A stretch of 62,845 nucleotides of DNA. It comes from Nitrospirota bacterium (lineage in GTDB: Bacteria > Nitrospirota > Thermodesulfovibrionia > Thermodesulfovibrionales > BMS3Bbin05). The position numbers and the translations under genes were made by a program. The notes under the pieces were generated by a model, which saw nothing but the letters and a program-made list of their open reading frames with translations, was not told the DNA's origin and ran no database searches. The stretch is taken from the NCBI GenBank assembly GCA_020351835.1, contig CP070669.1, positions 1,157,682 through 1,220,526 of the forward strand, read 5' to 3'. How positions within the stretch are numbered: position 1 is the first letter of the stretch; each line of letters begins with the position of its first letter. Below are positions 1 to 62,845 of the stretch, one piece after another.

Positions 1-46
1 TGTTTCTATAAATTGAAATATGTCAGGAGTAATCATATAATTAAGG

Positions 47-652
47 ATGGGTGAAAGAGAGCTCTACCAGCCGCTTACAAAGCATGATAAGTTAACGGTT
101 GTTCTGTACAGGACAGGTATAGTACTGACCGCTATACTGCTTTCTGTAATGACGATCGGACTTTATTCCGTAACGGACCTTACGGATGATCGGGGAATTG
201 GGGTCGGATTTGCCTTACTGACAGTAGCGCTTTATATAGCCGTCGGGTTAAGTGTTATGTTCATTCATCTGTATGTAAGCAGGTTTCATACATTCCTTAA
301 GAGACTCTACTACTTATCGGTAGCCGGATTGCTGTCGCTGATATTTATCAGTAAAGGCAGCATGCTTGCGCTGCTGATCGATGCTCCGTATTACTCGTTG
401 ATGTTCCTTCCTCTGGCGGGCTGTCTGGGATTCGTTACTGCAAAAGAGGCTTTCTGCTTCAGATTGAATGAGGGCTAGATGCTTGCGCTTCTTTTGCCAT
501 TCTTTCTGCTGATGATCGCCGGCGGTGCTCTTTCAGTAAGAGAGTTAAGTCTGGGTCTGTCTGTTATTTCAGGCCTCATGGTACTGTTTACCTTTAGAAA
601 GGTCTTTCAGCCCCTGCACTATGATATCGGGGACAAATCAGCATATCAGTAG
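47..652 (+). pseudogene. DUF2301-like multi-pass membrane protein whose frame is interrupted by an in-frame TAG (476-478); 143-aa N-part plus 57-aa C-part
   Basis: ORF 47..478 is hydrophobic and helical and ends ...TAKEAFCFRLNEG at TAG 476-478. The next codon is ATG 479, and the same frame stays open to TAG 650-652 (MLALLLPFFLLMIAGG...FQPLHYDIGDKSAYQ). The family name comes from memory of the KEAFCF-type motif and is not verified. Confidence 0.45.
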
Positions 653-730
653 AAAATCGAGATTATTATTGTTTAATATTGTGTTTTCAACTATAATAGC
701 CGTAATCATCAATGTATGGGAGGTACGTCC

Positions 731-1348
731 ATGAAAAGGATTGTCACGATATCGTTATTCCTGTTTCTTCTGATCTCTAGTCATGCAAGCGCAGATTTTC
801 AGGGTTTTTTGGATGACGTAGATTTCGCCGTAAAAGTGGATTATGTCGCTTTTAATTCTGATATGGAGAACCACAGGGACGTAAGCAATACTATTATGCT
901 CGGGTTAGAGGGATATTACGAGTTCATGGACAATTTATTCGCCGGCGTCGGTATAGGTTATTCCAAGTTCGGCGGGGAGAGGGATTTTTCCGGTGTTCCG
1001 GTATACGCAAAGATAACCTTCGTTCCTATAGAAGCTAACATAAAATACAGCAAAGAGGTAGGCCGTGATATCCATATTGCCGAGAGCATCAATGCAGAGT
1101 TCGGTGTCGGCGCGATGTATTCATTGATCAATGAGGAGTACGACAACGGGCAAAGTCTGGCAAATAATCTTTTAGGGGGGCAGATATTTGCCGAGCTTAA
1201 ACTGATAGGAGAGGTCGTTAACGGCGGCCGGTTCACCGTAGGGTTTACGGGCAAGTATCAGCTCACTGAACAGTTCAAACCATGGGGCCCGGATTTTACT
1301 TATGGTAACTGGCGGATAGGGACATACATGGGTTACATGTTCGAGTAA
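731..1348 (+). CDS. Secreted outer-membrane beta-barrel protein (small porin/OmpA-like barrel)
   Basis: It has a signal peptide (MKRIVTISLFLFLLISSHASA/DF), an alternating beta-strand pattern and an aromatic C-terminus (GTYMGYMFE). The GGGAGG at 718-723 favours ATG 731 over ATG 716. Confidence 0.6.
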   Translation: MKRIVTISLFLFLLISSHASADFQGFLDDVDFAVKVDYVAFNSDMENHRDVSNTIMLGLEGYYEFMDNLFAGVGIGYSKFGGERDFSGVPVYAKITFVPIEANIKYSKEVGRDIHIAESINAEFGVGAMYSLINEEYDNGQSLANNLLGGQIFAELKLIGEVVNGGRFTVGFTGKYQLTEQFKPWGPDFTYGNWRIGTYMGYMFE

Positions 1349-1356
1349 TCATTAGA

Positions 1357-1656
1357 TCACTTATTTGCTTCTGAACGAACCTTAAGCTCTTCTTCGATAT
1401 CTTTCAGCGATATACCTTCCTCAGCCATGAGAACCAGTATATGGTAGTATAGGTCGGCAAGTTCGGCTATGAGTCTTTCAGCGGTCTCTTCCCTGGACGC
1501 ATGGATGACCTCCAAGGCCTCTTCCTCGACCTTACTAAGTATTTCCTCTTTGCCCTTTTCGAACAGACTGCATGTATATGAGCCGGGAACTGGATTGTTC
1601 TTTCTGTCTTTGATCAGATCAAAAAGTTTATCAACTATCTTTTTTTCCATATACAT
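1357..1656 (-). CDS. hisE: Phosphoribosyl-ATP pyrophosphohydrolase
   Basis: [27 protein letters not shown]...[23 protein letters not shown] is a typical HisE sequence. It overlaps hisI by 26 nt. Confidence 0.85.
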
Positions 1657-2008
1657 CCTCTTCGGAGAATGTTTTATCAGAGATATTATTACCGTCTATG
1701 TCACGGTAGAAACAGCTTCTATACCCGGCATGACACGCTCCAGGGCCGTGCTGGACAGCCTTTATGAGCAAAGTATCGGCGTCACAGTCGATCAGTATCT
1801 CCTTTACCTCCTGGACATGGCCGGAGGACTCGCCTTTCTTCCAGAACTTCTTCCGTGACCTTGACCAGAAGTGGGTATAACCGGTTGAAATGGTCTCTTT
1901 GAGAGAGGAATCGTTCATATAAGCCATCATAAGCACCTCACCGGAACCTGCATCCTGGACGATGGCCGGGATAAGGCCATTACCGTCATACTTAATATCA
2001 CTTATCAT
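1631..2008 (-). CDS. hisI: Phosphoribosyl-AMP cyclohydrolase
   Basis: [21 protein letters not shown]...[52 protein letters not shown] matches HisI hallmark motifs. Confidence 0.9.
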
Positions 2009-2120
2009 TATCGGACCCCCTTAATATGCTGATCATTCACGTTATAAAACAATAGAGAACGTTATTGATTATAATATAAGCGGGAGGTTTTGAGCATAGC
2101 GTTACAAACATATTACTCAT

Positions 2121-2429
2121 ATGAAAGAGCAGGGATACACAGATATAATATGTAAGAGATTCTGCAGTTTTTATAGAGAGGGCAAGGAGGGGCTCCTTTG
2201 CGGGACATATATCTATCTCAAAGAAAATTATGAGCCCTCAGAGCTTGAGCAGGCGATCATTGGGATAGGGGCCAGCCCATCACTTGATAATGATGACATC
2301 GTTAGCCGGAGAGCATGCAATGAGTGCGAGTTCCGTATAGACGGATGTGATTTCAGAGACGGCATTGATTCACCTCCCTGCGGGGGTTATATTATAGTCG
2401 AGCACATAGTAAAGAAAGAAGGGAGCTAG
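2121..2429 (+). CDS. Small cysteine-rich hypothetical protein (8 Cys)
   Basis: A 102-aa ORF carries CKRFCSF...LLCG...ACNECEFRIDGCDF...PPCGG. It ends with tandem stops TAG-TAA (2427-2432), 1 nt before the sixA start. No family was recognised. Confidence 0.45.
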   Translation: MKEQGYTDIICKRFCSFYREGKEGLLCGTYIYLKENYEPSELEQAIIGIGASPSLDNDDIVSRRACNECEFRIDGCDFRDGIDSPPCGGYIIVEHIVKKEGS

Positions 2430-2433
2430 TAAA

Positions 2434-2883
2434 TTGAGGTTATACCTCGTTCGCCATGGAGAGGCATTGAGCCAGGATGAAGATCCCGAAAGGGGGCTTT
2501 CAGCAACCGGGATGCATGACATAAACAAGGTAGCATCTCACATGGCTGCCAGGGGTGTCGCGGTCGAGAGCATTTTTCATAGTGGCAAAAAAAGGGCAAG
2601 GCAGACGGCTGAGATCATAGCAGGTGCAATAGATGTTAAAAAGGACGTTTTTGAGGCTGCCGGATTAAGACCGGAGGATGACCCGTCGATCTGGGCAGGG
2701 AAATTGAGTGGTATGGAAAAGGACGTAATGCTTGTTGGACACCTCCCCCACCTTGGAGCCCTTGCAACCAGATTGACCGGTGTAAGGGGCCTGACACTTG
2801 GAACAGGACAGGCTATATGTATCATGCTTGGTAAGGATGGGTCAGGGTCAGTTAAATGGACGGTAGCGCCGCAGGGCATTTAG
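2434..2883 (+). CDS. sixA: Phosphohistidine phosphatase SixA (histidine phosphatase superfamily)
   Basis: MRLYLVRHGEA (RHG catalytic motif), GKKRARQTAEII and LVGHLPHL are present. The start is TTG, with a GGGAG SD 8 nt upstream. Confidence 0.8.
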   Translation: MRLYLVRHGEALSQDEDPERGLSATGMHDINKVASHMAARGVAVESIFHSGKKRARQTAEIIAGAIDVKKDVFEAAGLRPEDDPSIWAGKLSGMEKDVMLVGHLPHLGALATRLTGVRGLTLGTGQAICIMLGKDGSGSVKWTVAPQGI

Positions 2884-2888
2884 CAGGA

Positions 2889-3827
2889 TCAGTATTCCCG
2901 CCAGTTCATGGGTACCATATTATCCGTAGCATAACTGTTAAGCTTGAAGTATAGTTTTTCTGCCTCTTCAAGCTGCTTTTCTGCGAACCAAAGGACGTTC
3001 TCAAACTCGAACTTTGCACTAAGGCTTTTCCGGTTGTTCGATCGTTCGTTCAAATATACGATATAATCTGCCCAGGCGTTCTTATATGCTGCAAACTCCT
3101 TGAAGCGGTTCCTCCACCATCTCTCGCTGTGTCCACCGGGATGGTCGCCTGCAAACTTCTTGCTCGTGAAAACTATCACATTCTTTTCTGTATCAATATT
3201 TATTGCGTATTTAGTTAGAAAGTCCATGCCGACAAGCCCTTCCCATGCGTCCGACAGAGAATCGGTAACCGTGGCCGGTATAAAGAGGTCCTCGGCACCT
3301 CCTATGTTGATTGAATCTATGATAGTACGCAGGGCAGGGACGGTTCCTCCGATACCAGCCGCCAGTATCACCAGATTCCCATCATCGCCTGTCAGGATAT
3401 CAAGCTTATTTGCCAGTTCCCGGGAAAGGATCAATCCCGGAGACCCTGTATCAACCGCCATCTTCGCCTTTACAGATCCATTTAGAGTAACCGGCACTAT
3501 TATCCTGTCAGCCCGGCCCTCAAATGCCTCATAGGAAACCTCGAACCTGGGTGCTTCATCCTTTTGTGCCTCGGGCCTTTCAGGCGCTGTCTGTGCTGGT
3601 GTACTTTCCGCTTCTTCTAAATTATCCTCCTCTTTTTCTTCGACCTTTTCTATTTCATCGATATCTACCTGGTCAGAATACTCTTCGGGTATATTTGCAG
3701 GCGAATCGGTAAAGTGCATGTTGCCTTTGTCATCGACCCACTTATAAAGCTTGCCCGATTCGGCGAAGGATAGGGATCCGAACATTAAGATGATAATTAT
3801 TGATAATGCAGCTGCCAGCGATCTCAT
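2889..3827 (-). CDS. Secreted retropepsin-like (clan AA) aspartic peptidase with an N-terminal DUF4124-like module
   Basis: It has a signal peptide, then GKLYKWVDDKGNMHFTDSP (DUF4124-like) and an acidic linker. The segment VPVTLNGSVKAKMAVDTGSPGLILS contains the DTG active-site motif. Confidence 0.65.
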   Translation of the reverse strand: MRSLAAALSIIIILMFGSLSFAESGKLYKWVDDKGNMHFTDSPANIPEEYSDQVDIDEIEKVEEKEEDNLEEAESTPAQTAPERPEAQKDEAPRFEVSYEAFEGRADRIIVPVTLNGSVKAKMAVDTGSPGLILSRELANKLDILTGDDGNLVILAAGIGGTVPALRTIIDSINIGGAEDLFIPATVTDSLSDAWEGLVGMDFLTKYAINIDTEKNVIVFTSKKFAGDHPGGHSERWWRNRFKEFAAYKNAWADYIVYLNERSNNRKSLSAKFEFENVLWFAEKQLEEAEKLYFKLNSYATDNMVPMNWREY

Positions 3828-3830
3828 CCG

Positions 3831-4682
3831 CTATGCTCTCCTCAGACAGAGGTCCATAGCCTGCTGTTTTAACTTGGCTGCCTTTGATTCATTGAGAGAA
3901 AGAATGGACCGTATATCGCTTATCTCCATTTCCGAAAGGTCTTTTAATAATACGATATTCTTTGATATCAACGTATCGACAATCCCTCTCTGTATGCCAG
4001 TTATCACTGTGACAGGATACAGGCGCTTATCCTCTATAATCTTTTGCAGGCTGTGATGGTTGGGGTGCTGCCATCCCAGCACTTTGAACCCGTAGCAATC
4101 AGCATATTGAATGGCGTTCTCTGTGCAGCGGGTATTCGTGACAAGCCAGCCGTGGAATTTCTTATCAGGATGCTCAGCCTTGAACTTCGGCTCTATGTCC
4201 CGGAAGCGGGAATGTACGTACATTGCCACCTTAACATCGGTTGTCCTTCCTACGACATTATGGTATTTGCATTCCACGGCGGCAACCTCTCCATCTCTTA
4301 TGCCCAGAACATCTACCTCATGGTCTATGCACTCTCCTTTTATGTAGGTGCCTATTGTGACCTCATAACCGTAGTTCTTCATTATCTCTCCAATATATTT
4401 CTCAAAAGGGTATCCTGTCGGTCCAAGGCGGAAAAGGGCTTTTTTCAACGAATAGCGAAGGCTCGACGCGTGATTGTATTGTTTCAGGTGTTTCTTTGCT
4501 AGCTTGTATATCCTTGAAGTTGAGGTAACCGGCTGTATCTCTAGCAGAACCCTGTCGATCACCTCCTCCGCCGCATCATCACTGGCCCCTGACCTTTTCA
4601 GAGATGCCTTGAGCTTTTCTATGTTAAGGTCCTCAAGTACGCCTGATGCTTTTCTTATCTTGATTGTGGCTTCTGAAGACAT
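3831..4682 (-). CDS. ATP-cone domain fused to a PD-(D/E)xK / Mrr-like restriction-endonuclease-fold domain
   Basis: The N-terminus IKIRKASGVLEDLNIEKLKASLKRSGASDDAAEEVIDRV looks like an ATP-cone. The central HEVDVLGIRDGEVAAVECKYH shows a D...ExK nuclease motif. Confidence 0.6.
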   Translation of the reverse strand: MSSEATIKIRKASGVLEDLNIEKLKASLKRSGASDDAAEEVIDRVLLEIQPVTSTSRIYKLAKKHLKQYNHASSLRYSLKKALFRLGPTGYPFEKYIGEIMKNYGYEVTIGTYIKGECIDHEVDVLGIRDGEVAAVECKYHNVVGRTTDVKVAMYVHSRFRDIEPKFKAEHPDKKFHGWLVTNTRCTENAIQYADCYGFKVLGWQHPNHHSLQKIIEDKRLYPVTVITGIQRGIVDTLISKNIVLLKDLSEMEISDIRSILSLNESKAAKLKQQAMDLCLRRA

Positions 4683-5132
4683 TCAGTTAAGTGGCAGCAA
4701 AAGCAGGTCATCATAAGAAAGTATCTTACTGTTCTTATCCGAAACGAACTTCTCTGCCAGTGCTTTATCCTTAAATGCTATAATTCCCGATCCCGCCGGG
4801 GTAGATATCTCGGTGCTTTTAACATACCAGGCATCGGCGATGGCTATTGCTTCCTCCGTATTATAATCATACACAAGGGCTGAACCATCGAATGCATACT
4901 GGAGGGCAGTGCACTGTCCATCTCGCCATAGAAGAGCATGATGAATGTCGGCAAAGGAAACAGGTTTTGCGCCAGGCTGATTAACAGAGAACTTCAGGTT
5001 CTCTGCCAATATTTCCGCGCCGCAATGAGAGCATGTTGACCTTTCGCCTTCTTCTGCAGATGCCCCCCCGATTAGTAGGAAAGAAATGATAAAAAATATA
5101 GGGACAAAAGTGATTATGCCTTTTCTGCACAT
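4683..5132 (-). CDS. NosL-like secreted protein
   Basis: It has a signal peptide and CSHCGAEI. The C-terminal STPAGSGIIAFKDKALAEKFVSDKNSKILSYDDLL resembles the NosL family C-terminus. It is a paralogue of 5926..6342. Confidence 0.5.
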   Translation of the reverse strand: MCRKGIITFVPIFFIISFLLIGGASAEEGERSTCSHCGAEILAENLKFSVNQPGAKPVSFADIHHALLWRDGQCTALQYAFDGSALVYDYNTEEAIAIADAWYVKSTEISTPAGSGIIAFKDKALAEKFVSDKNSKILSYDDLLLLPLN

Positions 5133-5166
5133 ATATAGCCTCCCCGGTTATTTCTATTAGGTTAAT

Positions 5167-5916
5167 TCAATTTTTTCCATTTTGTAAATCAGCTTCTAAC
5201 CACATGAGGGTCCCGCCTGCAACAGCGGCAGGCATAATTACAAGGTTGACCAGAGGTATCAAAGTGCACAACATTGCCGCCGCCCCGAAGCCCATTGATA
5301 ATCCAAGCTTGCTGCCAGCAGCCTTCCTTACGTCGGCGAACACTGATCCGTGATTCTCCATAGGATACCCTATATACTCCAGCGTGAGCATCCAAGAAGT
5401 AAAGATTATCCAAACAAAGGGGAATATTATGTTAGCCAAAGGCATCACGGAAAGAGAGAGAATTAAGGCGCTAAATAACAGATAGTAGAATATCTTTCGA
5501 ATCTCGTTCAGGACGGATGAAGGTATTTCCGACAGGAACCCTCCCGCATTCGTGCTAACTTCCACCGGCCGGGAAGGCTCTATGTACCTTTCAACCTTCT
5601 CGGATAGGAGAGAATTGAACGGTGAGCCGATGAGGTTGGACACTATCGAGAATGTAAAGAACAATATGAGAAGAGCCGAAAAAGCGAACAGCAGCCATAA
5701 CAGTGTCCTTGCAAGGGCTTCCCACCAGCCTTCGCCTGCCGGCAGTAACCAGTTAAGAAGGTCGTTAAAATAATGGATACCGATCCAGGTAAGCAGGCTA
5801 AAGACTATCACATTTATCATTACAGGCAGGATAGCAAATCTTTTAAGGCCCGGTTTTGTCAGGAGACTGAACCCCCGGAAAAGAAATGACGCGCCTAGAT
5901 ACAGGTCCTTTAACAT
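5167..5916 (-). CDS. cysZ: Sulfate transporter CysZ (EI24/CysZ family)
   Basis: It aligns by eye along its whole length with E. coli CysZ: LLTKPGLKRFAILPVMINVIVF, IGSPFNSLLSEKVE, FTSWMLTLEYIGYPMENHG, LIPLVNLVIMPAAVAGGTLMW. Confidence 0.85.
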   Translation of the reverse strand: MLKDLYLGASFLFRGFSLLTKPGLKRFAILPVMINVIVFSLLTWIGIHYFNDLLNWLLPAGEGWWEALARTLLWLLFAFSALLILFFTFSIVSNLIGSPFNSLLSEKVERYIEPSRPVEVSTNAGGFLSEIPSSVLNEIRKIFYYLLFSALILSLSVMPLANIIFPFVWIIFTSWMLTLEYIGYPMENHGSVFADVRKAAGSKLGLSMGFGAAAMLCTLIPLVNLVIMPAAVAGGTLMWLEADLQNGKN

Positions 5917-5925
5917 CGGATCGGA

Positions 5926-6342
5926 CTATTTAAGATCCAGAAGTTCATCTAACCTGAGTATCTTGCCGCGGCCTTGTTGGGATATGAACTTCTCAGCTGC
6001 CCCCCTGTCCTTAAAGGCGATTATATTGTGCCCACCGGGAGTCTTGGTCGAGGTCCCTGAGACATACGTGGCTTCAGATGCCTCTACCTTCTCTCCAGTA
6101 ATAAAATCCTCAACCTTTGCACCACCGTCGAATGCTGATTGATGAAGGACGCACTGGTCCTTTCTCCACTCGAGAGCACTGCCAATATCAACGAAAGAAT
6201 TCGGCGCATTGGGTTGAGTAACGGCGTAATGTCCTTCTGCTGGATCAAATAACAGTATTGCCTGTTTATCTCCGGACGTCTTGCATGCTGATATAAATGC
6301 TATCAGTGAAATAATAAGAATGAATTTGGATACATAGTTCAT
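5926..6342 (-). CDS. NosL-like lipoprotein
   Basis: It has a lipobox (LIAFISAC). The segment TKTPGGHNIIAFKDRGAAEKFISQQGRGKILRLDELLDL is paralogous to 4683..5132. Confidence 0.5.
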   Translation of the reverse strand: MNYVSKFILIISLIAFISACKTSGDKQAILLFDPAEGHYAVTQPNAPNSFVDIGSALEWRKDQCVLHQSAFDGGAKVEDFITGEKVEASEATYVSGTSTKTPGGHNIIAFKDRGAAEKFISQQGRGKILRLDELLDLK

Positions 6343-6444
6343 GTTAAGGTTCCTTTCGATATGGTGTATCTAGTCTATAATATTTCGATGATCAGTGGCA
6401 AAGCCGGTACTGATGTATAATTAGATCAGAAAAAGGAGAAACGG

Positions 6445-7215
6445 ATGATCGGTGCAATAGCTGGCGATATCTCAGGTTCTGTTTATGAAAGGACACCTAT
6501 AAAGAGCAAGGATTTCCCTTTCTTCTGTGAGCACTCGCGATATACAGATGACACTGTGCTTACCGTCGCAGTTGCTGATGCCATTTTGAACAATGGCGAT
6601 TATGTATCATTTTTAAAAAATTACGCACGGAGATATCCTGATGCCGGATACGGGTATTCCTTTTACTCATGGATGATGTCTGATGAGAACGGGCCGTACA
6701 ACAGCTGGGGGAACGGTTCTGCCATGAGGGTAAGCCCGGTGGGATTCGCTTTCGATACTGAAGTTGAGGTTCTCTCGGAGGCTAAAAGGAGTGCAGCTGT
6801 AACGCACAACCATCCTGAGGGTATCAAGGGCGCGCAGGCTGTCGCACTTTCAATATATATGGCACGAATCGGAGAGGGCAGAACAGTGATAAGGGATGAG
6901 GTTGCTCGTCGGTTCGGTTATGACCTGAACCGGTCATTGAGCAGTATAAGACCCGGTTACGAGTTTGATGTATCATGCGGTGGTTCTGTGCCCGAATCAA
7001 TTATTTCATTCATTGAGTCTGAGGATTATGAGGATTCCGTAAGGAATGCAATCTCGCTCGGTGGGGACAGTGATACGATGGCTTGCATCTCAGGTGGTAT
7101 TGCCCAGGCATATTATGGAGATGTCCCGGATGTTATAAAGGAAGGGGCAACGGAAAGGATCCCACCTGAGTTTATAGCCGTAATTAACAGGTTCGATAAA
7201 AGTTTTTTAAGTTGA
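6445..7215 (+). CDS. ADP-ribosylglycohydrolase family protein
   Basis: GAIAGDISGSVYE, YTDDTVLTVAVADAIL, GNGSAMRVSP and GGDSDTMACISGGIAQAYYG are present. Confidence 0.85.
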   Translation: MIGAIAGDISGSVYERTPIKSKDFPFFCEHSRYTDDTVLTVAVADAILNNGDYVSFLKNYARRYPDAGYGYSFYSWMMSDENGPYNSWGNGSAMRVSPVGFAFDTEVEVLSEAKRSAAVTHNHPEGIKGAQAVALSIYMARIGEGRTVIRDEVARRFGYDLNRSLSSIRPGYEFDVSCGGSVPESIISFIESEDYEDSVRNAISLGGDSDTMACISGGIAQAYYGDVPDVIKEGATERIPPEFIAVINRFDKSFLS

Positions 7216-7237
7216 ACGGTCAGGAGCAAAATGTCGG

Positions 7238-8626
7238 TCACATCTTGATCGTCCCGGGAGCCCTGGGGCATGGAATTACATCTCTGATATTGTGCATGCC
7301 GGTCAGGTACTGAACAAGCCTCTCGAGGCCCAGGCCAAACCCCGCATGCGGCGCCGAGCCATAGCGACGAAGGTCCAGATACCATTGCAGGTTAACTTCG
7401 GACACCCCGGCCTCGACCATTCTATTCCTTAGAATATCCAGTCTTTCCTCGCGCTGGCTTCCTCCGATTATCTCGCCTACACCCGGCACAAGAACGTCCA
7501 TTGCAGCTACGGTCTTACCATCATCATTGGCTCTCATATAGAACGGCTTAATGTTGATCGGGTAGTCCGTTACTATTAAAGGACCCTTAAAAACGATCTC
7601 TGTCAAATAACGCTCATGCTCTGACTGCAGGTCATTACCCCAATGGGCAGGGAATTCGAATTCCTTCTTTGATGCGGCAAGCTCACCAATGGCATCGCTA
7701 TAGGATATCCTCGTGAAGGAGCGTTCTGAAAGAGATCTGATATCGTCGAGAGATATGCCCTTATAATACTTATAAAGAAAATCGATTTCCTTCCCGGCCT
7801 TTGCCGCGACCGTGGAGAACAAATATCTCAGGAGATCTTCGGCCAAAGCAATGATGTCATCAATATCCGCAAATGCCATTTCAGGTTCTACCATCCAGAA
7901 CTCTGAAAGATGGCGAGAGGTGTTCGAGTTCTCTGCCCTGAACGTTGGCCCGAATGTATATACATCACTGAGTGCCATTGCCAGGAACTCTGCCTCAAGC
8001 TGACCGCTGACGGTAAGGTAAGCACGGCGGCCAAAGAAATCATCGGAATAAGTGATGCCCCCTGGCACATCTGTCTTATGGCTGTCCTTAACAGATGTAG
8101 CTACGGAGAAGAGGTCTCCGGCTCCTTCGCAATCACTTGACGTAATAATAGGAGTATGTACCCATAAGAAGCCGCGGTCCTGCAAAAAACGGTGTATTGA
8201 ATCCGAGATCAGGTTGCGTATTCGAAAGACCGCGCCGAACGTGTTGCTCCTTGGTCTCAGGTGTCCTATCTCACGAAGGAACTCCAGGGTATGCCCCTTC
8301 TTCTGAAGAGGGTATTTGTCAGGGTCTGACGTTCCTATCACTTCCAGTTCATATGCATCAAGCTCATACTTTTGCCCCTTGCCGGGGGACTCTTTCAAAA
8401 TACCATGTGATCTGACGGCAGAACCTGTATTACACTTATCAAGCTGTTCATGTGCAGTAGTTCCTTCTGAAACTACCAGTTGAAGCGTATCCTGAGAAGA
8501 TCCGTCACTAAGGACTATAAAAGCAAATCCCTTTGAGACACGCTTTGTCTTTACCCAGCCGTAAACGGTGATCTCGTCACCTGCTTTTCCTTCAGCAAGG
8601 ATCTTATTGATGCGAGCTGTTCTCAT
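7238..8626 (-). CDS. asnS: Asparagine--tRNA ligase
   Basis: Class IIb aaRS motifs are present: FRAENSNTSRHLSEFWMVEPEMAF, GGSQREERLD and GFGLGLERLVQYLTG. Confidence 0.95.
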   Translation of the reverse strand: MRTARINKILAEGKAGDEITVYGWVKTKRVSKGFAFIVLSDGSSQDTLQLVVSEGTTAHEQLDKCNTGSAVRSHGILKESPGKGQKYELDAYELEVIGTSDPDKYPLQKKGHTLEFLREIGHLRPRSNTFGAVFRIRNLISDSIHRFLQDRGFLWVHTPIITSSDCEGAGDLFSVATSVKDSHKTDVPGGITYSDDFFGRRAYLTVSGQLEAEFLAMALSDVYTFGPTFRAENSNTSRHLSEFWMVEPEMAFADIDDIIALAEDLLRYLFSTVAAKAGKEIDFLYKYYKGISLDDIRSLSERSFTRISYSDAIGELAASKKEFEFPAHWGNDLQSEHERYLTEIVFKGPLIVTDYPINIKPFYMRANDDGKTVAAMDVLVPGVGEIIGGSQREERLDILRNRMVEAGVSEVNLQWYLDLRRYGSAPHAGFGLGLERLVQYLTGMHNIRDVIPCPRAPGTIKM

Positions 8627-8852
8627 GGCAATGTAATCATAGGTGTATTGTCTGTTTTATGATAATAAACCCGATATATATATTCAAGGAACAACGGCTT
8701 GATGAATGAACGGTCTCTATATGACAAGAACAAATACATGACAATAGCAACTCTGCTCATTAGAGCCTGATGAAAGATAGCTCAAAGCGATAATGGCAAG
8801 GTTCTTGCTTATCGGGTAATACTGATATGTAATCTTAAACAATAAAAAATCA

Positions 8853-8881
8853 TTGACAACCTATTTGATGTCTGATACGAT
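8853..8881 (+). promoter_or_regulatory. Sigma70-type promoter for the H1-like/SWIB gene
   Basis: TTGACA (8853-8858), a 17-nt spacer, then TACGAT (8876-8881), about 60 nt upstream of ATG 8943. Confidence 0.45.
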
Positions 8882-8942
8882 TTGATTAATAAATTTGCCA
8901 GTATCGCATCTTTCAGATGCTATTAATTTAATGGAGGTGAAG

Positions 8943-9452
8943 ATGGCAAAAAAGAAGGCCAAGAAGAAGGTAAAGAAGAAAGCTGCAAAGAAGAAAGTTA
9001 AGAAGAAAGCCGCAAAGAAGAAAGTCGCGAAGAAGAAGGCCAAGAAGAAAGTGAAGAAGAAAGCCGCAAAGAAGAAGGCCAAGAAGAAAGTGAAGAAGAA
9101 AGCCGCAAAGAAGAAGGCCAAGAAGAAAGCTGCGAAGAAGAAAGTGAAGAAGAAAGCCGCGAAGAAGAAGGCCAAAAAGAAAGCTAAGAAGAAAACAAAG
9201 AGAAAACCTAATCCGGCATTCATGAAGCCAATGAACATAAGCCCGGCGTTAGCTAAGGTAGTTGGCAGTAAGGCAATTCCTAGAACCGAGGTAACAAAGA
9301 AGTTATGGGCTTACATTAAGAAGAACGGTTTACAGGACAAGGTCAACAGGAGGAACATTAATGCTGATGCTAATCTCAAAGCTGTTTTCGGCGGGAAGAG
9401 CAAGGTGTCAATGTTCGAGATGACTAAGCTGGTAAACAAACACCTTAGCTAG
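8943..9452 (+). CDS. Lysine/alanine-rich histone-H1-like N-terminal tail fused to a SWIB/MDM2 domain
   Basis: GGAGGTG SD at 8933-8939, then ATG 8943. About 88 aa of (A/V)(A)KKK repeats follow. The C-terminus MNISPALAKVVGSKAIPRTEVTKKLWAYIKKNGLQD...NINADANLKAVFGG..VSMFEMTKLVNKHL is a typical SWIB domain. Confidence 0.8.
   Translation: MAKKKAKKKVKKKAAKKKVKKKAAKKKVAKKKAKKKVKKKAAKKKAKKKVKKKAAKKKAKKKAAKKKVKKKAAKKKAKKKAKKKTKRKPNPAFMKPMNISPALAKVVGSKAIPRTEVTKKLWAYIKKNGLQDKVNRRNINADANLKAVFGGKSKVSMFEMTKLVNKHLS
8946..9206 (+). repeat. Coding low-complexity tandem repeat (AAG/AAA-rich) that includes a perfect 39-nt tandem duplication at 9039-9116
   Basis: gccaagaagaaagtgaagaagaaagccgcaaagaagaag occurs twice back to back, flanked by degenerate copies. 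It encodes AKKKVKKKAAKKK units. Confidence 0.85.
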
Positions 9453-9466
9453 GATCAAGTAGATCA

Positions 9467-9500
9467 CAAAAAGGCAGGGTCGAGGCCCTGCCTTTTTTTT
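9467..9500. terminator. Rho-independent, probably bidirectional terminator between convergent genes
   Basis: The stem is GGCAGGG (9473-9479) / CCCTGCC (9486-9492). It is preceded by an A-run and followed by T8 (9493-9500). Confidence 0.7.
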
Positions 9501-9524
9501 GTCATATTATTGTTGGGATAAGAA

Positions 9525-9890
9525 CTAGACCATCATCGGGTCAAATTTAACGAAATCGTTAAAGTGAGCAAATAACTGAGGATGCTTATCATCACATAGC
9601 CTGTCATGGAAGGAGACTCCCGCGAAAAAAATATCTCCCTTTCTTTGTGTCCATGCTACTTTCCCGGTGATCCTGTCATTTACCTCATCTCCCTTCTTAT
9701 TTATGAACGAAAGGTCTACTGTGACCTTTGAGCCTTTTCTTAAAGGAATATAGGAACGCAGGCCCACACCTCGTTCAGAGATGTTTCCGGCAATCGTTGA
9801 TATCTGGTCAATGTATGAACTGCCGGTAAGATGGGTAATAGACAAAGCCCTGAAAGGAAATCTTACGTGCTTACGATTTTCATTAGACAT
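9525..9890 (-). CDS. PilZ domain protein (putative c-di-GMP receptor)
   Basis: RKHVRFPF (RxxxR-like) and GNISERGVGL (DxSxxG-like) motifs are present, and the size is typical of single-domain PilZ proteins. Confidence 0.7.
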   Translation of the reverse strand: MSNENRKHVRFPFRALSITHLTGSSYIDQISTIAGNISERGVGLRSYIPLRKGSKVTVDLSFINKKGDEVNDRITGKVAWTQRKGDIFFAGVSFHDRLCDDKHPQLFAHFNDFVKFDPMMV

Positions 9891-10005
9891 GTAAACCCCC
9901 TCAATACAGTATGAGACAATTTTATATCACAATGAAGGCAAATAATCAAGCTGTAATTAGCAGGTAATATTATAAATGTGTATATATTATTTATACTTCA
10001 AGAGG

Positions 10006-10320
10006 CTAGATATCTGTATCGTCTCTATTTTCATACTCTACGATCTTATCCATGAAGTACTGGTCTATAGTAAGGCCATATGGGATCTTTTCTTTCCCGC
10101 ACGTGTGACAATCGATTATATGAAGCCCTTCCCATGAGGAAATATTGACCCTGTCATATTCAATCTCAGAATCGCACTTTGGACATACGAACTTTTCGGT
10201 CTGACCGAGAACGAACCTTCCTTCGTGTACCTCCAATAATACCCAGTTGCATCGCAGAAGCATATTTGCCTGGTGTTGATCAGCCGTTGAATATATCTTC
10301 CTTACCTTTGAACTGTCCAT
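10006..10320 (-). CDS. Hypothetical protein with a CxxC...CxxC zinc-ribbon-like motif
   Basis: CPKCDSE...CHTCGKE is present. No family was recognised. Confidence 0.4.
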   Translation of the reverse strand: MDSSKVRKIYSTADQHQANMLLRCNWVLLEVHEGRFVLGQTEKFVCPKCDSEIEYDRVNISSWEGLHIIDCHTCGKEKIPYGLTIDQYFMDKIVEYENRDDTDI

Positions 10321-10350
10321 GGATGTGTTGATCTGTGGTGAGCCATTGAA

Positions 10351-10713
10351 TCAGATAGAATAGTTAAAGTTTGTATCGAACTCATAATCAAAGATCTTGA
10401 TAGCTCTATCATCGACATCGCCCGAAAGATGAGTCCCGGTCTGGTAGTCAAATCCGTTAAAATGCTTGTCCTCTATGTTCAAGTAGATGTGGCTTTTGTT
10501 GCCGTAATGATATAGATTGATCGAACCCGTGGAACCGAATCCTCTTATCAGGCATTGGTTCTCATAATCGAAGACCGATATATTCTCCAGGTTCATTTCT
10601 CCCACGAAACTGAAATACTTGAAGCAGGAGTAATCGAACACGGTCGTCGAAGACTCTCTTGATATTAATCTTCCTGCTATATAAGCAATAGCTCTTCTCG
10701 TATGGTCTTTCAT
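10351..10713 (-). CDS. Hypothetical protein with four (V/I/G)FDY repeats
   Basis: VFDYS, VFDYEN, GFDYQT and IFDYEF recur at roughly 25-30 aa spacing. No family was recognised. Confidence 0.4.
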   Translation of the reverse strand: MKDHTRRAIAYIAGRLISRESSTTVFDYSCFKYFSFVGEMNLENISVFDYENQCLIRGFGSTGSINLYHYGNKSHIYLNIEDKHFNGFDYQTGTHLSGDVDDRAIKIFDYEFDTNFNYSI

Positions 10714-10858
10714 GATATTTCTATATTATCAACAATGCATCACTATTAAACAAGTTTAGAATGATCAAATCAAGAGAAAAATCACTGTTGTCATCAGAGG
10801 GCAGAAATCCTTAACATGGTCTGGTCATGCGGCCGGAAGGTCCCATGTCAGGCAGATA

Positions 10859-11086
10859 TCAGGAGTAGAACATCCTCCAGGTATCTTTTATCTTGTCGTA
10901 TGTCTCGCACTTGAGTACCAGCTGGCACTCGGGGCAAAACCCGTCGCACCCCTCAACTACGAATGAGAACCCGGATTCAGTAGGCAGCGTCTTATACTCC
11001 CTTGTCAGACGACAGCTGCTGTCGAATCTTTCGAGCTCTTTCTGCTGGTACTCCTTAAGTGCCTCCTCGAATTCCTTCTTCTTCAT
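10859..11086 (-). CDS. Small Cys-rich hypothetical protein, probably the last gene of the nrdJ operon
   Basis: The 75-aa ORF carries GCDGFCPECQLVLKC and starts 11 nt after the dCMP deaminase stop. Confidence 0.4.
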   Translation of the reverse strand: MKKKEFEEALKEYQQKELERFDSSCRLTREYKTLPTESGFSFVVEGCDGFCPECQLVLKCETYDKIKDTWRMFYS

Positions 11087-11097
11087 CTGCCCCCTTA

Positions 11098-11592
11098 TTA
11101 TTTGTTCTCGCCTGCCTCGGTCTTAAGTTGATTGAGGTCACCAACCCGGACTATGGTCCCGTCCCGTCCCAGGTAGATCACATCGCCTATCATCGCGTTT
11201 CGTATCATTCTCTGGCACAAAAGACATGGCTTTCCCTCAGCAAAAGAACCGTCTTCCTCAAAACCTGCAATATAGATGGACCCGCTGTTCATTCGCTCAG
11301 GTGATCCGTTGACTATGGCGTTCTGTTCAGCATGAACGGCTTCGCATAGCTCATATCTTTCTCCTGAAGGTATGTTGAGCTCTTTTCTTTTGCAGCTCTT
11401 TCTATCGATGCAGTTCTCGGATCCGCGCGGAGCCCCGTTATATCCGGTGCTCACTATGACATTGTCCTTGACAACAACCGCACCGTAACGCCTCCTTAGG
11501 CACGTGGATCGCGATGCTACTACCTTCGCTATCTCGATAAAATACTCGTCCCATGACGGACGCTTAAATGGTTTATTACCGTTGTTGCTCAT
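11098..11592 (-). CDS. dCMP deaminase (ComEB/deoxycytidylate deaminase family)
   Basis: SWDEYFIEIAKVVASRSTC, HAEQNAI (HAE zinc motif) and PCLLCQRMI (PCxxC) are present. Confidence 0.85.
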   Translation of the reverse strand: MSNNGNKPFKRPSWDEYFIEIAKVVASRSTCLRRRYGAVVVKDNVIVSTGYNGAPRGSENCIDRKSCKRKELNIPSGERYELCEAVHAEQNAIVNGSPERMNSGSIYIAGFEEDGSFAEGKPCLLCQRMIRNAMIGDVIYLGRDGTIVRVGDLNQLKTEAGENK

Positions 11593-11598
11593 AAGCTC

Positions 11599-13851
11599 CT
11601 ATCCACATTTTGTGAATCCGCAGTCATGACAGACCGCGCATCCGCCCTCATGCTCTACAGCGCCGCCGCAATCCGGGCAAGCACCTATCATCATCGGAAT
11701 ATCACCTTTCTTCCCATTGCCGCCACAATCCTCTTCTGCCATGCGGAAGTTTTCTACCGCCTTTCCGATAGCATCTGCACATGAAGATATCTTCCCGCCC
11801 TTGGCCCAGGCCGGCTGATGGCAGGATATGCCCTTCAGCTGCTTGGTTATCTCTTCGGGCGCTATGTTACATCTGAGAGCGAGAGAAACAAGTCTGCCTA
11901 TGGCCTCGGACTGGCTTGCGGCGCACCCTCCGGCTTTCCCTATCTGGTTAAAGACTTCAAAAGGCATACCGTTCTCGTCGGCATTCACGGTCACGTAAAG
12001 TGCTCCGCAACCTGTCTGGACTATTCTTGTAGAACCCTGGATGACGTCCGGTCTTTCTCTGGGAACGAGCTTCCCTGTATGAACATCCATTGGGATAATA
12101 TCTTCTTCGACCTTCTTCTCCTTTACTGATAGCACTTGCTCTTCTCTGGACCCGTCACGGTAGACAGTAACACCCTTGCAGTTAAGCTCATAGGCTAGAC
12201 GGTAAGCATTTTCTACATCTTCAACAGTAGCGTTGTGGGGGAAGTTAACTGTCTTGGATACCGCATTGTCCGTATAATGCTGAAATGCCGCTTGCATCTT
12301 TATATGGTCTGCAGGTGTAATATCATGCGCGGTGACAAATACTTCTTTTATGTCCTCAGGTATCTCATCAAAGCCATTAAGGGAGTTCTTCTCTGATATC
12401 CTTTCCATTAGGTCTATGGACCCGAAGCCTCTTTCTTCTGCGATCCTTTCGAACAGAGGATTGACCTCAATTAGCTTGGTGCCCTCAAGTACGTTCCTCA
12501 CAAAAGAAACAGCAAACAGCGGTTCAATCCCTGAAGAGCATCCCGCAAGTATAGAGAGGCTTCCGGTAGGTGCTATCGTTGTGATGGTGGCATTTCTCAT
12601 TTCTTTTTTGCCGTCATAAATACTTCCCGGATAATTAGGGAATTGCCCTCTCTCTTTTGCCAGGGCTGCGGATTTGTTCTCTCCCTCTTTCTGTATGAAT
12701 CCCATGACCTTGCTGGCCAGGTCAAGAGCCTTTTCAGAGTTATAAGGGATATTGAGGCTTATGAGCATGTCTGCCCATCCCATTACCCCGAGACCTATCT
12801 TACGGTTCGCCTTTGTGTTCTTCTCTATCTCTTTTAACGGGTACCTGTTCACATCTATAACATTATCAAGAAAATGGACGGCTTTGTGCACAGTGGACCT
12901 GAGTTTCTCCCAGTCAACATCACCGGTATCTCTACCGGGGACCGTTCTTACCATATTGCTCAGGTTTATGGATCCTAGGTTACATGATTCGAACGGAAGG
13001 AGCGGCTGCTCACCGCATGGATTGGTGCTGTCTATCTCACCGATATGAGGCGTTGGATTGCAGTTGTTTATTCTATCAAGGAACACTATCCCGGGCTCTC
13101 CATTTCCCCAAGCATGCTTGACTATAAGGTCGAACACTTCTCTGGCCTTAAGTGATTTGACCACCGTTTTCTTTCTGGGATTTATAAGGTCATAATCCCT
13201 GTCTTCCTGTACGGCGCTCATAAACTCTTCGGTGAGAGCTACTGAGATATTAAAGTTGTTAAGTTTGTCGGTATTGTCCTTGCAGGTTATGAACTCCAGG
13301 ATATCAGGATGATCTACACGCAACATACCCATATTAGCGCCTCTCCTGGTCCCCCCCTGCTTTACGGCCTCGGTAGCCGTATCAAATACCGACATAAACG
13401 ATATTGGCCCGGAAGACACACCCTTAGTGGAGCCTACAACGTCACCATTGGGCCTTAAATGAGAAAAGCTGAATCCTGTTCCGCCTCCTGATTTATGAAT
13501 GATAGCTGCGTTCTTTACCCCGTCAAATATAGATTCCATTGAATCCTCGACAGGAAGCACAAAACATGCCGAGAGCTGGCCGAGACGCCTTCCGGCGTTC
13601 ATGAGAGTCGGGCTGTTAGGTAGGAAGTCAAGGGAGATCATCAAGTTGTAGAAGGCCTGCTCGAGTTCTTCGACCTCAGAAAAGCCTTTGCCGTAATTGA
13701 TATCCGCGGCAGCTATGGACTTGGCTACACGGTGAAACATGTCCTCCGGCGTTTCTATTACTTCTCCCTCTTCGTTCTTCTTGAGGTATCGCTTCTCCAT
13801 GACCTTTAATGCGTTTTCGGAAAGATTAAGTGATGTTGAGACCAGACCCAT
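11599..13851 (-). CDS. nrdJ: Adenosylcobalamin-dependent (class II) ribonucleoside-triphosphate/diphosphate reductase
   Basis: The 750-aa protein has LSENALKVMEKRYL, LPNSPTLMNAG, NPCGEQPL and TIAPTGS, plus a C-terminal Cys-rich tail CPDCGG..CAVCHDCG. Confidence 0.93.
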   Translation of the reverse strand: MGLVSTSLNLSENALKVMEKRYLKKNEEGEVIETPEDMFHRVAKSIAAADINYGKGFSEVEELEQAFYNLMISLDFLPNSPTLMNAGRRLGQLSACFVLPVEDSMESIFDGVKNAAIIHKSGGGTGFSFSHLRPNGDVVGSTKGVSSGPISFMSVFDTATEAVKQGGTRRGANMGMLRVDHPDILEFITCKDNTDKLNNFNISVALTEEFMSAVQEDRDYDLINPRKKTVVKSLKAREVFDLIVKHAWGNGEPGIVFLDRINNCNPTPHIGEIDSTNPCGEQPLLPFESCNLGSINLSNMVRTVPGRDTGDVDWEKLRSTVHKAVHFLDNVIDVNRYPLKEIEKNTKANRKIGLGVMGWADMLISLNIPYNSEKALDLASKVMGFIQKEGENKSAALAKERGQFPNYPGSIYDGKKEMRNATITTIAPTGSLSILAGCSSGIEPLFAVSFVRNVLEGTKLIEVNPLFERIAEERGFGSIDLMERISEKNSLNGFDEIPEDIKEVFVTAHDITPADHIKMQAAFQHYTDNAVSKTVNFPHNATVEDVENAYRLAYELNCKGVTVYRDGSREEQVLSVKEKKVEEDIIPMDVHTGKLVPRERPDVIQGSTRIVQTGCGALYVTVNADENGMPFEVFNQIGKAGGCAASQSEAIGRLVSLALRCNIAPEEITKQLKGISCHQPAWAKGGKISSCADAIGKAVENFRMAEEDCGGNGKKGDIPMMIGACPDCGGAVEHEGGCAVCHDCGFTKCG

Positions 13852-13877
13852 TTGTTTGCCTCCCTTTCATGCTTGTG

Positions 13878-14057
13878 TTATTTTGTTATATTTAAGTGAT
13901 CTTTAAAATATCCATTAAATGAGGGATCCTCCCCCATCCTTATCCTGTTAGCTATCTTTTCGAGCGCATCTTCGCCGTCAAGAGGACATGATACTGTTTC
14001 GATCAGGATGCAATTCAGGCAGTCGGACCAGCTTTTTGCCGAATTGCAAGACATCAT
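13878..14057 (-). CDS. Small (59 aa) Cys-containing hypothetical protein, first ORF of the NrdR-controlled nrdJ operon
   Basis: ATG 14057 is preceded by GGGAGG (14068-14073, minus strand). The protein reads MMSCNSAKSWSDCLNCILIETVSCPLDG... It lies between the promoter and nrdJ, with a 26-nt gap containing the nrdJ SD. Confidence 0.4.
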   Translation of the reverse strand: MMSCNSAKSWSDCLNCILIETVSCPLDGEDALEKIANRIRMGEDPSFNGYFKDHLNITK

Positions 14058-14111
14058 TAAGGTAAGACCTCCCAGAATCAATAAATAGTATATAAATGGC
14101 GAATTTTAGAC

Positions 14112-14140
14112 ATTAAACCACAATATATTGTGTTTGTCAA
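14112..14140 (-). promoter_or_regulatory. Sigma70-type promoter with an NrdR box filling the spacer
   Basis: The minus strand reads TTGACA(14140-14135)-aACACAATATATTGTGG-TTTAAT(14117-14112). The 16-mer at 14118-14133 matches the NrdR-box palindrome consensus acaCwAtATaTwGtgt at 15 of 16 positions. Confidence 0.65.
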
Positions 14141-14520
14141 GGACAAAATAGCTCAAATCATGATTTTTTATAACATTTTGATATATATGACAAATCGATG
14201 TAAAAAGTGTGTTAGCTTTTTGTTCAGGAATTGTGGGCAAATATTGATATTAAATATGGTGTAAAAAAATGATGATCTAAAGATTGTCAGGCAGCACTAT
14301 CACGATGGAAAAGTAAGCAGAGAGTTGAAATTCTTCAGTTCAATGATCGTTAGTGTATTCCATCCTTTATATTGCTGTGTTGTCTAATGCCGTGCATTTG
14401 ATCAGTGATATGAAGGTGAGGTCTGGTGTATTTAATCTCAATGGTTATATGCTTTAAAATTCAGTACTTAATTCATCCTGCAATGTTGCAAAATAGATGT
14501 TTCTTTAGTTAGTATGACTA

Positions 14521-14982
14521 ATGTCGGAAGAACTGAAGAAAGCTGACATACTGCTAAGAGTGGTTTCCAAAGCACTTGATCTTATCATTATTGCTGCAGC
14601 GTGGGAGTTATTGCCAAGAGCAGGTTTCTATGCAGGAATATTCTATATGCTTGTAAGTGACGGGCTCTTCAGCGGCAGAAGCATAGCAAAGAAGATCATT
14701 GGGCTGCAGGTCATATCACTGAAGACCAAGCTGCCGTGCACGATGCGCGATTCAATAATAAGGAACCTTCCTATCGCGGCAGGGCTGGTCGCACTTAAGG
14801 TCCCATTGATAGGATGGATAGTTTTTTCGGCCATTTGTCTCTTAGAAATAGTACTGATATCAGGCAGTGAGGACAGTGTAAGGATCGGAGATATGATAGC
14901 GAACACGGCCGTAGTGGTCAGGGATGACAAGACAGAAGAAAAGCAGGTCAGCAAGCTGGCGTCGATGGAAGGACACAGTTAG
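14521..14982 (+). CDS. RDD family membrane protein
   Basis: LRVVSKALDLIII..., GRSIAKKIIGLQVI and RDSIIRNL fit the RDD-domain pattern. About three TM helices are predicted. Confidence 0.55.
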   Translation: MSEELKKADILLRVVSKALDLIIIAAAWELLPRAGFYAGIFYMLVSDGLFSGRSIAKKIIGLQVISLKTKLPCTMRDSIIRNLPIAAGLVALKVPLIGWIVFSAICLLEIVLISGSEDSVRIGDMIANTAVVVRDDKTEEKQVSKLASMEGHS

Positions 14983-15006
14983 CATTTTTAATATCAGGAG
15001 GAGTTA

Positions 15007-16035
15007 ATGTTTATAGAAAAGATACTCGGTCATTTTTCAAGCGATCTTGCCATCGACCTTGGTACAGCTAATACCCTCGTGTTCGTTAAGGGGAAGGGTA
15101 TCGAGTGCAATGAACCTTCGGTAGTGGTAATTCACAGAGATACCAAGAAGCCGCTTGCGGTAGGGACAGAGGCAAAGAGAATGCTTGGAAAGACCCCTGC
15201 CGATATTGTTGCCATCCGTCCGATGAAGGACGGAGTTATAGCTGATTTTGATGCGACGGGAGAAATGCTCAAATACTTCATAACAAAGGTTCATAACAGG
15301 AGAAGCTTTGTTTCTCCACGGGTCGTAATAGGTGTTCCTTCAGCTATCACGCAGGTAGAGCAGCGTGCAGTAAGGGATGCCGCAGAGGCATCCGGCGCAA
15401 GAGAGGTTTTCCTTGTAGAGGAGCCGATGGCCGCTGCAATAGGGGTAGGCCTTCCTGTAGGAGAACCATCCGGAAATATGATAGTTGATATCGGAGGCGG
15501 GACTACGGATGTCGCTGTTATTTCTCTGGATGGCATTGTATACAGTAAGGCTATCAGGGTAGGAGGGGACAGGATGGACGAGTATATCACTGCATATATA
15601 AAGCGTAAATATAATCTGATGATTGGTGAGCGCACATCAGAGCAGGTAAAGATGGAGATCGGGTCAGCCTTTCCTACTGACAGTGACCAGAGGACGATGG
15701 AGATCAAGGGCAGGGACCTCATTTCAGGGATCCCAAAGACGGTTACTGTCACGGAAGAGGAGATGAGGGAGGCATTGAAGGACCCTGTAAACGCGATACT
15801 CGATGTTATAAAGATAACGCTTGAGAACATTCAGCCCGAGATCGCAGCGGACATAGTTGACAGGGGCATTGTGATAGCCGGAGGAGGAGCTTTGTTAAGA
15901 GGCCTGGACCTTCTGATCAAAGAAGAGACCAAACTGCCGGTAGTTATTGCCGAAGACCCTCTTACGTCAGTTGTCAGGGGCGTCGGAAAGATGCTGGACG
16001 AAATTGATCTGCTTAAGCGTGTTGCTATCTATTAA
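15007..16035 (+). CDS. mreB: Rod shape-determining protein MreB
   Basis: DLAIDLGTANTLV, EPMAAAIG, DIGGGTTDVAV and GIVIAGGGALLRGLD are present. Confidence 0.97.
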   Translation: MFIEKILGHFSSDLAIDLGTANTLVFVKGKGIECNEPSVVVIHRDTKKPLAVGTEAKRMLGKTPADIVAIRPMKDGVIADFDATGEMLKYFITKVHNRRSFVSPRVVIGVPSAITQVEQRAVRDAAEASGAREVFLVEEPMAAAIGVGLPVGEPSGNMIVDIGGGTTDVAVISLDGIVYSKAIRVGGDRMDEYITAYIKRKYNLMIGERTSEQVKMEIGSAFPTDSDQRTMEIKGRDLISGIPKTVTVTEEEMREALKDPVNAILDVIKITLENIQPEIAADIVDRGIVIAGGGALLRGLDLLIKEETKLPVVIAEDPLTSVVRGVGKMLDEIDLLKRVAIY

Positions 16036-16039
16036 ATAG

Positions 16040-16822
16040 ATGTTAAGGAACAGGTTCCTTTTATTCTTGATGCTGCTCGGCCTTTCTCTTCTGATAATGT
16101 CATATCAGGCAAAGGCCGGACCAATAAATCCATTCAGTTTTATTTCATATCCGCTCAACTCGATAAATGACGTTGTGGACAGGTCTGTGAAGGCAGTAAA
16201 GGCACCCTTTATCAAAATAAAGGTAGCGGTATCCGAAAATAATGAGATAAAGAACGAGGTTGCCGAGCTTCGCCTGAAACTGCAGGAATTCGAAGAAATA
16301 GATAAAGAGAACAAAAGGCTTAAAGAGATGCTCGGGCTGAGCGATATACAGCCTGACTTCGTGACCGTCGCCTCCCTTATGAACAAAGGGGCGGATCACT
16401 GGTTCAGAACGATGATATTGAACAAGGGACAGGGCGATGGTGTAGAAAAGGATATGATAGCCATCATTCCGGGAGGCCTTGCGGGTAAGATAATAAGGGT
16501 ATGGCCCTCTTATTCTGAGATGTTAATGATCACAGATAGCAGCTACTCGGTATCGGTTCGATTGCAAGACAGCAGGGTCGAGGGAGTCTTGACCGGGACC
16601 GGTAGTGATTACTGTCTTCTTAATTACATATCTAATGATGAAGAGATAAAGGCGGGGGATATTCTGGTCAGTTCGGGGCTGGACAGGTTCACCCCAAAAG
16701 GGATACCTGTCGGAATGGTTAGACATGTAAGGAACACAGCCCCGGAACTTTTTCAGTATATCGAGGTTGCTCCCTTTGTAGATACTGCGAGGCTCGAGGA
16801 AGTGATGGTCATTAAGAGATGA
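16040..16822 (+). CDS. mreC: Rod shape-determining protein MreC
   Basis: It sits directly after mreB. It has an N-terminal TM helix, the coiled-coil segment ENNEIKNEVAELRLKL and GDILVSSGLD..FPKGIPVG. Confidence 0.9.
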   Translation: MLRNRFLLFLMLLGLSLLIMSYQAKAGPINPFSFISYPLNSINDVVDRSVKAVKAPFIKIKVAVSENNEIKNEVAELRLKLQEFEEIDKENKRLKEMLGLSDIQPDFVTVASLMNKGADHWFRTMILNKGQGDGVEKDMIAIIPGGLAGKIIRVWPSYSEMLMITDSSYSVSVRLQDSRVEGVLTGTGSDYCLLNYISNDEEIKAGDILVSSGLDRFTPKGIPVGMVRHVRNTAPELFQYIEVAPFVDTARLEEVMVIKR

Positions 16823-17340
16823 AGCTGTTCAAAAGAAATTATCTTAACAGGAAGGGATTCCCGGAGATCCCCAGGATGCGAAGGTGGCAGGCCGTTCTTG
16901 CCTGGACGCTGGTCGTAATTGCACTTCTGGTAATTAAGACTAATATTTCTTTTTTTGGCGTGAGGCTTAACCTGACAGTACTTGTACCGTTCTATATAGG
17001 GCTCAAGCGTTCTCCCGAGAAGGGCCTGGCAGTCGGGATCATTATAGGTCTGGTAGAGGACAGTCTCTCAAACACTATAATAGGGCCAAATATTCTGAGC
17101 AAAGGTTCTATCGGCCTGCTTTCATCTCTCTTATTAGGTCGGTTCTTCATATGGACGCCTTTGTTGGGAGTGCTGGCGTGTTTTACAGCAACATTCATTG
17201 ACGGCCTGATCGTATTCCTCAGCAGGGAGCTTTTCTTCGACGATGTGGGATTATTGAAGCAAGCGGTTCTTATTATGCTGGCGCAGGCGTTTATAAATTC
17301 ACCGGTAGGATATTTCATCAGGCCTAAAGATGAGCAGTGA
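16819..17340 (+). CDS. mreD: Rod shape-determining protein MreD
   Basis: It is a polytopic small membrane protein between mreC and mrdA, with an ATGA overlap onto mreC. Confidence 0.75.
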   Translation: MKLFKRNYLNRKGFPEIPRMRRWQAVLAWTLVVIALLVIKTNISFFGVRLNLTVLVPFYIGLKRSPEKGLAVGIIIGLVEDSLSNTIIGPNILSKGSIGLLSSLLLGRFFIWTPLLGVLACFTATFIDGLIVFLSRELFFDDVGLLKQAVLIMLAQAFINSPVGYFIRPKDEQ

Positions 17341-19135
17341 GAATCTGACAAAGCGTATAGTGATTTCCGGCTATGTCATTGTTATCGTCTTCTTTGTGTT
17401 CTTCTTGCGTTTGTGGCAGATCCAGGTTCTAGAAGGGAAACAATACAGACAGCATTCCTACAGCAATAGGATAAAGGTCCTTAAGATACCCGCCCCGAGA
17501 GGCATCATATATGACAGGAACGGTAAAGCCCTGGTCAAGAACGGCCCGTTCTATTCGGCATCATTGATACCGGGAGCAGCTTCTGAAGTTGATACTGCCC
17601 CGCTTGCATCACTTCTAGGCATTGATGAAGATGAACTGATATCAAGACTTTCAGCGGATGTTCCTTCATTTGAATCGATCAAATTAAAAGAGGGGCTGAG
17701 CATGGAAGAGGTTGCCTTTATAGAGGCGCGCAGGTCGGACTTCCCCGGACTCATAATAGAAACTGAAGTGACCCGTCATTATGTGTATGGGGAAATTGGT
17801 GCGCACGTCGTAGGATATCTTGGGATGCCGGGTCCTGAAAAGCTTGAGGTATACAAGAACAGCGGCATACCGCCGGACGCGTTCACGGGCAAATGGGGTA
17901 TAGAAGCGCTCTATGACAGCGAGCTCACAGGTACACCCGGAAAGAAGGTTGTTGAGGTAGATGCCCTCGGCAGACAGCTCAAGCTAGTAAGAGAGGAGCC
18001 TCCTGTAAGAGGGGAGGATATAAGGATCAGCCTTGATATTGAGCTGCAAAGGGAGATAGAAGGGGCTTTTGACGGAAAGACGGGTGCCGCTGTGGCTCTC
18101 GATGTGGAGTCCGGTGACATATTATCACTTGTAAGTTTGCCATCGTTCGATCCCAATCTTTTTTCCCGAGGTATATCAGCCTCAGACTGGAGAGCACTGA
18201 ACGAGAACCCTTATTTCCCTTTCCTTAACAGAGCCCTTCAGAGCCAGTATCCGCCGGGTTCTGTTTTCAAATTGGTCGTAGCAGCGGCAGCTCTCGAAGA
18301 GAATATTTTGCCTGATGGGTTCAAGGTTAATTGCAGAGGAGCGATAAGACATGGGAGGTGGACCTACAAGTGCTGGAAGAGGTCAGGTCACGGTAATGTC
18401 GATATTCATAAGGCGATAGTTGAGTCGTGTGACGTATTCTTTTATGAGGTAGGCAGGCTTCTCGGTATAGACAAGATAGCAGAGTACGCGGAGAGATTTG
18501 GCTTAGGTCTGCCATCAGGCATTGAGGTTGTCGAGGAGAAGACCGGTTTTATCCCGACGACTGCGTGGAAGGAGAACACCCTTGATCAACCATGGTACAT
18601 TGGTGAGACCTTTCATGCATCGATCGGCCAGGGATATGTCCTTGCAACTCCGTTACAGCAGGCTCTGTTGGTGTTAGCGGTAGCCAATAGCGGGACAGTG
18701 CAAAAACCTTCTATAAGGATGAAAAAGGAGATCTCCGACGTTCTGAGACGTATAGTGTTAAAAGAGGAAACAGTGGAAACACTAAAGGATGGATTAAGAG
18801 GAGTAGTGAACGAGAAGAAGGGCACTGCCTATTGGAGTGCCAGATCGAATAAGTATGTGTTAGCGGGTAAGACCGGGACATCTCAGGTGATACGTCTGAG
18901 AGAGGAAGGTAAAAAGAATGAAGAGATAGAGGAGCGTTTCAGGGACCACGCATGGTTCGTTTCGTTCGCACCATATGATGACCCAAAGATAGCTATGAGC
19001 GTTTTTGTAGAGCACGGGGGACATGGCTCATCGGCAGCAGCTCCAATAGCTAAGAAGGCAATGGAGTACTACCTTGACACATATATTGAAGGATCAGAAC
19101 AGGAAGGTGGAAAAATTATAAATGATAAATCTTGA
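17330..19135 (+). CDS. mrdA: Penicillin-binding protein 2 (elongasome transpeptidase)
   Basis: RGIIYDRNG, the SxxK motif (PPGSVFK), the SxN region and KTGT (AGKTGTSQV) are present. Confidence 0.93.
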   Translation: MSSENLTKRIVISGYVIVIVFFVFFLRLWQIQVLEGKQYRQHSYSNRIKVLKIPAPRGIIYDRNGKALVKNGPFYSASLIPGAASEVDTAPLASLLGIDEDELISRLSADVPSFESIKLKEGLSMEEVAFIEARRSDFPGLIIETEVTRHYVYGEIGAHVVGYLGMPGPEKLEVYKNSGIPPDAFTGKWGIEALYDSELTGTPGKKVVEVDALGRQLKLVREEPPVRGEDIRISLDIELQREIEGAFDGKTGAAVALDVESGDILSLVSLPSFDPNLFSRGISASDWRALNENPYFPFLNRALQSQYPPGSVFKLVVAAAALEENILPDGFKVNCRGAIRHGRWTYKCWKRSGHGNVDIHKAIVESCDVFFYEVGRLLGIDKIAEYAERFGLGLPSGIEVVEEKTGFIPTTAWKENTLDQPWYIGETFHASIGQGYVLATPLQQALLVLAVANSGTVQKPSIRMKKEISDVLRRIVLKEETVETLKDGLRGVVNEKKGTAYWSARSNKYVLAGKTGTSQVIRLREEGKKNEEIEERFRDHAWFVSFAPYDDPKIAMSVFVEHGGHGSSAAAPIAKKAMEYYLDTYIEGSEQEGGKIINDKS

Positions 19136-20243
19136 TAGGCGGTCCATTCAGAACTTCGACTGGTTAACTTTTGCACTGGTATTGTTGATGAGCCTTGTTG
19201 GTATCATGACGATATATAGTACGACCAGACCGATCGGAAACGAGGGCGTATCACTGTTCTATCTCAAGCAATCGGTCTGGCTTGCAATTGCGATATTAGC
19301 TCTCCTGGTATGTGTTGCTTTCGATTATAACTGGCTATTGAGGATATCAACACACCTGTATGTAATAGGGTTGGTCGCCCTTGTTCTTGTTCTTATTATA
19401 GGCACAACCGGCATGGGAGCAAAAAGATGGATAAGCATGGGCCCTTTGAACTTCCAGCCATCGGAGTTCTTCAGGGTCATATTCATAATTTCCATAGCAA
19501 GCTACCTCTCTAAGATGAAAGGGCTTATCGACTTTATGGACATTGTAAAAGCAATGGCACTATTTCTGCTAATTCCCTTCGCTCTCATAATAAAGGAACC
19601 GGACCTTGGGTCGGCAATGATATTGTTTTTCATCTTTGTTGCTGTGGTCTTCATGCGCGGAGTACATAAGAAGGCGCTCGTGATTATTATAGTTGTCGGG
19701 CTGATATCTGGACCTTTCATGGGCAAGATAGTATGGGGGCAGCTGAAGGACTATCAGAAGAACAGACTTATAGCTTTTGTTAAACCTGAAGTTGATCCTT
19801 CGGGTATCGGTTACCAAATAGACCAGTCAAAGATAACGATCGGATCAGGAAGGTTCTTTGGTAAGGGGTACATGAAGGGTACTCAGGGGCCATTCCGTTT
19901 TCTTCCTGAAAAGCATACAGATTTCATTTTTGCCGTGTTCGCTGAAGAGTGGGGTTTTCTGGGGTGCGCGCTAATTCTGGCAGCATACCTTACGCTGCTT
20001 ATGAGGGGGCTTGATACCGCGGTGAAGGCAAAGGACACCTTCGGACGATTAACAGCTTTTTCTATCGTCATTATGTTCCTCATATATTTTGTTATAAATG
20101 TAGGCATGACCGTTGGGATGATGCCCGTTGTCGGTGTGCCATTGCCCTTCATGAGCTACGGCGGTACGTCCCTGGTCGCAAACTTTGCGGCCACCGGGAT
20201 ACTTATCAATATCAGGATGCGAAGGTTTGCTCTCTTTTACTAA
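19122..20243 (+). CDS. rodA: Peptidoglycan glycosyltransferase RodA (SEDS family)
   Basis: QPSEFFRV, EPDLGSA, PEKHTDFIFAVFAEEWGF and LPFMSYGGTS are present. Confidence 0.93.
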   Translation: MINLDRRSIQNFDWLTFALVLLMSLVGIMTIYSTTRPIGNEGVSLFYLKQSVWLAIAILALLVCVAFDYNWLLRISTHLYVIGLVALVLVLIIGTTGMGAKRWISMGPLNFQPSEFFRVIFIISIASYLSKMKGLIDFMDIVKAMALFLLIPFALIIKEPDLGSAMILFFIFVAVVFMRGVHKKALVIIIVVGLISGPFMGKIVWGQLKDYQKNRLIAFVKPEVDPSGIGYQIDQSKITIGSGRFFGKGYMKGTQGPFRFLPEKHTDFIFAVFAEEWGFLGCALILAAYLTLLMRGLDTAVKAKDTFGRLTAFSIVIMFLIYFVINVGMTVGMMPVVGVPLPFMSYGGTSLVANFAATGILINIRMRRFALFY

Positions 20244-20285
20244 AGAAATATCTTTTTGCTATAATACTTTCCTTCTTTTGCTCAT

Positions 20286-20362
20286 GGCGGTGTAGCTCAG
20301 GTGGTCAGAGCATGCGGCTCATATCCGCAGTGTCGGGGGTTCAAATCCCTCCACCGCCACCA
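20286..20362 (+). tRNA. tRNA with anticodon CAT, either elongator tRNA-Met or lysidine-modified tRNA-Ile2, with encoded CCA
   Basis: It folds as a cloverleaf: acceptor GGCGGTG/CACCGCC, D-arm GCTC/GAGC, anticodon stem TGCGG/CCGCA with loop CTCATAT, T-arm GGGGG-TTCAAAT-CCCTC, then ACCA. The G1:C72 pair argues against an initiator. Confidence 0.9.
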
Positions 20363-20400
20363 ACACCATACTTGTCAGAACAGACGCCGGAGCTGAAGGG

Positions 20401-21474
20401 TTATTTAGCGTGTTCCAATGCTTTTAGCTTTTCAGCCTGGAAATGAGTGGTGAGGGAATCAATGACCTCATCCAGTTCACCCTCCATGAACTGGGGAAGT
20501 TTGTGAAGCGTTAGGCCTATTCTGTGGTCGGATATCCGTGTCTGGGGGTAATTATATGTCCTGATGCGTTCGCTCCTGTCCCCGGACCCGACCTGGGATT
20601 TCCTTGATTCAGCTATCTCCTGGTTCTGCCGCTCTATCTCCATATCATATAACCGGGACCTGAGCACCTTAAGAGCCTTGGCCTTGTTCTTTATCTGGGA
20701 CCTCTCGTCCTGGCATTGTACTATCAGGCCGGTAGGTATATGGACTATCCTCACAGCAGAATAAGTAGTGTTCACTCCCTGTCCGCCCGGCCCAGAAGCG
20801 CAGAAAGTATCTATCCTGAGGTCTTTTTCCTCTATGTGTAGGTCTACATCCTCGGCTTCAGGCAGTACAGCAACGGTCGCGGCTGAGGTATGTATCCTCC
20901 CGGATGTTTCAGTAGTTGGGACGCGCTGTACCCTGTGCACCCCGCTCTCGTATTTCAGACGGCTATAAACACCCTTGCCGCTAATGGTCGCTATCACCTC
21001 TTTCATCCCACCTATGCCGGTGGGGCTGGAGCTGAGCACCTCAACTTTCCAGCCGTTGCGCTCCGCATACTTTGAATACATTCTGAAAAGGTCGGCGGCG
21101 AACAATGCTGCCTCATCTCCACCCGTGCCTGCCCGGATCTCTATGATAACGTTCCTTTCATCGCGCTTGTCCTTAGGCAGTAACATTATCTTAAGCTCCT
21201 CTGCAAGGGCAGAGATAACCGGTCTAAGGATATCTATCTCTTCCCTTGCAAGTTCCTTAAGGTCACTGTCGCCGCTTTTCATTACATCTTCAGCACCGGC
21301 AAGGTCATCAAGGGCCTTCGTGTACTCTCTTATCTTGCTGACCACAGGTCCGAGGTCCGAGTGTTCCTTTGATACTCTTTGCAATTCCTTCGGGGAAGAG
21401 ATAACTGCAGGGTCGGATAACATCTCGTTGAGTGCCTCATATCTCTTCTCTATGTCTTTAAGTTTATCGATCAT
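20401..21474 (-). CDS. prfA: Peptide chain release factor 1
   Basis: The GGQ motif ([10 protein letters not shown]) is present. [20 protein letters not shown] carries an RF1-type PxT tripeptide, and no RF2 frameshift site is seen. Confidence 0.93.
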
Positions 21475-22334
21475 TTGTTCCCGCTCAGCGCCACGGCCTC
21501 TTTAAGGGCAACGATAGCGACCTCTATCTGAGACTCGTCAGGCTCGCGCGTTGTAAGCCTTTGAAGGAGCAGGCCGGGCTGGATCATGATGTTAACGAAA
21601 GGGTTGTCCTTCATCTTTGAAGAAAGCTTGAGGGTCTCATACGATACCCCCGCTATCACCGGTATAAGAACTATCCTTGAAAGGAACTTCATCACAAAAC
21701 CCCATGAATGAGGTATAAGTGAGAATATAAATATACTCAGGATCATTACAATGAACAAAAAACTTGTTCCACATCGTGGATGATGGGGACTGAACGCCCT
21801 TACGGATCCGACCTCCAGTTCAAGCCCTTCTTCATACGCATGGATGGCCTTATGCTCTGCGCCGTGGTATTCGAATATCCTTGCCATGTCCTTCCATAGC
21901 CCGATAAGGAACACATAAAGAATAAAGAATGCCACCCTTATCACACCGTCGATCATATTGAACCATAAGGAGCTGTCGGCTGTTCCGGGAATAAGCTTGG
22001 TCAAGTACAAAGGGAGGAGTATAAATATTGCAACTGCAAGCCCAAATGCAGAAAGTATGGTTAATCCCATCGCCAACGGGGTCAGTGGTTTTTCGTCTTC
22101 CTCGATATATGCCTTTGAAGCTGAAAAGTCTATTGCCTTAACACCTATCACCAGTGCGTCTAAGAGTGCGACTACACCCCTGATAAAAGGCAACTTCATG
22201 AATCCCCTGCGGGCGTCCATGGGCTGTCTTTTGATATGTATCTCACCCTTGGGGTCACGGACCGCTACTGTCCAACCCCCGTGTGATTTCATCATTACTC
22301 CCTCTATTACTGCCTGTCCGCCTATATTGTCCAT
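21471..22334 (-). CDS. DUF1385 domain-containing membrane protein
   Basis: [13 protein letters not shown]... and [10 protein letters not shown] are present. Its position between rpmE and prfA is typical, with an ATGA-type overlap onto prfA. Confidence 0.8.
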
Positions 22335-22383
22335 TATTTATCTCTTATGTTCTCAAGTATTGTCCTGTTCAATGATTTTGAAG

Positions 22384-22422
22384 ACAAAAAAGCCGTACGG
22401 CCCCGGGGCTCGAACGGCTTTT
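22384..22422 (-). terminator. Rho-independent terminator after rpmE
   Basis: The minus strand reads AAGCCGT-tcgaGCCCCGGGGCcgt-ACGGCTT followed by a T-run. It lies in the 101-nt gap between rpmE and the DUF1385 gene. Confidence 0.6.
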
Positions 22423-22435
22423 GATATCTTTATAT

Positions 22436-22642
22436 CTACTTGTCTTTTTTAGCGTATTTCTTCTTGAACTTATCCACTCTACCTTCGGCGTCAACTATCT
22501 TCTGCTTGCCGGTGAAGAACGGATGGCACTGTGAGCATATATCAATATGTATGGACGGAGTTGTGGATTTTACCTCGAACGACTCCCCGCACGCGCAAAC
22601 CACTTTTGACTCCTTGTAGTCCGGATGAATACCCTCTTTCAC
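22436..22642 (-). CDS. rpmE: 50S ribosomal protein L31 (Zn-ribbon type)
   Basis: MKEGIHPDY...CACG...[20 protein letters not shown]. Confidence 0.95.
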
Positions 22643-22717
22643 AGTTGAAACCTCCTTCTAGCAACGATCTGAACCATTATTATAGTAAATAGATAGCGAA
22701 TATGGCAATAGTGAATG

Positions 22718-24112
22718 TTATCCAGAAAGGGCAGTAGAAATTGCAGTAACTATTTGATTTATTTGCGATGTAGATATGGTCATGACATCGAGAACCAGGC
22801 GGTCATCGCTGATCCTTGCGATCACAGGCGGGTTGCTCTTCCTTAAGCGCTCCTCAATTGTATTAACGGAAATCTTATGGGGAATGACAGAAACGGTCCA
22901 GGTAACGAACTCGGCGTCAGGCAGGGAGCCTCCGCCCGCCCGGGTGATATCCTTCCTGATGCTTATATCTGCCTTGACCCCGGCCTTTTTCAATGCTGAA
23001 GAGAGCCTCCGCGCCCTTATTTTAAGTGCTTCGTTCGAAGAATACAGCATCTTCAGTACCGGGATCCGCCGCTTTGCCAGCTCCTGATCTGCGTATATCA
23101 TGAAAACGGACTCCAGCGCCGATAACGTGAATTTGTCTACCCGCAAAGCTCTCGTTAAAGGATGTTTCTGTATACTCTGGATCAGGTCCTTCCGACCGAC
23201 AATTATACCGGCCTGCGGGCCCCCAAGAAGCTTATCACCGCTAAAGGTTGTAATATCTATCCCCGACCTGACAATGTTCTGTACCATAGGTTCATCATGA
23301 ATACCAAGAGGGTTCAGGTCAACCAGGCAGCCGCTTCCCAGGTCGTACATCGATACGATACCGTTCTTCTTGCCCAGAGCGGACAGATCGTCAACGGATA
23401 CATCTGATGTGAAGCCGCTGATCCTGAAGTTAGAACGGTGGGCCTTAAGCAACAGTCCTGTGTTCTCATTTATTGCAGCTTCGTAATCTCGCAGGTGCGT
23501 CTTATTAGTAGCACCAACCTCTTTAAGAATTGCACCGCTCTGCTCCATTACTTCAGGTATACGGAACGAGCCACCTATCTCTATAAGTTCGCCCCTTGAT
23601 ACGATTGCCTCTTTGCCCCTTGCAAGCGCGCTTAAGCATAGTAGGACGGCCGCGGCGTTGTTGTTCACTATGAGGCAGTCCTCGGCACCGGTTATCTCAT
23701 TAATAAGTTCCCTTATGTGTGAGTATCTTTTCCCTCTGGCACCCTTATCAAGATCATATTCGAGATTGGAGTACCCTTCAGCTACCTTCATTACGTTCTG
23801 AAGCACGTCTTTTGGCAGGGGGGCCCTTCCCAGGTTCGTGTGGATCACTATACCGGTTGCATTTATCACAGGTCTAAGGTTAGGGCTCAGCAGAACATCA
23901 AGAGAGCTAAGCACCTCTCTGATAATATCGTCCGTATCTACCCTGACCTGAGCACCCGAGCGTATCCTTTCTCTGTTATCATCTATCACTTTCCTGGCAG
24001 CCATAAGCCCGAAAGCCCTTGGGTATTCTTTTAAACGCTCTTCGATAAGTTCGTTCTTTATTATCTGGTCAACGGAAGGGAGGTTTCGTAATAGAGATCG
24101 TTTGTCATCCAT
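22718..24112 (-). CDS. selA: L-seryl-tRNA(Sec) selenium transferase
   Basis: LLRNLPSVDQII, VINATGIVIHTNLGRAP, NNNAAAVLL, GGSFRIPEVM and the PLP-lysine context FSGDKLLGGPQAG are present. Confidence 0.92.
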   Translation of the reverse strand: MDDKRSLLRNLPSVDQIIKNELIEERLKEYPRAFGLMAARKVIDDNRERIRSGAQVRVDTDDIIREVLSSLDVLLSPNLRPVINATGIVIHTNLGRAPLPKDVLQNVMKVAEGYSNLEYDLDKGARGKRYSHIRELINEITGAEDCLIVNNNAAAVLLCLSALARGKEAIVSRGELIEIGGSFRIPEVMEQSGAILKEVGATNKTHLRDYEAAINENTGLLLKAHRSNFRISGFTSDVSVDDLSALGKKNGIVSMYDLGSGCLVDLNPLGIHDEPMVQNIVRSGIDITTFSGDKLLGGPQAGIIVGRKDLIQSIQKHPLTRALRVDKFTLSALESVFMIYADQELAKRRIPVLKMLYSSNEALKIRARRLSSALKKAGVKADISIRKDITRAGGGSLPDAEFVTWTVSVIPHKISVNTIEERLRKSNPPVIARISDDRLVLDVMTISTSQINQIVTAISTALSG

Positions 24113-24148
24113 TTTGGTTTTCTAACATAAAGAATGAAATATTGCAAG

Positions 24149-24628
24149 TTAGTGCGACAGGTCCGTCAGGCCGACAATTTTCCTGATGAACCGCTTAATG
24201 AATGGTAACTTGTTCAGGGCCGGGGTGAACATCTCTTTCCTGCAAATAAGATATTTTAACGGGAAGTGAAGATGAAGCAAAAGTGCCCGCCCGTTCACTG
24301 TGGATACTTTTCCGAGGACATTACTAAGCGGGATGATGCCGTCATCTTCAATTAAGGCATCTCCTCTTGTGACAACGCCGTCAGGAAGTATACGGATTAT
24401 CCGGTGAAGGAGGGGCATGTCATTTAATTGTCTTAGCAGGATCACATCACCTGTCTTCAGAGGAGAGCTTACAGGCATAACCGTGACGGTATCTCCCTCA
24501 ACTATGAAAGGCTCCATGCTGTCCCCGGTAGCAGAAAATCGAAGGTGATGCTTACCCGAAATTAGATCCTCGGCGATCTCAGAAAAAACCCTGCTGTCAG
24601 TAATGTCATATATATTGTGATCATTCAT
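24149..24628 (-). CDS. Soluble ER/archaeal-type (S26B, SipW/Sec11-like) signal-peptidase-fold protease, candidate RiPP leader peptidase
   Basis: All four S26B boxes are present: GDSMEP, GDVILL, LLHRII (His replacing the Lys general base) and TRGDALIEDD. No hydrophobic N-terminal anchor precedes the catalytic Ser. Confidence 0.6.
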   Translation of the reverse strand: MNDHNIYDITDSRVFSEIAEDLISGKHHLRFSATGDSMEPFIVEGDTVTVMPVSSPLKTGDVILLRQLNDMPLLHRIIRILPDGVVTRGDALIEDDGIIPLSNVLGKVSTVNGRALLLHLHFPLKYLICRKEMFTPALNKLPFIKRFIRKIVGLTDLSH

Positions 24629-24630
24629 CG

Positions 24631-25557
24631 CTATGACAATATTTCCTTAACGAAATCAAAGATATTATGATCAGGGTAAAAATGAAGGTCATAGCAGGGC
24701 ACATTGCTTATAAGATCGTCGCAAGATGAAAGGATACCTGCGACCGCCTCCCTGTCAAACCATGGGGAGGATACCGCCGGGAGTAACCTCTCTATAGCAT
24801 CAATTGGCGATATCTCATTTGCGATGTTCTCTGTCCCGTGATGAATAAAGAACAGACCACCTACCTCAACCTTAGAATTAGATGCAATGCCTTCCTCTCC
24901 CGGCCAGGGGGTCCCGTAAGCAAGATATCCTTTGCCGTTGCTTCTTATTACTACGCGGTCATCACTAAGGAGAGGTTCCTTTGATCTCTCTGCGATAAGT
25001 CTTGAGATGGTGCTTTTCCCTGACCCCGAACGCCCTGCAAATATGAGGCCCCTATTATTGATCGATGATCCTGCTGCATGCACAATAAGACCCCTTCGGT
25101 TCGATAGATAATACATCAGTAGTATCTGGTCCAGAGGGTATCTGACAGGATTGGCCGATATAATGTCAGGCGCTCCCTCGATGATAAATCTTTCATCGCA
25201 TTTGATAGACACTTCATCATTATCGCCGTTCATTTCAGCGACAAGAAGAATGTCGTCATGCCCCGTGCCGTAGAGCTTTATATATGAGCTTCCGCTGTCC
25301 CTGTAAAAGGACCAGGAGGATCCGTTATCGAACAACATGGGGATATCAGTCATGTCCGGAGGGTCGCTTATATCTACTGATATGCTCAGGTCGTGATCCG
25401 TAATATGGTCGATAGTGCTAAAGAAGGGGCCATAGCACGGATCATTTTCGAGCAGTTCAGATATTCCCTTCAGCTTCAGTAGTGATCTTACTCCTCCAAT
25501 ATCAAGTATGTAAGATGCAGGCATTACTTCCGGGGTTATGACCCGGGGCTTGAACAA
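24631..25557 (-). CDS. HPr kinase/phosphorylase C-domain-like (HprK-related) P-loop kinase
   Basis: LIVHAAGSSINNRGLIFAGRSGSGKSTISRLI....LLSDDRVVI matches the HprK catalytic-domain pattern. The likely true start is ATG 25524 (GGAAG SD), 11 nt after the precursor stop, rather than TTG 25557. Confidence 0.7.
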   Translation of the reverse strand: MFKPRVITPEVMPASYILDIGGVRSLLKLKGISELLENDPCYGPFFSTIDHITDHDLSISVDISDPPDMTDIPMLFDNGSSWSFYRDSGSSYIKLYGTGHDDILLVAEMNGDNDEVSIKCDERFIIEGAPDIISANPVRYPLDQILLMYYLSNRRGLIVHAAGSSINNRGLIFAGRSGSGKSTISRLIAERSKEPLLSDDRVVIRSNGKGYLAYGTPWPGEEGIASNSKVEVGGLFFIHHGTENIANEISPIDAIERLLPAVSSPWFDREAVAGILSSCDDLISNVPCYDLHFYPDHNIFDFVKEILS

Positions 25558-25718
25558 TTATTAAGTGTGCAAGGGGATCCCAGAGGAGCAGAGCCCCCGG
25601 CCGAGAGCTTACATCCTACGGCCATGATCTCTTCAGCAGCCAGGTCTATCTTCCTGAGAGAAGGTTTTTCATAGGTTCTTTTAGGTGTATCTTCTGTTTT
25701 CCTGTCAGTGTTCATCAA
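25536..25718 (-). CDS. RiPP precursor peptide candidate (59-60 aa; YxxPxL leader, 3-Cys core, C-terminal Ser)
   Basis: (M)MNTDRKTEDTPKRTYEKPSLRKIDLAAEEIMAVGCKLSAGGSAPLGSPCTLNNCSSPGS. It is wedged between the rSAM/SPASM gene (5-8 nt gap) and the kinase gene. ATG 25715 follows TTG 25718. Confidence 0.6.
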   Translation of the reverse strand: MMNTDRKTEDTPKRTYEKPSLRKIDLAAEEIMAVGCKLSAGGSAPLGSPCTLNNCSSPGS

Positions 25719-25723
25719 CTATA

Positions 25724-26800
25724 TTATAGCTCATTATTAATTAATTGAAAACGATGCGAACCAAGATCGCACAGATATTTTGACCGCTCACTTTCAGAAC
25801 CTGTCTCAAGCTCAGCAAAGCCAGGGCATATCCCACACAATGATCTCTTATTGCAGCTAGTGCAATCCGACCCCGGGTCGGCCAGTTTGCCCTTTATCTG
25901 TGAGCTTATACTCTGCCAGCCGGCACTGAAACTTCCTCTATTGAGGTCATAGCTAATATGCCGGGTCATAAGACATGGTTTAAGGTTCCCTGAAGCATCT
26001 ATGTGGAAGTTGGTAGAGCCGGCACCGCAGGAATACAGGTTCTTAGACGGCCTAAGTCCTTTAAACTTATTATAGTGCTTCCTCCACTGATCAATTCTGG
26101 CGGGATCCGAAAATTCCATTTCCACTGCTGTTCGGGGAGATATCCTCAGGTCCATCGGACCTTGATCACCATTCAGGCGGGGAAATATAGCAGGATCGAG
26201 CCTGAACGGTGCTCCGAACCGTCCTGCTGTTCTCCGTATCTCAAAGAGATCATCCGCGTTAAGGGACATAAGTACCGTCTTAAGCTTAACATTAATACTT
26301 GATGAGACAAGAAGCTCGATCCCCTGAATGCAGCGCCTGAAAGATCCAGCGATGCCCGTGATCGACTCATATACCTTCTGTGACGAACCGTATAGACTGA
26401 TCTCGACGGATGCAGGAGGATAACTTTTCAACAGATCGGCGATCGCTATATCGACCAGGGTGCCGTTAGAGAAGACCGATACCAGAAGGCCCCTCATTTT
26501 TGCATGAACATATATCTCCCTGAAATCTTTTCTTAAGAGAGGCTCGCCCCCGGTTAATAGCAGATGTAAACATCCGGATTCGGTTATTTCGTCTATTATC
26601 TTACAAATTGTTGAGGTGTTCATCTCGATCGTTTTGCGTTCCCGGCCATCAGAAATGTAACAATGTGAACATCTCAGATTGCAGGAGTCGGTAAGGTCTA
26701 TGCTGCCGGATAAAGGGACCTTCTGTTCAAATACTTTTTTGCTAAAATCCCTGAGAAAGGCCTCATCACTAAGCCAGGAAGTCTGTTCACAGGAGTGCAT
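25724..26800 (-). CDS. Radical SAM / SPASM-domain peptide maturase
   Basis: CNLRCSHC (CX3CX2C), GGEPLL, and the C-terminal CGAG...C...CTSCNKRSLCGIC...C auxiliary Fe-S cysteines are present. Confidence 0.88.
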   Translation of the reverse strand: MHSCEQTSWLSDEAFLRDFSKKVFEQKVPLSGSIDLTDSCNLRCSHCYISDGRERKTIEMNTSTICKIIDEITESGCLHLLLTGGEPLLRKDFREIYVHAKMRGLLVSVFSNGTLVDIAIADLLKSYPPASVEISLYGSSQKVYESITGIAGSFRRCIQGIELLVSSSINVKLKTVLMSLNADDLFEIRRTAGRFGAPFRLDPAIFPRLNGDQGPMDLRISPRTAVEMEFSDPARIDQWRKHYNKFKGLRPSKNLYSCGAGSTNFHIDASGNLKPCLMTRHISYDLNRGSFSAGWQSISSQIKGKLADPGSDCTSCNKRSLCGICPGFAELETGSESERSKYLCDLGSHRFQLINNEL

Positions 26801-27120
26801 TATGTGGTCTCCTCGATCAGGCCTTCTCCCAGCAGATCATCTATGAGCTCTTTAAGGTCTCTTTGAGCAACATCGAGGCCTACATCAAATTCCTTAAGGA
26901 CGGCATCAAGCACCGAACTCATGCTGGAACTTCCATCAAGACTGTCCCAGATGAGCTCGGACACCGAGGACAATGAGAATATCTTTTGCATATCGGCCAG
27001 ATTGCCATGAACAGGAACAAGGAACATCTCGCCAGCTATCTTTCGCGAGACGATATTGTCCCTTCTCCTGAACTTTTTTTCGGAAAAATTATCTGTCAGA
27101 TCCAAATGACTATACCTCAA
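26800..27120 (-). CDS. PqqD-family peptide chaperone (RiPP recognition element)
   Basis: IVSRKIAGEMFLV..., FSLSSVSELIWDSLDGSSSMSSVLDAVLKEFDV....AQRDLKELIDDLLGEGLIE is a typical PqqD pattern. Its stop overlaps the rSAM ATG by 1 nt. The TTG start lies 1 nt after the stop of the giant gene. Confidence 0.8.
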   Translation of the reverse strand: MRYSHLDLTDNFSEKKFRRRDNIVSRKIAGEMFLVPVHGNLADMQKIFSLSSVSELIWDSLDGSSSMSSVLDAVLKEFDVGLDVAQRDLKELIDDLLGEGLIEETT

Positions 27121-27121
27121 T

Positions 27122-30100
27122 TCAGTGAACTATCAGAGCAGGATCTCCAAGGAGATTGTATATATATATCATAAAGGGATCCATTCCTTTGTCGCTATAC
27201 CCCTTAAATGCTTTGATTATTATATCACCGATCGCTGAGTTATCCGAAGTGCCATCAAACAGGGCTTTATAGAACTCTCCATTGAGAGTAACCGCTCTTG
27301 AGTTAATTGATAGACCGGCCGGGGACCAGACGGCCACAGCGCCACCTTTAGGCTTTATGGAAAGCAGCTCACCAAGAGAGTCATGACCGGGAAATGCGAA
27401 CTGCCCGACCATGCACGTCAATGCGTTGAAGACAGGGAGCCTCGTATTTTCTTCAAGTGTCTCAATATCACCGGAGATCAGCAGGCCTTCGTCCGCGATG
27501 CGGTCGAGACCCCCGTGGCCAATATAATTGACCATATCGATGCCATTGTTCAGGGCATCCATAACAGCATTATGTACAACTGCCGGGGAACTCTCAGAGA
27601 GATAAACCTTGTCCATTTTATAGTAATGCGGAAATAGCGTAGAAATGCTGTCACTGTCCACGGAGAAGTCGGCGCCATCCGATGGATCATCAGCAATGAA
27701 AAGTACTTTCTTCTGAACCGGCGATAATGATTCATAGGAGATTATCTTATTTATCACGGCACCAAGCTCTTTATCAGAGACAACGGGTAAGCGACCAATG
27801 GCAATATCAGGAACGTTATCTCCCGATAGGTCAGCAAAATAATTATCTGAGGGGAACAGCCCGTTAGGCGTACTTATCATTGCTGTCGGGATCAGGTTAT
27901 CGTCTGTCCCCAGATAGTTCTTGTAGTCAAAAGTTCCCTCACCCACCAGCACGACATATTTGGGACTTAGGGCCCAGTTCTTTACTGAATATGACAGGAA
28001 CCTGCGTATAGTTTCTGGATCATATATCCCATGATTAAACTCGTCCATAATATCTTCAAGGTCAATTATCATCGGTGTGTATCCCTGTCCCTTACGGTGC
28101 TCAGCCAATGCCGAAGAGGCTTCCTTAAGCTGGGAAGGAACGATCAAGATGTAATCAGCCCTGTTATGTCTCGATCTAAGTGAAGAAGCGCTATCAGCCC
28201 ACATTGCGGGTTCGTTTACGGAGCCCCTGGATATAGCGATATAGTCGCGGCCGCTTGATACCGGTGAGAAGCTTATACTGTATCCATTATCGGCCATTGC
28301 AATGTTAGCCCCGGTTATAAGTAACGGTGATGGAGGCTCGGTAACATCCATCAGCATGATATCCGGTGATGAGAACCCTTCAACAGTTAAGACCTTATCT
28401 TTATTTGAACTGAATGCCAAGACGTCATTTATAGCTACGTAATTTCTCATATAGCGGATGGCAAAAGAATCTAAATAGAAGATGCTGTATGGAGCCCCGG
28501 TATCAAGTGATCCATTGATACTCAACATATTATCCCCGTCATTGAAAATATCACTGTCAAAGTAAAGCTCTACACTATGGGGCCTTGTGCCGTCCCATGA
28601 GGTTTCACCTACAGGGATGCCGTTTATGGATATTGCCGCATGATGATCAATGGCTGAATCGACATCGGTAGCTCCCATAAGATGTATCGACAATGATGCC
28701 GTGGCAGATACATTAGACAGGCCGGGAGTCGAGAAGTTGAAGGAGGTCTCACCGTTTCCTGCTACCACATATTGCCACAGCCAGTAATCGCTTGATGGTT
28801 CATCAAAGAGCGCTGTCGCCGGGAAGTTGTTCTCTTCATATCTGATCTCATCAGCGAATGATCGAGTGCCGTAAGCAGACAAAGGATCATTTCCGCTGAC
28901 GGTCCGGATCGTCTTGCCCTTTCCTGTTCCGATCCAGTAAACGGTCTGATTTGAATAAATGCTTTCAGGCGCCTGGCTATAGAAAAAGATACCGTTACCT
29001 TCTTCTGCCCGATGATAGGCTATCGGGGCCCCTTTATGGGATATCGATATTAATGCATTACTGATAAGGTCCTTCATCCTGCTCAAGGGTATCTTAAGAA
29101 GGGATGATAATGTGCCGGCATCAACGAAATTGAGACCATTGCTCCTGATCGAGACCTTTACACTGTTACCTCTTCTGGTTCTCTTCATAAGCCTCGCGAG
29201 TTCTCTCAGCCTTCTTGCCTCCTCAATGCGAGCCTGCTTGTGGTCAGTTATTGCGTGAGGCATGCTTACATACTTCAGGGTTGCAGCAGACATCCCTTCT
29301 GATCCAGGTCGGAGAACATCAGTCGGTGATAACTGTTCATCACGGTGATCTGCGGTTACCAGAGGTTGCCGGTCCTGCAATTGAATATCAGGACCATTTT
29401 CGATAGATCGAGGCTCGCTCTCGTCGACAAGAAATGTCTTTACCAGCTGTTTTATCCTCACTCTTCTAAGAGCGCTCTGTTTGTCCGTTATTATTATTGT
29501 CCCTTCATCATCAACAAAATGTATTACCTCGTCCTCTATCTCCTTGTTGAAAGCCTGCTTTGAGTTCGGTTCGTCAGGATAAGAGCCGGCTATGCTTATT
29601 GACCCATTAATGTCTATTGTGTATGGACCGAACATCCGTTCGTTCCCATTTTGCTCTACCTCGACCAGGACATATGTATTACTCCCGGTTGTCGATGCTT
29701 CGGGGTCAACAATTTTGTATTTGCCTCCCTGTTGAGAAGTCATTAAGCCCGGCAACAATGTCTCATTTACCCTCTTATACCTGCCTGAGCTCAGGTCATA
29801 GCGTAACACATGAAAACCTACCGTACCCGACTCAGATGAGGTCTCCCATTCGACAGAGATATTGTCACCATTCCTGTTCGCACCAAACGATGAAACGACT
29901 GCCTGCGTGAGAATGATGGAATCGCAGACTGTGCTGCTTATCGATCCAAGGACCCAGTCCGCTTTATCATTGGTATCATTGCCGGCCGGGGAGCGTTCGA
30001 TAGCGTACCCTATGGTCATCCCGGCAACATTCTTAAAGGAGTCATCCTGCCAAATGTTCGCGGTTACAGCCGCCGAGTCATCGCCCAGAAAATCAACAGA

Positions 30101-33073
30101 CGGTGAAAGTGTAGCGCTCCAGCTTACATAATCCTTGATCGCACTTGATGGGTCGTATAGAGATATCTGGTCTGCCCTGTTCTCATCTAAAGCAGCCCCC
30201 GGATCACCAAAACTATCCGAAGGAAAAGACGGGGAGGATGTATCAAACACATAATATATCCCACTACTATAGTAGTCCGTAGGAGCGCTTGCCGTATCAT
30301 AGAGAGAAAGGATTATGCTCTCACCGGACTGAAGCGTTATGGAAGGGATCGTATAACTGAACGAGTCCTCGTCGGTTAGAACGTAGTTAGTAGCATCAAA
30401 CGGATTAGGGGAAGAGTTATATAGTTCTATATACTCCGTCTGGCAGGTCGAGTTGTCCGGATAGAAAAGGATGCTGTTGATCACAAGGTCCGGCGCGTTG
30501 TAACTGGCAGTATCTGTTTTGATATCATTCCCTGGATTTGAATCTGAGTCGTCACAGTCTGTATAAGCTGCATCTATATCATTTCCGTTCGAGACCTCAA
30601 TGACGAGATCGTTCGTAACGCTTGCCCCGTCGTAAGTCGAGGTCATCAACGGACTTGCGGTGAAACTTATTGCAGTCCTGCTCGCTGAAAGAGAGGTTGT
30701 CAGCGTTATCTGGGTCTCACTGTCTACAGTTGCTACGGTATAAGTACCTTCGTCAGGACCGTTGGCAATAACGAACGTGTCACCTGCCGAAACTCCATCT
30801 GCCTGGAATGTAGATGATGCTGAGGTTACCACTGCAGAACCTGCAGTAGTTACCAGGTCGTTCTCGCGGTTCATATATTCACCTGAGCCGGCAAATGTTT
30901 CATACAGAGTGATCGTTTCCGAATCACCATCCGGGCTCGTTACTGTTGCAGTTACGGTCTCTATACCCGGCGGTGTTTCGGTGGTCGAGCACGCGTTGTT
31001 ATCAACCACCTTTATAAATACCGGTTCATTAGGAGCGTATAAACTTATATCCTGGGTGCCCGCGCCGTTCATAAAAGCGACCCTCCCGGCCCCTACCGTA
31101 GAGAACAAAGAGGCGGTTGAAGATACGGTGTAGGGCGATCCAGTGCAGATTGGATTTGATGATGTATAAATATAGTCAACTGTTACAACCCCGCCGTCTA
31201 CATCTTCCCATAGGTCATCATCAAGCTCACCTCCGGAGACATCTATGCCATTTGTTATCATGGTCTGAAGTCCGTCATCTCCAAGTGTTGCGTTCGTATT
31301 TCTGAACTCGCCGGTATCATTTCCTGTTTCGACCAGAGTAAGTGTTTCACTGTCAACATTGAGATTGCACGTTTCGACCCCGGGACAATCGCTATCCTGA
31401 GAGCAATAGGTGGTAAAAGTGGTCGAACAGAAGCCAAGTGTTCCGGTCAGTGTTACCGTAATTGTCTCCTGGCTAGCAGGGCTTGTATTGGCCTCTGCGT
31501 GGATCACGTTCACGTACATCTGGTCGGATGTTGCCGGGTCCGAAGTAATGGAGTAACTTGTTACATCGATCCCATTGGCTCGAGAGAACTTGATGGTAGC
31601 GCCGCAAGCATCGATTATGTCCGCATCATCCGTTACTGTTATGGAATTAGGATTAGTGTATGAGACATATATAACATCTCCATTGTTGATCTCAAGGTCC
31701 TGATCATTATCGGTTCCCGGATTAGACGAGCTTGAGATGCACGTACTGATGTCGGACGCGCAGTTCTGGTTGGTGAATATCCCTGTCAACGGACCGGTCT
31801 CGACCAGATTAACGGTCTCATCATCGCCTGTTGTCGGATTGGTCATGGTCACGGTTATGGAATCTATGACGCCTCCATTGCATGAATCCCCTGCACCGGG
31901 GCAGTCTGCGTCCGTTTCGCATGATGTAGCGGTATCTATCTCGCAGAATCTCCCCGTTTCTGCGGCCGGGTCCTTAACGTAGGTATAAAGGTTGTCCGTA
32001 ACAGTATAGAAGTCAACAAAGTTCAGTGAAGAATCGGTAAACTCTATGATAGGTTTCCCGTTGGGATAGACAATGTCTCCGAATGTGATAGGGTCCGAAT
32101 TCGATATGTAGTTAAGGTCCATCATATGGTCCTTCTGGAGAGGGTCCTGGTTCGAGGCGCCTGTCGAATAAACAAAGGCAACCGGAGAATCCGGCCATAG
32201 AACCTGATTGCCGTTACTGTCATTGAACGATGTCATCGGAACCTGGATCTCGATCCAGTAATCACCCGATCCGTCTGTAGTTGGAACTATTCTCGTATGG
32301 GACATCCCTGTCGGATCACACATAATGGTGCACGTGTCGGCACCCGGACAGTCTGAATCGACCCGGCAACCTTCCGGGTCGGGGTCGCTGAGAGTGGATG
32401 TGCAAAGGCCTATGTTATCAACATCGTTCTGTGCCTGAAAATGATCGACCCTTACTCCTGCGGCATCCGGGTCACTGATATCCTGCTGGTTAGAATTGTC
32501 ATAGAGGACATTGAGGCGGTCATAGGTGTTATCGCAGTCCGTGTTCGAACATGATCCCTCAAGATCTACCCAGTATTCCTTGTATCCGTCACCGTCAACG
32601 TCGATCAAAATATTCCAGTGGTATGATTTAAATGCGGTACCGGGGTTGCCCCCGTCGTTTGGGTCGCCCGTGACCCTCATCCTGAAGAATATTACATCGT
32701 CCTCCATTGTAGAGGGGTCTGCAGGGTCGTAGGGAGTTCCTCCATTATAGTATCCGAAGGACGGCGTAGATTCCGATCCGGGATTAGTCACAGCGTCTGC
32801 ATAAGAGGCCAGGTCAGTTGCAGCGGGTGTAACATTTGCCTGGCCACGAGTTGGATCACCAGAACCCACGGCCTCATAGTCGCTTATGATCTGGCCCTGA
32901 TAAGTGTAATCAGTTATAAATCCCGGGTTATTGCTGAATGAGCTCCAGTCTATAGCACATCCGGCAAAGTCAGCATATGAGTTTATAGAACTAAATGCTA
33001 CTAGTAAGAATATCAGTGCAAACGTGCATAGAATGCCGCTTATGCTTTTTGTCTTCCTAAAGAACTTCATCAT
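27122..33073 (-). CDS. Giant secreted multidomain protein (about 1983-1990 aa) with an LTD (lamin-tail) domain and a C-terminal peptidase C25 (gingipain-like cysteine protease) domain
   Basis: The signal peptide is MMKFFRKTKSISGILCTFALIFLLVAFSSINSYA/D, starting at ATG 33073 with an AAGGTG SD; the track start GTG 33094 is also possible. An LTD-like segment (VINSILFYPDNSTCQTEYIELYNSS...ADQISLYD) lies at about 30100-30495. The C25 region at about 27125-28170 has ADYILIVPS, IAIGRLPV, NYIGHGG (His codon 27515-27517) and FNALTCMVGQF (Cys codon 27413-27415). Confidence 0.85.
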   Translation of the reverse strand: MMKFFRKTKSISGILCTFALIFLLVAFSSINSYADFAGCAIDWSSFSNNPGFITDYTYQGQIISDYEAVGSGDPTRGQANVTPAATDLASYADAVTNPGSESTPSFGYYNGGTPYDPADPSTMEDDVIFFRMRVTGDPNDGGNPGTAFKSYHWNILIDVDGDGYKEYWVDLEGSCSNTDCDNTYDRLNVLYDNSNQQDISDPDAAGVRVDHFQAQNDVDNIGLCTSTLSDPDPEGCRVDSDCPGADTCTIMCDPTGMSHTRIVPTTDGSGDYWIEIQVPMTSFNDSNGNQVLWPDSPVAFVYSTGASNQDPLQKDHMMDLNYISNSDPITFGDIVYPNGKPIIEFTDSSLNFVDFYTVTDNLYTYVKDPAAETGRFCEIDTATSCETDADCPGAGDSCNGGVIDSITVTMTNPTTGDDETVNLVETGPLTGIFTNQNCASDISTCISSSSNPGTDNDQDLEINNGDVIYVSYTNPNSITVTDDADIIDACGATIKFSRANGIDVTSYSITSDPATSDQMYVNVIHAEANTSPASQETITVTLTGTLGFCSTTFTTYCSQDSDCPGVETCNLNVDSETLTLVETGNDTGEFRNTNATLGDDGLQTMITNGIDVSGGELDDDLWEDVDGGVVTVDYIYTSSNPICTGSPYTVSSTASLFSTVGAGRVAFMNGAGTQDISLYAPNEPVFIKVVDNNACSTTETPPGIETVTATVTSPDGDSETITLYETFAGSGEYMNRENDLVTTAGSAVVTSASSTFQADGVSAGDTFVIANGPDEGTYTVATVDSETQITLTTSLSASRTAISFTASPLMTSTYDGASVTNDLVIEVSNGNDIDAAYTDCDDSDSNPGNDIKTDTASYNAPDLVINSILFYPDNSTCQTEYIELYNSSPNPFDATNYVLTDEDSFSYTIPSITLQSGESIILSLYDTASAPTDYYSSGIYYVFDTSSPSFPSDSFGDPGAALDENRADQISLYDPSSAIKDYVSWSATLSPSVDFLGDDSAAVTANIWQDDSFKNVAGMTIGYAIERSPAGNDTNDKADWVLGSISSTVCDSIILTQAVVSSFGANRNGDNISVEWETSSESGTVGFHVLRYDLSSGRYKRVNETLLPGLMTSQQGGKYKIVDPEASTTGSNTYVLVEVEQNGNERMFGPYTIDINGSISIAGSYPDEPNSKQAFNKEIEDEVIHFVDDEGTIIITDKQSALRRVRIKQLVKTFLVDESEPRSIENGPDIQLQDRQPLVTADHRDEQLSPTDVLRPGSEGMSAATLKYVSMPHAITDHKQARIEEARRLRELARLMKRTRRGNSVKVSIRSNGLNFVDAGTLSSLLKIPLSRMKDLISNALISISHKGAPIAYHRAEEGNGIFFYSQAPESIYSNQTVYWIGTGKGKTIRTVSGNDPLSAYGTRSFADEIRYEENNFPATALFDEPSSDYWLWQYVVAGNGETSFNFSTPGLSNVSATASLSIHLMGATDVDSAIDHHAAISINGIPVGETSWDGTRPHSVELYFDSDIFNDGDNMLSINGSLDTGAPYSIFYLDSFAIRYMRNYVAINDVLAFSSNKDKVLTVEGFSSPDIMLMDVTEPPSPLLITGANIAMADNGYSISFSPVSSGRDYIAISRGSVNEPAMWADSASSLRSRHNRADYILIVPSQLKEASSALAEHRKGQGYTPMIIDLEDIMDEFNHGIYDPETIRRFLSYSVKNWALSPKYVVLVGEGTFDYKNYLGTDDNLIPTAMISTPNGLFPSDNYFADLSGDNVPDIAIGRLPVVSDKELGAVINKIISYESLSPVQKKVLFIADDPSDGADFSVDSDSISTLFPHYYKMDKVYLSESSPAVVHNAVMDALNNGIDMVNYIGHGGLDRIADEGLLISGDIETLEENTRLPVFNALTCMVGQFAFPGHDSLGELLSIKPKGGAVAVWSPAGLSINSRAVTLNGEFYKALFDGTSDNSAIGDIIIKAFKGYSDKGMDPFMIYIYNLLGDPALIVH

Positions 33074-33361
33074 TGACACCTTTATAACTGCCACATATAT
33101 AAGGACAGTTATTTCATTATATCAAATAAAGAAAGCAATTACTATGCCAAAGCAAAAAACATTAAATATCGGTCATATACGCTACCAATTAATAATAGTT
33201 AGGACAAATTATGTTATATGATGCTTAATATATACCACAAACTTCCCAATAAATGTGTATAAAATAAGTAAACATTATTTGTGGGAAGCGATTCCAAACG
33301 TTAATTCTTTGGAGGATGAAAAATTGACGGGCTACCTTATTTATTATAGAATCTATCCAAT

Positions 33362-34678
33362 ATGAAGATTCACTTAGCTTTATTATTAATCCCGTTCTTG
33401 CTCCTGTCGTGCGCCACTTCCGGAAGCAAAGGTGCGGGGACCGAAATGGATGAGCACAACATGATACGGGTTCCGGAGGGATGGTTCCTGATGGGTTCTG
33501 AGACAGGAGAGGTAAATGAGAGGTTTGCCCACGAGGTCTTTCTCGATGCGTTCTACATAGACTCCAATGAGGTCACAGCGAGCGACTTCTCGAAGTTCCT
33601 TAATGATAAGGGGAATGATGATGAACGGTTCTTTTCGGCAAATGAGCGCTCGACAATAACATTGTCAGGATTGCTATATTCACCCAGGGATGGGTTTGAA
33701 ATGTTCCCGGCAAATAATGTTTCATGGTATGGCGCTGATGAATATTGCCGTTGGGCAGGGAAAAGACTCCCTACAGAGGCGGAATGGGAAAAGGCCGCTA
33801 AGGGGATAGATGAGAGGACATATCCATGGGGGTTCTCAGAGCCCGATGATCGAAGGGCCCAGTACGGTCAGGACTGGGAGGAAAAAGGAATGGATGTTCT
33901 CGTCCCTGTGAGGTCCTTCCCCGGAGGAGTTTCCTATTATGGTGCGCATGATATGGCCGGGAATGTCTGGGAGTGGACGGGGGACTGGTACAGACAGAAC
34001 TATTGTGATTATTGTGATCCATCTGGGGGCGACTACGAAAAGATCGCATCCGAGATACTTGGAGAGGAGCCTTCGGATATTGCTACAGATGCACAGGCTC
34101 CTCCAAGAAGAAATCCCGTTGGCCCGTCAGTCGGGGCTTTCAAGGTACTGAGGGGAGGCTCATGGGATGATGATTCGGGTAATACGATAAGAACAACTTA
34201 CAGGTATTGGCTGGTGCCGTCCGAAAGGTTCAGTGACACGGGGTTCAGATGTGCATCGACCGACCTGCCCGTAATTCAGCCTATTATCGTGACACCGGCT
34301 GAACCGGTAGAAGTGATCCCGGAGTTGCCTGAGTTCGATCCTATCTTCTTTGACTTCGATAAGTACGATATCAGGGAAGATGCCAAGCCTACACTACAAA
34401 AGGTATTCGACTGGATGATGGCTTACAGTTCAGCGAGAATGGTCCTTCAGGGTCATTGCGACGAGCGTGGTTCGAACGCATATAACATAGAGCTTGGAAA
34501 GAAGAGGGCACGAACGGCAAAGGCATATCTCATAAGTATGGGTGTAGAGCCCGACAGGATGGATATCGAGACACATGGAGAGGACAGCCCGTTCTGTTTT
34601 ATTAAAAGTCTTGCCTGTTGGCAGTCTAACAGAAGAGTTCATTTTGTTCCTCAGTTCCGGGAAGATGGGAATAGGTAG
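33362..34678 (+). CDS. Lipoprotein fusing a formylglycine-generating-enzyme (FGE/SUMF1) fold domain to an OmpA/Pal-like peptidoglycan-binding domain
   Basis: It has a lipobox (LLLSCATSG). FGE motifs are MIRVPEGWFLMGS, NNVSWYGADEYCRWAGKRLPTEAEWEKAA, AGNVWEWTGDWY and VLRGGSWDD. The OmpA_C segment is FDFDKYDIRED....LQGHCDERGSNAYNIELGKKRARTAKAYL. Confidence 0.8.
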   Translation: MKIHLALLLIPFLLLSCATSGSKGAGTEMDEHNMIRVPEGWFLMGSETGEVNERFAHEVFLDAFYIDSNEVTASDFSKFLNDKGNDDERFFSANERSTITLSGLLYSPRDGFEMFPANNVSWYGADEYCRWAGKRLPTEAEWEKAAKGIDERTYPWGFSEPDDRRAQYGQDWEEKGMDVLVPVRSFPGGVSYYGAHDMAGNVWEWTGDWYRQNYCDYCDPSGGDYEKIASEILGEEPSDIATDAQAPPRRNPVGPSVGAFKVLRGGSWDDDSGNTIRTTYRYWLVPSERFSDTGFRCASTDLPVIQPIIVTPAEPVEVIPELPEFDPIFFDFDKYDIREDAKPTLQKVFDWMMAYSSARMVLQGHCDERGSNAYNIELGKKRARTAKAYLISMGVEPDRMDIETHGEDSPFCFIKSLACWQSNRRVHFVPQFREDGNR

Positions 34679-34726
34679 AGACACGCGGCTCTTCTTGGGT
34701 TATAAAGAATGTGATATAATCAAGGC

Positions 34727-35179
34727 ATGAAGAAATTAGTTGTCATATTGATTTCCCTTCCTTTATGCTTACTCCCGGTTGTGCATGCTTACCCGGCAGA
34801 AAATGTGCCTGCAGATAAAACAGCCAATACCTGTTCGCTGATAAAGGAGAAGATCGATGCCGGTATTGATATAACTGCGACGATAAAGACGAGCATTCAG
34901 ATGGGTTTCGATACATGCTCAATGATCAAATGCTCTATCAAGAACAACGGTGACCTGAAGCAGGTCATTGACGGTGCTGTACAGGCAGGCATGCCTACCG
35001 AGGTCATTGCCCGTTGCGCGATAGATGCGGGTGCAGATCCTCAAACACTGGCAGGTATTTTGGCCGATACCGAGAAGTTCAGTTTATGCTATCTACCGCC
35101 GAGAGATGAGGTCATTCCGGTGGGGGTATCCTTTCCAGGCGGGCGTGATAACCGGTCATTAAGCCCCTCTGTCCCTTAA
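34727..35179 (+). CDS. Secreted hypothetical protein
   Basis: It has a signal peptide (MKKLVVILISLPLCLLPVVHA/YP) and an Ala/Gly/Ile-rich, helical-repeat-like sequence. No family was recognised. Confidence 0.45.
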   Translation: MKKLVVILISLPLCLLPVVHAYPAENVPADKTANTCSLIKEKIDAGIDITATIKTSIQMGFDTCSMIKCSIKNNGDLKQVIDGAVQAGMPTEVIARCAIDAGADPQTLAGILADTEKFSLCYLPPRDEVIPVGVSFPGGRDNRSLSPSVP

Positions 35180-35340
35180 AAAATCTTTTCTTTATTTTGT
35201 GCCTTCAGAATAATTATACTAAATAATATCTCAATTCTTTTAGCAATTCTGACAGCGAAATACCTGAGTTAAGTTCAACGGATAAGTTAGATTAAGGCAG
35301 ATAAAGAATTGTATTTATGAGGAAAATTGTATCACATTTC

Positions 35341-35369
35341 TTGACAATTGTTCGAGTTTAGCATACAAT
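35341..35369 (+). promoter_or_regulatory. Strong sigma70-type promoter in front of the EPS locus
   Basis: TTGACA (35341-35346), a 17-nt spacer, then TACAAT (35364-35369), 53 nt upstream of ATG 35422. The SD is GAGGAGG at about 35399-35405. Confidence 0.5.
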
Positions 35370-35421
35370 TTCATTAAGTGTTCGAGGTGCATCATTAGAG
35401 GAGGCACTGAACAGAATAGGT

Positions 35422-36801
35422 ATGAAGAGATCCATATATAGCTTTTTGATCCTTGTATTACTGCTCCCCGCAGAAGCACTTTCTTCTGATACCAGTGATT
35501 TTATGCAACAAAATGAACCATCACGGATGAGCAGGATACTTCTTGCAGTAAACGATATCGATGGTGGGGACAAGACCGATGATAGCATCGAAGATAAGGA
35601 GGAACTGCCTTGGGAGCTTCTCGGGAACAGAGGCAGGCATCTCCACCTTGCACTATCATTGACGGCGGTATATACGGATAATGCCTTAAATAGCAGCAGT
35701 AACGAGCAAAGCGACCTTAGCGTTTATGCCTCGCCGGAGTTATGGGTGACGTCTCCCAGGTCACGGGAGAAACCTGATGACATAAGGAGCGCATCCAGCA
35801 AGGTGCCCGGCGGTCTTAACCTCGGTAGGTCCAGTCCCGCAATGAACAGGAAATATCAGGCGCATCTAATGTACAAAGCCGATATCCCGGTCCTGTCTGA
35901 CAACTCACCTTCGGATGATAAGACCTCTTATAGAATGGGAGGTGGCATAATCTATAAAGGCAACCGGTTCGTGTTAGATGTTGTGGACCGATATATGGTC
36001 GCGTTCGAAGAAAGGGGAACAGGTGCTTCAGCATCGTCAGATGCTGGAGAACATGACAGCAATCTATTCCATGCTATCTTTACCTATAATACGCGAAGCA
36101 GGTTTAGAGTAAGGCTGGATTATTCTCACTTTTATCTTGATTATTCGGACAGCCAGAACTCGTTCAGGGAGAGGTCTGATAATGCATACTCATTGTTCAT
36201 TTTTTACAAAGTAAGGCCGAGGACAGCAGTATTTGCTGAATATGACCTTATCGATGTGAGTTACGATAGCGATCCGACGCATGACAGTACGGAGCATCAT
36301 ATTATGGGGGGTGTGCAGTGGGATGTTACGGCAAAGACAACCGGCATAGCCAAGGCAGGCTACGGAACAAAGAACTTCAGTAATGTCAATGTCGATGCCG
36401 GCAACCTTATCTTGGAAGCGCAGATCCATCACAAATTTACTCCGAAGACATCATTGCTGTTCTCGGCATTTGGTAAGACGAATGAATCAGATCTCCAGCA
36501 GGCATATTATGTTGTATCTTACGGGGCTGAGGCTGAATATCAGCAAATGCTGACCGCGAGAATAACGGGGCTTGCCAGACTTTCACTTATTTCAGATGGA
36601 TATGAAGAAGCTATTACCTTTATGAGCCAGACCGGGAAGCGAAGCGACAACACAACGGAGGCTGCTCTGGGTGTACAATATGTCTTTAAAAGATGGCTGG
36701 AAGCATCGGCCGGGTATTCATTGACCATCAGGGAGTCCAACTTCAATTATTTCGATTACGTTGCTAATACGTTATTTGTCAGGATCACCGGCAAAATATA
36801 G
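35422..36801 (+). CDS. Outer-membrane beta-barrel protein associated with the EPS locus
   Basis: It has a signal peptide and long stretches of alternating-residue beta strands rich in Y/F/R/D (FRVRLDYSHFYLDY, AYSLFIFYKV, AGYSLTIRESNF). It is the first gene of the locus. Confidence 0.55.
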   Translation: MKRSIYSFLILVLLLPAEALSSDTSDFMQQNEPSRMSRILLAVNDIDGGDKTDDSIEDKEELPWELLGNRGRHLHLALSLTAVYTDNALNSSSNEQSDLSVYASPELWVTSPRSREKPDDIRSASSKVPGGLNLGRSSPAMNRKYQAHLMYKADIPVLSDNSPSDDKTSYRMGGGIIYKGNRFVLDVVDRYMVAFEERGTGASASSDAGEHDSNLFHAIFTYNTRSRFRVRLDYSHFYLDYSDSQNSFRERSDNAYSLFIFYKVRPRTAVFAEYDLIDVSYDSDPTHDSTEHHIMGGVQWDVTAKTTGIAKAGYGTKNFSNVNVDAGNLILEAQIHHKFTPKTSLLFSAFGKTNESDLQQAYYVVSYGAEAEYQQMLTARITGLARLSLISDGYEEAITFMSQTGKRSDNTTEAALGVQYVFKRWLEASAGYSLTIRESNFNYFDYVANTLFVRITGKI

Positions 36802-36872
36802 CGGTTCGATATATTGTCAGAGGCAAGACCCGTCGGACATTAAATTTAATACTTTTTTGCTATAATTTATAA

Positions 36873-37679
36873 ATGAGATTTACTTTTATCTTTAAGTATT
36901 CCATTATTATGTTCGTTCTATATCTTGCCCTATCCCCCTTATATTTATTCGCGGCAGAAAATTACATTGTAGGTGAAGGAGATGTCCTTAAGATCACTGT
37001 TTATGAGCACCCGGACCTTGAGACCAGGGCGCGTGTAAGTGGTGATGATACTCTCAAAATGCCTCTTATCGGAAATGTCAGCGTTTCGGGCCTTACTGTC
37101 TCGATGATCTCTGAAAAGATCACCTCACTTCTTGCCGACGGATATATAGTAAAACCTCATGTGTCAGTTTTTGTAGAGGAGTTCAGGAGCCGCAAGGCAA
37201 CTATACTGGGCCAGGTCAACAAACCAGGCATATATGTACTTAGCGGGAACACAACATTATTAGAACTGCTCTCGAATGCCGGGGGTTTGACGAAGGATGC
37301 CGGGGAGAAGGCTATTATCAAAAGGGAGAGGTCATCCGACGAAAAAGAGATATTAACCATAGACCTTAAGAGACTTGTAGAGGACGGAGAAACAAGCCTG
37401 GACGTGGCATTAATGGATAAGGACAATATATTCATATCGAAGGCGGGAGTATACTTTATTACAGGGGAGGTGCGTGACCCCGATTCCTATAAACATGAGC
37501 AGGGGACAACCGTTATAAAGGCGGTGGCCAAAGCAGGAGGTTTTACAGATACCGCCGCTCTGAAAAAGATCAGGATAATACGCAAGGTGGACGGAAAAGA
37601 GAAGGTTATCGAAAAAGTAAAAATGGATGAGCCTGTGCTCCCGGATGACGTGATAATCGTCCCGGAGAGCTTTTTTTGA
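36873..37679 (+). CDS. Polysaccharide export protein (Wza/Poly_export + SLBB)
   Basis: YIVGEGDVLKITVYEHPDL, PLIGNVSVSGLT and GYIVKPHVSVFV are present, and an SLBB-like second half contains GVYFITGEV. Confidence 0.85.
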   Translation: MRFTFIFKYSIIMFVLYLALSPLYLFAAENYIVGEGDVLKITVYEHPDLETRARVSGDDTLKMPLIGNVSVSGLTVSMISEKITSLLADGYIVKPHVSVFVEEFRSRKATILGQVNKPGIYVLSGNTTLLELLSNAGGLTKDAGEKAIIKRERSSDEKEILTIDLKRLVEDGETSLDVALMDKDNIFISKAGVYFITGEVRDPDSYKHEQGTTVIKAVAKAGGFTDTAALKKIRIIRKVDGKEKVIEKVKMDEPVLPDDVIIVPESFF

Positions 37680-39796
37680 TCATGAAAATAAAAGACAATC
37701 ATCTCAGGGATTATTTAAGGGTGCTAATGAGAAGAAGGTATGTTGTAATTACTTTCTTCATTTTAGTCCTTGCTGCGGCGATTATAATGACCTTTACTGC
37801 GAAGCCCCTTTATATGGCAAATGTTAAGCTCATTATAGAGAAGAACGAATCAAGCCACCTTGGCAACTCGAGACCGTACTACTTCCCTTATGACCCGGAG
37901 TTCTATGAGACCCAGTATCAGATAATAAAGAGCGTCTCTGTGGGAAGAAAAGTAGTTAGAATGCTGTCCCTGGACAGCACGTATGATGATTACATGAAAG
38001 GAAAGCCGTCCGGACCCAATGATGCTGTGAGCGGAGATGTTCAAAACAATGAGGGTCAGGAAAGGGTAGAGATGCTTGCACGGTCTGTAAGCAATTCTAT
38101 TGTGGTCAATCCAATTAAGGACAGCAGGATGGTAGTCATTAGTTACTACTCTCCAAGTCCGGAGCTTGCCGCCATGATATCTAATTCTGTTGCGCAGGCC
38201 TATATGGACGAGATACTTGATATGAGAATGAGCATATCAAGGCATGCCGTGGACTGGCTTACAAGAAAGGCAGAAGAAGAACGGGAAAAACTGGAAGACT
38301 CCGAAAGAGCTTTACAGGAATATAAAAGAAAATATGATATAGTCACCCTGGAGAACAGGATAGCTATGGTACCTGAGAAGTTATCTGAGGTCGCGAACAA
38401 GATCGCCGTTTCTGAAACGAAAAGAAAAGAGATCGAGGTACTCTATGAAAAAGTAAGAAATAAAAGAGATGATCCGCGGTCTATTGAGAACATCCCGGCT
38501 ATTGCAAATGACGCTATCGTAAAGCAATTGCGTGAGAAGGTATTGTCAGCTGAACAGAACATAACGGAACTATCTAAAAAGTATGGCCCTAAACACCCGG
38601 CGATGATCAAGGCAAAGGAAGAGCTTGAAGGATTGATCAGAAACAAGGATAGAGAGGTTGTAAGAGCGATAGAATCGATAAGGAGCGAGTATGAGCTTGC
38701 AAGGGAAGGTGAGGACAATCTCAGGGCTTTAGCTGCCAAGACAAAGGAGGATACACTCGACCTCAATGAAAAGTTCATACAGTATAGTGTGCTTAAGAGG
38801 GAGGTGGAGACGAACAAGCAGCTGTTCGACTCGATTCTCAAGAAGATCAAGGAGCTGGATATTGCAGAGGATGTAAAGACCGTTAATGTTTGGGTCGTTG
38901 AAAAGGCCACCGTTCCGGATGCCCCGGCGAAGCCCAGGAAGGCCAGGAACATTTTTTTGAGCATAATGCTGGGGCTTCTTGGAGGTGTCGGCCTGGCCTT
39001 CTTTGTTGAGTACCTCGATAACACTGTAAAATCAACTGAGGACATTGAGGAGAGGATAGATGCACCTGCACTTGGGATGGTCACACTGTATAAGGGTGAG
39101 GATAAAGCGATCGAGAAGGTGATCCTGGAGGACCCGCACTCGGTGTTCGCTGAAGGGTATAGGGGGATCAGGACCTCTATGCTCCTTTCACGAGCTGACA
39201 AACCGCCCAGGAACGTCCTTATTACGAGTGTTTCTCCGCAGGAAGGGAAGACGGTCACATCTGTAAATCTTGCGACTACAATGGCCCAGTCGGAACTTTC
39301 GGTCCTGCTGATAGACGGTGATCTAAGAAGGCCGCGCATACACGAGATATTCGGATTTGATAATGATAAAGGACTAAGTACATATCTGGCTGGGGCAGAG
39401 GGATCGGGTGATATTCGCAAGGGGCATGTTGAGAATCTCAGCATAATAACCTCGGGACCAATACCACCTAATCCCAACGAGCTCCTTAACTCATCAAGGT
39501 TGGGGATGTTCATAGATGATATATCTTCAAGGTTCGACATGATACTATGGGATTCTGCGCCGATATTAACTGTCACAGACAGCCTGATACTGAGTAAAGT
39601 ACTCGATGGCACTGTTCTCGTGACGAGGGCAGGCAAGACAACACACGAAGAATTAGTAAGGGGCCTTAAATCCATGGATGATATTGGGTCAAGATTACTG
39701 GGAATTATAGTAAACGGATTCGATATCGATAAGAACGAGTATGGTTCCAGGTACTATAAAAATTATTATGCATATGGGGGTCATTCAAGATCATAG
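37676..39796 (+). CDS. Polysaccharide co-polymerase / tyrosine autokinase (Wzc/GumC-type, PCP-2a)
   Basis: There is an N-terminal Wzz-type TM plus coiled-coil periplasmic domain and a second TM. The kinase has Walker A SPQEGKTVTS, Walker A' LIDGDLRRP and Walker B LWDSAP, with the C-terminal Tyr cluster YGSRYYKNYYAYGG. ATG 37682 is the likely start. Confidence 0.9.
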   Translation: MIMKIKDNHLRDYLRVLMRRRYVVITFFILVLAAAIIMTFTAKPLYMANVKLIIEKNESSHLGNSRPYYFPYDPEFYETQYQIIKSVSVGRKVVRMLSLDSTYDDYMKGKPSGPNDAVSGDVQNNEGQERVEMLARSVSNSIVVNPIKDSRMVVISYYSPSPELAAMISNSVAQAYMDEILDMRMSISRHAVDWLTRKAEEEREKLEDSERALQEYKRKYDIVTLENRIAMVPEKLSEVANKIAVSETKRKEIEVLYEKVRNKRDDPRSIENIPAIANDAIVKQLREKVLSAEQNITELSKKYGPKHPAMIKAKEELEGLIRNKDREVVRAIESIRSEYELAREGEDNLRALAAKTKEDTLDLNEKFIQYSVLKREVETNKQLFDSILKKIKELDIAEDVKTVNVWVVEKATVPDAPAKPRKARNIFLSIMLGLLGGVGLAFFVEYLDNTVKSTEDIEERIDAPALGMVTLYKGEDKAIEKVILEDPHSVFAEGYRGIRTSMLLSRADKPPRNVLITSVSPQEGKTVTSVNLATTMAQSELSVLLIDGDLRRPRIHEIFGFDNDKGLSTYLAGAEGSGDIRKGHVENLSIITSGPIPPNPNELLNSSRLGMFIDDISSRFDMILWDSAPILTVTDSLILSKVLDGTVLVTRAGKTTHEELVRGLKSMDDIGSRLLGIIVNGFDIDKNEYGSRYYKNYYAYGGHSRS

Positions 39797-39820
39797 CCCG
39801 ACCGCACCCTATCATCATGC

Positions 39821-42202
39821 TTGCTCAATTTTTCTTTTTACAGGTCTCGAGCAGGTTTGCTGAACAGGATATTATATAGCTGTTTGCTTTTGCTTTTAGC
39901 TTTCACGCCTCTTGCGTTCGGCACAGTTGAGCCCTGGTCGCTCTCAATAATGGAGCTCATTTCATTCATAATGCTTGCCGGTGTTATGCTTGATCTCTCA
40001 TCAAAAAAAGCCTCTCCCTTCCGTGTACCCGGCCTTCTGCCGCTGTCACTTTTTATTGGTTATATCATATTGCAGTTAATACCACTGCCGGCCATCATTT
40101 TAAAGGTCATTTCACCTGTTACGCACGATTTATACTTTAACACCGTTTGGTCCGGCGAGAGCATGCAATGGGGAACGATCTCTCTAAATAAAAAAGCCAC
40201 GATTAACGAGCTACTTAGGTGGGCATCATACGCTTCTTTTTATATAGTGATAGTTCAATTGGTAGACAGCAGAGAGCGATTTAAGAGGTTGATTAATCTG
40301 TCTGTTATCTTTATGGCGATTGTTTCGCTCTTTTCAATAGTGCAGGCCGTTAGTTCTAATGGAAAGATATACTGGATGAGGGATCTGACGCAAGGAGGAG
40401 AGATGTTCGGGCCATATGTGAATCGAAACCACTATGCCGGACTGGTTGCTTCAATACTTCCAGTAGCACTCGCCCTCTTCATCTACTATAAGCCCTCCCA
40501 AAGCAGCGGGTCCTATAGGGAGCGCTTGCTTAAAATGCTCGGGGGGCGGCGATATAATATATCGGTAATGCTCCTTGTATCTGTGATTGTGCTATCCATG
40601 TCAGTGTTCATGAGCCTTTCTCGCGGAGGGATCATCTCCCTCATAATATCTGTGATCTTCATGGGACTGATGATCCTCACGATAACTAAGGAGACAAAAA
40701 AAGGAGGCACAGTTTTCATTATTCTCCTGATGATCATACTCTTTGCAGCCTGGTTTGCGTGGGGCCCGGTTACAGAGAGGTTCGGGCTCATGACCGACAA
40801 AGAAGGGTCAATTACCGATGTGCGTAAGGATCTCTGGTCAGACACCCTGCAGATCATAAAAGACTTCCCCTTGTTCGGGACCGGTATGGGAACATTTAGT
40901 GACATATATAATAAATACCGTACGATCCCTCACGGTAAGATCGTTGGCCATGCACATAACTTCTATCTTGAGCTATTCGCGGAGGGAGGCATTATTGCGG
41001 GTACTATTATGGTGAGTTTCCTGATATCTGTGATCTTAAGGTCAGTGCGGACTCTGAGGAAAAGACACGACCGCTATGCGATCTTCATTTCTCTGGGAAT
41101 AATGGCAGGACTGATATCAATCCTTATGCACAGCACCGTTGATTTCAGTGTTCATATCGGCGCAAACGGTCTGTACCTCTTCTTTCTCCTGGGTATGCTT
41201 GTAACCTGTTCCAGTTTAAGGTTCGAAAACGTTATCGGAAGTCATTACCTGGAAAGGTCCGGTGGAGCACCTTTCAAAGCTATTGGGGTTATGGTAATTG
41301 TAATTCTAATATTCTGCGCACAGTATCAGGGAAGAGTTATTGCGGGCAGCAGGTATTATTCCAGGGTTGATAAGAGCTCAATAGACAGTATGATGACAGA
41401 AGAAGAGATGGATCGCAGCACTGATGATCTTGCGATGGCTTCCCGATTAGACAGGCTTGAAGCCCGGTACTCCATTTACCTGGCTGACCTTCAGTGGGTA
41501 AGGGGTGACCGTGACTTAGCCTTGAGTAATTACAAAAGGGGAGTAGGTAATGGCCCGACTAAGGCTGAGTACGTTCAGAAGCTAGGGATCGCGTTGGGCT
41601 CTGCTGGTGATGTCAGGACGGCAGAGGGGCTTCTCCGCTGGGGAGTGATGCTGGATAGAAAGAATCCGTTCAGGTATCAGGTGCTAGGCTCATGGCTTAT
41701 AAACAGACAAAAAGCAGATGAGGGACTTGATATGATCACAACGGCTATATCGCTTGAGCCTGACAGGACCGGTGAATACATAGCATTGCTAGCTATGAGC
41801 GATATTAGTGATGCAGATATAAAAAGAACTCTTCCTGATAATTTTATGCCGCATTATATCTTTGCCGAATATATGGTCATGACAGGTAATCATAAGGATG
41901 CCGTGTCATCCTATATCTCAGCATTTGAAAAGGTCAAAGACCCGGCCAAGGCCGGAATAATGAGGTTCATTAAAGCGCATCGGTACTTTATTGAGATCGA
42001 AGCCTATGATGAGTCTGTCAATATAATGGAAAAGGCTATCGATATTTTCCCGGGGGATATTGATGCTATGCTCGCCCTGGCCATATCGTATGAAAAGAAC
42101 GGCCAGTTGGCAAGGGCCGGGAATATGTATGAAGAAATACTTCGTTCACATCCTGGAGATGAAAGGGCAATTAGGTCTCTAGGTAGGATCTACGGACAGT
42201 GA
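39821..42202 (+). CDS. O-antigen ligase/polymerase-family (Wzy_C) membrane protein with a C-terminal TPR domain
   Basis: About 10-12 TM helices are followed by the typical loop SRGGIISL...HAHNFYLELFAEGG. After about residue 500 comes a soluble TPR-like repeat region (ALSNYKRGV..., AISYEKNGQLARAGNMYEEIL). The start is TTG. Confidence 0.7.
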   Translation: MLNFSFYRSRAGLLNRILYSCLLLLLAFTPLAFGTVEPWSLSIMELISFIMLAGVMLDLSSKKASPFRVPGLLPLSLFIGYIILQLIPLPAIILKVISPVTHDLYFNTVWSGESMQWGTISLNKKATINELLRWASYASFYIVIVQLVDSRERFKRLINLSVIFMAIVSLFSIVQAVSSNGKIYWMRDLTQGGEMFGPYVNRNHYAGLVASILPVALALFIYYKPSQSSGSYRERLLKMLGGRRYNISVMLLVSVIVLSMSVFMSLSRGGIISLIISVIFMGLMILTITKETKKGGTVFIILLMIILFAAWFAWGPVTERFGLMTDKEGSITDVRKDLWSDTLQIIKDFPLFGTGMGTFSDIYNKYRTIPHGKIVGHAHNFYLELFAEGGIIAGTIMVSFLISVILRSVRTLRKRHDRYAIFISLGIMAGLISILMHSTVDFSVHIGANGLYLFFLLGMLVTCSSLRFENVIGSHYLERSGGAPFKAIGVMVIVILIFCAQYQGRVIAGSRYYSRVDKSSIDSMMTEEEMDRSTDDLAMASRLDRLEARYSIYLADLQWVRGDRDLALSNYKRGVGNGPTKAEYVQKLGIALGSAGDVRTAEGLLRWGVMLDRKNPFRYQVLGSWLINRQKADEGLDMITTAISLEPDRTGEYIALLAMSDISDADIKRTLPDNFMPHYIFAEYMVMTGNHKDAVSSYISAFEKVKDPAKAGIMRFIKAHRYFIEIEAYDESVNIMEKAIDIFPGDIDAMLALAISYEKNGQLARAGNMYEEILRSHPGDERAIRSLGRIYGQ

Positions 42203-43530
42203 TGAACAGCAGGATCGCAGATAGCAGCTCGATAAGTCTCAGGTCGTACCTGGTGAAGGGAACGATGGGAACATTTATCCTTCTCATAGCGGCAACAGGG
42301 CTCGGTTTCCTGACAAATCTGATATTAGCGAGGATCCTGGGGGTCGCAGAGTATGGAGCATATGCATTTGCTTTTTCAGGGGTCGGGTTGCTTACTGTCA
42401 TATCAATGTTCGGCATGACGAACATCTTGATAAGGAACATTTCCGCTTATTCTACTGAAGAAAAATGGGGTCTGCTCCGCGGCATCAAGATATGGGCACT
42501 TTCAAGAGGAGCAGTATCTTCAATCCTCATGTCTTTATTTGCGGGTCTTATTATATGGTTGATCAGCGATCGTATCGATGATCAACTTCTTCTCGTATCG
42601 TGGATCGCCTTGTTTGCTGTGCCGCTTTTGGTCGTATCCAATCTGATAATGTCGATACTGCATGGATTGAAGCGAGTAGTTCTTTCGAAGGTACCTGGAA
42701 CAGTGGTCAGAGCACCTTTTTTCATTCTATTGGTACTGTTAGTGAATAAGACCATATTCCCGTTAAAAGCGGCTTCTGCTGCAGCTTTGAACATTTTCTC
42801 AATATTGGCAGCTCTCGCTCTGAGCTGGCTGTTACTTCTGAGGTCGAGTACAAGGCAGATGAGGGAAAATGAGCCTGAGTACGACCGCAAAGGCTGGACA
42901 TCGAGCGCAATACCGTTATTAGTAGTAGACATCTTTAATGTGGCAATGGCTTGTGTGCCTGTTCTTGCGCTTGGTGTGATCGCCGGAGCCGAAAGTGCCG
43001 GTGTTTTCTCAGTTGCAAATGTTATATCGAGCATTATAGGTTTTGTGTTAATTGCTGTCAATGCGATCATCGGGCCCGTGATCTAGTCATTCCATGTAAA
43101 AGGAGAGATGGGAGTGCTTCAGAAGTTGCTTACCAAAAGTGCGAGGGCTGCGACTGTTTCAATACTGTTGCCATTTATTGCATTGGTAGTACTGAGCAAA
43201 GAGCTTCTTGGCTTATTTGGCGGGGCGTATCAAGAGGGGGGCACTGCACTGATAATGCTCTGTGTTGCCCAGGTCGTTAATATAGTATCTGGCTCAGGTG
43301 GTATTGCGCTCATAATGACAGGACATGAACGTGATGCCGCAACTGCAATGGGTCTGGCTGCTATCCTGGCCGTGATCATGAACATAGTTCTTATTCCTGT
43401 CTGGGGTATAAATGGTGCGGCTGCCGCCGCCGCGATGAGCATGGTCGCCTGGAATATTATAATGGTCCTGCTTGTCAGGAGGCGTCTGGGGCTCGACCCA
43501 ACGGCACTTGGTTTGTTCTTAAATCCATGA
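42199..43530 (+). pseudogene. Wzx-type oligosaccharide flippase (MOP superfamily) interrupted by an in-frame TAG at 43084-43086
   Basis: ORFs 42199..43086 (295 aa) and 43108..43530 (140 aa) are in the same frame (offset 909 = 303 codons). Together they give about 443 aa with about 12-14 TM helices, the normal Wzx size. The junction reads ...NAIIGPVI-TAG-SFHVKGEMGVLQKLL. Confidence 0.7.
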
Positions 43531-43568
43531 TCAATTAATAGCTGTATGATTTGTGCAGGACCATAATA

Positions 43569-44471
43569 ATGAAAAATAGACCGAACCTGTTCATTGTAGG
43601 AGCACCGAAGAGTGGCACTACCGCGATATACCATTACTTAAATGGTCACCCGGACATCTTTATGTCAGAGGTCAAGGAACCATATTATTTTGGCAATGAT
43701 ATCCATTACCGTATGAAAAGGATGAGCGAAGAGGAGTATATGTTGCTTTTCAGTAAGGCGCCGGAGGAGAAATATCGTGGAGAGGCATCAGTAACATACC
43801 TGTACTCAGAAAGCGCGCCGTATGAGATTAAAGCTTTCAATCCGGATTCAAAAATAATAATTATCCTGAGGGACCCCGTGGAGATGATGTACTCACTTCA
43901 TAGTCAGTTATGCTTCACCGCATTTGAAGATGAGGGAGATTTTAAGAAAGCTTTGTCGCTTGAAGGGTCCAGGAAATTGATGAAGAACATTCCTGATAAT
44001 TGCAAGATAGTAGATTTTCTATTCTATCGGGAGTTCGCAAAGTATTATGCTCAGGTTAAACGCTATCTTGAGGTCTTCGGGAGTGAAAACGTACATGTTG
44101 GCATCTTTGATGACTTTGAAAGAGACCCCGATATGTTCTACAGGGAAGTGCTTTCGTTCTTAGGCGTTAATGCAGACCCAGTGCCTTATGCCTTTGCCCG
44201 GATAAATGCCAACAAAAGGATCAGGCGAAGATGGATCTTTGATATGCTTAGTTCCGGACCGGTCGTAGCAGCAGCAAGGCTATTGATCCCATCAAGAAGA
44301 TTAAGGCAATCCATTTCCCTGGTGATAAGTAACTGGAATATCAGTAAGGAGCCCAGGAAGCCGTTGGAATATTCCCTGGAAAATGATCTGCGAAATGAGT
44401 TTAAGGATGAGATCGAAAAGCTGTCCTTGCTGCTGAGCAGGGACATGAAGCTATGGGGTCAGGAGAGATGA
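43569..44471 (+). CDS. PAPS-dependent sulfotransferase family protein
   Basis: The 5'-PSB loop is FIVGAPKSGTTAIYHYL and the 3'-PB region is IIIILRDPVEMMYS. ATG 43569 is preferred over TTG 43551. Confidence 0.8.
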   Translation: MKNRPNLFIVGAPKSGTTAIYHYLNGHPDIFMSEVKEPYYFGNDIHYRMKRMSEEEYMLLFSKAPEEKYRGEASVTYLYSESAPYEIKAFNPDSKIIIILRDPVEMMYSLHSQLCFTAFEDEGDFKKALSLEGSRKLMKNIPDNCKIVDFLFYREFAKYYAQVKRYLEVFGSENVHVGIFDDFERDPDMFYREVLSFLGVNADPVPYAFARINANKRIRRRWIFDMLSSGPVVAAARLLIPSRRLRQSISLVISNWNISKEPRKPLEYSLENDLRNEFKDEIEKLSLLLSRDMKLWGQER

Positions 44472-45766
44472 GAGTACTTCAGGTCGTTCACGCATTTCCG
44501 CCCTTTAGCAATGGCGGCGTGGAGAAGCATACTTATCAGCTGTCGCAGGCACTGTCCGCAGATCACGATGTCCATGTAATATTCACTTCGCTGGGAGTGA
44601 GCACATATAAGAAACAAATGATCGATAGAATTAATGCCCATGTCATAGGCATTGGCAGTCAAAAGTCAGGGATAACGACTTTAAGGAAACTAAGGGTTGA
44701 GCACTTTCATAAAAGAACAGGTGTTAAGATCTTCAAAGATATCATTGCCGGAATAGATCCTGACATAATCCACTTTCAGCACCTTCTGGGATTGTCAGCT
44801 GACTGGATCGGTGTCGCACTGTCCGGCAGATGTTCCACATTCATTACTCTTCATGATTACTGGTATATCTGTCCTGCCATAGAATTGATAGACCAGAATG
44901 ATAATGTTTGTGAAGGACCGCAGCCCGGTAAATGCAGAAGCTGCTGGTCTGCGAGGAGGGCTGTGGAGATCAATAATAAACATGGATCGTTACTATTTGC
45001 ACCGGCCCTGTCTTTGGTTATCAGATCGATCAATAAAGAATATGAGTTCAAAAAAAGAGAGGCTGAATTATTGATGCATCTTAATAAGATAGACCATATC
45101 ATATCACCGTCAGAATTCCTGAAGAGGATATACGTTGATCACGGTGTTTCCGGGGATAAGATATTGGTGGTGAGAAACGGAGTTGATACAGGCTTGCTTT
45201 CACGAGTGGCCGAAGAGAAGAAGAAAATCAATAGAGCAGAGAATATAGTTTTCGGATATGTGGGAAGACTGGTCAGGTCCAAGGGATTAAAGATCGCTGT
45301 AGAGGCGTTTAAGGGCATTCCGGCAGATAAGGCCGAACTAAGGATCTACGGCAGAATAAAGGAGGAAGACGGATATGTCCGAGATGTCAGGAAATCTGCC
45401 GAAGGGGTCCGTAATATTAAGTTCATGGGCGAGGAACTGGACCAAAGAAAAATATATGAGAGCATTGATGTGTTGATCTTTCCCTCAATATGGTATGAGA
45501 ACAGTCCACTGGTCCTGCTTGAAGCGCTGGCAGCGAGGATACCTGTTATTGCGTCGGACATCGGCGCTGTCCCGGAGCTTGTCGAGGATGGGAGGAATGG
45601 CAGGCTGTTCCAGTGCGGTAACGCAAAAGAGCTTAGAATGCAAATAAACAATTTCCTGGAGGACAGGGGCATGATATCAAAAATGTCAGAGCGCATGGGT
45701 AGACCTCCATCTATCGAGGAGAATGCTTTGAGGATATCACAGTTATATGGTATGTCATTAAGATGA
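44468..45766 (+). CDS. Glycosyltransferase family 4 (GT-B)
   Basis: MRVLQVVHAFPPFSNGGVEKH is present, and the EX7E region is SIWYENSPLVLLEALAARIPVIASDIG. It has an ATGA overlap with the sulfotransferase stop. Confidence 0.85.
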   Translation: MRVLQVVHAFPPFSNGGVEKHTYQLSQALSADHDVHVIFTSLGVSTYKKQMIDRINAHVIGIGSQKSGITTLRKLRVEHFHKRTGVKIFKDIIAGIDPDIIHFQHLLGLSADWIGVALSGRCSTFITLHDYWYICPAIELIDQNDNVCEGPQPGKCRSCWSARRAVEINNKHGSLLFAPALSLVIRSINKEYEFKKREAELLMHLNKIDHIISPSEFLKRIYVDHGVSGDKILVVRNGVDTGLLSRVAEEKKKINRAENIVFGYVGRLVRSKGLKIAVEAFKGIPADKAELRIYGRIKEEDGYVRDVRKSAEGVRNIKFMGEELDQRKIYESIDVLIFPSIWYENSPLVLLEALAARIPVIASDIGAVPELVEDGRNGRLFQCGNAKELRMQINNFLEDRGMISKMSERMGRPPSIEENALRISQLYGMSLR

Positions 45767-46626
45767 AGACGAGCAAAAATGTGGAGATGACCATGAACCG
45801 GTCGGATGATATCGTTGAAAGGATCGTTCCCGGACATGTGCCCCTGGTATCATATTTAGAACATATTGAAAGATACCTCTTTGCAGCAAAGCTTACAAAG
45901 TCGAGCGAGAGAATAGTTGATATTGCTTGCGGAACGGGATATGGAAGTTATCTTCTGGCATGTTCTGTTAGAGGAGAGGTGACCGGTATAGATATATCGA
46001 GCGTAGCTATAGATCATGCAAACGAACAATACGCAGGGAACTTCTCCCCGAGGTTTATCAGGGCTGGTGCAGATGACATCCCACTGACGGATGGTTATGC
46101 TGATGCTGTGGTCTCATTTGAGACCATAGAGCATGTTGCTAATGCTGAAGATGTGCTCAGTGAGTTCAATAGAGTATTGATAGCTGGCGGGCTCATGTTG
46201 ATATCCTCACCAATATATCATGATAGCGGGGGCGCAGATAATCCTTTTCACCAAGTAGAATATGAGCCGGGCAAGCTGATGGATTTGCTTACCGGGGCTG
46301 GATTCGATATATCGGATGTCTATGGCCACATAAGGTTTTCCCAAGGTCCGGAGGCCGGCGAAGCAAAAATAGTGAACAGGCTTAGAAAGCGTCTAAGACC
46401 TTTAATGCCTTCATCGTTTATGGAACGTTTAACCGATCACAGAGTGGCCTGGCGGAAAGGGATCCCGTTCATTATCGCTACCAGGTATAGAAATGAGCCC
46501 ATGAGATTTCAGGAATGGCTAAAAGATAATACAACTAGGATTAGGTCGGATCTTTTCAGGATAGGCCAGAATGGGAGTTTTAGTGAGTTTGCTTATATCG
46601 TGTTAGTATGCAGCAAGAACAAATGA
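45763..46626 (+). CDS. Class I SAM-dependent methyltransferase
   Basis: Motif I is VDIACGTGYGSYLLA, and post-I/II is DAVVSFETIEHV. It has an ATGA overlap with the upstream GT. Confidence 0.85.
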   Translation: MKTSKNVEMTMNRSDDIVERIVPGHVPLVSYLEHIERYLFAAKLTKSSERIVDIACGTGYGSYLLACSVRGEVTGIDISSVAIDHANEQYAGNFSPRFIRAGADDIPLTDGYADAVVSFETIEHVANAEDVLSEFNRVLIAGGLMLISSPIYHDSGGADNPFHQVEYEPGKLMDLLTGAGFDISDVYGHIRFSQGPEAGEAKIVNRLRKRLRPLMPSSFMERLTDHRVAWRKGIPFIIATRYRNEPMRFQEWLKDNTTRIRSDLFRIGQNGSFSEFAYIVLVCSKNK

Positions 46627-47630
46627 TGAAGAACGGTGATGAAATATTGATCTGTCCAAAAGTTGCCATTGTTATTTTGAACTGGAATGGTGAAAGTGAT
46701 ACTATCGAGCTTTTAAGCGGCCTGCTCTCAGTTACATATCCTGCTTTGATGCTAATAGTGATCGATAATGCCTCCGAGGTTGTTTCAGTGGAAGTGCTGA
46801 CGGAATGGATCGAAGCCAACTGTAAGAAGGTCCGGCAGCATGAGGAAAAGGCTGTATTTGAGGCAGAGCATGAATATGGTCACGAAAGTATAGAGGTTAG
46901 GCTGATCAGATCATCGAGGAACCTCGGCTTTTGTGAGGGTAACAACCTGGGTATTGCCGAGGCTGTTCGGCTGGGAGCTGAATATGTGCTGTTGATGAAC
47001 AACGATACACTTGTTACGCCTGGATTCCTGGAACCTATGGTAAGCGCAGCTTCTGACAGGCTGGCAGGGCTTGTCGGAGGAATAATTACTTATTGTGATG
47101 ATAAAGAGAGGGTTTGGTGGGCAGGCGGAAAGTTCGATGCCTTTTTGAACACAGCACGACTCTATGATGGTGAAAAGATCACAGCCATTGGGGATAATGA
47201 GAGCTTCAGCACAGAGTGGATAAGCGGATGCATGATGATGATACCTTCAAGGATATATAAAGAGTTAGGCGGACTTCCGGCATACTATTTCATTTGGGGC
47301 GAGGAATGGGATTACTCGCTGATGATATCGAATGCGGGATACAGGTTGGTCGTCGCCACAGGATCGGTCATCTGTCATAAGGTTGGGCGGTCGCTTGGTA
47401 TAATGCAACCATTGAACTACTATTACGGTATACGAAATGGTCTCTATCTGCGAAAAAAATATCTTAGCCGGGCTCGATGGTTCTTCTGGTTTGCTTATTA
47501 CATGATGAACCGGACAATAAGGTACTTACACCTGATGCTGACCGGGAGGGTCGATCTCGTTCGTGCGGGGTGTTCCGCTATTACGGACTTCGTGCGGGGA
47601 AAAAGCGGTAAATGGGATGATCATGACTAA
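46608..47630 (+). CDS. Glycosyltransferase family 2
   Basis: VAIVILNWNGESDT, IVIDNAS, NLGFCEGNNLG and LLMNNDT are present. Confidence 0.85.
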   Translation: MQQEQMMKNGDEILICPKVAIVILNWNGESDTIELLSGLLSVTYPALMLIVIDNASEVVSVEVLTEWIEANCKKVRQHEEKAVFEAEHEYGHESIEVRLIRSSRNLGFCEGNNLGIAEAVRLGAEYVLLMNNDTLVTPGFLEPMVSAASDRLAGLVGGIITYCDDKERVWWAGGKFDAFLNTARLYDGEKITAIGDNESFSTEWISGCMMMIPSRIYKELGGLPAYYFIWGEEWDYSLMISNAGYRLVVATGSVICHKVGRSLGIMQPLNYYYGIRNGLYLRKKYLSRARWFFWFAYYMMNRTIRYLHLMLTGRVDLVRAGCSAITDFVRGKSGKWDDHD

Positions 47631-48966
47631 CGACAGTTCATTTGAAAGTAAAGAAGGGCGTATAGATGCCATACCTGCTCTAATTCTATTACTGCTTCCT
47701 TTGCTCTTTCTGCCTGATCTTGGGTTAAACGTCAACACCGCACTTGGCACACTGAAAATATCCGACTTCATAATTGTGCCCCTTACTCTTCTTATGTTCG
47801 TCACACCACGCAGGGAAGATGGGATAGATCGCAATATGTCCGGGATATCCCGGTTAATGATCATATTCTCGTGGTGGGCCTTGATCGTGACCCTGTTGTT
47901 CCCGATGAGATATAACTATTCTTCGAACACTGAACTTTACTTCAGTATTTTAAAGCTTGCGAAGCTCCTTCTCTATGGGATGTTCGGGATATTTATTGCT
48001 TCAATATTAAAGAGTGATAAAGAGTGGAACTGGTTCAACTGGAGCATCGTTGTGTCTGGATTCCTTGCAGGCTTGAACCTCATAGCGTTCAGGCTTCATT
48101 TAGTAAGGCCTGATAGTATCGTGGCACTTAATGAGCAGGTCTATACAGGTAACCTTGTCAGCGTAATGCTCGCAATTATTGCAAGTTATGTGCTGGCCCT
48201 CCTTCTGCAGAAGCATGGAAGTCATCGATGGCGTTTAGCTGCTACGACTGCCCTGGTCATAATGGCCTTTGGCATGTTCGTATCGGGGGGAAGAGGAGGA
48301 TGGCTTGCCATGCTTGCAAGCCTGTTGTACATATCTCTTAGGCAAAAGCGGCGGTATGCCGTTATAGTCGCTATTGTTAGTCTCGGACTTATCATATTCT
48401 CATATTCAAATCTTGAGGTCTTCAGGGAGGATATTAACAGGACTATATGGTTTGAACCTGGATATCATACCGGGATACCGGGCCAAGGGACTGGCTTGAT
48501 GGGCATTGATGATGGAAGCCGGTTGTGGTGGTGGAAAAATGAGGGGTCTAAGATACTGGATGACCCTATCGTAGGAAGAGGGTTTTTTCACAGGGGCGGG
48601 CTCTCAGGATTGCGATGGGAGGGGAGCCACAATTTTTTCGTTCAGATGTTCCTCGAAACGGGCATATTCGGGGGATCAATCGTAATGATCATTTTATTAA
48701 TTATGTGGAGGCAGTCAGGGAAAAGCGGTTTAGGGGCAGGCGGTGTTGAACTTCCTGTAAAGGCAGGACTGATAGCTGCGATGATAGGCGGGATGAGCGG
48801 GGAATATTTTTATGGAGGGATGGGATTGTTGACCTTGATGCTTGTATATGCTGCCGTCGGGCGTTTGCCTCTGGAGCCGGAAAAATCGACCGAGGTGTCC
48901 AGGGATACAATTAACGAAGGATCATATGGCCATGATAGCGCCAACGAGGGATGCGTGATACAATGA
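47617..48966 (+). CDS. Second O-antigen ligase/polymerase-family (Wzy-like) membrane protein
   Basis: It is polytopic, with about 10 TM helices and SGGRGGWLAM...SHNFFVQMFLETGIFGG. The probable start is ATG 47617 or 47623 rather than 47563. Confidence 0.7.
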   Translation: MIMTNDSSFESKEGRIDAIPALILLLLPLLFLPDLGLNVNTALGTLKISDFIIVPLTLLMFVTPRREDGIDRNMSGISRLMIIFSWWALIVTLLFPMRYNYSSNTELYFSILKLAKLLLYGMFGIFIASILKSDKEWNWFNWSIVVSGFLAGLNLIAFRLHLVRPDSIVALNEQVYTGNLVSVMLAIIASYVLALLLQKHGSHRWRLAATTALVIMAFGMFVSGGRGGWLAMLASLLYISLRQKRRYAVIVAIVSLGLIIFSYSNLEVFREDINRTIWFEPGYHTGIPGQGTGLMGIDDGSRLWWWKNEGSKILDDPIVGRGFFHRGGLSGLRWEGSHNFFVQMFLETGIFGGSIVMIILLIMWRQSGKSGLGAGGVELPVKAGLIAAMIGGMSGEYFYGGMGLLTLMLVYAAVGRLPLEPEKSTEVSRDTINEGSYGHDSANEGCVIQ

Positions 48967-49865
48967 ATACCGGCCCCCTTGTGTCTGTAATAATGCCTGC
49001 TTACAATACCGCTGGCTCGATCAGGTTTGCACTGGCGTCTCTTTTCTCTCAGACATATTCGAACTGGGAATGTATTATTTCCGATGATGGATCGGATGAC
49101 GGTACATCAGAGATTATTTACAGTGCATCAGCAGTGGATAAGAGGATCAGGATAACACGATCAGATAGCAACAGAGGAAGGGGATGGGCAAGGCAGGCCG
49201 CACTGGATATCGCACAGGGACAGTATCTCGCAATGCTCGATGCTGATGACTGGTGGTATCCTGATAAACTTGAACTGCAACTCGATGTTATGGTCAATGA
49301 CGGGAGCATAGCCCTGGTAAGCAGCGGAATGGCCATTGTCGATGTCCATCAAAGTCTGATCGGCATAAGGAAGGTCTCAACAGATCTAAGGGGAGTCGTT
49401 AAATATGGTCCTGCAGGGCTCGGCTTCACATCGGTGCCGCATGCGCCTTCACTGATAAACATGGAAATAGCCAGGCGAGCTGGATATGACATATCGCTTA
49501 GGAGGGCGGAGGATATGGATTTCATGCTAAGAATACTAATGAATAACAGATATGCTGTAATACCGGGAGTGCATTACGCCTATTGCGAAATGAGCGGAAT
49601 TGACATTCGAGATATATTGTTATCCCACGCTAACGTCCGAAGGTTCGTAGTGAAATATTTGAGAGCTCATCCCCTTATAAGTATAAGTATGATAATCAAG
49701 ACCTATCTAAGGTCCGCTTATTACTGGACCGGGGATCGCTTAGGACTCATGCAGAATATCATAAGGAGCAGATCAAAGGCCCCCTCCGATAAAGAGATAG
49801 ATCAATACCAGAATGCTTATGAAACGGTATCCGGCGTGTATTCCGAGGTATATGTCGATCTGTGA
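48963..49865 (+). CDS. Glycosyltransferase family 2
   Basis: VSVIMPAYNTAGSIRFALASLFSQTY, ISDDGSDDGT and LDADDWW are present. It has an ATGA overlap with the upstream stop. Confidence 0.85.
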   Translation: MNTGPLVSVIMPAYNTAGSIRFALASLFSQTYSNWECIISDDGSDDGTSEIIYSASAVDKRIRITRSDSNRGRGWARQAALDIAQGQYLAMLDADDWWYPDKLELQLDVMVNDGSIALVSSGMAIVDVHQSLIGIRKVSTDLRGVVKYGPAGLGFTSVPHAPSLINMEIARRAGYDISLRRAEDMDFMLRILMNNRYAVIPGVHYAYCEMSGIDIRDILLSHANVRRFVVKYLRAHPLISISMIIKTYLRSAYYWTGDRLGLMQNIIRSRSKAPSDKEIDQYQNAYETVSGVYSEVYVDL

Positions 49866-51058
49866 ATGACAATATGGATAATAGAGTAAAGATAGTTCAT
49901 ATAACGCCTGCAGCAATGAGCCTCGAGGTTCTTCTTAAGGACAGGTTCGCTCGTCTTTCAGATCTTGGTTATGAGAGCATTGGTTACAGTGGATCAGATC
50001 AATATTCAGGGTCCTTCAGGAGCTCCGGATTTGAGTTCATTGAAAGCAGGCACTTGACAAGAAGATCTGGCCTGTTGTCTGACCTTAAGTTCTTCATGGA
50101 ATGCATACGGGTCTTAAGGAGCAAGAGGCCCTCCATAGTAAACACTTACGGTCCCAAGCCCGGGCTATACGGAAGGATAGCGTCAAAGCTGGCAGGCATT
50201 CCGGTCACCGTCCATACCTCGTGGGGGTTTTTCTATGAGGACGATGCCCCCTTATTAAAGAGATTGCCGATAGTCATACTTGAAGTCATATTGTCTTTTT
50301 TCTGCGATCATATCTTTTCGGAGAACATGGATGATCTTATGGTTTTGCGAAAATGGGGAATTGGTGAGAAGAAGGCAAGTTATCTTGGTAATGGAACGGA
50401 CGTAAATAACATGTTCGATCCGGATAAGTATTCGGAAGTTTACGTGCAGAACCTTAAGGAGGAACTCGGTATTAAGGGAGATGCTATTGTGATCAGCATG
50501 ATAGGTCGATTGACGGCGCAAAAGGGCTACAGAGAGTTCTTTTATGCCGCCGATCACTTCGGGCGGGCAGACGGTAAATATGAGTTCGTCGTTATCGGGC
50601 CGATGGATAGCACTAAAGGGGACGGGATCACTGAAGAGGAGATCGCGAGCCTGGAAAGGAACGGGACAATAAGGTATCTGGGAAGCAGGGACCATAGTGA
50701 GATGCCGGGATTGCTGTCTTTAGCTGATATCGTAGTATTGCCCTCGTACAGGGAAGGTTTCCCTCGCTCGCTGATCGAAGCCGCATCAATGGGAAAGCCA
50801 TTGGTAGCGTCTCGCATAAGAGGGTGCCGCGAGGCGGTAGATGACGGATATAACGGTATACTGGTCCCTGCAAAGGACCCTGAAGCTCTTGTTGATGCGA
50901 TAGGTGACCTGCTGAGGAACCCGGGGAAAAGAGAGAGATTGGCAACGGCGAGCAGGGAAAAGGCAATAAATGAATTCGATGAAGTTGATGTGGTATCAAG
51001 AATGGATGAGATCTATAGAAGGTTATTAGCAAATAGAAGCAGGAGGTCAGGCACTTAG
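49862..51058 (+). CDS. Glycosyltransferase family 4 (GT-B)
   Basis: PSYREGFPRSLIEAASMGKPLVASRIRGCREAVDDGYNGILV (EX7E region) is present. Confidence 0.85.
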   Translation: MNDNMDNRVKIVHITPAAMSLEVLLKDRFARLSDLGYESIGYSGSDQYSGSFRSSGFEFIESRHLTRRSGLLSDLKFFMECIRVLRSKRPSIVNTYGPKPGLYGRIASKLAGIPVTVHTSWGFFYEDDAPLLKRLPIVILEVILSFFCDHIFSENMDDLMVLRKWGIGEKKASYLGNGTDVNNMFDPDKYSEVYVQNLKEELGIKGDAIVISMIGRLTAQKGYREFFYAADHFGRADGKYEFVVIGPMDSTKGDGITEEEIASLERNGTIRYLGSRDHSEMPGLLSLADIVVLPSYREGFPRSLIEAASMGKPLVASRIRGCREAVDDGYNGILVPAKDPEALVDAIGDLLRNPGKRERLATASREKAINEFDEVDVVSRMDEIYRRLLANRSRRSGT

Positions 51059-51666
51059 TGAAATGTAAGAGACTGTTCGATATCACTGTTTCATCTTTTT
51101 TGGCAGTTATACTTTCTCCGCTGTTACTTTTAATAGCAGCGATAGTTTATTTTGATCTCGGCCCGCCGATCATATTTACTCAGGTTCGACCAGGAAGGAA
51201 CGGGGTTCCTTTCAGAATATATAAGTTCAGGACAATGAACGAAGAGATAGACGATGATGGCGTTCTTTTGAACGACGTCAAAAGGATCAGCAAGATAGGC
51301 CGGTTCATGCGTAGCACGAGCCTTGATGAGCTTCCTGAACTATTTAATGTCATCAAAGGTGATATGTCTATTGTGGGGCCTCGCCCGTTGCTAATGGAGT
51401 ATCTGCCTCTTTATTCAAATGAGCAGGCCCGCCGTCATGAGGTAAGGCCGGGTATAACAGGATGGGCCCAGGTTAACGGCCGTAATGCCATTAGCTGGGA
51501 GGACAAGTTCAGACTGGATGTTTGGTATATAGATAACAGGTCATTCTGGCTTGATCTGAAGATTTTATTTATCACGTTTGTTAAAGTAGTTATAAGGGAA
51601 GGGATATCCCAAGATCGTGATACGACAATGACAAGGTTCGAAGGTGTGGAGAAAGACAATGAGTGA
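51058..51666 (+). CDS. Small monotopic phosphoglycosyl transferase (bacterial sugar transferase, PglC/WbaP C-domain type)
   Basis: KRLFDITVSSFLAVILSPLLLL, IFTQVRPGRNGVPFRIYKFRTM and DELPELFNVIKGDMSIVGPRP are present. Confidence 0.9.
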   Translation: MKCKRLFDITVSSFLAVILSPLLLLIAAIVYFDLGPPIIFTQVRPGRNGVPFRIYKFRTMNEEIDDDGVLLNDVKRISKIGRFMRSTSLDELPELFNVIKGDMSIVGPRPLLMEYLPLYSNEQARRHEVRPGITGWAQVNGRNAISWEDKFRLDVWYIDNRSFWLDLKILFITFVKVVIREGISQDRDTTMTRFEGVEKDNE

Positions 51667-52057
51667 AAGATTTGAGGATTGGAGCTATCCTGAGATAAGG
51701 GATGGGGAGATGACCGACTACCACTGGGTGGTCAAGAACAGAGATGGTTTTGTAATGGGGGAGAGGACGGATATAGGGGCATTTACCTATATAAACGCCC
51801 TGTATGGAGTAGAGATCGGTGACAACGTTCAGATCGGGTCCCATTGTGCTATCTATTCCATATCTACTATTGACGATAAGAAGGGCAAGGTAAATTTGAA
51901 GAAGAACTGCAGGATAGGAAGCCACAGCGTTATTATGCCGGGAGTGACGGTTGGAGAGAATTCTGTCGTAGGTGCTTTCAGTTTTGTTAACAAGGATATC
52001 CCTGACAATGTAAAGGCGTATGGGGTCCCTGTCAGGGTTGTCAAAGATAAGGACTGA
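51659..52057 (+). CDS. Left-handed beta-helix (hexapeptide-repeat) acetyltransferase
   Basis: The hexapeptide pattern is IGDNVQIGSHCAI...CRIGSHSVIMPGVTVGENSVVGAFS. At 132 aa it is short compared with PglD. Confidence 0.7.
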   Translation: MSERFEDWSYPEIRDGEMTDYHWVVKNRDGFVMGERTDIGAFTYINALYGVEIGDNVQIGSHCAIYSISTIDDKKGKVNLKKNCRIGSHSVIMPGVTVGENSVVGAFSFVNKDIPDNVKAYGVPVRVVKDKD

Positions 52058-52084
52058 ATAAATTTATAGCGAAAGGTCTCTGTA

Positions 52085-53236
52085 GTGGCAAAACCTGATA
52101 AGAGGATCTATCTTTCCCCTCCTCATCTGGGCGTTGATGAGAGACATTATTTAGAAGAAGCATTACAGAGTAACTATATTGCCCCGCTTGGCCCACAGGT
52201 AGATGCCTTCGAGAATGAGTTCGCTGAGACCGTAGGGGTGAGATACGCAGCCGCTCTATCGAGCGGGACCGCGGCCGTTCATCTGGCCCTGCGCATTGCC
52301 GGCGTAACAACCGGTGATGAGGTCATATCTCAGACACTTACTTTCGTCGGTGGTGTAAATCCTATCAAATATCTTGGCGCATCTCCTGTATTTATAGACT
52401 CCGAGAGATCGTCATGGAACATGGATCCTGATCTACTGGCCGATTATCTCATGTCTTCATCAAAGACAGGCAGGTTGCCCAAGGCCGTCATCTCCACGGA
52501 TATCTACGGCCAGTGTGCCGACCTTGACCGGATCTTAGGGATTTGCGATCAATATGAGGTCCCGGTGATATCTGATTCAGCTGAGGCACTTGGAGCGTTA
52601 TATAAAGGAAGGCATGCGGGGGTCGGTGCGAAGGCATCGGTATATTCTTTTAATGGGAACAAGATCCTGACGACATCCGGCGGCGGCATGCTGGTATCAG
52701 ATGATAAAGAGCTGATAGACAAGGCCAGGTTCCTGTCCCAACAAGCCCGCGATCCAGCCCTGTATTATGAGCATTCCGAGGTGGGATTCAACTACAGGAT
52801 GAGCAATGTGCTGGCTGCTATCGGGAGAGGCCAGCTTAAGGTGCTTAATGACCGGGTTTCAAGAAAGAGAGAGATCTTTGAGGAGTACAGGGCCGCATTA
52901 TCAGGTATGCCGGGAGTGGAGTTCATGCCTGAGGCATCATACGGAACCTCCACGAGATGGTTGACCGTACTCTTAATAGAAGAGGATAAGTTCGGCGCCG
53001 GGCCTCTTGAAATAGTTGAAAAGCTTGAGCAGTCCAATATTGAAGCGAGGCCTGTCTGGAAACCGATGCACCTGCAACCGCTTTATAAAGAGAATCATAT
53101 TGTAGGGGGCCGGGTCTCAGAGGATCTTTTCAATAGAGGCATTTGCCTCCCGTCAGGAACTGCAATGACAAGTGTCGATATCAAACGGGTCATTGATGCG
53201 ATAATAAAGATGCATAAGGATAACATTAATGGCTAG
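52085..53236 (+). CDS. DegT/DnrJ/EryC1/StrS-family sugar aminotransferase (PglE-like)
   Basis: IYLSPPHLG, ALSSGTAAVHLAL and the PLP-lysine context YSFNGNKILTTSGGGM are present. The start is GTG. Confidence 0.9.
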   Translation: MAKPDKRIYLSPPHLGVDERHYLEEALQSNYIAPLGPQVDAFENEFAETVGVRYAAALSSGTAAVHLALRIAGVTTGDEVISQTLTFVGGVNPIKYLGASPVFIDSERSSWNMDPDLLADYLMSSSKTGRLPKAVISTDIYGQCADLDRILGICDQYEVPVISDSAEALGALYKGRHAGVGAKASVYSFNGNKILTTSGGGMLVSDDKELIDKARFLSQQARDPALYYEHSEVGFNYRMSNVLAAIGRGQLKVLNDRVSRKREIFEEYRAALSGMPGVEFMPEASYGTSTRWLTVLLIEEDKFGAGPLEIVEKLEQSNIEARPVWKPMHLQPLYKENHIVGGRVSEDLFNRGICLPSGTAMTSVDIKRVIDAIIKMHKDNING

Positions 53237-55118
53237 AGTTGTTGATATCAGTGGTTCAGTCAGGTCCGGTATCCTGAGGAACAGGCATATTATCTTCATA
53301 ATAATATTCGTATTTCAGGTCGTCGTATCGAATTACCTTGCATTTCTTCTGAGGTTCGATTTTCTTCTGTCAGAACTGTATCTGTATGTGTTCACTTTAT
53401 ATCTTCCCCTGCTCATATTCGTCAGACTGCTGTCTTATCTGATCTTTGGTCTGCACAGGGGGGTCTGGCGCTATGCAGGGATTAAGGACCTGAGCAACAT
53501 AATACTTTCTGTAACTGTCGGGAGTATCTTTTTCGTAATGGTAGTAAGGATCATCTTCGGTGATACAAGTTATCCGAGATCGGTATATTTCATAGACTGG
53601 CTTTTGCTGATCATTCTGTCCGGAGGGGGAAGGATGGCTGTAAGGGTATTCAGGGAGTATGTTTATGCCGAATCCAAGGGAAAGGCGGTTCTGCTTATCG
53701 GAGCAGGGGATGCCGGGGAGATGATTGTAAGGGACATGAGAAGCAATCCTGATAATCCTTATAACCCGGTCGGTTTCATAGATGATGATAAGTTCAAGAA
53801 AGGCCTTTCTATTCATGGTGTGCCTATATATGGTCCAAGGGATATTATAAGCCAGGCGATAAAGGATACTGATCCGGATGAGATACTGATAGCAATTCCT
53901 TCTGCGAGCCACTCAACGATAAACGAGATATTCGAAAGTTGTAAGCAGTTTAATCTTCCGGTTAAGACGCTGCCCGGCTTGTCAGATATCCTTGACGGGA
54001 AAGTTACGGTTTCCCAGATAAGACCATTGTCCCTTGAGAACCTGTTGCAGCGCGAACCGATACGGACTGACATAAGATCAGTTAAGGATTATCTTAAGGA
54101 CAAGAAGGTCCTGGTGACCGGGGCTGGCGGGTCAATAGGCTCGGAGCTATGCCGGCAGATATTCAAGTACGGTCCCTCGTCCCTCATAATGTTGGACAGG
54201 TATGAGAACGGTCTTTTTGATATTGATATGGAATTGAACCGAAATAAAAGGGAAAATGCTACGTCTGTTAAGACATCAGCGGATATGGTAATCCATCCCA
54301 TCGTGGGTGACCTAAGGGACAAAGGGGCCCTTAGTATGATGTTCGGTGAGCACAGCCCTCAAATAGTGTTCCATGCGGCTGCACATAAACATGTACCTTT
54401 AATGGAAGCAAATCCGATCGAAGCTATAAAGAACAATGTGTTTGGAACGCGGAACCTGATAGACATAGTAAAAAAGAATAATGTAGAGAGCTTTGTTATG
54501 GTATCTACCGATAAGGCTGTTAACCCTGCGAACGTAATGGGAGCAACCAAGAGAATTGCTGAACTAATGACAATAACTAGCAATGAGGGATCAGTGACCA
54601 AGTTCAAGACCGTGAGGTTCGGGAATGTGCTGGGGAGCAATGGAAGCGTCGTAAATATATTTCAGGAACAGCTTGAGAGGGGAGGCCCGTTGACCGTTAC
54701 AGACCCTGAGATAAAAAGATATTTTATGCTGATACCCGAAGCTGTTCAGCTGGTATTAATAGCATCAGCTACCGGAGATGGTGGGGATGTATATGTTCTG
54801 GACATGGGGGAGCAGATAAGCATAAAAGAAATGGCCGAAAACCTGATCGCTCTTTCGGGTTTTATTCCGTATGAAGATATCGAAATTGACTACACAGGCC
54901 TAAGGCCGGGCGAGAAGCTATATGAAGAGCTCTTCGATGATACTGAAAAGATAGAAGGAACGTCACACTCAAAGCTTAAAAGGGCTGTGCCGGTTGAACT
55001 GCCGACGCGTGAAGAGCTTGAAGAGCATCTTGGAGCATTAGATAAGGCTATATCAAATGGTCAGATGAAAGATATAGATAAGGTCTTAAGAGAGATGGTC
55101 CGTAGCTACAAGAGATGA
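53229..55118 (+). CDS. Membrane-anchored UDP-sugar 4,6-dehydratase (CapD/PglF/WbpM family)
   Basis: It has four N-terminal TM helices, two Rossmann motifs (LLIGAGDAGE and VLVTGAGGSIGSEL) and MVSTDKAVNPANVMGATKR. Confidence 0.9.
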   Translation: MARVVDISGSVRSGILRNRHIIFIIIFVFQVVVSNYLAFLLRFDFLLSELYLYVFTLYLPLLIFVRLLSYLIFGLHRGVWRYAGIKDLSNIILSVTVGSIFFVMVVRIIFGDTSYPRSVYFIDWLLLIILSGGGRMAVRVFREYVYAESKGKAVLLIGAGDAGEMIVRDMRSNPDNPYNPVGFIDDDKFKKGLSIHGVPIYGPRDIISQAIKDTDPDEILIAIPSASHSTINEIFESCKQFNLPVKTLPGLSDILDGKVTVSQIRPLSLENLLQREPIRTDIRSVKDYLKDKKVLVTGAGGSIGSELCRQIFKYGPSSLIMLDRYENGLFDIDMELNRNKRENATSVKTSADMVIHPIVGDLRDKGALSMMFGEHSPQIVFHAAAHKHVPLMEANPIEAIKNNVFGTRNLIDIVKKNNVESFVMVSTDKAVNPANVMGATKRIAELMTITSNEGSVTKFKTVRFGNVLGSNGSVVNIFQEQLERGGPLTVTDPEIKRYFMLIPEAVQLVLIASATGDGGDVYVLDMGEQISIKEMAENLIALSGFIPYEDIEIDYTGLRPGEKLYEELFDDTEKIEGTSHSKLKRAVPVELPTREELEEHLGALDKAISNGQMKDIDKVLREMVRSYKR

Positions 55119-56248
55119 TGCTTAATACAAAAATCACATTGAATAAAGAGGAAGAGCTTATTTTCATGTTATTAAGTGGCAGGCACTCTGAAGCGCTTGA
55201 TCTGATAATGGAAGGAAATATCAATTGGGGTGAGCTATTAAGAAAGTCAGACATTGCCCAGGTCTCCCCCTTCATTTACAGGTCAGTAAAAGATAAGGGT
55301 GCTGTACCGCGTGACGTGGTCAAGAAGCTCGAAACCAGATACCTGGGATCGCTCAAAAGAAATATTCTTCATATGAAAGAGATAGAAACTGTATTAAAGG
55401 CATTTAATGAAGGAGGGATAGACTGTGTCCCACTGAAGGGTGCTGTCGCTTCTGAGGCCCTCTTCGGTGATGCAGGTGTTTATTCAGGCAGTGACATAGA
55501 CCTGTTGGTGAGGCCGCAGGCCCTGGGTCCGGCAAAAAAGGTTCTCGAGGACCTTGGCTTTAAGCAGTTGAGACCAGAGTTGGAGGAGCACTATCTGGCA
55601 GATCACTACCATTTGCCCGCGTATGTAAGGGATGAGTTCTCGATAGAGCTTCATTGGAACCTTACCCATATGTATCATAATAGCCTTCCGCTGTACTGGT
55701 GGGAAGATATACGCATGTCTGAACTTAACGGAATTACGTACTTTTCCTTGTCGCCGGAAAGGTATCTGATGTACTCTATTTTCAGGGTCTATTCTCACGG
55801 ATACAGGCCTCTGCGATTCCTGCTGCTTGTTTCAGGTATCCTGTCGGCATACCAAAAGGAACTCGAATGGAAAAGAATATTGTCTATGGCAAGGAGTCTT
55901 AAAATGAAGCGGGTGGTACGTTTTACGATCCATCTTGCAAGGGACCTGTTGGATGCGCCTGCTCCTGAGCATTTCATTGAGGATGGATTGTTCATGTACA
56001 AGGGTTTATGTAAAAAGGCCACTGAGGGGTTCTTTAATAAAGATATTTCTCATTCAAGGAACATGATAAAATATATGCTACTTCAGGATAATGTCTTTCT
56101 TTCGATCCTGAAAAGGCTGTTCCCGGGCATGGCAGAGATCCAATTGAGATACGGTATCCGGGGATCATTTACAAAGGCCTGCTTATATTATTTATTAAAT
56201 CCGGTCCTCTTAATTCTCGGCAAAAAAGGATTTGGAAGACATGCGTAG
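55115..56248 (+). CDS. Uncharacterised nucleotidyltransferase family protein (NTP_transf_5-like)
   Basis: VPLKGAVASEALFGDAGVYSGSDIDLLV... and ELHWNL fit the pattern of that family as I remember it. This was not verified by search. Confidence 0.55.
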   Translation: MMLNTKITLNKEEELIFMLLSGRHSEALDLIMEGNINWGELLRKSDIAQVSPFIYRSVKDKGAVPRDVVKKLETRYLGSLKRNILHMKEIETVLKAFNEGGIDCVPLKGAVASEALFGDAGVYSGSDIDLLVRPQALGPAKKVLEDLGFKQLRPELEEHYLADHYHLPAYVRDEFSIELHWNLTHMYHNSLPLYWWEDIRMSELNGITYFSLSPERYLMYSIFRVYSHGYRPLRFLLLVSGILSAYQKELEWKRILSMARSLKMKRVVRFTIHLARDLLDAPAPEHFIEDGLFMYKGLCKKATEGFFNKDISHSRNMIKYMLLQDNVFLSILKRLFPGMAEIQLRYGIRGSFTKACLYYLLNPVLLILGKKGFGRHA

Positions 56249-56267
56249 GAAATGATAGATTAATAGT

Positions 56268-57347
56268 ATGCATTGTGAAGAACTGTTTAGCGGATTTATT
56301 TTCGAGATGTTATTTGTTCTGATGACCTCATGGTTGATCACTCAGATGATATTGCCCAGATTATCTAATATAGCGTCTAAGATCGGCCTGATGGATCATC
56401 CTGAGATGAGAAAAATGCATGATGAGCCTAAGCCGCTTGTTGGCGGGATAGGCATAGTGACAGGTGTCGCGATAAGCAGTTTGCTATTCGTTCCCTTGAT
56501 GAACTTCAGAGGATTTTACGCCGGTATAGTTTTGCTGCTGATCGCCGGGTTCCTTGATGATTTCAAGGAGCTGGACCACAAGTGGAAGTTTATAGTACAG
56601 ATAGTAGCTGTTGGATTAATGATCCATTTCAGCAATGCGGTAATATACTCTTTCGGTGACCTTGTCTCATACGGACCTATCACCTTCAAGAGGCTAGGGC
56701 TTTTTGTCACGGTCTTTGCCGCGATAGGAGTGATAAACTCTATCAATATGATCGATGGTCTCGACGGGCTTGCCGGTGGAGTATCATTAATAGCTTTTCT
56801 ATCATTTGCCTTGCTTGCTCTGATAGATAATAATCCTGCTCTTGTATTGTTGAGCTTTGCTTTTTGCGGGGCGCTTGTAGCCTTTCTTGCGTATAATTGG
56901 AGCCCTGCAAGCCTTTTTATGGGGGATGCCGGCAGCATATCTCTCGGGTTTGCTCTCACATTTGTCGCTATCACTATTACTCAGGGGGAGGCAAGTAATA
57001 TCCCTCCCGTTGCCCCACTATTGATCCTTGCCGTTCCAATAGTCGATACCCTGACAGTGATGCTAAGAAGGATGTTGAAGGGGAAAAGTGCGTTCGAGCC
57101 TGACACAAGCCATATTCATCATATTCTTCTTCGCCTGGGTATTTCAAAGGAGAGGGCTGTACTGATGATCCTCGGTATAAACCTGATATTCTCGGCAATA
57201 GCGGTGGCAGGAGTGATGATGGGTATTCCAGAGCACTATATGTTCACTATCTTTGTTCTATATTTTGTAGCTTACTTTATAACCTCTTTCTATAGAAAGA
57301 GGATCATAAAATACAGGATGAGCAACGGTATAGTCAGTAAGACCTGA
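56268..57347 (+). CDS. MraY/WecA-family polyprenyl-phosphate N-acetylhexosamine-1-phosphate transferase
   Basis: GGIGIV, LLLIAGFLDDFKELD, NMIDGLDGLAGG and FMGDAGS are present, with about 10-11 TM helices. Confidence 0.85.
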   Translation: MHCEELFSGFIFEMLFVLMTSWLITQMILPRLSNIASKIGLMDHPEMRKMHDEPKPLVGGIGIVTGVAISSLLFVPLMNFRGFYAGIVLLLIAGFLDDFKELDHKWKFIVQIVAVGLMIHFSNAVIYSFGDLVSYGPITFKRLGLFVTVFAAIGVINSINMIDGLDGLAGGVSLIAFLSFALLALIDNNPALVLLSFAFCGALVAFLAYNWSPASLFMGDAGSISLGFALTFVAITITQGEASNIPPVAPLLILAVPIVDTLTVMLRRMLKGKSAFEPDTSHIHHILLRLGISKERAVLMILGINLIFSAIAVAGVMMGIPEHYMFTIFVLYFVAYFITSFYRKRIIKYRMSNGIVSKT

Positions 57348-57537
57348 TCATCCGAGAGAACTCTTCTGTCCACACCACCTGATAGAAGTCACACTCCTTA
57401 TATATAGTAATGCTACTTTGTGAATGCGCCTTTAATCTCGTGGTCAAATTGTCCCGGCTGCGACCCGGCGCCTTCCACATCCTTTGAATTCCCACCAGTT
57501 CTGTTTTAAAGCCGTATTCTATCCATAAAGAATGGAC

Positions 57538-58524
57538 CTATCTTATAAACCTAATGCATAGAGGATAGCGGTACCTCTCTCCCCTGTTTGCCTTTACACT
57601 GGCTATGATCACGACTATGAGATTGAAGATCCCCAAGGCAACAAGGAGAACGCATCCTATCACGACCAGCATAAGTACCGCGGAGACTATATAGTAAATG
57701 GTCATGGATATCTGGAAATTAAGCGATTCCTTTCCCTGGTCATCTACAAAGGGGTATTGGTCCTTTTTGATCAACCATAGGACAAGAGGTACTATGAGAT
57801 GAGCCAGAGGGAAAAAATAGATCGCAAGTGCCCCAAGATGGCAGAATGTCGCCCAGGTCCTTTCGTCATTAGATGGGGATGGCGAGGTTGATGATGCTTC
57901 ATGCGGAGCTTCTGATGTGGAAAGCGTCCCTTTTGCTGTCCTTTCGGCATTTACTCTCTTGATAAGTACGACCACTACTATGAGAGGAGCAATAAGCCAG
58001 CCGATAAAGCTCAGGACAATGAATGCAACTACCGAAAGTGCGATGTCACTGAATACAGAACGCCTCAACATAAATATCCTGTTCCTGAAGTCGCCAGAGA
58101 CCTCTATGCTGTACTTGCCGGACCTGTCGAACGTGAAACTGCCGATTGAGTGCCGTGCAGTAGATCCGACCGTTTCTGTAGAACCGGATGTCGGGGACAT
58201 GGGAATGGGTTCTCCCGTAAGGGAGTCGGTTGCCCTTATCTCGATCACATCAGGAAGCTCCTCGCTCCCCGAATACATCTTTCCGTTATATATGGTCTTG
58301 ATCTCGTTCCAGAGAATATATTTGCCCGGTTTGTCCACACTTATCGTAACCTCTCCAGGGACCATGAACTGTACCCCGCTCGACAATGACGTGAATACAG
58401 CCGTAAAAAGGATAACTATACCGCCTACGGCTCCGACTATAAACAGGATAGCTGCAAAGACATACCATGAACGCGAGGGTTTCTTTAAAGGGCTGGAGAC
58501 AGATGTGACTTCTTCATCGGTCAT
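57538..58524 (-). CDS. Membrane protein with a C-terminal DUF4870-like domain
   Basis: The topology is TM, then about 110 aa of extracytoplasmic beta-rich segment, then TM. The C-terminus is ERTWATFCHLGALAIYFFPLAHLIVPLVLWLIKKDQYPFVDDQGKESLNFQIS...ANRGERYRYPLCIRFI. Confidence 0.55.
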   Translation of the reverse strand: MTDEEVTSVSSPLKKPSRSWYVFAAILFIVGAVGGIVILFTAVFTSLSSGVQFMVPGEVTISVDKPGKYILWNEIKTIYNGKMYSGSEELPDVIEIRATDSLTGEPIPMSPTSGSTETVGSTARHSIGSFTFDRSGKYSIEVSGDFRNRIFMLRRSVFSDIALSVVAFIVLSFIGWLIAPLIVVVVLIKRVNAERTAKGTLSTSEAPHEASSTSPSPSNDERTWATFCHLGALAIYFFPLAHLIVPLVLWLIKKDQYPFVDDQGKESLNFQISMTIYYIVSAVLMLVVIGCVLLVALGIFNLIVVIIASVKANRGERYRYPLCIRFIR

Positions 58525-58603
58525 TGTTAAATTATATCTTATTCTTTACGTAATGTCGTCAATATTTTAAAATATTGCGCCTGCTTAAAAGGAGGGCTGG
58601 CAT

Positions 58604-59596
58604 ATGATATCGGCATTCAAATACATTACAGCGGTTATTCTTCTGATTATTGGCCTGGTACCTGACGCTGAGTGTTCCGAAAAGGTGTATGAGCTAAAGT
58701 TCAATACCGTTGCCGGTCCGCAGCAGCCTCAGGTAAAGGCGCTTAATGTCTTTGCTGAAGAGGTAAAGAGGATCAGCGAGGGCAAGGTGAAGGTACAAGT
58801 GTTCCACTCGGGGCAGCTCGGCAATCAGCAGACCCAGATCACGGGCATCATGAGAGGCACGATAGACATGACCTTCACTACTCCTAATTTTATGTCCAGG
58901 TTTGACAGGAAGATCGGGATATTCGGTGCGGCATATCTGTTCAGAGACCTTGAACACATGTACTCCGTTATGAACGGTCCTATAGGAATAGAGTACTTTA
59001 ATGGGATAGCAAATAGTATGGGCGTAAGGCCCCTGGATGTATGGTATCTTGGTTCGCGTCATCTTAACCTTAGAGATAAAGCCGTCAGCACACCTGATGA
59101 TATGAAGGGAGTTAAACTAAGGATGCCTAACTCTCCCTTATGGATCGCGATGGGCAGGGCATTGGGTGCAAATCCTACGCCACTTGGTTTTGGCGAAGTA
59201 TACATGGCCCTTAAGACAGGGGTGGTCGACGGACAGGACAATCCCCTCCCAACCAACGAGGCCCAAAAGTTCTATGAGGTCACTAAATACATGGTCCTTA
59301 CCGGGCATCAGATGGGAATGCTCTGGCCGAGCATCAACGAAAGGCTCTGGAATGAGATGCCTGATCAGTACAGAGGATGGATATTGCAAGCCCTTAAAGT
59401 TGCACGAGAATACCAGAACGATATCGTACTCCGCGGTGAGACAGAACTGCTGAGGAAGTTCAAAGATGAGTACGGAATGATCATCATTGAGCCAGACGTA
59501 GATGCCTTTCGAAAAAGAGCCGGTTACGCATACAAGGAGTTCGAAAAGGACTGGGGTGAAGGGACTTACGAAAGGATCCAGAACTATAAAGACTAA
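58604..59596 (+). CDS. dctP: TRAP transporter substrate-binding protein (DctP family)
   Basis: It has a signal peptide plus VQVFHSGQLGNQQTQI, GVKLRMPNSPLWI, VYMALKTGVVDGQDNPL and FYEVTKYM. Confidence 0.9.
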   Translation: MISAFKYITAVILLIIGLVPDAECSEKVYELKFNTVAGPQQPQVKALNVFAEEVKRISEGKVKVQVFHSGQLGNQQTQITGIMRGTIDMTFTTPNFMSRFDRKIGIFGAAYLFRDLEHMYSVMNGPIGIEYFNGIANSMGVRPLDVWYLGSRHLNLRDKAVSTPDDMKGVKLRMPNSPLWIAMGRALGANPTPLGFGEVYMALKTGVVDGQDNPLPTNEAQKFYEVTKYMVLTGHQMGMLWPSINERLWNEMPDQYRGWILQALKVAREYQNDIVLRGETELLRKFKDEYGMIIIEPDVDAFRKRAGYAYKEFEKDWGEGTYERIQNYKD

Positions 59597-60096
59597 TGGC
59601 AGATCTTACCATTAACAGGAATATCGAAAAGGCCATTGGGCTGGTCGAGTCTGTTCTGAGTGTCGTATTGTTCTCCGGAATGTTCGGAGCGATAATAATA
59701 CAGGTGTTCTTCAGGTACGTTCTCAAGGCCCCGCTTGTCTGGCCCTACGAGCTGTCAATATATTGTTTTATTTACATCATATTTATCGGAGCAGCTATTG
59801 CAGCCCGCCGGGATACACATATAGCCTTCAGCCTTTATCATGATAGCCTTTCTGTAAGAGGCAGGATGCTTACACGAGTAATAACGAACATATGCGCCAT
59901 CATATTGCTGATCATTATAATGCCTTCATCGTTCTCCTTTATAAGATTAATGAGCGGAGTGAGGTCTTCATCACTCGATATCCCTATGTATGTCTTGTTG
60001 TCATCATTTCCTGTGGGAATATCACTTATTATCCTGTATCTTTCGCTCTGGACATCATCCTATATTAAGACCTTGAAAAGCATGAGGGGTAGCTGA
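59596..60096 (+). CDS. dctQ: TRAP transporter small permease (DctQ family)
   Basis: It is a four-TM protein between dctP and dctM. QVFFRYVLKAPLVWPYELS is present. Its ATG overlaps the dctP stop. Confidence 0.8.
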   Translation: MADLTINRNIEKAIGLVESVLSVVLFSGMFGAIIIQVFFRYVLKAPLVWPYELSIYCFIYIIFIGAAIAARRDTHIAFSLYHDSLSVRGRMLTRVITNICAIILLIIIMPSSFSFIRLMSGVRSSSLDIPMYVLLSSFPVGISLIILYLSLWTSSYIKTLKSMRGS

Positions 60097-61382
60097 TGTC
60101 TTTTTCCCTGGCCGTCTGGCTTCTGGTATTCATTGCCGCATTGATGCTGCGGGTCCCGATAGCATTGGGAATGCTGATGTCCTCCGTTCTCTACTTCATT
60201 ATAGAAGGAGTAGACCTTGGTACTGTGATAGAGACCACTGTTCTGGGGTTTGAAAGTCAGTTCGTTCTGTTGGCGGTGCCTCTCTTTATCTTTACCGCCA
60301 GGGTTATGAACAGTGGCGGTATTACCGGCAGGATCTTTGATTTTGCGGGCAGCATGGTCGGAGGGTTCAGGGGAGGGCTCGCACATGTAAACGTAGCCGC
60401 CAGCATCATCTTTTCAGGGATGACGGGTTCGGCTATAGCAGACGCCTCAGGTCTCGGGATGATGGAGGTAAAGGCTATGAATGATGCCGGATATGATAAG
60501 CCGTTCAGCTGTGCCGTAACGGCGGCCTCGGCAACTATAGGCCCCATAATACCGCCAAGTATACCGGTTATCATCTATGCAATGCTTTCGGGTGCATCTG
60601 TGGGGAACCTGTTCCTGGGAGGTATAATACCCGGCCTCCTTATGGGCATTTCGATGATGGGGGTTATCTATGTGCTTGCTAAGAAAAGAGGCTATGCTGC
60701 CGGGGCCAGCACTGACCTTGGTGGATTTCTAAAGGCTTTTAAGCGTGCGTTCCTTTCGTTGCTTACCCCGGTCATATTGCTTGGTGGTATCTATGGAGGA
60801 ATATTTACTCCAACAGAGGCCGCGGCAGTGGCTGCATTGTATGCATTAGTTCTGCTGATATTTGTATACCGAAATTTCGGGGTAAAAGAACTTGTCAGCT
60901 CTATCAAGGACACCGTTGAGAGCACAGGCTTTCTTGCGTTCATAATAGCGTGTGCCTTTGTGTTCGGGTATGTCATTGCGCGTGAGCAGGTACCTGCGCA
61001 TATGGCAGAGGCTCTACTAGGCATCACGACTAATAAATGGGTATTGCTATTGCTTTTCAACCTGCTCTTTCTGGTGCTGGGATGTTTTGTCGATACAATA
61101 GTCCTTTTGCTTATTGTTGTACCGATCGTTCTCCCCGTGGCACGTGCTGCAGGTATCGACCTTGTTCATTTCGGGATAGTGATAGTACTTAACATGATGA
61201 TAGGATTGATAACGCCGCCGTTCGGAATGCTTCTGTTCATTGTCAGCGGACTGACCGATACGCCTCTATCTCGCATTATCAAAGAGATGGTCCCCTTCCT
61301 GTTTATATTGATAGCAGTGCTTTTCCTGTGCACATATGTCCCGGGCATAGTGATGTTCCTTCCCAGACTGGTCGGATACTAA
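60096..61382 (+). CDS. dctM: TRAP transporter large permease (DctM family)
   Basis: The 428-aa polytopic protein has FSGMTGSAIADASGLG, IPPSIPVIIYA and PPFGMLLF. Confidence 0.92.
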   Translation: MSFSLAVWLLVFIAALMLRVPIALGMLMSSVLYFIIEGVDLGTVIETTVLGFESQFVLLAVPLFIFTARVMNSGGITGRIFDFAGSMVGGFRGGLAHVNVAASIIFSGMTGSAIADASGLGMMEVKAMNDAGYDKPFSCAVTAASATIGPIIPPSIPVIIYAMLSGASVGNLFLGGIIPGLLMGISMMGVIYVLAKKRGYAAGASTDLGGFLKAFKRAFLSLLTPVILLGGIYGGIFTPTEAAAVAALYALVLLIFVYRNFGVKELVSSIKDTVESTGFLAFIIACAFVFGYVIAREQVPAHMAEALLGITTNKWVLLLLFNLLFLVLGCFVDTIVLLLIVVPIVLPVARAAGIDLVHFGIVIVLNMMIGLITPPFGMLLFIVSGLTDTPLSRIIKEMVPFLFILIAVLFLCTYVPGIVMFLPRLVGY

Positions 61383-61507
61383 AGACTAAACAGGGGGCAT
61401 GTCTCGGCTCTCGAACAGAGCCAAGTAAATAGGATATGTCTGTTTAAGCAAATGCTCTACTCGGGATTGATGCTGAGGCATAATGAGAAGAGCAGTGTTC
61501 GCTTTTA

Positions 61508-61837
61508 CTAGCTTGCGACAGGTTCTTTGCTTCTGAGCTTCGAAAGTAACACTGCTGACATAGTGAATTTTGGATACTCCTCGTTCAGCACGGAACGATA
61601 GAATTCGCAATTTTCGCAGCTCTTGAACTTTTTTGCAAATGTTCCCTGGACTTTATTGCCACAAAGCGTTCCTCCTACTACCCAGCACGACCTGCCGGCA
61701 TTGGTGCCGTCATGAATTCCGTCCAGCCGTTCTTCTATTGATGCGGGGCAAAGCCCCAGCTCGCTGACACTATGTCCTTCAGGCTGTCTCCCGCAGTTCT
61801 TGAACTCCCAGCAATTTAGCTTTGATTTTCTCTCCAT
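61508..61837 (-). CDS. Small Cys-rich protein resembling the two-CW domain family
   Basis: LNCWEFKNCGRQPEG...LCPA...NAGRSCWVVGGTLCG...FKSCENCEFY has two CW dipeptides and 7 Cys. The family name is recalled from memory and not verified. Confidence 0.5.
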   Translation of the reverse strand: MERKSKLNCWEFKNCGRQPEGHSVSELGLCPASIEERLDGIHDGTNAGRSCWVVGGTLCGNKVQGTFAKKFKSCENCEFYRSVLNEEYPKFTMSAVLLSKLRSKEPVAS

Positions 61838-61863
61838 GTTTGTTGTCCCCTGTAATATGGTCT

Positions 61864-62250
61864 CTATACCTGTTCGTGATGAAGTTCGGAATGACTGAAT
61901 ACCCCGCTATATATCTTTGGATATTTGTCACCGCTAATAATGTTCTCAAACTCGATGCCTATATGGTAGGCCTTTTCTTTCCCGCTCACCCAGACAACTT
62001 TGCCTGTTATATGTTCATGATATATTCGCTTATTAAAATTGATACGTTTAATGGACACGGTGTCTCCTTCATTAAGAGGTGTCGTGGAAAATAAGCCCAG
62101 GCCACTCAGGCTTATATCCTTTATCAGGCAAAAAGCCATCTTTAAGGCACCGAAGATCTCATCGATCTTGCCATCGCTTTTGCTCCATATGTCCACTACA
62201 CCCGATTTTTTGATCCTTATGTGTTGTCTTGTCGCCATAAATTTCTCCAT
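61864..62250 (-). CDS. PilZ domain protein
   Basis: RQHIRIKK (RxxxR-like), KDISLSGLGL (DxSxxG) and GKVVWVS...YHIGIEF are present. It lies 26 nt upstream of the two-CW-like gene. Confidence 0.7.
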   Translation of the reverse strand: MEKFMATRQHIRIKKSGVVDIWSKSDGKIDEIFGALKMAFCLIKDISLSGLGLFSTTPLNEGDTVSIKRINFNKRIYHEHITGKVVWVSGKEKAYHIGIEFENIISGDKYPKIYSGVFSHSELHHEQV

Positions 62251-62845
62251 TTGATGATTTAAGGGTTATAATGAATGGCTACAAAATTGATCATGATAAG
62301 TTCATTTGCGATCCGTTCTTATCTATGGCTGAGCCATCGTTACCTGATAATATTTTAGCGAATCTTAATATTTATTGATTGTATGAACGCTTTTAAAGTT
62401 TGTACATTTGTAAAGCTGTATTAAGAGAAATCTGAGAGGGCTTCGTGATGTTGTAAAAAGTATAACGGAGTTAAACTATAAATGAATGAAGGGGAATAAA
62501 AAATGAGTTATTGAGGAATAAACTGACAATTATCTCCTCGATTCGACCTGTAAATTTACATTGAAATATACATGACCCTATAGAAATCTCTTTCTTGCTA
62601 CCAATAGTCCACCAAGCATTATCGTAAACATCAACGAATATGGATATTTTAATGAATATACAATTGGCGTGAGCATTACACGTGTCGCTGTTCTTAGTGA
62701 ATCATGTTTTGATATAAAACGAGCAACCGCAGGTGAATACTTGTATTACGTATAATCATATTTATTTGCTACCAATTTCGTAAGTAGTTAGTCGTCCCTA
62801 AACTATCTCAGTACCATTACTTGTTCATGCTTATAACTCCCGTAT

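Follow-up and report, generated by a model that had tools for sequence, protein, structure and literature searches.

Kinase-initiated dehydration is an established route in RiPP biosynthesis, and a radical SAM-crosslinked peptide may also serve a larger protein, as with QhpC, which is incorporated as a subunit into a large exported enzyme from its own operon. The trio of a PqqD-like protein, an HprK-like protein and a radical SAM/SPASM enzyme has been catalogued in silico as the uncharacterized SynChlorMet cassette (ScmC TIGR04249, ScmD TIGR04248, ScmE TIGR04250 and ScmF TIGR04251) and in PF27840. In lasso peptide systems, the B1 RRE binds a leader element of the YxxPx[LIV] type (PMC6784204), and HPr-kinase homologues act on precursors that are otherwise little alike, with phosphorylation specific to the C-terminal Ser (PMC8498205).

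The window analyzed here, a stretch of 62,845 nucleotides from a Nitrospirota bacterium, carries a related set of genes on its minus strand. The initial annotation described a five-gene cassette starting at 27120. The coordinates and junctions of these five ORFs were confirmed from the ORF list and by reading of the sequence, and all five gene identities held in profile searches and structure matches, but the cassette comprises six genes. The gene that had been missed, encoding a giant secreted C25 protein (27122 to 33094, 1990 aa), is part of the conserved unit and is the most consistent neighbor of the cassette, and it alters the likely biology. The six genes, from 33094 to 24149, constitute one predicted operon, in which successive genes, from C25 through S26-like, overlap or lie 1-16 nt apart. 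The C25 gene stops 1 nt ahead of the PqqD ORF (26800 to 27120), the TAA of which shares 1 nt, at 26800, with the ATG of the radical SAM gene (25724 to 26800, 358 aa). A gap of 5 nt (TTG start) or 8 nt (ATG 25715) leads to the peptide gene (25536 to 25715), for which the ATG was adopted; the resulting 59-aa gene is also called in public annotations. The kinase-like gene (24631 to 25524, 297 aa) follows after 11 nt from ATG 25524, or with a 22-nt overlap from TTG 25557, and a 2-nt gap precedes ATG 24628 of the peptidase gene (24149 to 24628, 159 aa). Because the PqqD protein of a 95%-identical relative (L085) is annotated as 101 aa, with a stop at the codon equivalent to the upstream start, and because GAGG lies 9 nt upstream of TTG 27105, the true PqqD start is more likely TTG 27105 (101 aa). 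Upstream of the operon transcription is divergent, with a gene at 33362; a gene of the FGE-sulfatase type lies on this divergent side.

The gene set is conserved in more than 70 species genomes of uncultured bacteria from about ten phyla, and the small ORF, originally picked out in a single genome, has a homologue in the corresponding place in over 70 loci. The same gene order was found in Nitrospirota, Planctomycetota, Desulfobacterota, Acidobacteriota, Actinomycetota, Chloroflexota, Lentisphaerota, Verrucomicrobiota and Kiritimatiellia. Because this order recurs in dozens of species-level genomes across about ten phyla, the arrangement is far beyond chance. The only families recurring in 81 neighborhoods were C25, PqqD, radical SAM, ScmC and S26; no transporter or exporter, immunity gene or regulator was conserved in them. 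The lasso cyclase and B2 protease, reported initially as missing from the cassette, are absent from the entire conserved gene set, and the cassette has no conserved lyase or cyclase domain. PqqD is present in nearly all related loci. The S26-like peptidase, also placed in the set initially, proved frequent but not universal (about 41 of 60 evaluable loci). Between two close relatives, the ratio of nonsynonymous to synonymous codons was 20:16 for the radical SAM gene versus 7:31 for the housekeeping gene selA. No paper was found on this six-gene cassette, for which no curated family cut-off was reached. Since the PqqD, HprK-like and radical SAM/SPASM trio is already catalogued (ScmC/D/E/F, PF27840), the enzyme set, initially said to match no characterized RiPP class, is uncharacterized rather than unrecorded.

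The PqqD-family RRE is a discrete small protein (PF05402, E 4e-12) whose best NCBIfam matches, lasso_PqqD_Bac and ScmD, each fall below cut-off. The radical SAM enzyme (PF04055, E 9e-22) has the cluster motif CNLRCSHC, the conservation of which was assessed in 75 homologues, and its C-terminal 109 aa match the SPASM model TIGR04085 over its full length (31.2 bits, cut-off 27), with seven SPASM Cys kept across the 75 homologues. Its best full-length NCBIfam match is MftC (114 bits against a cut-off of 265; residues 29-322 on positions 11-309 of the 339 in the model), followed among named relatives by ScmE (102 bits). The nearest solved structure by sequence is SkfB (6efn, E 4e-18), and the C-terminal domain is closest to PapB, CbpB and QhpD. 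The enzyme thus resembles peptide maturases (MftC, SkfB, PapB, QhpD), as first annotated, and not anSME, which scored 12 bits.

The ScmC-family protein, a putative peptide Ser kinase, contains a Walker A motif (GRSGSGKST) and the HprK catalytic Asp motif (LLSDDRV). Its homologues, of which 1681 representatives were found at E<=1e-30, carry the precomputed assignment PF27840 ('ScmC') and many also PF07475. Its own NCBIfam scores, 33.6 bits for HprK_rel_B, 24.9 for ScmC and 21.2 for HprK_rel_A, are all below cut-off. In profile searches against the PDB it matched HprK/P from the P-loop to the DDR motif, and an AF2 model (pLDDT 92.3) retrieved only HprK/P and PEPCK folds with Foldseek (probability 1.0). 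Residues G164, S166, G167, G169, K170, T172, S187, D188, D189 and R190 are invariant. A nucleotidyltransferase, NTP_transf_5, adjoins ScmC in about 10 loci. The S26B-like protein, a putative leader peptidase, scored 27.8 bits with PF00717, above the gathering score, and 41.8 bits with its best NCBIfam match, archaeal signal peptidase I (TIGR02228, cut-off 51.85); it also matched the NiSOD maturation protease weakly (E 7e-4). Alignment to SEC11C matched GDSMEP, LLHRII and TRGDA..DD to its catalytic Ser, His and Asp motifs, and G.SM.P, HR and GDa....d reach at least 90% conservation among 52 homologues. The description of an S26B fold lacking a membrane anchor was borne out by this alignment and by a maximum KD19 of 1.05; a TM-like segment is absent in 44 of 48 homologues.

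The 59-aa precursor, MNTDRKTEDTPKRTYEKPSLRKIDLAAEEIMAVG-CK-LSAGGSAPLGSP-C-TLNN-C-SSPGS, has Tyr15, Pro18 and Leu20 in the leader motif, Cys35, Cys49 and Cys54, and a C-terminal Ser59. Family statistics were compiled from 73 unique sequences, with some motif counts over 70 or 72. The shared layout is a YxxPx[LIV] leader (69/70), A-x-G-C-K, 10-16 Gly/Ser/Pro-rich residues, C-x4-5-C and a C-terminal Gly-Ser. Lys follows the first Cys in all 72 peptides, 70 of 73 have three Cys, and the last two are spaced C-x4-C in 57 and C-x5-C in 13. The final residue is Ser in 71 of 73 (Gly-Ser in 67), and this invariant C-terminus lies at a fixed distance from Cys3. At the A-x-G|C-K junction, position -3 is A, G or S in 68 of 72 peptides and position -1 is G in 62 of 72, which fits the signal-peptidase -3/-1 rule. 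Ser makes up 14% and Cys 8% of the core. Across the family the leader is conserved and the mid-core variable; within individual clades, core and leader are equally conserved (for example L035/L036 and L045/L047/L049/L050). In the variants examined, a handful of loci, Cys number tracks radical SAM number: none of either in L089 and L090, three Cys with one enzyme in the main family and L091, and six with four in L078. The radical SAM-less L089 retains an S26-like gene, which overlaps PqqD, and its peptide has a terminal Gly in place of Ser despite the presence of ScmC.

The giant protein begins with a signal peptide, followed by a variable, adhesin-like region of about 1000 aa with an LTD domain and Cys-rich CxxDxDCPG repeats, a conserved 'EWET' beta domain of about 100 aa (about residues 1079-1160) and a conserved C-terminal C25 cysteine-peptidase module of about 700 aa that resembles PorU. 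Conservation is restricted to residues ~1050-1170 and ~1300-1990 and does not include the Cys-rich repeats. Pfam reported Peptidase_C25 (PF01364, 271 bits) and LTD, and sequence matches included PorU (6za2, E 2.7e-12), Kgp and RgpB. An AF2 model of the module (pLDDT 92.4) matched PorU (E 2.8e-32), RgpB (1e-19) and Kgp (2e-15) in Foldseek, and conservation of the catalytic GH and TC motifs reaches at least 90% across 60 homologues. Of 28 N-termini, 23 resembled signal peptides. A C25 gene is the immediate upstream neighbor of the cassette in 50 of the 56 species genomes that could be evaluated. In a reciprocal test that started from C25, six distant homologues (27-30% identity) were examined, and three of them adjoined ScmC, PqqD and a YxxP-leader peptide, in differing gene orders.

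On balance, the operon probably directs an RRE-dependent maturation of the small peptide that is tied functionally to the giant secreted PorU-like peptidase. Because YxxPx[LIV] is nearly universal in the peptides and lasso_PqqD_Bac is the best sub-family match, the discrete PqqD protein would bind the leader at Y15-x-x-P18-x-L20. We infer crosslinking and phosphorylation of the peptide from homology and covariation. The radical SAM/SPASM enzyme would crosslink Cys35, Cys49 and Cys54, because the Cys are fixed in spacing, their number tracks that of the enzymes, and the relatives SkfB, PapB and QhpD form thioethers; thioethers of the sactionine or ranthionine type are most likely, although the best full-length match, MftC, is a C-terminal decarboxylase/crosslinker and not a thioether synthase. 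Because of the C-terminal Ser (71/73), the invariant Walker A and DDR residues and the lasso kinase precedent, the ScmC-family kinase is predicted to phosphorylate the near-invariant Ser59, and in some genomes NTP_transf_5 may lengthen the phosphate; the Gly-ending peptide of L089, with ScmC present, argues against this step. The analogy to lasso kinases, drawn in the initial annotation, is strengthened by this Ser and by the lasso-type leader motif (69/70; PMC8498205, PMC6784204). The cytoplasmic S26B-like peptidase may then remove the leader, plausibly at A-x-G|C-K, because its Ser/His/Asp motifs are conserved, it is soluble, the -3/-1 residues fit and the NiSOD maturation protease is a cytoplasmic precedent. 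Assignment of the site to this enzyme is weak, since about a third of loci lack its gene yet keep the junction unchanged. The mature peptide would be a dedicated partner of the C25 protein (substrate, acceptor or linker, inhibitor, or subunit) rather than a free-standing antibiotic. The NCBIfam family matches, all far below cut-off, count against the scheme as a whole. Against the partnership, a Sec-type signal peptide is present on the C25 protein but not on the small peptide, for which a conserved exporter is also lacking; no cassette lies near three close C25 homologues, and about 4-6 cassettes are without a C25 gene within 8-10 kb.

These C25-less cassettes would suit a stand-alone secreted RiPP, in which the phosphorylated, radical SAM-crosslinked peptide of the initial annotation serves as an antimicrobial or signal and the C25 protein is incidental or acts outside the cell as a leader or activation protease. 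The set of enzymes follows the usual logic of RiPP pathways, the leader is conserved over a variable mid-core, and the cassette enzymes evolve faster than selA. The C25 protein could even cut after the invariant Lys of G-C-K in the fashion of Lys-gingipain, as C25 enzymes include the Lys-specific Kgp, but the module is closer to the sortase PorU than to the gingipains. An incidental neighbor is not expected, because the linkage (50/56, about 10 phyla) survives changes of gene order and loss of the radical SAM gene. With no conserved exporter, immunity gene or regulator in the 81 neighborhoods, and a core as conserved as the leader within clades, unlike that of arms-race bacteriocins, we regard this explanation, including the Lys cleavage, as rather unlikely. 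The lack of a conserved exporter would fit a peptide-derived small-molecule cofactor of the mycofactocin or PQQ kind, in which chemistry occurs at the C-terminal x-G-S, the peptidase frees a fragment and the kinase activates or tags it. The MftC match, the discrete PqqD partner (as in MftB/MftC) and the invariant C-terminus at its fixed distance from Cys3 point this way. The MftC score is far below cut-off, however, no MftD/E/F-like, oxidoreductase or glycosyltransferase partner is conserved in the 81 neighborhoods, three conserved Cys and a leader-core junction would be superfluous for a C-terminal dipeptide, and the link to a secreted protease is left unexplained; a cofactor is improbable.

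Even less probable is a kinase-initiated dehydration like that of class III/IV lanthipeptides, in which phospho-Ser would yield dehydroalanine for capture by Cys in a lanthionine-like ring, leaving epimerization or a C-C crosslink to the radical SAM enzyme. Ser and Cys are abundant and conserved in the core and the route has RiPP precedent, but a lyase or cyclase domain is not conserved, HprK-type lasso kinases leave a stable phosphate (PMC8498205), and Cys number follows that of the radical SAM enzymes and not the presence of the kinase. Least probable of all, the enzymes could mature the giant C25 protein itself, in the manner of anSME/sulfatase or QhpD, with the small ORF serving as chaperone, regulator or decoy and not as substrate. 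This reading is favored by the close translational coupling with the C25 gene, by the Cys-rich repeats and by the divergent FGE-sulfatase-type gene, a sign of protein-modifying enzymes nearby. Yet the giant protein is exported unfolded by Sec while the radical SAM, PqqD, ScmC and S26-like proteins remain in the cytoplasm, RREs of the PqqD type recognize short leaders and the matching motif sits in the small peptide, the anSME score is only 12 bits, and the conserved part of the giant protein is the C-terminal protease module and not the repeats.

As a predicted peptide maturation system linked to a C25 protein, the locus shares features with several known systems. Like phosphorylated lasso peptides (paeninodin, pseudomycoidin and polyphosphorylated proteobacterial types), it has a discrete PqqD-type RRE, a YxxPxL leader, an HPr-kinase-fold kinase and a Ser-ending precursor, and the NTP_transf_5 gene adjoining the kinase in a minority of loci mirrors the kinase and PsmN pair of pseudomycoidin. 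In contrast to these, it lacks the Asn-synthetase-like C cyclase and the B2 transglutaminase-type protease, and has instead a radical SAM/SPASM enzyme, an S26B-like peptidase and a giant C25 protein; its core contains three conserved Cys but lacks an Asp/Glu ring acceptor pattern, and its kinase belongs to Pfam 'ScmC', below the HprK_rel_A/B cut-offs. With mycofactocin (MftA/B/C) it shares the discrete PqqD and radical SAM/SPASM pair, MftC as best full-length match and an invariant precursor C-terminus, but the score is 114 against 265 bits, the precursor ends in G-S and not G-V-Y, MftD/E/F have no equivalents and three Cys are conserved. The SynChlorMet trio, with PF27840 in homologues, is similar in kind, but scores here are 24.9 versus 125 bits for ScmC, 26.1 versus 100 for ScmD, 102 versus 400 for ScmE and 77 versus 400 for ScmF; one radical SAM enzyme replaces two, and an S26-like peptidase and giant C25 protein are added. 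The multi-radical SAM Omnitrophota loci (L078-L083) are also below these cut-offs. The C-terminal 700 aa of the giant protein match the multi-domain architecture of PorU, the C25 sortase of type IX secretion, and its catalytic domain matches RgpB and Kgp, with the catalytic His and Cys conserved. Unlike PorU and the gingipains, it occurs outside Bacteroidota in neighborhoods without T9SS genes, ends an adhesin-like protein of 1000-2800 aa, and is linked to a RiPP-like cassette, a linkage not known for either. The sactipeptide and ranthipeptide enzymes (SkfB, AlbA, PapB, CteB) and QhpD/QhpC likewise pair a full-SPASM radical SAM enzyme with a Cys-containing ribosomal peptide. The locus departs from them in that no equivalog score comes near its cut-off, the RRE is a separate protein instead of a fused domain, a kinase and an S26-like protease accompany the enzyme, and no exporter is equivalent to QhpF; QhpC of quinohemoprotein amine dehydrogenase is nonetheless a precedent for a peptide partner of a co-encoded exported enzyme.

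The five tightly packed minus-strand genes described between 24149 and 27120 in the initial annotation were borne out by both the ORF list and the sequence. All on the minus strand, the ORF list places a PqqD-like protein at 26800-27120, a radical SAM protein (hereafter called rSAM) at 25724-26800, a small ORF for the candidate precursor peptide at 25536-25718, a ScmC-like P-loop protein (ScmC) at 24631-25557, and an S24/S26-like protein at 24149-24628. The junctions read from the sequence also agreed with that description, with a 1-nt overlap (TAATG) between PqqD and rSAM, a gap of 5 or 8 nt before the peptide, an 11-nt gap or a 22-nt overlap before ScmC, and a 2-nt gap before the S26-like gene. 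A sixth gene had been missed, however. It lies at 27122-33094 on the minus strand, encodes a protein of 1990 aa with a Peptidase_C25 domain (PF01364, 271 bits), and ends 1 nt before the PqqD ORF. The next gene upstream, at 33362, is divergent on the plus strand, and the operon therefore most likely extends from 33094 to 24149.

The most likely start of the precursor is the ATG at 25715, which gives the 59-aa peptide also called in related public records. For PqqD, the TTG at 27105 (101 aa) is judged from sequence to be the most likely start, because the codon at the position of the upstream start is a stop codon in L085, a related locus that is 95% identical, and because a GAGG lies 9 nt upstream of this TTG. 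A sigma-70-like site (TTTTCA-17-TATAAT, 10 of 12 matches) was seen at 25723-25751 on the minus strand in a scan barely above shuffled expectation, and a short hairpin whose fold z-score of 0.55 is not significant was seen at 25754-25772 (minus strand). Both lie where the rSAM gene ends, immediately ahead of the precursor ORF. The two could form an internal promoter that raises precursor expression. A repeat search, an Rfam scan, and RNA folding around the precursor gene gave nothing significant except a tRNA-Met at 20286-20362. Downstream of the operon, the segment 20286-24112 holds selA, rpmE, the gene of a DUF1385 protein, prfA, and tRNA-Met. These housekeeping genes, among them selA at 22718-24112 (TIGR00474, 613 bits), are syntenic in L085 and fall outside the conserved cassette elsewhere. 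When positions 24149-27105 of the window were compared with 839-3795 of L085, nonsynonymous and synonymous codon changes numbered 20 and 16 in rSAM and 14 and 11 in ScmC, as against 7 and 31 in the adjacent selA, so that evolution is faster in the cassette than in housekeeping genes. One leader residue of the peptide (D4N) differs between the two loci.

Profile and structural comparisons upheld the identities first assigned to the enzymes. PqqD matched PF05402 (E 4e-12), and its best sub-family match was lasso_PqqD_Bac at 27.7 bits against a cut-off of 80. The rSAM enzyme matched Radical_SAM (PF04055, E 9e-22), and its C-terminal 109 residues matched the full-length SPASM model TIGR04085 at 31.2 bits, with a cut-off of 27. 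Seven of its Cys residues are conserved among 75 homologues. Its best full-length match was MftC, its nearest solved relative was SkfB, and its SPASM domain was nearest to those of PapB and QhpD. The P-loop protein aligned with HprK/P from Walker A through the catalytic DDR motif, and both motifs are invariant in the family. Its AF2 model (pLDDT 92.3) matched only HprK/P and PEP carboxykinase folds, and precomputed matches place its homologues in the recent Pfam family PF27840, 'ScmC'. The last protein aligned with SEC11C (7p2q) and with archaeal signal peptidase I. Its GDSMEP, LLHRII, and TRGDA..DD sequences are the Ser, His, and Asp boxes of S26B, and the Ser (SM.P), His (HR), and GD...D boxes are at least 90% conserved among 52 homologues. 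The described lack of a membrane anchor extended to the family, 44 of 48 homologues being free of any TM-like segment, and TIGR02228 scored 41.8 bits, below its cut-off of 51.85. Because the catalytic boxes are kept and the membrane segment is missing, the protein is, by its sequence, a soluble S26B-type peptidase of the same fold and catalytic type and not a signal peptidase. None of the five proteins reached an NCBIfam equivalog cut-off, and the precursor matched no family. A role as a defence system was considered and rejected, since the PADLOC models matched no defence system and gave nothing beyond generic similarity to viperin-type rSAM enzymes.

A word-indexed search returned 643 matches to the ScmC-like family, and an exhaustive search returned 1681 cluster representatives (clustered at 50% identity) at E<=1e-30. 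Loci were sampled from 80 species-representative genomes, all MAGs, belonging to Nitrospirota, Planctomycetota, Desulfobacterota, Acidobacteriota, Actinomycetota, Chloroflexota, Lentisphaerota, Verrucomicrobiota, Kiritimatiellia, Omnitrophota, and others, altogether about ten phyla whose members are mostly anaerobic and uncultured. In a phmmer screen of six-frame ORFs the order C25 giant, PqqD, rSAM, peptide, ScmC, S26-like protein was found almost everywhere, with a minor permutation in Acidobacteriota. The gene set and its small ORF, whose conservation in other genomes the proposal of a new family presupposed, do recur across these phyla. Of 56 evaluable loci, 50 had the C25 gene immediately upstream and two others had it close by, and the S26-like gene was present in about 41 of 60. 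All-against-all clustering of ORFs from 81 neighbourhoods yielded no other recurrent family, and no transporter, immunity protein, or regulator.

A search with the peptide in a database of 5.8 billion proteins found only a 98% relative; the word index is insensitive for a 59-aa query. Homologues of the peptide were therefore gathered from the fetched loci, whose six-frame ORFs were searched with phmmer, and this gave 73 unique peptides. The closest relative was assembly GCA_975955985.1. No protein on record is identical to the window's ScmC, and the flanking genes are, by inference, most similar to Nitrospirota/Thermodesulfovibrionales MAGs. The peptides have a basic N-terminus followed by Y-x-x-P-x-[LIV] (69 of 70) and, after this leader motif, an acidic helix-like stretch, I-E-L-A-A-E-E-V-L. 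An invariant Cys-Lys (72 of 72) is preceded by Ala, Gly, or Ser at -3 in 68 of the 72 and by Gly at -1 in 62, and is followed by 10-16 residues rich in Gly, Ser, Ala, Pro, and Thr. Then come Cys-x4-Cys in 57 peptides or Cys-x5-Cys in 13 and a tail of 5-6 further residues, which ends in Gly-Ser in 67; of the 73 peptides, 71 have Ser as their last residue. The corresponding residues of the window peptide are Tyr15, Pro18, and Leu20 of the leader, Cys35-Lys36, Cys49, Cys54, and Ser59. Loci without the S26-like gene had an A-x-G/C-K junction (the slash marks the putative cleavage site) no more relaxed than elsewhere, and no alternative protease or transporter was conserved downstream of ScmC in these loci. 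The genes found there were heterogeneous and encoded a cohesin-domain protein, PMT_2, RNase R, and NTP_transf_5.

The C25 giant begins with a Sec-type signal peptide. Its N-terminal half is variable and adhesin-like, with an LTD domain and Cys-rich repeats, and a conserved C-terminal module of about 700 aa ends in the Peptidase_C25 domain. The best match of this module by sequence was the type IX secretion sortase PorU (E 2.7e-12), and its AF2 model (pLDDT 92.4) matched PorU (2.8e-32), RgpB (1e-19), and Kgp (2e-15) in Foldseek. The catalytic GH and TC motifs of the His/Cys dyad are conserved among 60 homologues. The flanks of the loci showed no T9SS genes. The sole conserved part of the giant outside the C-terminal module is a beta domain of about 100 aa ('I-x-V-E-W-E-T...G-F-x-V-x-R...') at 29645-29860 on the minus strand, residues 1079-1150 or so, which matched no Pfam family. 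L089, a variant locus without rSAM, encodes this domain next to ScmC and C25 as part of two separate proteins, both small and membrane-anchored (pairwise E 2e-13 and 1e-10).

A large exopolysaccharide (EPS) locus, divergent from the C25 operon, occupies 33362-57347 on the plus strand. It contains genes for an FGE-sulfatase/OmpA protein, an EpsL-like BBP2 porin, Wza (EpsE-like), Wzc (EpsF/G-like), Wzy_C-TPR, glycosyltransferases, a DegT aminotransferase, Polysacc_synt_2, and a GT4 initiating transferase. An NTP_transf_5 nucleotidyltransferase (PF14907, 159 bits) is encoded inside this locus at 55115-56248 (plus strand), 28 kb from the cassette. The porin-Wza-Wzc-Wzy string also flanks the cassette in about 12 other loci of several phyla (L011, L012, L027, L028, L041, L064, L066, L072, L077, and others), and this recurrence hints at a link between the cassette and surface or EPS biology. 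NTP_transf_5 adjoins ScmC or lies near it in about ten loci and is directly beside it in one, L070. Enzymes of this kind may be what lasso-peptide kinases are paired with in pseudomycoidin-type clusters, and the place of NTP_transf_5 by ScmC parallels that pair of kinase and nucleotidyltransferase.

Variant loci were reached from the C25 side, through the contexts of six distant C25 homologues. Three of these lie beside ScmC, PqqD, and a peptide with a YxxP leader, in differing arrangements; the other three have no cassette nearby. In one locus (L091) the order is PqqD, rSAM, peptide, ScmC, a 170-aa ORF, and C25; the peptide is 62 aa long, contains three Cys, and ends in Ser. In a Caldilineales locus (L090, 3844-12644), PqqD, a 42-aa peptide, and ScmC are divergent from two C25 genes, an ABC-2 transporter follows, and no SPASM rSAM is present. 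The peptide has a TYETPTL leader, no Cys, and a C-terminal Ser. In L089 (3324-12141) the order is ScmC, a 48-aa peptide, C25, an S24/S26-like gene overlapping PqqD as in lasso B1/B2 pairs, and a second C25; there is no rSAM, and the peptide has a PYEKPQV leader, lacks Cys, and ends in Gly. In Omnitrophota loci (L078, 1-6186, and also L080-L083), four rSAM/SPASM genes accompany PqqD and ScmC. The candidate precursor encoded there has a YKSPEI leader, contains six Cys, and ends in Ser. These loci have no C25 within 10 kb and score below the cut-offs for SynChlorMet. The variants thus have the leader motif, PqqD, and ScmC in common, the Cys count follows the rSAM count (0/0, 3/1, and 6/4), and the C25 link persists after loss of rSAM.

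The mechanism that we propose for the cassette is held with moderate confidence as a whole. PqqD would present the leader to the enzymes, which is its most likely role because lasso B1 RREs recognise YxxPxL in the leader (PMC6784204) and the best sub-family match of PqqD is the lasso RRE. The rSAM/SPASM enzyme would crosslink Cys residues of the peptide. Since its relatives SkfB, PapB, and QhpD form thioethers, the predicted products are most likely Cys-to-carbon thioether crosslinks; the best full-length match being MftC, another rSAM chemistry is possible. The three conserved Cys, and a Cys count that follows the rSAM count, are indirect evidence for such crosslinks. ScmC would phosphorylate the C-terminal Ser. 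HPr-kinase homologues of lasso clusters phosphorylate the side chain of a C-terminal Ser specifically, in substrates that otherwise share little (PMC8498205), and the best guess by analogy is that ScmC would do the same, because the C-terminal Ser is near-invariant and the Walker A and DDR motifs are invariant. The soluble S26B-like enzyme would remove the leader at A-x-G/C-K, and it is the natural candidate for a leader peptidase because this junction fits the -3/-1 rule of the S26 fold.

The modified peptide might be a dedicated partner of a PorU-like transpeptidase outside Bacteroidota, either an acceptor or linker for anchoring or processing the giant adhesin, or a stoichiometric subunit or inhibitor. 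We regard this reading as tentative and rather doubtful. The leader would be removed, and the peptide would be Cys-crosslinked and carry a C-terminal phospho-Ser. In some lineages NTP_transf_5 might extend this phospho-Ser, which might link the peptide to exopolysaccharide. Such a partnership may be argued from the C25 linkage and its survival of rSAM loss, the PorU-like fold, the lack of conserved exporter or immunity genes, and the recurrence of EPS export genes in the window and the dozen or so other loci. QhpC, a subunit of QHNDH, is a precedent for an rSAM-modified peptide joining a large exported enzyme. The main rival of the overall mechanism, in which the product is a stand-alone secreted RiPP, is unlikely; the near-obligate C25 linkage suggests a cell-surface role rather than antibiosis, and because three C25 homologues have no nearby cassette this link is strong and not absolute.

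If the proposed chemistry is true, the cassette would represent an unstudied RiPP class uniting three tool-kits that no characterised pathway is known to join. One is the leader, RRE, and C-terminal Ser kinase of lasso type, the second an rSAM/SPASM crosslinker of the sacti/ranthipeptide type, and the third a cytoplasmic leader protease of signal-peptidase fold. With so large a family in about ten phyla, the cassette counts as a common but unexplained component of environmental genomes. The cassette also offers a testable handle on C25 'sortase-like' proteases outside type IX secretion, and a true partnership with the PorU-like protein would make it a new system, based on a RiPP pathway, for sorting proteins or attaching them to the surface. 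The predicted sites are concrete: Cys35, Cys49, Cys54, Ser59, and cleavage near Gly34/Cys35. The interpretation in the initial annotation is borne out in part: its gene identities hold and the gene set is conserved, but the cassette is to be enlarged to a six-gene, C25-linked system.

Clusters of phosphorylated lasso peptides share with this cassette the leader type, a PqqD-type RRE, a putative kinase of HPr-kinase fold, and a precursor ending in Ser. Membership of this group was rejected, as neither a lasso cyclase (Asn-synthetase-like) nor a B2 leader protease (transglutaminase-like) was found in the operon or recurring in the 81 neighbourhoods. The SynChlorMet cassette, which was defined in silico, has the trio of PqqD, ScmC, and rSAM/SPASM in common with the present one; it has two rSAM/SPASM proteins (ScmE and ScmF), whereas this cassette has one. 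All four SynChlorMet equivalog cut-offs failed. ScmC (TIGR04249) scored 24.9 bits in the window and 35.6 in L003, a related locus, against 125, ScmD 26.1 against 100, and ScmE and ScmF 102.4 and 77.1 against 400 each, and the relationship holds only at the Pfam level of PF27840. Mycofactocin was likewise rejected, with MftC at 114 bits against at least 265 and peptides ending in Gly-Ser rather than Gly-Val-Tyr. The sacti/ranthipeptide enzymes have in common the CxxxCxxC radical SAM core and the SPASM domain with auxiliary-cluster Cys, and the PapB, SkfB, AlbA, and StsB equivalog models were all far below cut-off. No open-access paper or preprint on this enzyme combination was found. QhpD and QhpC resemble the proposed pathway in that an rSAM/SPASM enzyme acts on a Cys peptide, and the catalytic domain with the His/Cys dyad of the PorU/gingipain family C25 is present here. 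In the light of these comparisons, the cassette is an uncharacterised and widespread type of RRE-dependent rSAM RiPP pathway.

Follow-up and report, generated by a model that had tools for sequence, protein, structure and literature searches.

The closest characterised relative of the five-gene peptide cassette described here is the linear polyphosphorylated peptide (LPP) pathway of Bacillota, encoded by LppA/B/K/S/N/D (Popov et al., Nat Commun 2026, PMC13381572). In this pathway, LppS (Ser/His/Asp, RRE-dependent) takes off the leader and LppK polyphosphorylates a serine, and the clusters sit within capsule loci (PMC13381572). Lasso precursors are phosphorylated on their C-terminal Ser by HprK homologues (PMC8498205), and PorU is a sortase-like transpeptidase (PMC4560394, PMC8545088).

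In the window (the whole 62,845-nt stretch of DNA that was analysed), a cassette of this kind adjoins the gene for a giant secreted protein with a PorU-like C-terminus, and together the six make up a single, conserved functional unit. The same adjacency recurs in at least eight phyla, and the two parts therefore almost certainly work together, in a system that has not been described; our literature search returned no paper on the pairing of a peptide cassette with a PorU-like giant protein. The setting of the system is probably the cell surface, in the cell envelope or the EPS layer.

The cassette and LPP share a discrete PqqD-type RRE, an HprK-like kinase, a YxxPx[LV] leader motif, a leader peptidase that is a soluble archaeal-type (S26B, Ser/His) signal-peptidase homologue, an association with polysaccharide loci and an NTP_transf_5 partner, which is encoded in the cluster in LPP but 28 kb away here. 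However, LPP lacks a radical-SAM enzyme, a Cys-rich core and a C25 protein, all three of which are present here, whereas LPP clusters themselves encode an NTP transferase as well as an MsbA-like exporter. LppK targets Ser3 of a 45-aa core, whereas the conserved Ser here ends a core of ∼25 residues, and the remaining leader consensus is HQxIxFETxxS in LPP and IELAAEEVLAVG here. The five genes make up an LPP-like peptide-maturation line to which a radical-SAM step has been added.

The phosphorylated and phosphoglycosylated lasso peptides paeninodin and pseudomycoidin (PMC8498205) resemble this system in their YxxPxL-type leader, in their PqqD-like RRE and in the precursor C-terminal Ser as the target of an HprK homologue. 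In some cases their NTP transferase and leader protease form a single fusion protein, and an S24/S26-like peptidase is fused to NTP_transf_5 at one of our loci (L042). The cassette differs in having neither a B2 transglutaminase-type protease nor a lasso cyclase, and in having an S26B-type leader protease, a radical SAM/SPASM enzyme and a C25 partner. The SynChlorMet cassette (SCM; ScmC, ScmD, ScmE and ScmF in TIGRFAMs/NCBIfam) also brings together an HprK-like protein of the ScmC family, a radical SAM/SPASM enzyme and a PqqD-like protein, and our kinase falls within Pfam family ScmC (PF27840). All four curated SCM models, however, score far below their cut-offs on the cassette, SCM has two radical-SAM enzymes rather than one, and C25 is absent from the gene set named by the NCBIfam models. 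Nitrospira-type loci with three radical-SAM genes (L043 to L045) look nearer to SCM. In the nisin cluster, which includes an exporter, the leader is removed by the subtilisin NisP. NisP offers the parallel of a Sec-exported surface protease that is encoded in a RiPP cluster and acts on an exported peptide, but here the leader peptidase is cytoplasmic, no exporter is conserved and the protease domain, a C25 module of PorU type, belongs to a giant adhesin-like protein.

Organization of the locus and the maturation genes

All six open reading frames were found on the minus strand, from 33094 down to 24149, with intergenic gaps of at most 16 nt as judged from the ORF list and translations. The preliminary description put the gaps at no more than about 11 nt; they are indeed small, but one reaches 16 nt depending on where PqqD starts. 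The single nucleotide reported between the giant-gene stop (27122–27124) and TTG 27118–27120 is correct (...CAC TGA a TTG AGG...). The TTG at 27103–27105, preceded by GAGG 8 nt upstream, is the better supported PqqD start, and the gap to the giant-gene stop is then 16 nt. The PqqD and radical-SAM genes overlap by 1 nt, the peptide gene follows after 5–8 nt, the peptide and ScmC genes overlap by 22 nt or, with ScmC start ATG 25524, lie 11 nt apart, and the peptidase gene follows after 2 nt. As stated in the same description, none of the junctions of the six-gene unit carries a terminator-like site. A predicted extended −10 promoter-like element, TGnTATAAT (TG-n-TATAAT; 33116..33124, minus strand), can be read directly in the AT-rich stretch of 267 nt that precedes the giant gene. 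A consensus scan also gave weak matches across the giant-gene/PqqD junction (27136–27109, 9/12) and just upstream of the peptide gene (25751–25723, 10/12); the 28 matches observed are close to the 20.2 (sd 4.0) expected from shuffled sequence and therefore speak neither for nor against internal promoters. Judged by the gap sizes, a single transcription unit is plausible. The selA gene lies 36 nt downstream and read-through into it may occur; selA and rpmE are lineage-specific neighbours.

The PqqD-type RiPP recognition element (RRE; 26800..27120, minus strand, likely start TTG 27105; Pfam PqqD 4e-12) has the lasso PqqD chaperone as its nearest NCBIfam model, with a score below the cut-off. It is followed on the same strand by the radical SAM/SPASM enzyme (25724..26800; Pfam Radical_SAM 9e-22), which contains a CX3CX2C motif (Cys40/44/47) and seven C-terminal Cys residues (258, 276, 313, 316, 322, 325 and 344). 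No NCBIfam model exceeds its cut-off on this enzyme, the best being the mycofactocin maturase (114/265 bits). The kinase gene (24631..25557, minus strand, likely start ATG 25524), single-copy in the genome, encodes an ScmC-family HprK-like P-loop protein (precomputed Pfam PF27840 ScmC) with Walker A GRSGSGKST from residue 175. Its Pfam Hpr_kinase_C match is weak; its AF2 model (pLDDT 91.7) has HPr kinase/phosphatase and PEPCK as top Foldseek matches. The last gene (24149..24628, minus strand) encodes a soluble S26B-type (Sec11/SipW-like; S24/S26-like) peptidase (Pfam Peptidase_S24 2e-6) with Ser37 (GDSMEP), His75 (LHRI) and an RGD...DD box, motifs that 28 homologues share. It matches the NCBIfam archaeal-type signal peptidase I model at 1e-10, below the cut-off, and its best PDB match is SEC11C. 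Neither a transmembrane segment nor a signal peptide was found in its translation, in agreement with its earlier description as anchor-less.

The precursor peptide gene (25536..25718, minus strand), which occupies the same place in all relatives, encodes 60 aa, or 59 aa from ATG 25715, with the leader ...YEKPSLRKIDLAAEEIMAVG and the predicted core CKLSAGGSAPLGSPCTLNNCSSPGS. Among 94 distinct family members, the last residue is Ser in 91 and Thr in 3, C[KR] stands at the leader/core border in 91, and 90 have three Cys. We predict that the leader is cut at A-x-G|C-K. Type I signal peptidases call for small residues at positions −1 and −3, a rule that fits the Gly at −1 (73 of the 94 precursors) and the Ala, Gly or Ser at −3 (84). 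Precursors from C25-linked and C25-less cassettes look alike, and nothing in the peptide marks a C25 substrate.

The giant protein and its PorU-like module

The giant gene (27122..33094, minus strand) is the sole C25 gene of the 2.29-Mb genome. The 1990-aa reading frame reported earlier does run from GTG 33094, but ATG 33073 (MMKFFRK...; 1983 aa) is the likelier start: it is closely preceded by AAGGTG and agrees in length with the gene call of the collection (1983 aa). The translation begins with a putative Sec-type signal peptide, MMKFFRKTKSISGILCTFALIFLLVAFSSINSYA|D (32972..33073, minus strand), and the N-termini of the relatives' giant proteins are comparable in this region. The N-terminal passenger is variable: it contains a lamin-tail domain here (PF00932, residues 865–992, 30119..30502, minus strand; LTD 3e-11) and other adhesin-like repeats, such as SdrD_B and CLIPPER, in relatives. 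The conserved C-terminal module starts with an Ig-like β-sandwich (residues 1063–1161, 29612..29908, minus strand; AF2 pLDDT 85–92) that is conserved in all relatives by tblastn, followed by a disordered linker (residues 1165–1272).

Residues 1275–1990 (27125..29272, minus strand; Peptidase_C25 2e-80) comprise β-rich domains and then the C25 catalytic domain as the extreme C-terminus. The best PDB sequence match is PorU (6za2), which is also the top Foldseek match (E 2e-30 over ∼800 columns, compared with ∼370 for gingipains), and latent PorU is the nearest structure. The catalytic His1860 (NYIGHGG; 27515..27517, minus strand) and Cys1894 (ALTCMVGQF; 27413..27415, minus strand) align with those of PorU and Kgp and are invariant in 33 sequences. 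By sequence and fold match, the conserved C-terminal 720 residues are thus a C25 module of PorU type whose His/Cys dyad is intact. The gingipain fold of the preliminary description holds as far as the C25 domain is concerned, but PorU-like is the better description.

PorU joins a cleaved protein C-terminus to a surface-glycan amine, which provides a mechanistic template for the module. Transpeptidase and hydrolase activities are indistinguishable by sequence. There are clear differences from PorU. The giant protein matches the NCBIfam T9SS_sortase PorU model at 5e-79 with 266 bits, below the 420-bit cut-off; NCBIfam models find no T9SS C-terminal domain in it, and the genome yielded no match to SprA. 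The phyla that host the cassette are not Bacteroidota, the module is the C-terminus of an adhesin-like protein of 1.1–3.4 kaa, and a link to a RiPP cassette is known here but not for PorU.

Linkage and shared history across genomes

We compared 80 loci from named species genomes, 61 of which have a usable upstream flank. A C25 domain lies beside the cassette in all 61, in at least eight bacterial phyla and at least five gene orders and orientations. Neighbourhood look-ups seeded with the kinase found C25 adjoining the cassette each time, and those seeded with the C25 protein found the cassette each time, including in the cultured Syntrophobacter fumaroxidans MPOB, whose locus has C25 but no S26B-like peptidase. 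A cassette-type kinase is present in 15 of 401 genomes of the phylum; in 12 of these C25 is on the same contig, 1.5–1.9 kb away, and the remaining three are contig-end cases consistent with adjacency. Cassette and C25 co-occur in 14/14 sampled genomes of the phylum, and the genome-level association of kinase and C25 is strong (Fisher p = 2e-14). The C25 stop and PqqD start are separated by a median of ∼8 nt in the 56 co-directional loci. The same gene set persists in rearranged loci (L010, L011, L020, L051, L076, L117 and L048); in L010 the C25 gene is inserted between kinase and peptidase. Sister cassettes without C25 exist (L036 to L042), in genomes without any C25, and no member of this C25 clade was seen without a cassette in the 61 loci and 14 genomes. 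The dependence is thus one-sided: the cassette can lack C25, but this C25 clade was seen only together with a cassette.

The linked C25 domains form their own clade (SH-aLRT 100), and unlinked C25 proteins of the same phylum fall outside it. The distance matrices of C25 and the radical-SAM enzyme correlate at r = 0.93, those of C25 and ScmC at 0.92, and those of the radical-SAM enzyme and ScmC at 0.91. The co-variation of C25 with either enzyme is therefore as tight as that between the two enzymes. These results strongly support the proposed coupling of the cassette to the giant C25 gene and show one common phylogeny; neither a lack of co-occurrence in other genomes nor independent phylogenetic distributions of the two parts, named earlier as grounds for refutation, was found.

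Possible relationships between the peptide and the giant protein

The preliminary description suggested that the C25 protease processes, or is regulated or inhibited by, the modified peptide, and this suggestion is the basis of the best explanation, which we adopt tentatively and at somewhat less than even likelihood: that the matured peptide is a dedicated substrate or partner of the PorU-like module. The RRE would bind the YEKPxL leader, the radical-SAM enzyme would cross-link the three conserved Cys of the precursor, the HprK-like kinase would phosphorylate its C-terminal Ser, and the S26B-like peptidase would cut A-x-G|C-K to leave a ∼25-residue core with a free N-terminal Cys-Lys. The matured peptide would then meet the PorU-like module outside the cytoplasm, as its dedicated substrate or partner. 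The likeliest chemistry would be PorU-style cleavage or transpeptidation in which the free amine of the peptide receives a protein C-terminus; alternatively, the C25 module may merely trim the peptide. A GNAT acetyltransferase is fused to the peptidase in four C25-less loci and never in C25-linked loci, a hint in favour of a free amine. A point against this reading is that the conserved genes include no exporter: in only three loci (L037, L090 and L094) does an MsbA-like ABC gene adjoin the cassette, and only one of these shows a C25 domain. Contact between a cytoplasmic peptide and a Sec-exported giant protein is thus left unaccounted for.

The peptide and the giant protein might instead be separate parts of an envelope, EPS or biofilm function, belonging to the same programme without direct contact, with one operon serving co-regulation only and the C25 module acting on other proteins. 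Tight linkage is compatible with co-regulation, the cassette exists and presumably works without C25, neither an exporter nor a peptide signature links the peptide to C25, and EPS export genes recur within 10 kb of linked and unlinked cassettes (13/80 loci, plus L036, L038 and L039), much as LPP clusters lie in capsule loci (PMC13381572). We consider this doubtful, if still plausible, because a strict, asymmetric linkage over eight phyla rarely arises from co-regulation alone, the C25 clade was in no case apart from the cassette in the 61 loci and 14 genomes, the linkage outlasts rearrangements such as that in L010, and C25 and cassette have co-evolved as tightly as the cassette's own enzymes. 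Staphostatins, the operon-encoded inhibitors of staphopains, are the model for another relationship, in which the cross-linked peptide, once matured, would be dedicated to the C25 module and would keep it latent, inhibit it or chaperone it, protecting the cell until export or tuning enzyme activity, like a prodomain in trans. A protease/inhibitor pair is in keeping with the translational coupling and with the asymmetry, in which the protease depends on the peptide whereas the peptide does without the protease; the peptide could remain cytoplasmic in the absence of an exporter, the Lys after the first Cys could fill the S1 pocket, and the closest structure is that of latent PorU. Such a role is nevertheless unlikely: near-identical peptides in genomes without C25 indicate that C25 inhibition is not the basic role of the family, a Sec substrate that is unfolded in the cytoplasm hardly needs an inhibitor there, and five maturation genes seem too elaborate for an inhibitor.

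SipW-type peptidases process specific matrix proteins in Bacillus, and it had been proposed that the peptidase similarly acts on the giant protein, as SipW does on TasA, or that the kinase does so; modification of the giant protein by the radical-SAM enzyme would be a further variant. Although the genes are adjacent and translationally coupled and the SipW precedent is also cited in PMC13381572, we find this very improbable. Signal peptides are cut outside the cytoplasm, but the peptidase has neither a membrane anchor nor a signal peptide; both it and the kinase occur in cassettes without C25, the S. fumaroxidans C25 locus lacks the peptidase, a profile of the precursors found no leader-like segment in any giant protein, and the LPP homologues act on a small peptide (PMC13381572). 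A fortuitous co-location or accident of synteny, also raised earlier, is scarcely credible and is rejected on the comparative data, given 61/61 linked loci whose flanks differ and whose genes stand in several orders, in no fewer than eight phyla, and a linked C25 clade that co-evolves with the cassette.

An NTP_transf_5 (PF14907) gene, single-copy in the genome, lies in the neighbouring EPS locus (55115..56248, plus strand; Pfam 1.8e-46). The PF14907 family includes LppN and PsmN (PMC13381572, PMC8498205). The product of this gene may act in trans to tailor the phosphorylated peptide, and we infer its membership in the system; PF14907 is present in 49/53 genomes with ScmC compared with 84/348 of the others.

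Gene organization in the window

ORF calling and translation place six ORFs on the minus strand from 33094 to 24149. The giant ORF of 1990 aa carries a lamin-tail domain (LTD) and a C-terminal Peptidase_C25 domain (Pfam, 2e-80). The cassette comprises a PqqD protein (Pfam, 4e-12), the radical SAM/SPASM enzyme (rSAM), a 60-aa precursor ORF that matches no family in our scans, a P-loop protein with weak HprK and ScmC matches that is assigned to Pfam PF27840 ScmC in the genome collection, and an S24/S26-type peptidase of 159 aa without a membrane segment. The gene junctions read from the sequence agree with the preliminary description, and the tight packing with small gaps is confirmed, except that the largest gap is 16 nt with better-supported starts rather than ∼11 nt. 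For the giant gene, ATG 33073, where a predicted signal peptide (MMKFFRK...SYA, with cleavage before D) begins, is a likelier start than GTG 33094. A TGnTATAAT element lies upstream of this gene at 33116-33124.

Within the unit, promoter-like and terminator-like matches occur at chance level. Among them, a terminator-like hairpin (25772-25754) and a pair of overlapping promoter-like matches (25760-25733, and 25751-25723 with TTTTCA-17-TATAAT) fall at 25723-25772 on the minus strand, in the 3' end of the rSAM gene and immediately ahead of the precursor gene; all are consistent with chance, and they might give the precursor a separate level of expression. Past the peptidase gene, selA begins after 36 nt and is followed by rpmE (22389-24112, minus strand). 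Because the first terminator-like site downstream on this strand is only at 22404-22389, read-through from the 9-kb unit into selA and rpmE is possible. A near-consensus promoter-like site is present upstream of rpmE at 22708-22679.

On the other flank, the divergent neighbor (33362-34678, plus strand) encodes an FGE-sulfatase domain fused to an OmpA domain, with homologues near the cassette in five other loci (L099, L103, L119, L014 and L019), and a 150-aa ORF at 34727-35179 also recurs near related cassettes. A 22-kb EPS locus (35422-57347, plus strand), which begins 2.3 kb from the unit, carries genes for a BBP2_2 porin, Wza-like (Poly_export) and Wzc-like (Wzz/GNVR kinase) proteins, two Wzy_C proteins (one with TPR), a sulfotransferase, a methyltransferase, several glycosyltransferases, DegT and Polysacc_synt_2. 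Thirteen of the 80 related loci have EPS homologues within 10 kb, and several cassettes without C25 are flanked by them too.

Linkage of the cassette with C25 proteins

The 2.29-Mb single-contig genome that contains the window has one C25 gene and one ScmC gene, and the two are adjacent. Public data contain at least 628 relatives of the kinase, and each neighborhood looked up from a kinase, whether in Nitrospirota, a Planctomycetota MAG or a 3.6-Mb Thermodesulfovibrionales chromosome, has the same genes plus a C25 giant, in differing flanks. A cassette-type kinase (E below 1e-56) is present in 15 of 401 Nitrospirota genomes. In 12 of these 15, counting the window's own, a C25 domain lies on the same contig 1.5-1.9 kb from the kinase. 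The remaining three are contig-end cases compatible with adjacency: the contig begins with the C25 tail in G270, the locus is divided over two contig ends in G310, and the contig ends directly after PqqD in G384. At the genome level, the association between kinase and C25 is strong (Fisher p = 2e-14).

A scan of named species with a ScmC profile, using one genome per species, returned 302 genomes with a relative, and the best 80 were analyzed. These 80 loci comprise 40 from Nitrospirota/Thermodesulfovibrionia, 17 from Desulfobacterota (including Desulfosudis oleivorans and Desulfocicer), five each from Planctomycetota and Acidobacteriota (the latter including Aminicenantes and Thermoanaerobaculia), four from Lentisphaerota, three from Verrucomicrobiota, one each from Kiritimatiellae, Chloroflexi, Acidimicrobiaceae and Tritonobacter, and two with no group given. 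We set aside 19 loci with ≤1.9 kb of contig upstream of the kinase; all 61 loci with a usable upstream flank, among the best 80 of 302, contain a C25 domain. Across the 56 co-directional loci, the earliest possible PqqD start is a median of ∼8 nt away from the C25 stop.

The linkage also holds in the reverse direction. There are at least 492 relatives of the C25 module, and three of three look-ups started from them found the cassette: in Syntrophobacter fumaroxidans MPOB, in a Thermoanaerobaculia MAG, and on a 7.4-Mb contig where the C25 gene is convergent with the cassette. The S. fumaroxidans locus, from a cultured strain (L046:9001-14966; CP000478.1 at about 4.866-4.872 Mb), has the order C25, PqqD, rSAM, a 71-aa precursor with the pattern ...YEKPTV...ATGCK...C...C.GVGS, and ScmC; no S26-like peptidase gene is present at this locus, and the hyp genes come right after it. 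Gene order differs between loci while gene content is constant. The C25 gene sits between kinase and peptidase in L010 and downstream of the peptidase in L011, L051 and L094; the peptidase is at the front in L020, the halves are divergent in L076, and the order is permuted in L117. The preliminary description had raised the co-occurrence of giant-protein homologues and cassette in other genomes as a test, and had listed fortuitous co-location as one hypothesis. The co-occurrence is borne out by the 61 of 61 loci, and linkage across loci, gene orders and phyla excludes a fortuitous arrangement.

The two parts also share a history. In the C25 tree, the linked domains form a clade with SH-aLRT support of 100 for the core and 89 when L010 and L011 are included. 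Six unlinked C25 proteins (Leptospirillum-like and other families) fall outside this clade, and no cassette lies within 6 kb of their genes. Pairwise distances are correlated for C25/rSAM (r = 0.93), C25/ScmC (0.92) and rSAM/ScmC (0.91), with values of 0.86, 0.85 and 0.83, respectively, in the core set (Mantel p = 2e-4), and the well-supported subclades are identical in both trees. Independent phylogenetic distributions, which would have spoken against a functional coupling, are therefore not what the linked clade and co-varying distances indicate.

The dependence is one-sided. Genomes without any C25 can have related cassettes with all five genes, PqqD, rSAM, precursor, ScmC and peptidase (L036 to L042); the cassette is thus self-sufficient, and the C25 clade relies on the cassette, not vice versa. 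Four of these cassettes (L038 to L041; for example, L038:11340-12377 and L040:8420-9418) have a GNAT acetyltransferase fused to the peptidase, L042 (10714-12216) has NTP_transf_5 instead, and an MsbA-like exporter adjoins the kinase in L037. Neither type of peptidase fusion was seen in C25-linked loci.

Several loci depart from the common arrangement. In the Thermoanaerobaculia MAG (L047:13022-20461), the C25 gene converges on a composite cluster of NTP_transf_5, a lasso-type Transglut_core3 protease, two PqqD genes, rSAM/SPASM and ScmC, with an S26-like protein in which Cys replaces the Ser nucleophile (GDCMAP). A Planctomycetota locus (L008:595-8637) encodes a giant protein with two C25 domains, the second very divergent, a 372-aa rSAM, and no separate PqqD gene. 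The Nitrospira-type loci L043-L045 lack C25 and combine three radical-SAM genes with PqqD, ScmC, NTP_transf_5 and an S26-like protein; their precursors are longer and Cys-rich, also with Ser as the last residue, and these loci may be closer to the curated SynChlorMet (SCM) cassette. A Ste24/HtpX-like M48 gene lies downstream of the cassette in L006 (11432-12592), L009 (11480-12760), L040 (11958-13220) and about 12 more loci, and is not the downstream neighbor in the window. We rejected the M48 peptidase as a functional partner because it is restricted to ∼15 Thermodesulfovibrionales loci and absent elsewhere; its identity between loci is 64-69%, compared with ∼40% for the cassette, and its position probably reflects conserved synteny, not function.

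Cassette enzymes, precursor and C25 module

The rSAM enzyme has a CX3CX2C motif at Cys40/44/47 and SPASM-region cysteines at 258, 276, 313, 316, 322, 325 and 344. It displays the features of radical SAM/SPASM maturases of the sactipeptide or ranthipeptide type, namely this motif, the seven-Cys SPASM region, a Cys-bearing core and a partner RRE. It reaches none of the curated NCBIfam maturase models at cut-off, and consequently no named rSAM subfamily is applicable. The AF2 model of the kinase (pLDDT 91.7) matches the folds of HPr kinase and PEPCK, and its Walker A and DDR motifs are invariant. Across 28 homologues, the peptidase keeps the motifs GxSMxP, HR[IV] (invariant) and GDx..D, with Cys instead of Ser in one of the 28.

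We collected 94 distinct precursor sequences. All share a leader with [Y]xxPx[LV] followed by ...EEVLAVG, and 91 have C[KR] at the leader/core border. Type I signal peptidases favor small residues at positions -3 and -1, a pattern that the precursors match with Gly at -1 in 73 of 94 and Ala, Gly or Ser at -3 in 84 of 94. The core is 20-32 residues long, exactly three cysteines are found in 90 of 94 sequences, and the C-terminal residue is Ser in 91 and Thr in three. The radical SAM/SPASM enzyme and the three conserved core cysteines argue that the product is not simply linear. In the proposed pathway, the RRE would bind the leader, the SPASM enzyme would cross-link the precursor cysteines, the kinase would phosphorylate the terminal Ser and the S26B-type peptidase would cleave between Gly and Cys. 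A second, nearly identical precursor copy lies ∼10 kb from the cassette in a Nitrospirota locus (L019:17360-17458), and L117 has two precursor copies.

The closest characterized system is the linear polyphosphorylated peptide (LPP) pathway of Bacillota (Popov et al. 2026, PMC13381572). There, LppS, a soluble archaeal-type signal-peptidase homologue (Ser/His/Asp), removes the leader but needs the RRE LppB to present it, a single Ser is polyphosphorylated by the HprK-like LppK, and an NTP_transf_5 enzyme and an MsbA exporter complete the cluster (PMC13381572). The cassette likewise has a free-standing RRE, a kinase like HprK and a soluble S26B-type peptidase with a Ser/His pair. Of the LPP leader consensus YxxPxVLxHQxIxFETxxS, only YxxPx[LV] is common to both, and the remainder here is R-x-I-E-L-A-A-E-E-V-L-A-V-G. 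The NTP transferase (PF14907) and MsbA-like exporter, in-cluster in LPP, are outside the six-gene unit; an MsbA-like gene is beside the cassette in just three related loci (L037, L090 and L094). In lasso clusters, the precursor receives a phosphate on its C-terminal Ser from HprK homologues, and in some cases the NTP transferase is fused with the leader protease (PMC8498205). The likeness to lasso peptides is limited to the leader motif and RRE type, as the B2 cysteine protease and C macrolactam synthetase are absent from the unit. Membership in the curated SynChlorMet family (TIGR04248-04251) was rejected on scores of 24.9 bits for ScmC (cut-off 125), 26.1 for ScmD (100), 102 for ScmE (400) and 77 for ScmF (400), and likewise for the S. 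fumaroxidans locus; SCM also has two radical-SAM enzymes, in contrast to the single gene here. No NCBIfam model covers any cassette protein of the window or of the S. fumaroxidans locus at cut-off.

The Peptidase_C25 domain (PF01364) spans residues 1648-1987 of the giant protein and scores 271 bits against a gathering cut-off of 23. The last 610 residues match the NCBIfam PorU T9SS-sortase model NF033707 (5e-79), with a score of 266.1 bits that is under the curated cut-off of 420. An AF2 model of residues 1040-1990 (pLDDT 82, pTM 0.81) has four parts, with an Ig-like sandwich first, then a disordered linker, followed by beta-rich domains and finally the catalytic domain. Its top Foldseek match is latent PorU (6za2, E 2e-30) over ∼800 columns, whereas gingipains align over the 370 columns of the catalytic domain only. 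The gingipain fold assigned in the preliminary description is more aptly called PorU-like. PorU is also the top sequence match in the PDB, and His1860 and Cys1894 align with it and are invariant; the modeled module has the PorU multi-domain fold with its catalytic dyad.

PorU cuts off its cargo's C-terminal signal and couples the C-terminus thus formed to an A-LPS amine (PMC4560394, PMC8545088). The giant protein has no match to the T9SS C-terminal domain family and ends with the catalytic domain, and SprA (TIGR04189) has no match in the window's genome, with control genomes also silent. We rejected membership in the curated PorU family on the basis of the sub-cut-off score, the absence of a match to a T9SS C-terminal domain and the non-Bacteroidota hosts. 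Giant proteins range from 1.1 to 3.4 kaa, with differing N-terminal passengers (LTD, SdrD_B, CLIPPER/DUF11 and occasionally an extra S8 domain, as in P0148, P0168, P0181 and P0182). Many have the motif (A)PAGYSEY[YF]IPGDE directly after the signal peptide (L061, L073, L086, L095, L097 and L106), and a second class, which includes the window's protein, has ...F(A/N)(G/D)CAIDW... after the signal peptide.

Possible roles of the matured peptide

The preliminary description had suggested that the peptidase or kinase acts on the giant protein. This idea is disfavored because the cassette is complete in genomes without C25, the S. fumaroxidans locus has C25 but no S26-like peptidase, the giants have no leader-like segment and the LPP precedent points elsewhere. 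The related idea that the giant protein is a second, leader-bearing substrate was rejected when a precursor HMM searched against all giant ORFs gave only E ≥0.5. Our leading, still tentative, reading is that, at the envelope, the PorU-like module has the matured peptide as its dedicated substrate or partner. Its main weakness is that the conserved gene set contains no exporter and that the maturation steps are deduced from gene content and motifs. Since a GNAT would cap an amine, and GNAT fusions are limited to cassettes without C25, there is a small hint that a free amine on the peptide matters.

A more specific proposal, which we consider rather unlikely, would make the matured peptide a linker of ribosomal origin that tethers the giant adhesin-like protein or other proteins covalently to EPS or the envelope. 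In a sortase-type transpeptidation like that of PorU, the C25 module would use as acceptor the N-terminal Cys-Lys amine left free once the leader is removed, and the phosphorylated C-terminal Ser would be joined to glycan, possibly via the NTP_transf_5 enzyme. The PF14907 family includes phospho-Ser glycosylating enzymes of the pseudomycoidin and LPP clusters (PMC8498205, PMC13381572). In the window, an NTP_transf_5 gene (55115-56248, plus strand) lies inside the EPS locus, 28 kb from the cassette; it and ScmC are each single copy in the genome, and the chance of it sitting so near the cassette is ∼3%. Among 401 genomes, PF14907 and ScmC strongly co-occur (49 of 53 against 84 of 348; p = 3e-22). 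That the peptide and the giant protein are co-regulated but separate envelope components is likewise rather unlikely, and a role for the peptide as a latency factor is more doubtful still.

The preliminary description knew of no report of the giant/rSAM/PqqD pairing, and a search of ∼8.4 million full texts supports this view: no paper there connects radical SAM, PqqD or ScmC genes to proteins of the C25 or PorU-like kind, none names SynChlorMet and none joins S. fumaroxidans with gingipain. The LPP paper mentions neither C25 nor PorU-like proteins (PMC13381572). The cassette represents a widespread, uncatalogued maturation line, with an LPP-like RRE, kinase and S26B peptidase plus a radical-SAM enzyme, that is obligately paired with a giant surface protein bearing a PorU-like, sortase-type peptidase. 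RiPP pathways are commonly viewed as making free bioactive peptides. If the peptide is instead a substrate or linker, this would be a new route for building or decorating the cell surface in Nitrospirota, Desulfobacterota, the PVC group, Acidobacteriota and others, and PorU-type chemistry would reach beyond Bacteroidota and T9SS. The linker, if real, would constitute a T9SS-independent protein-to-glycan attachment system across at least eight phyla. Either role would hint at what the LPP-like peptides do, a family for which the end products have yet to be established (PMC13381572). S. fumaroxidans MPOB provides a cultured carrier of the locus, and the five small genes should be easy to express heterologously.
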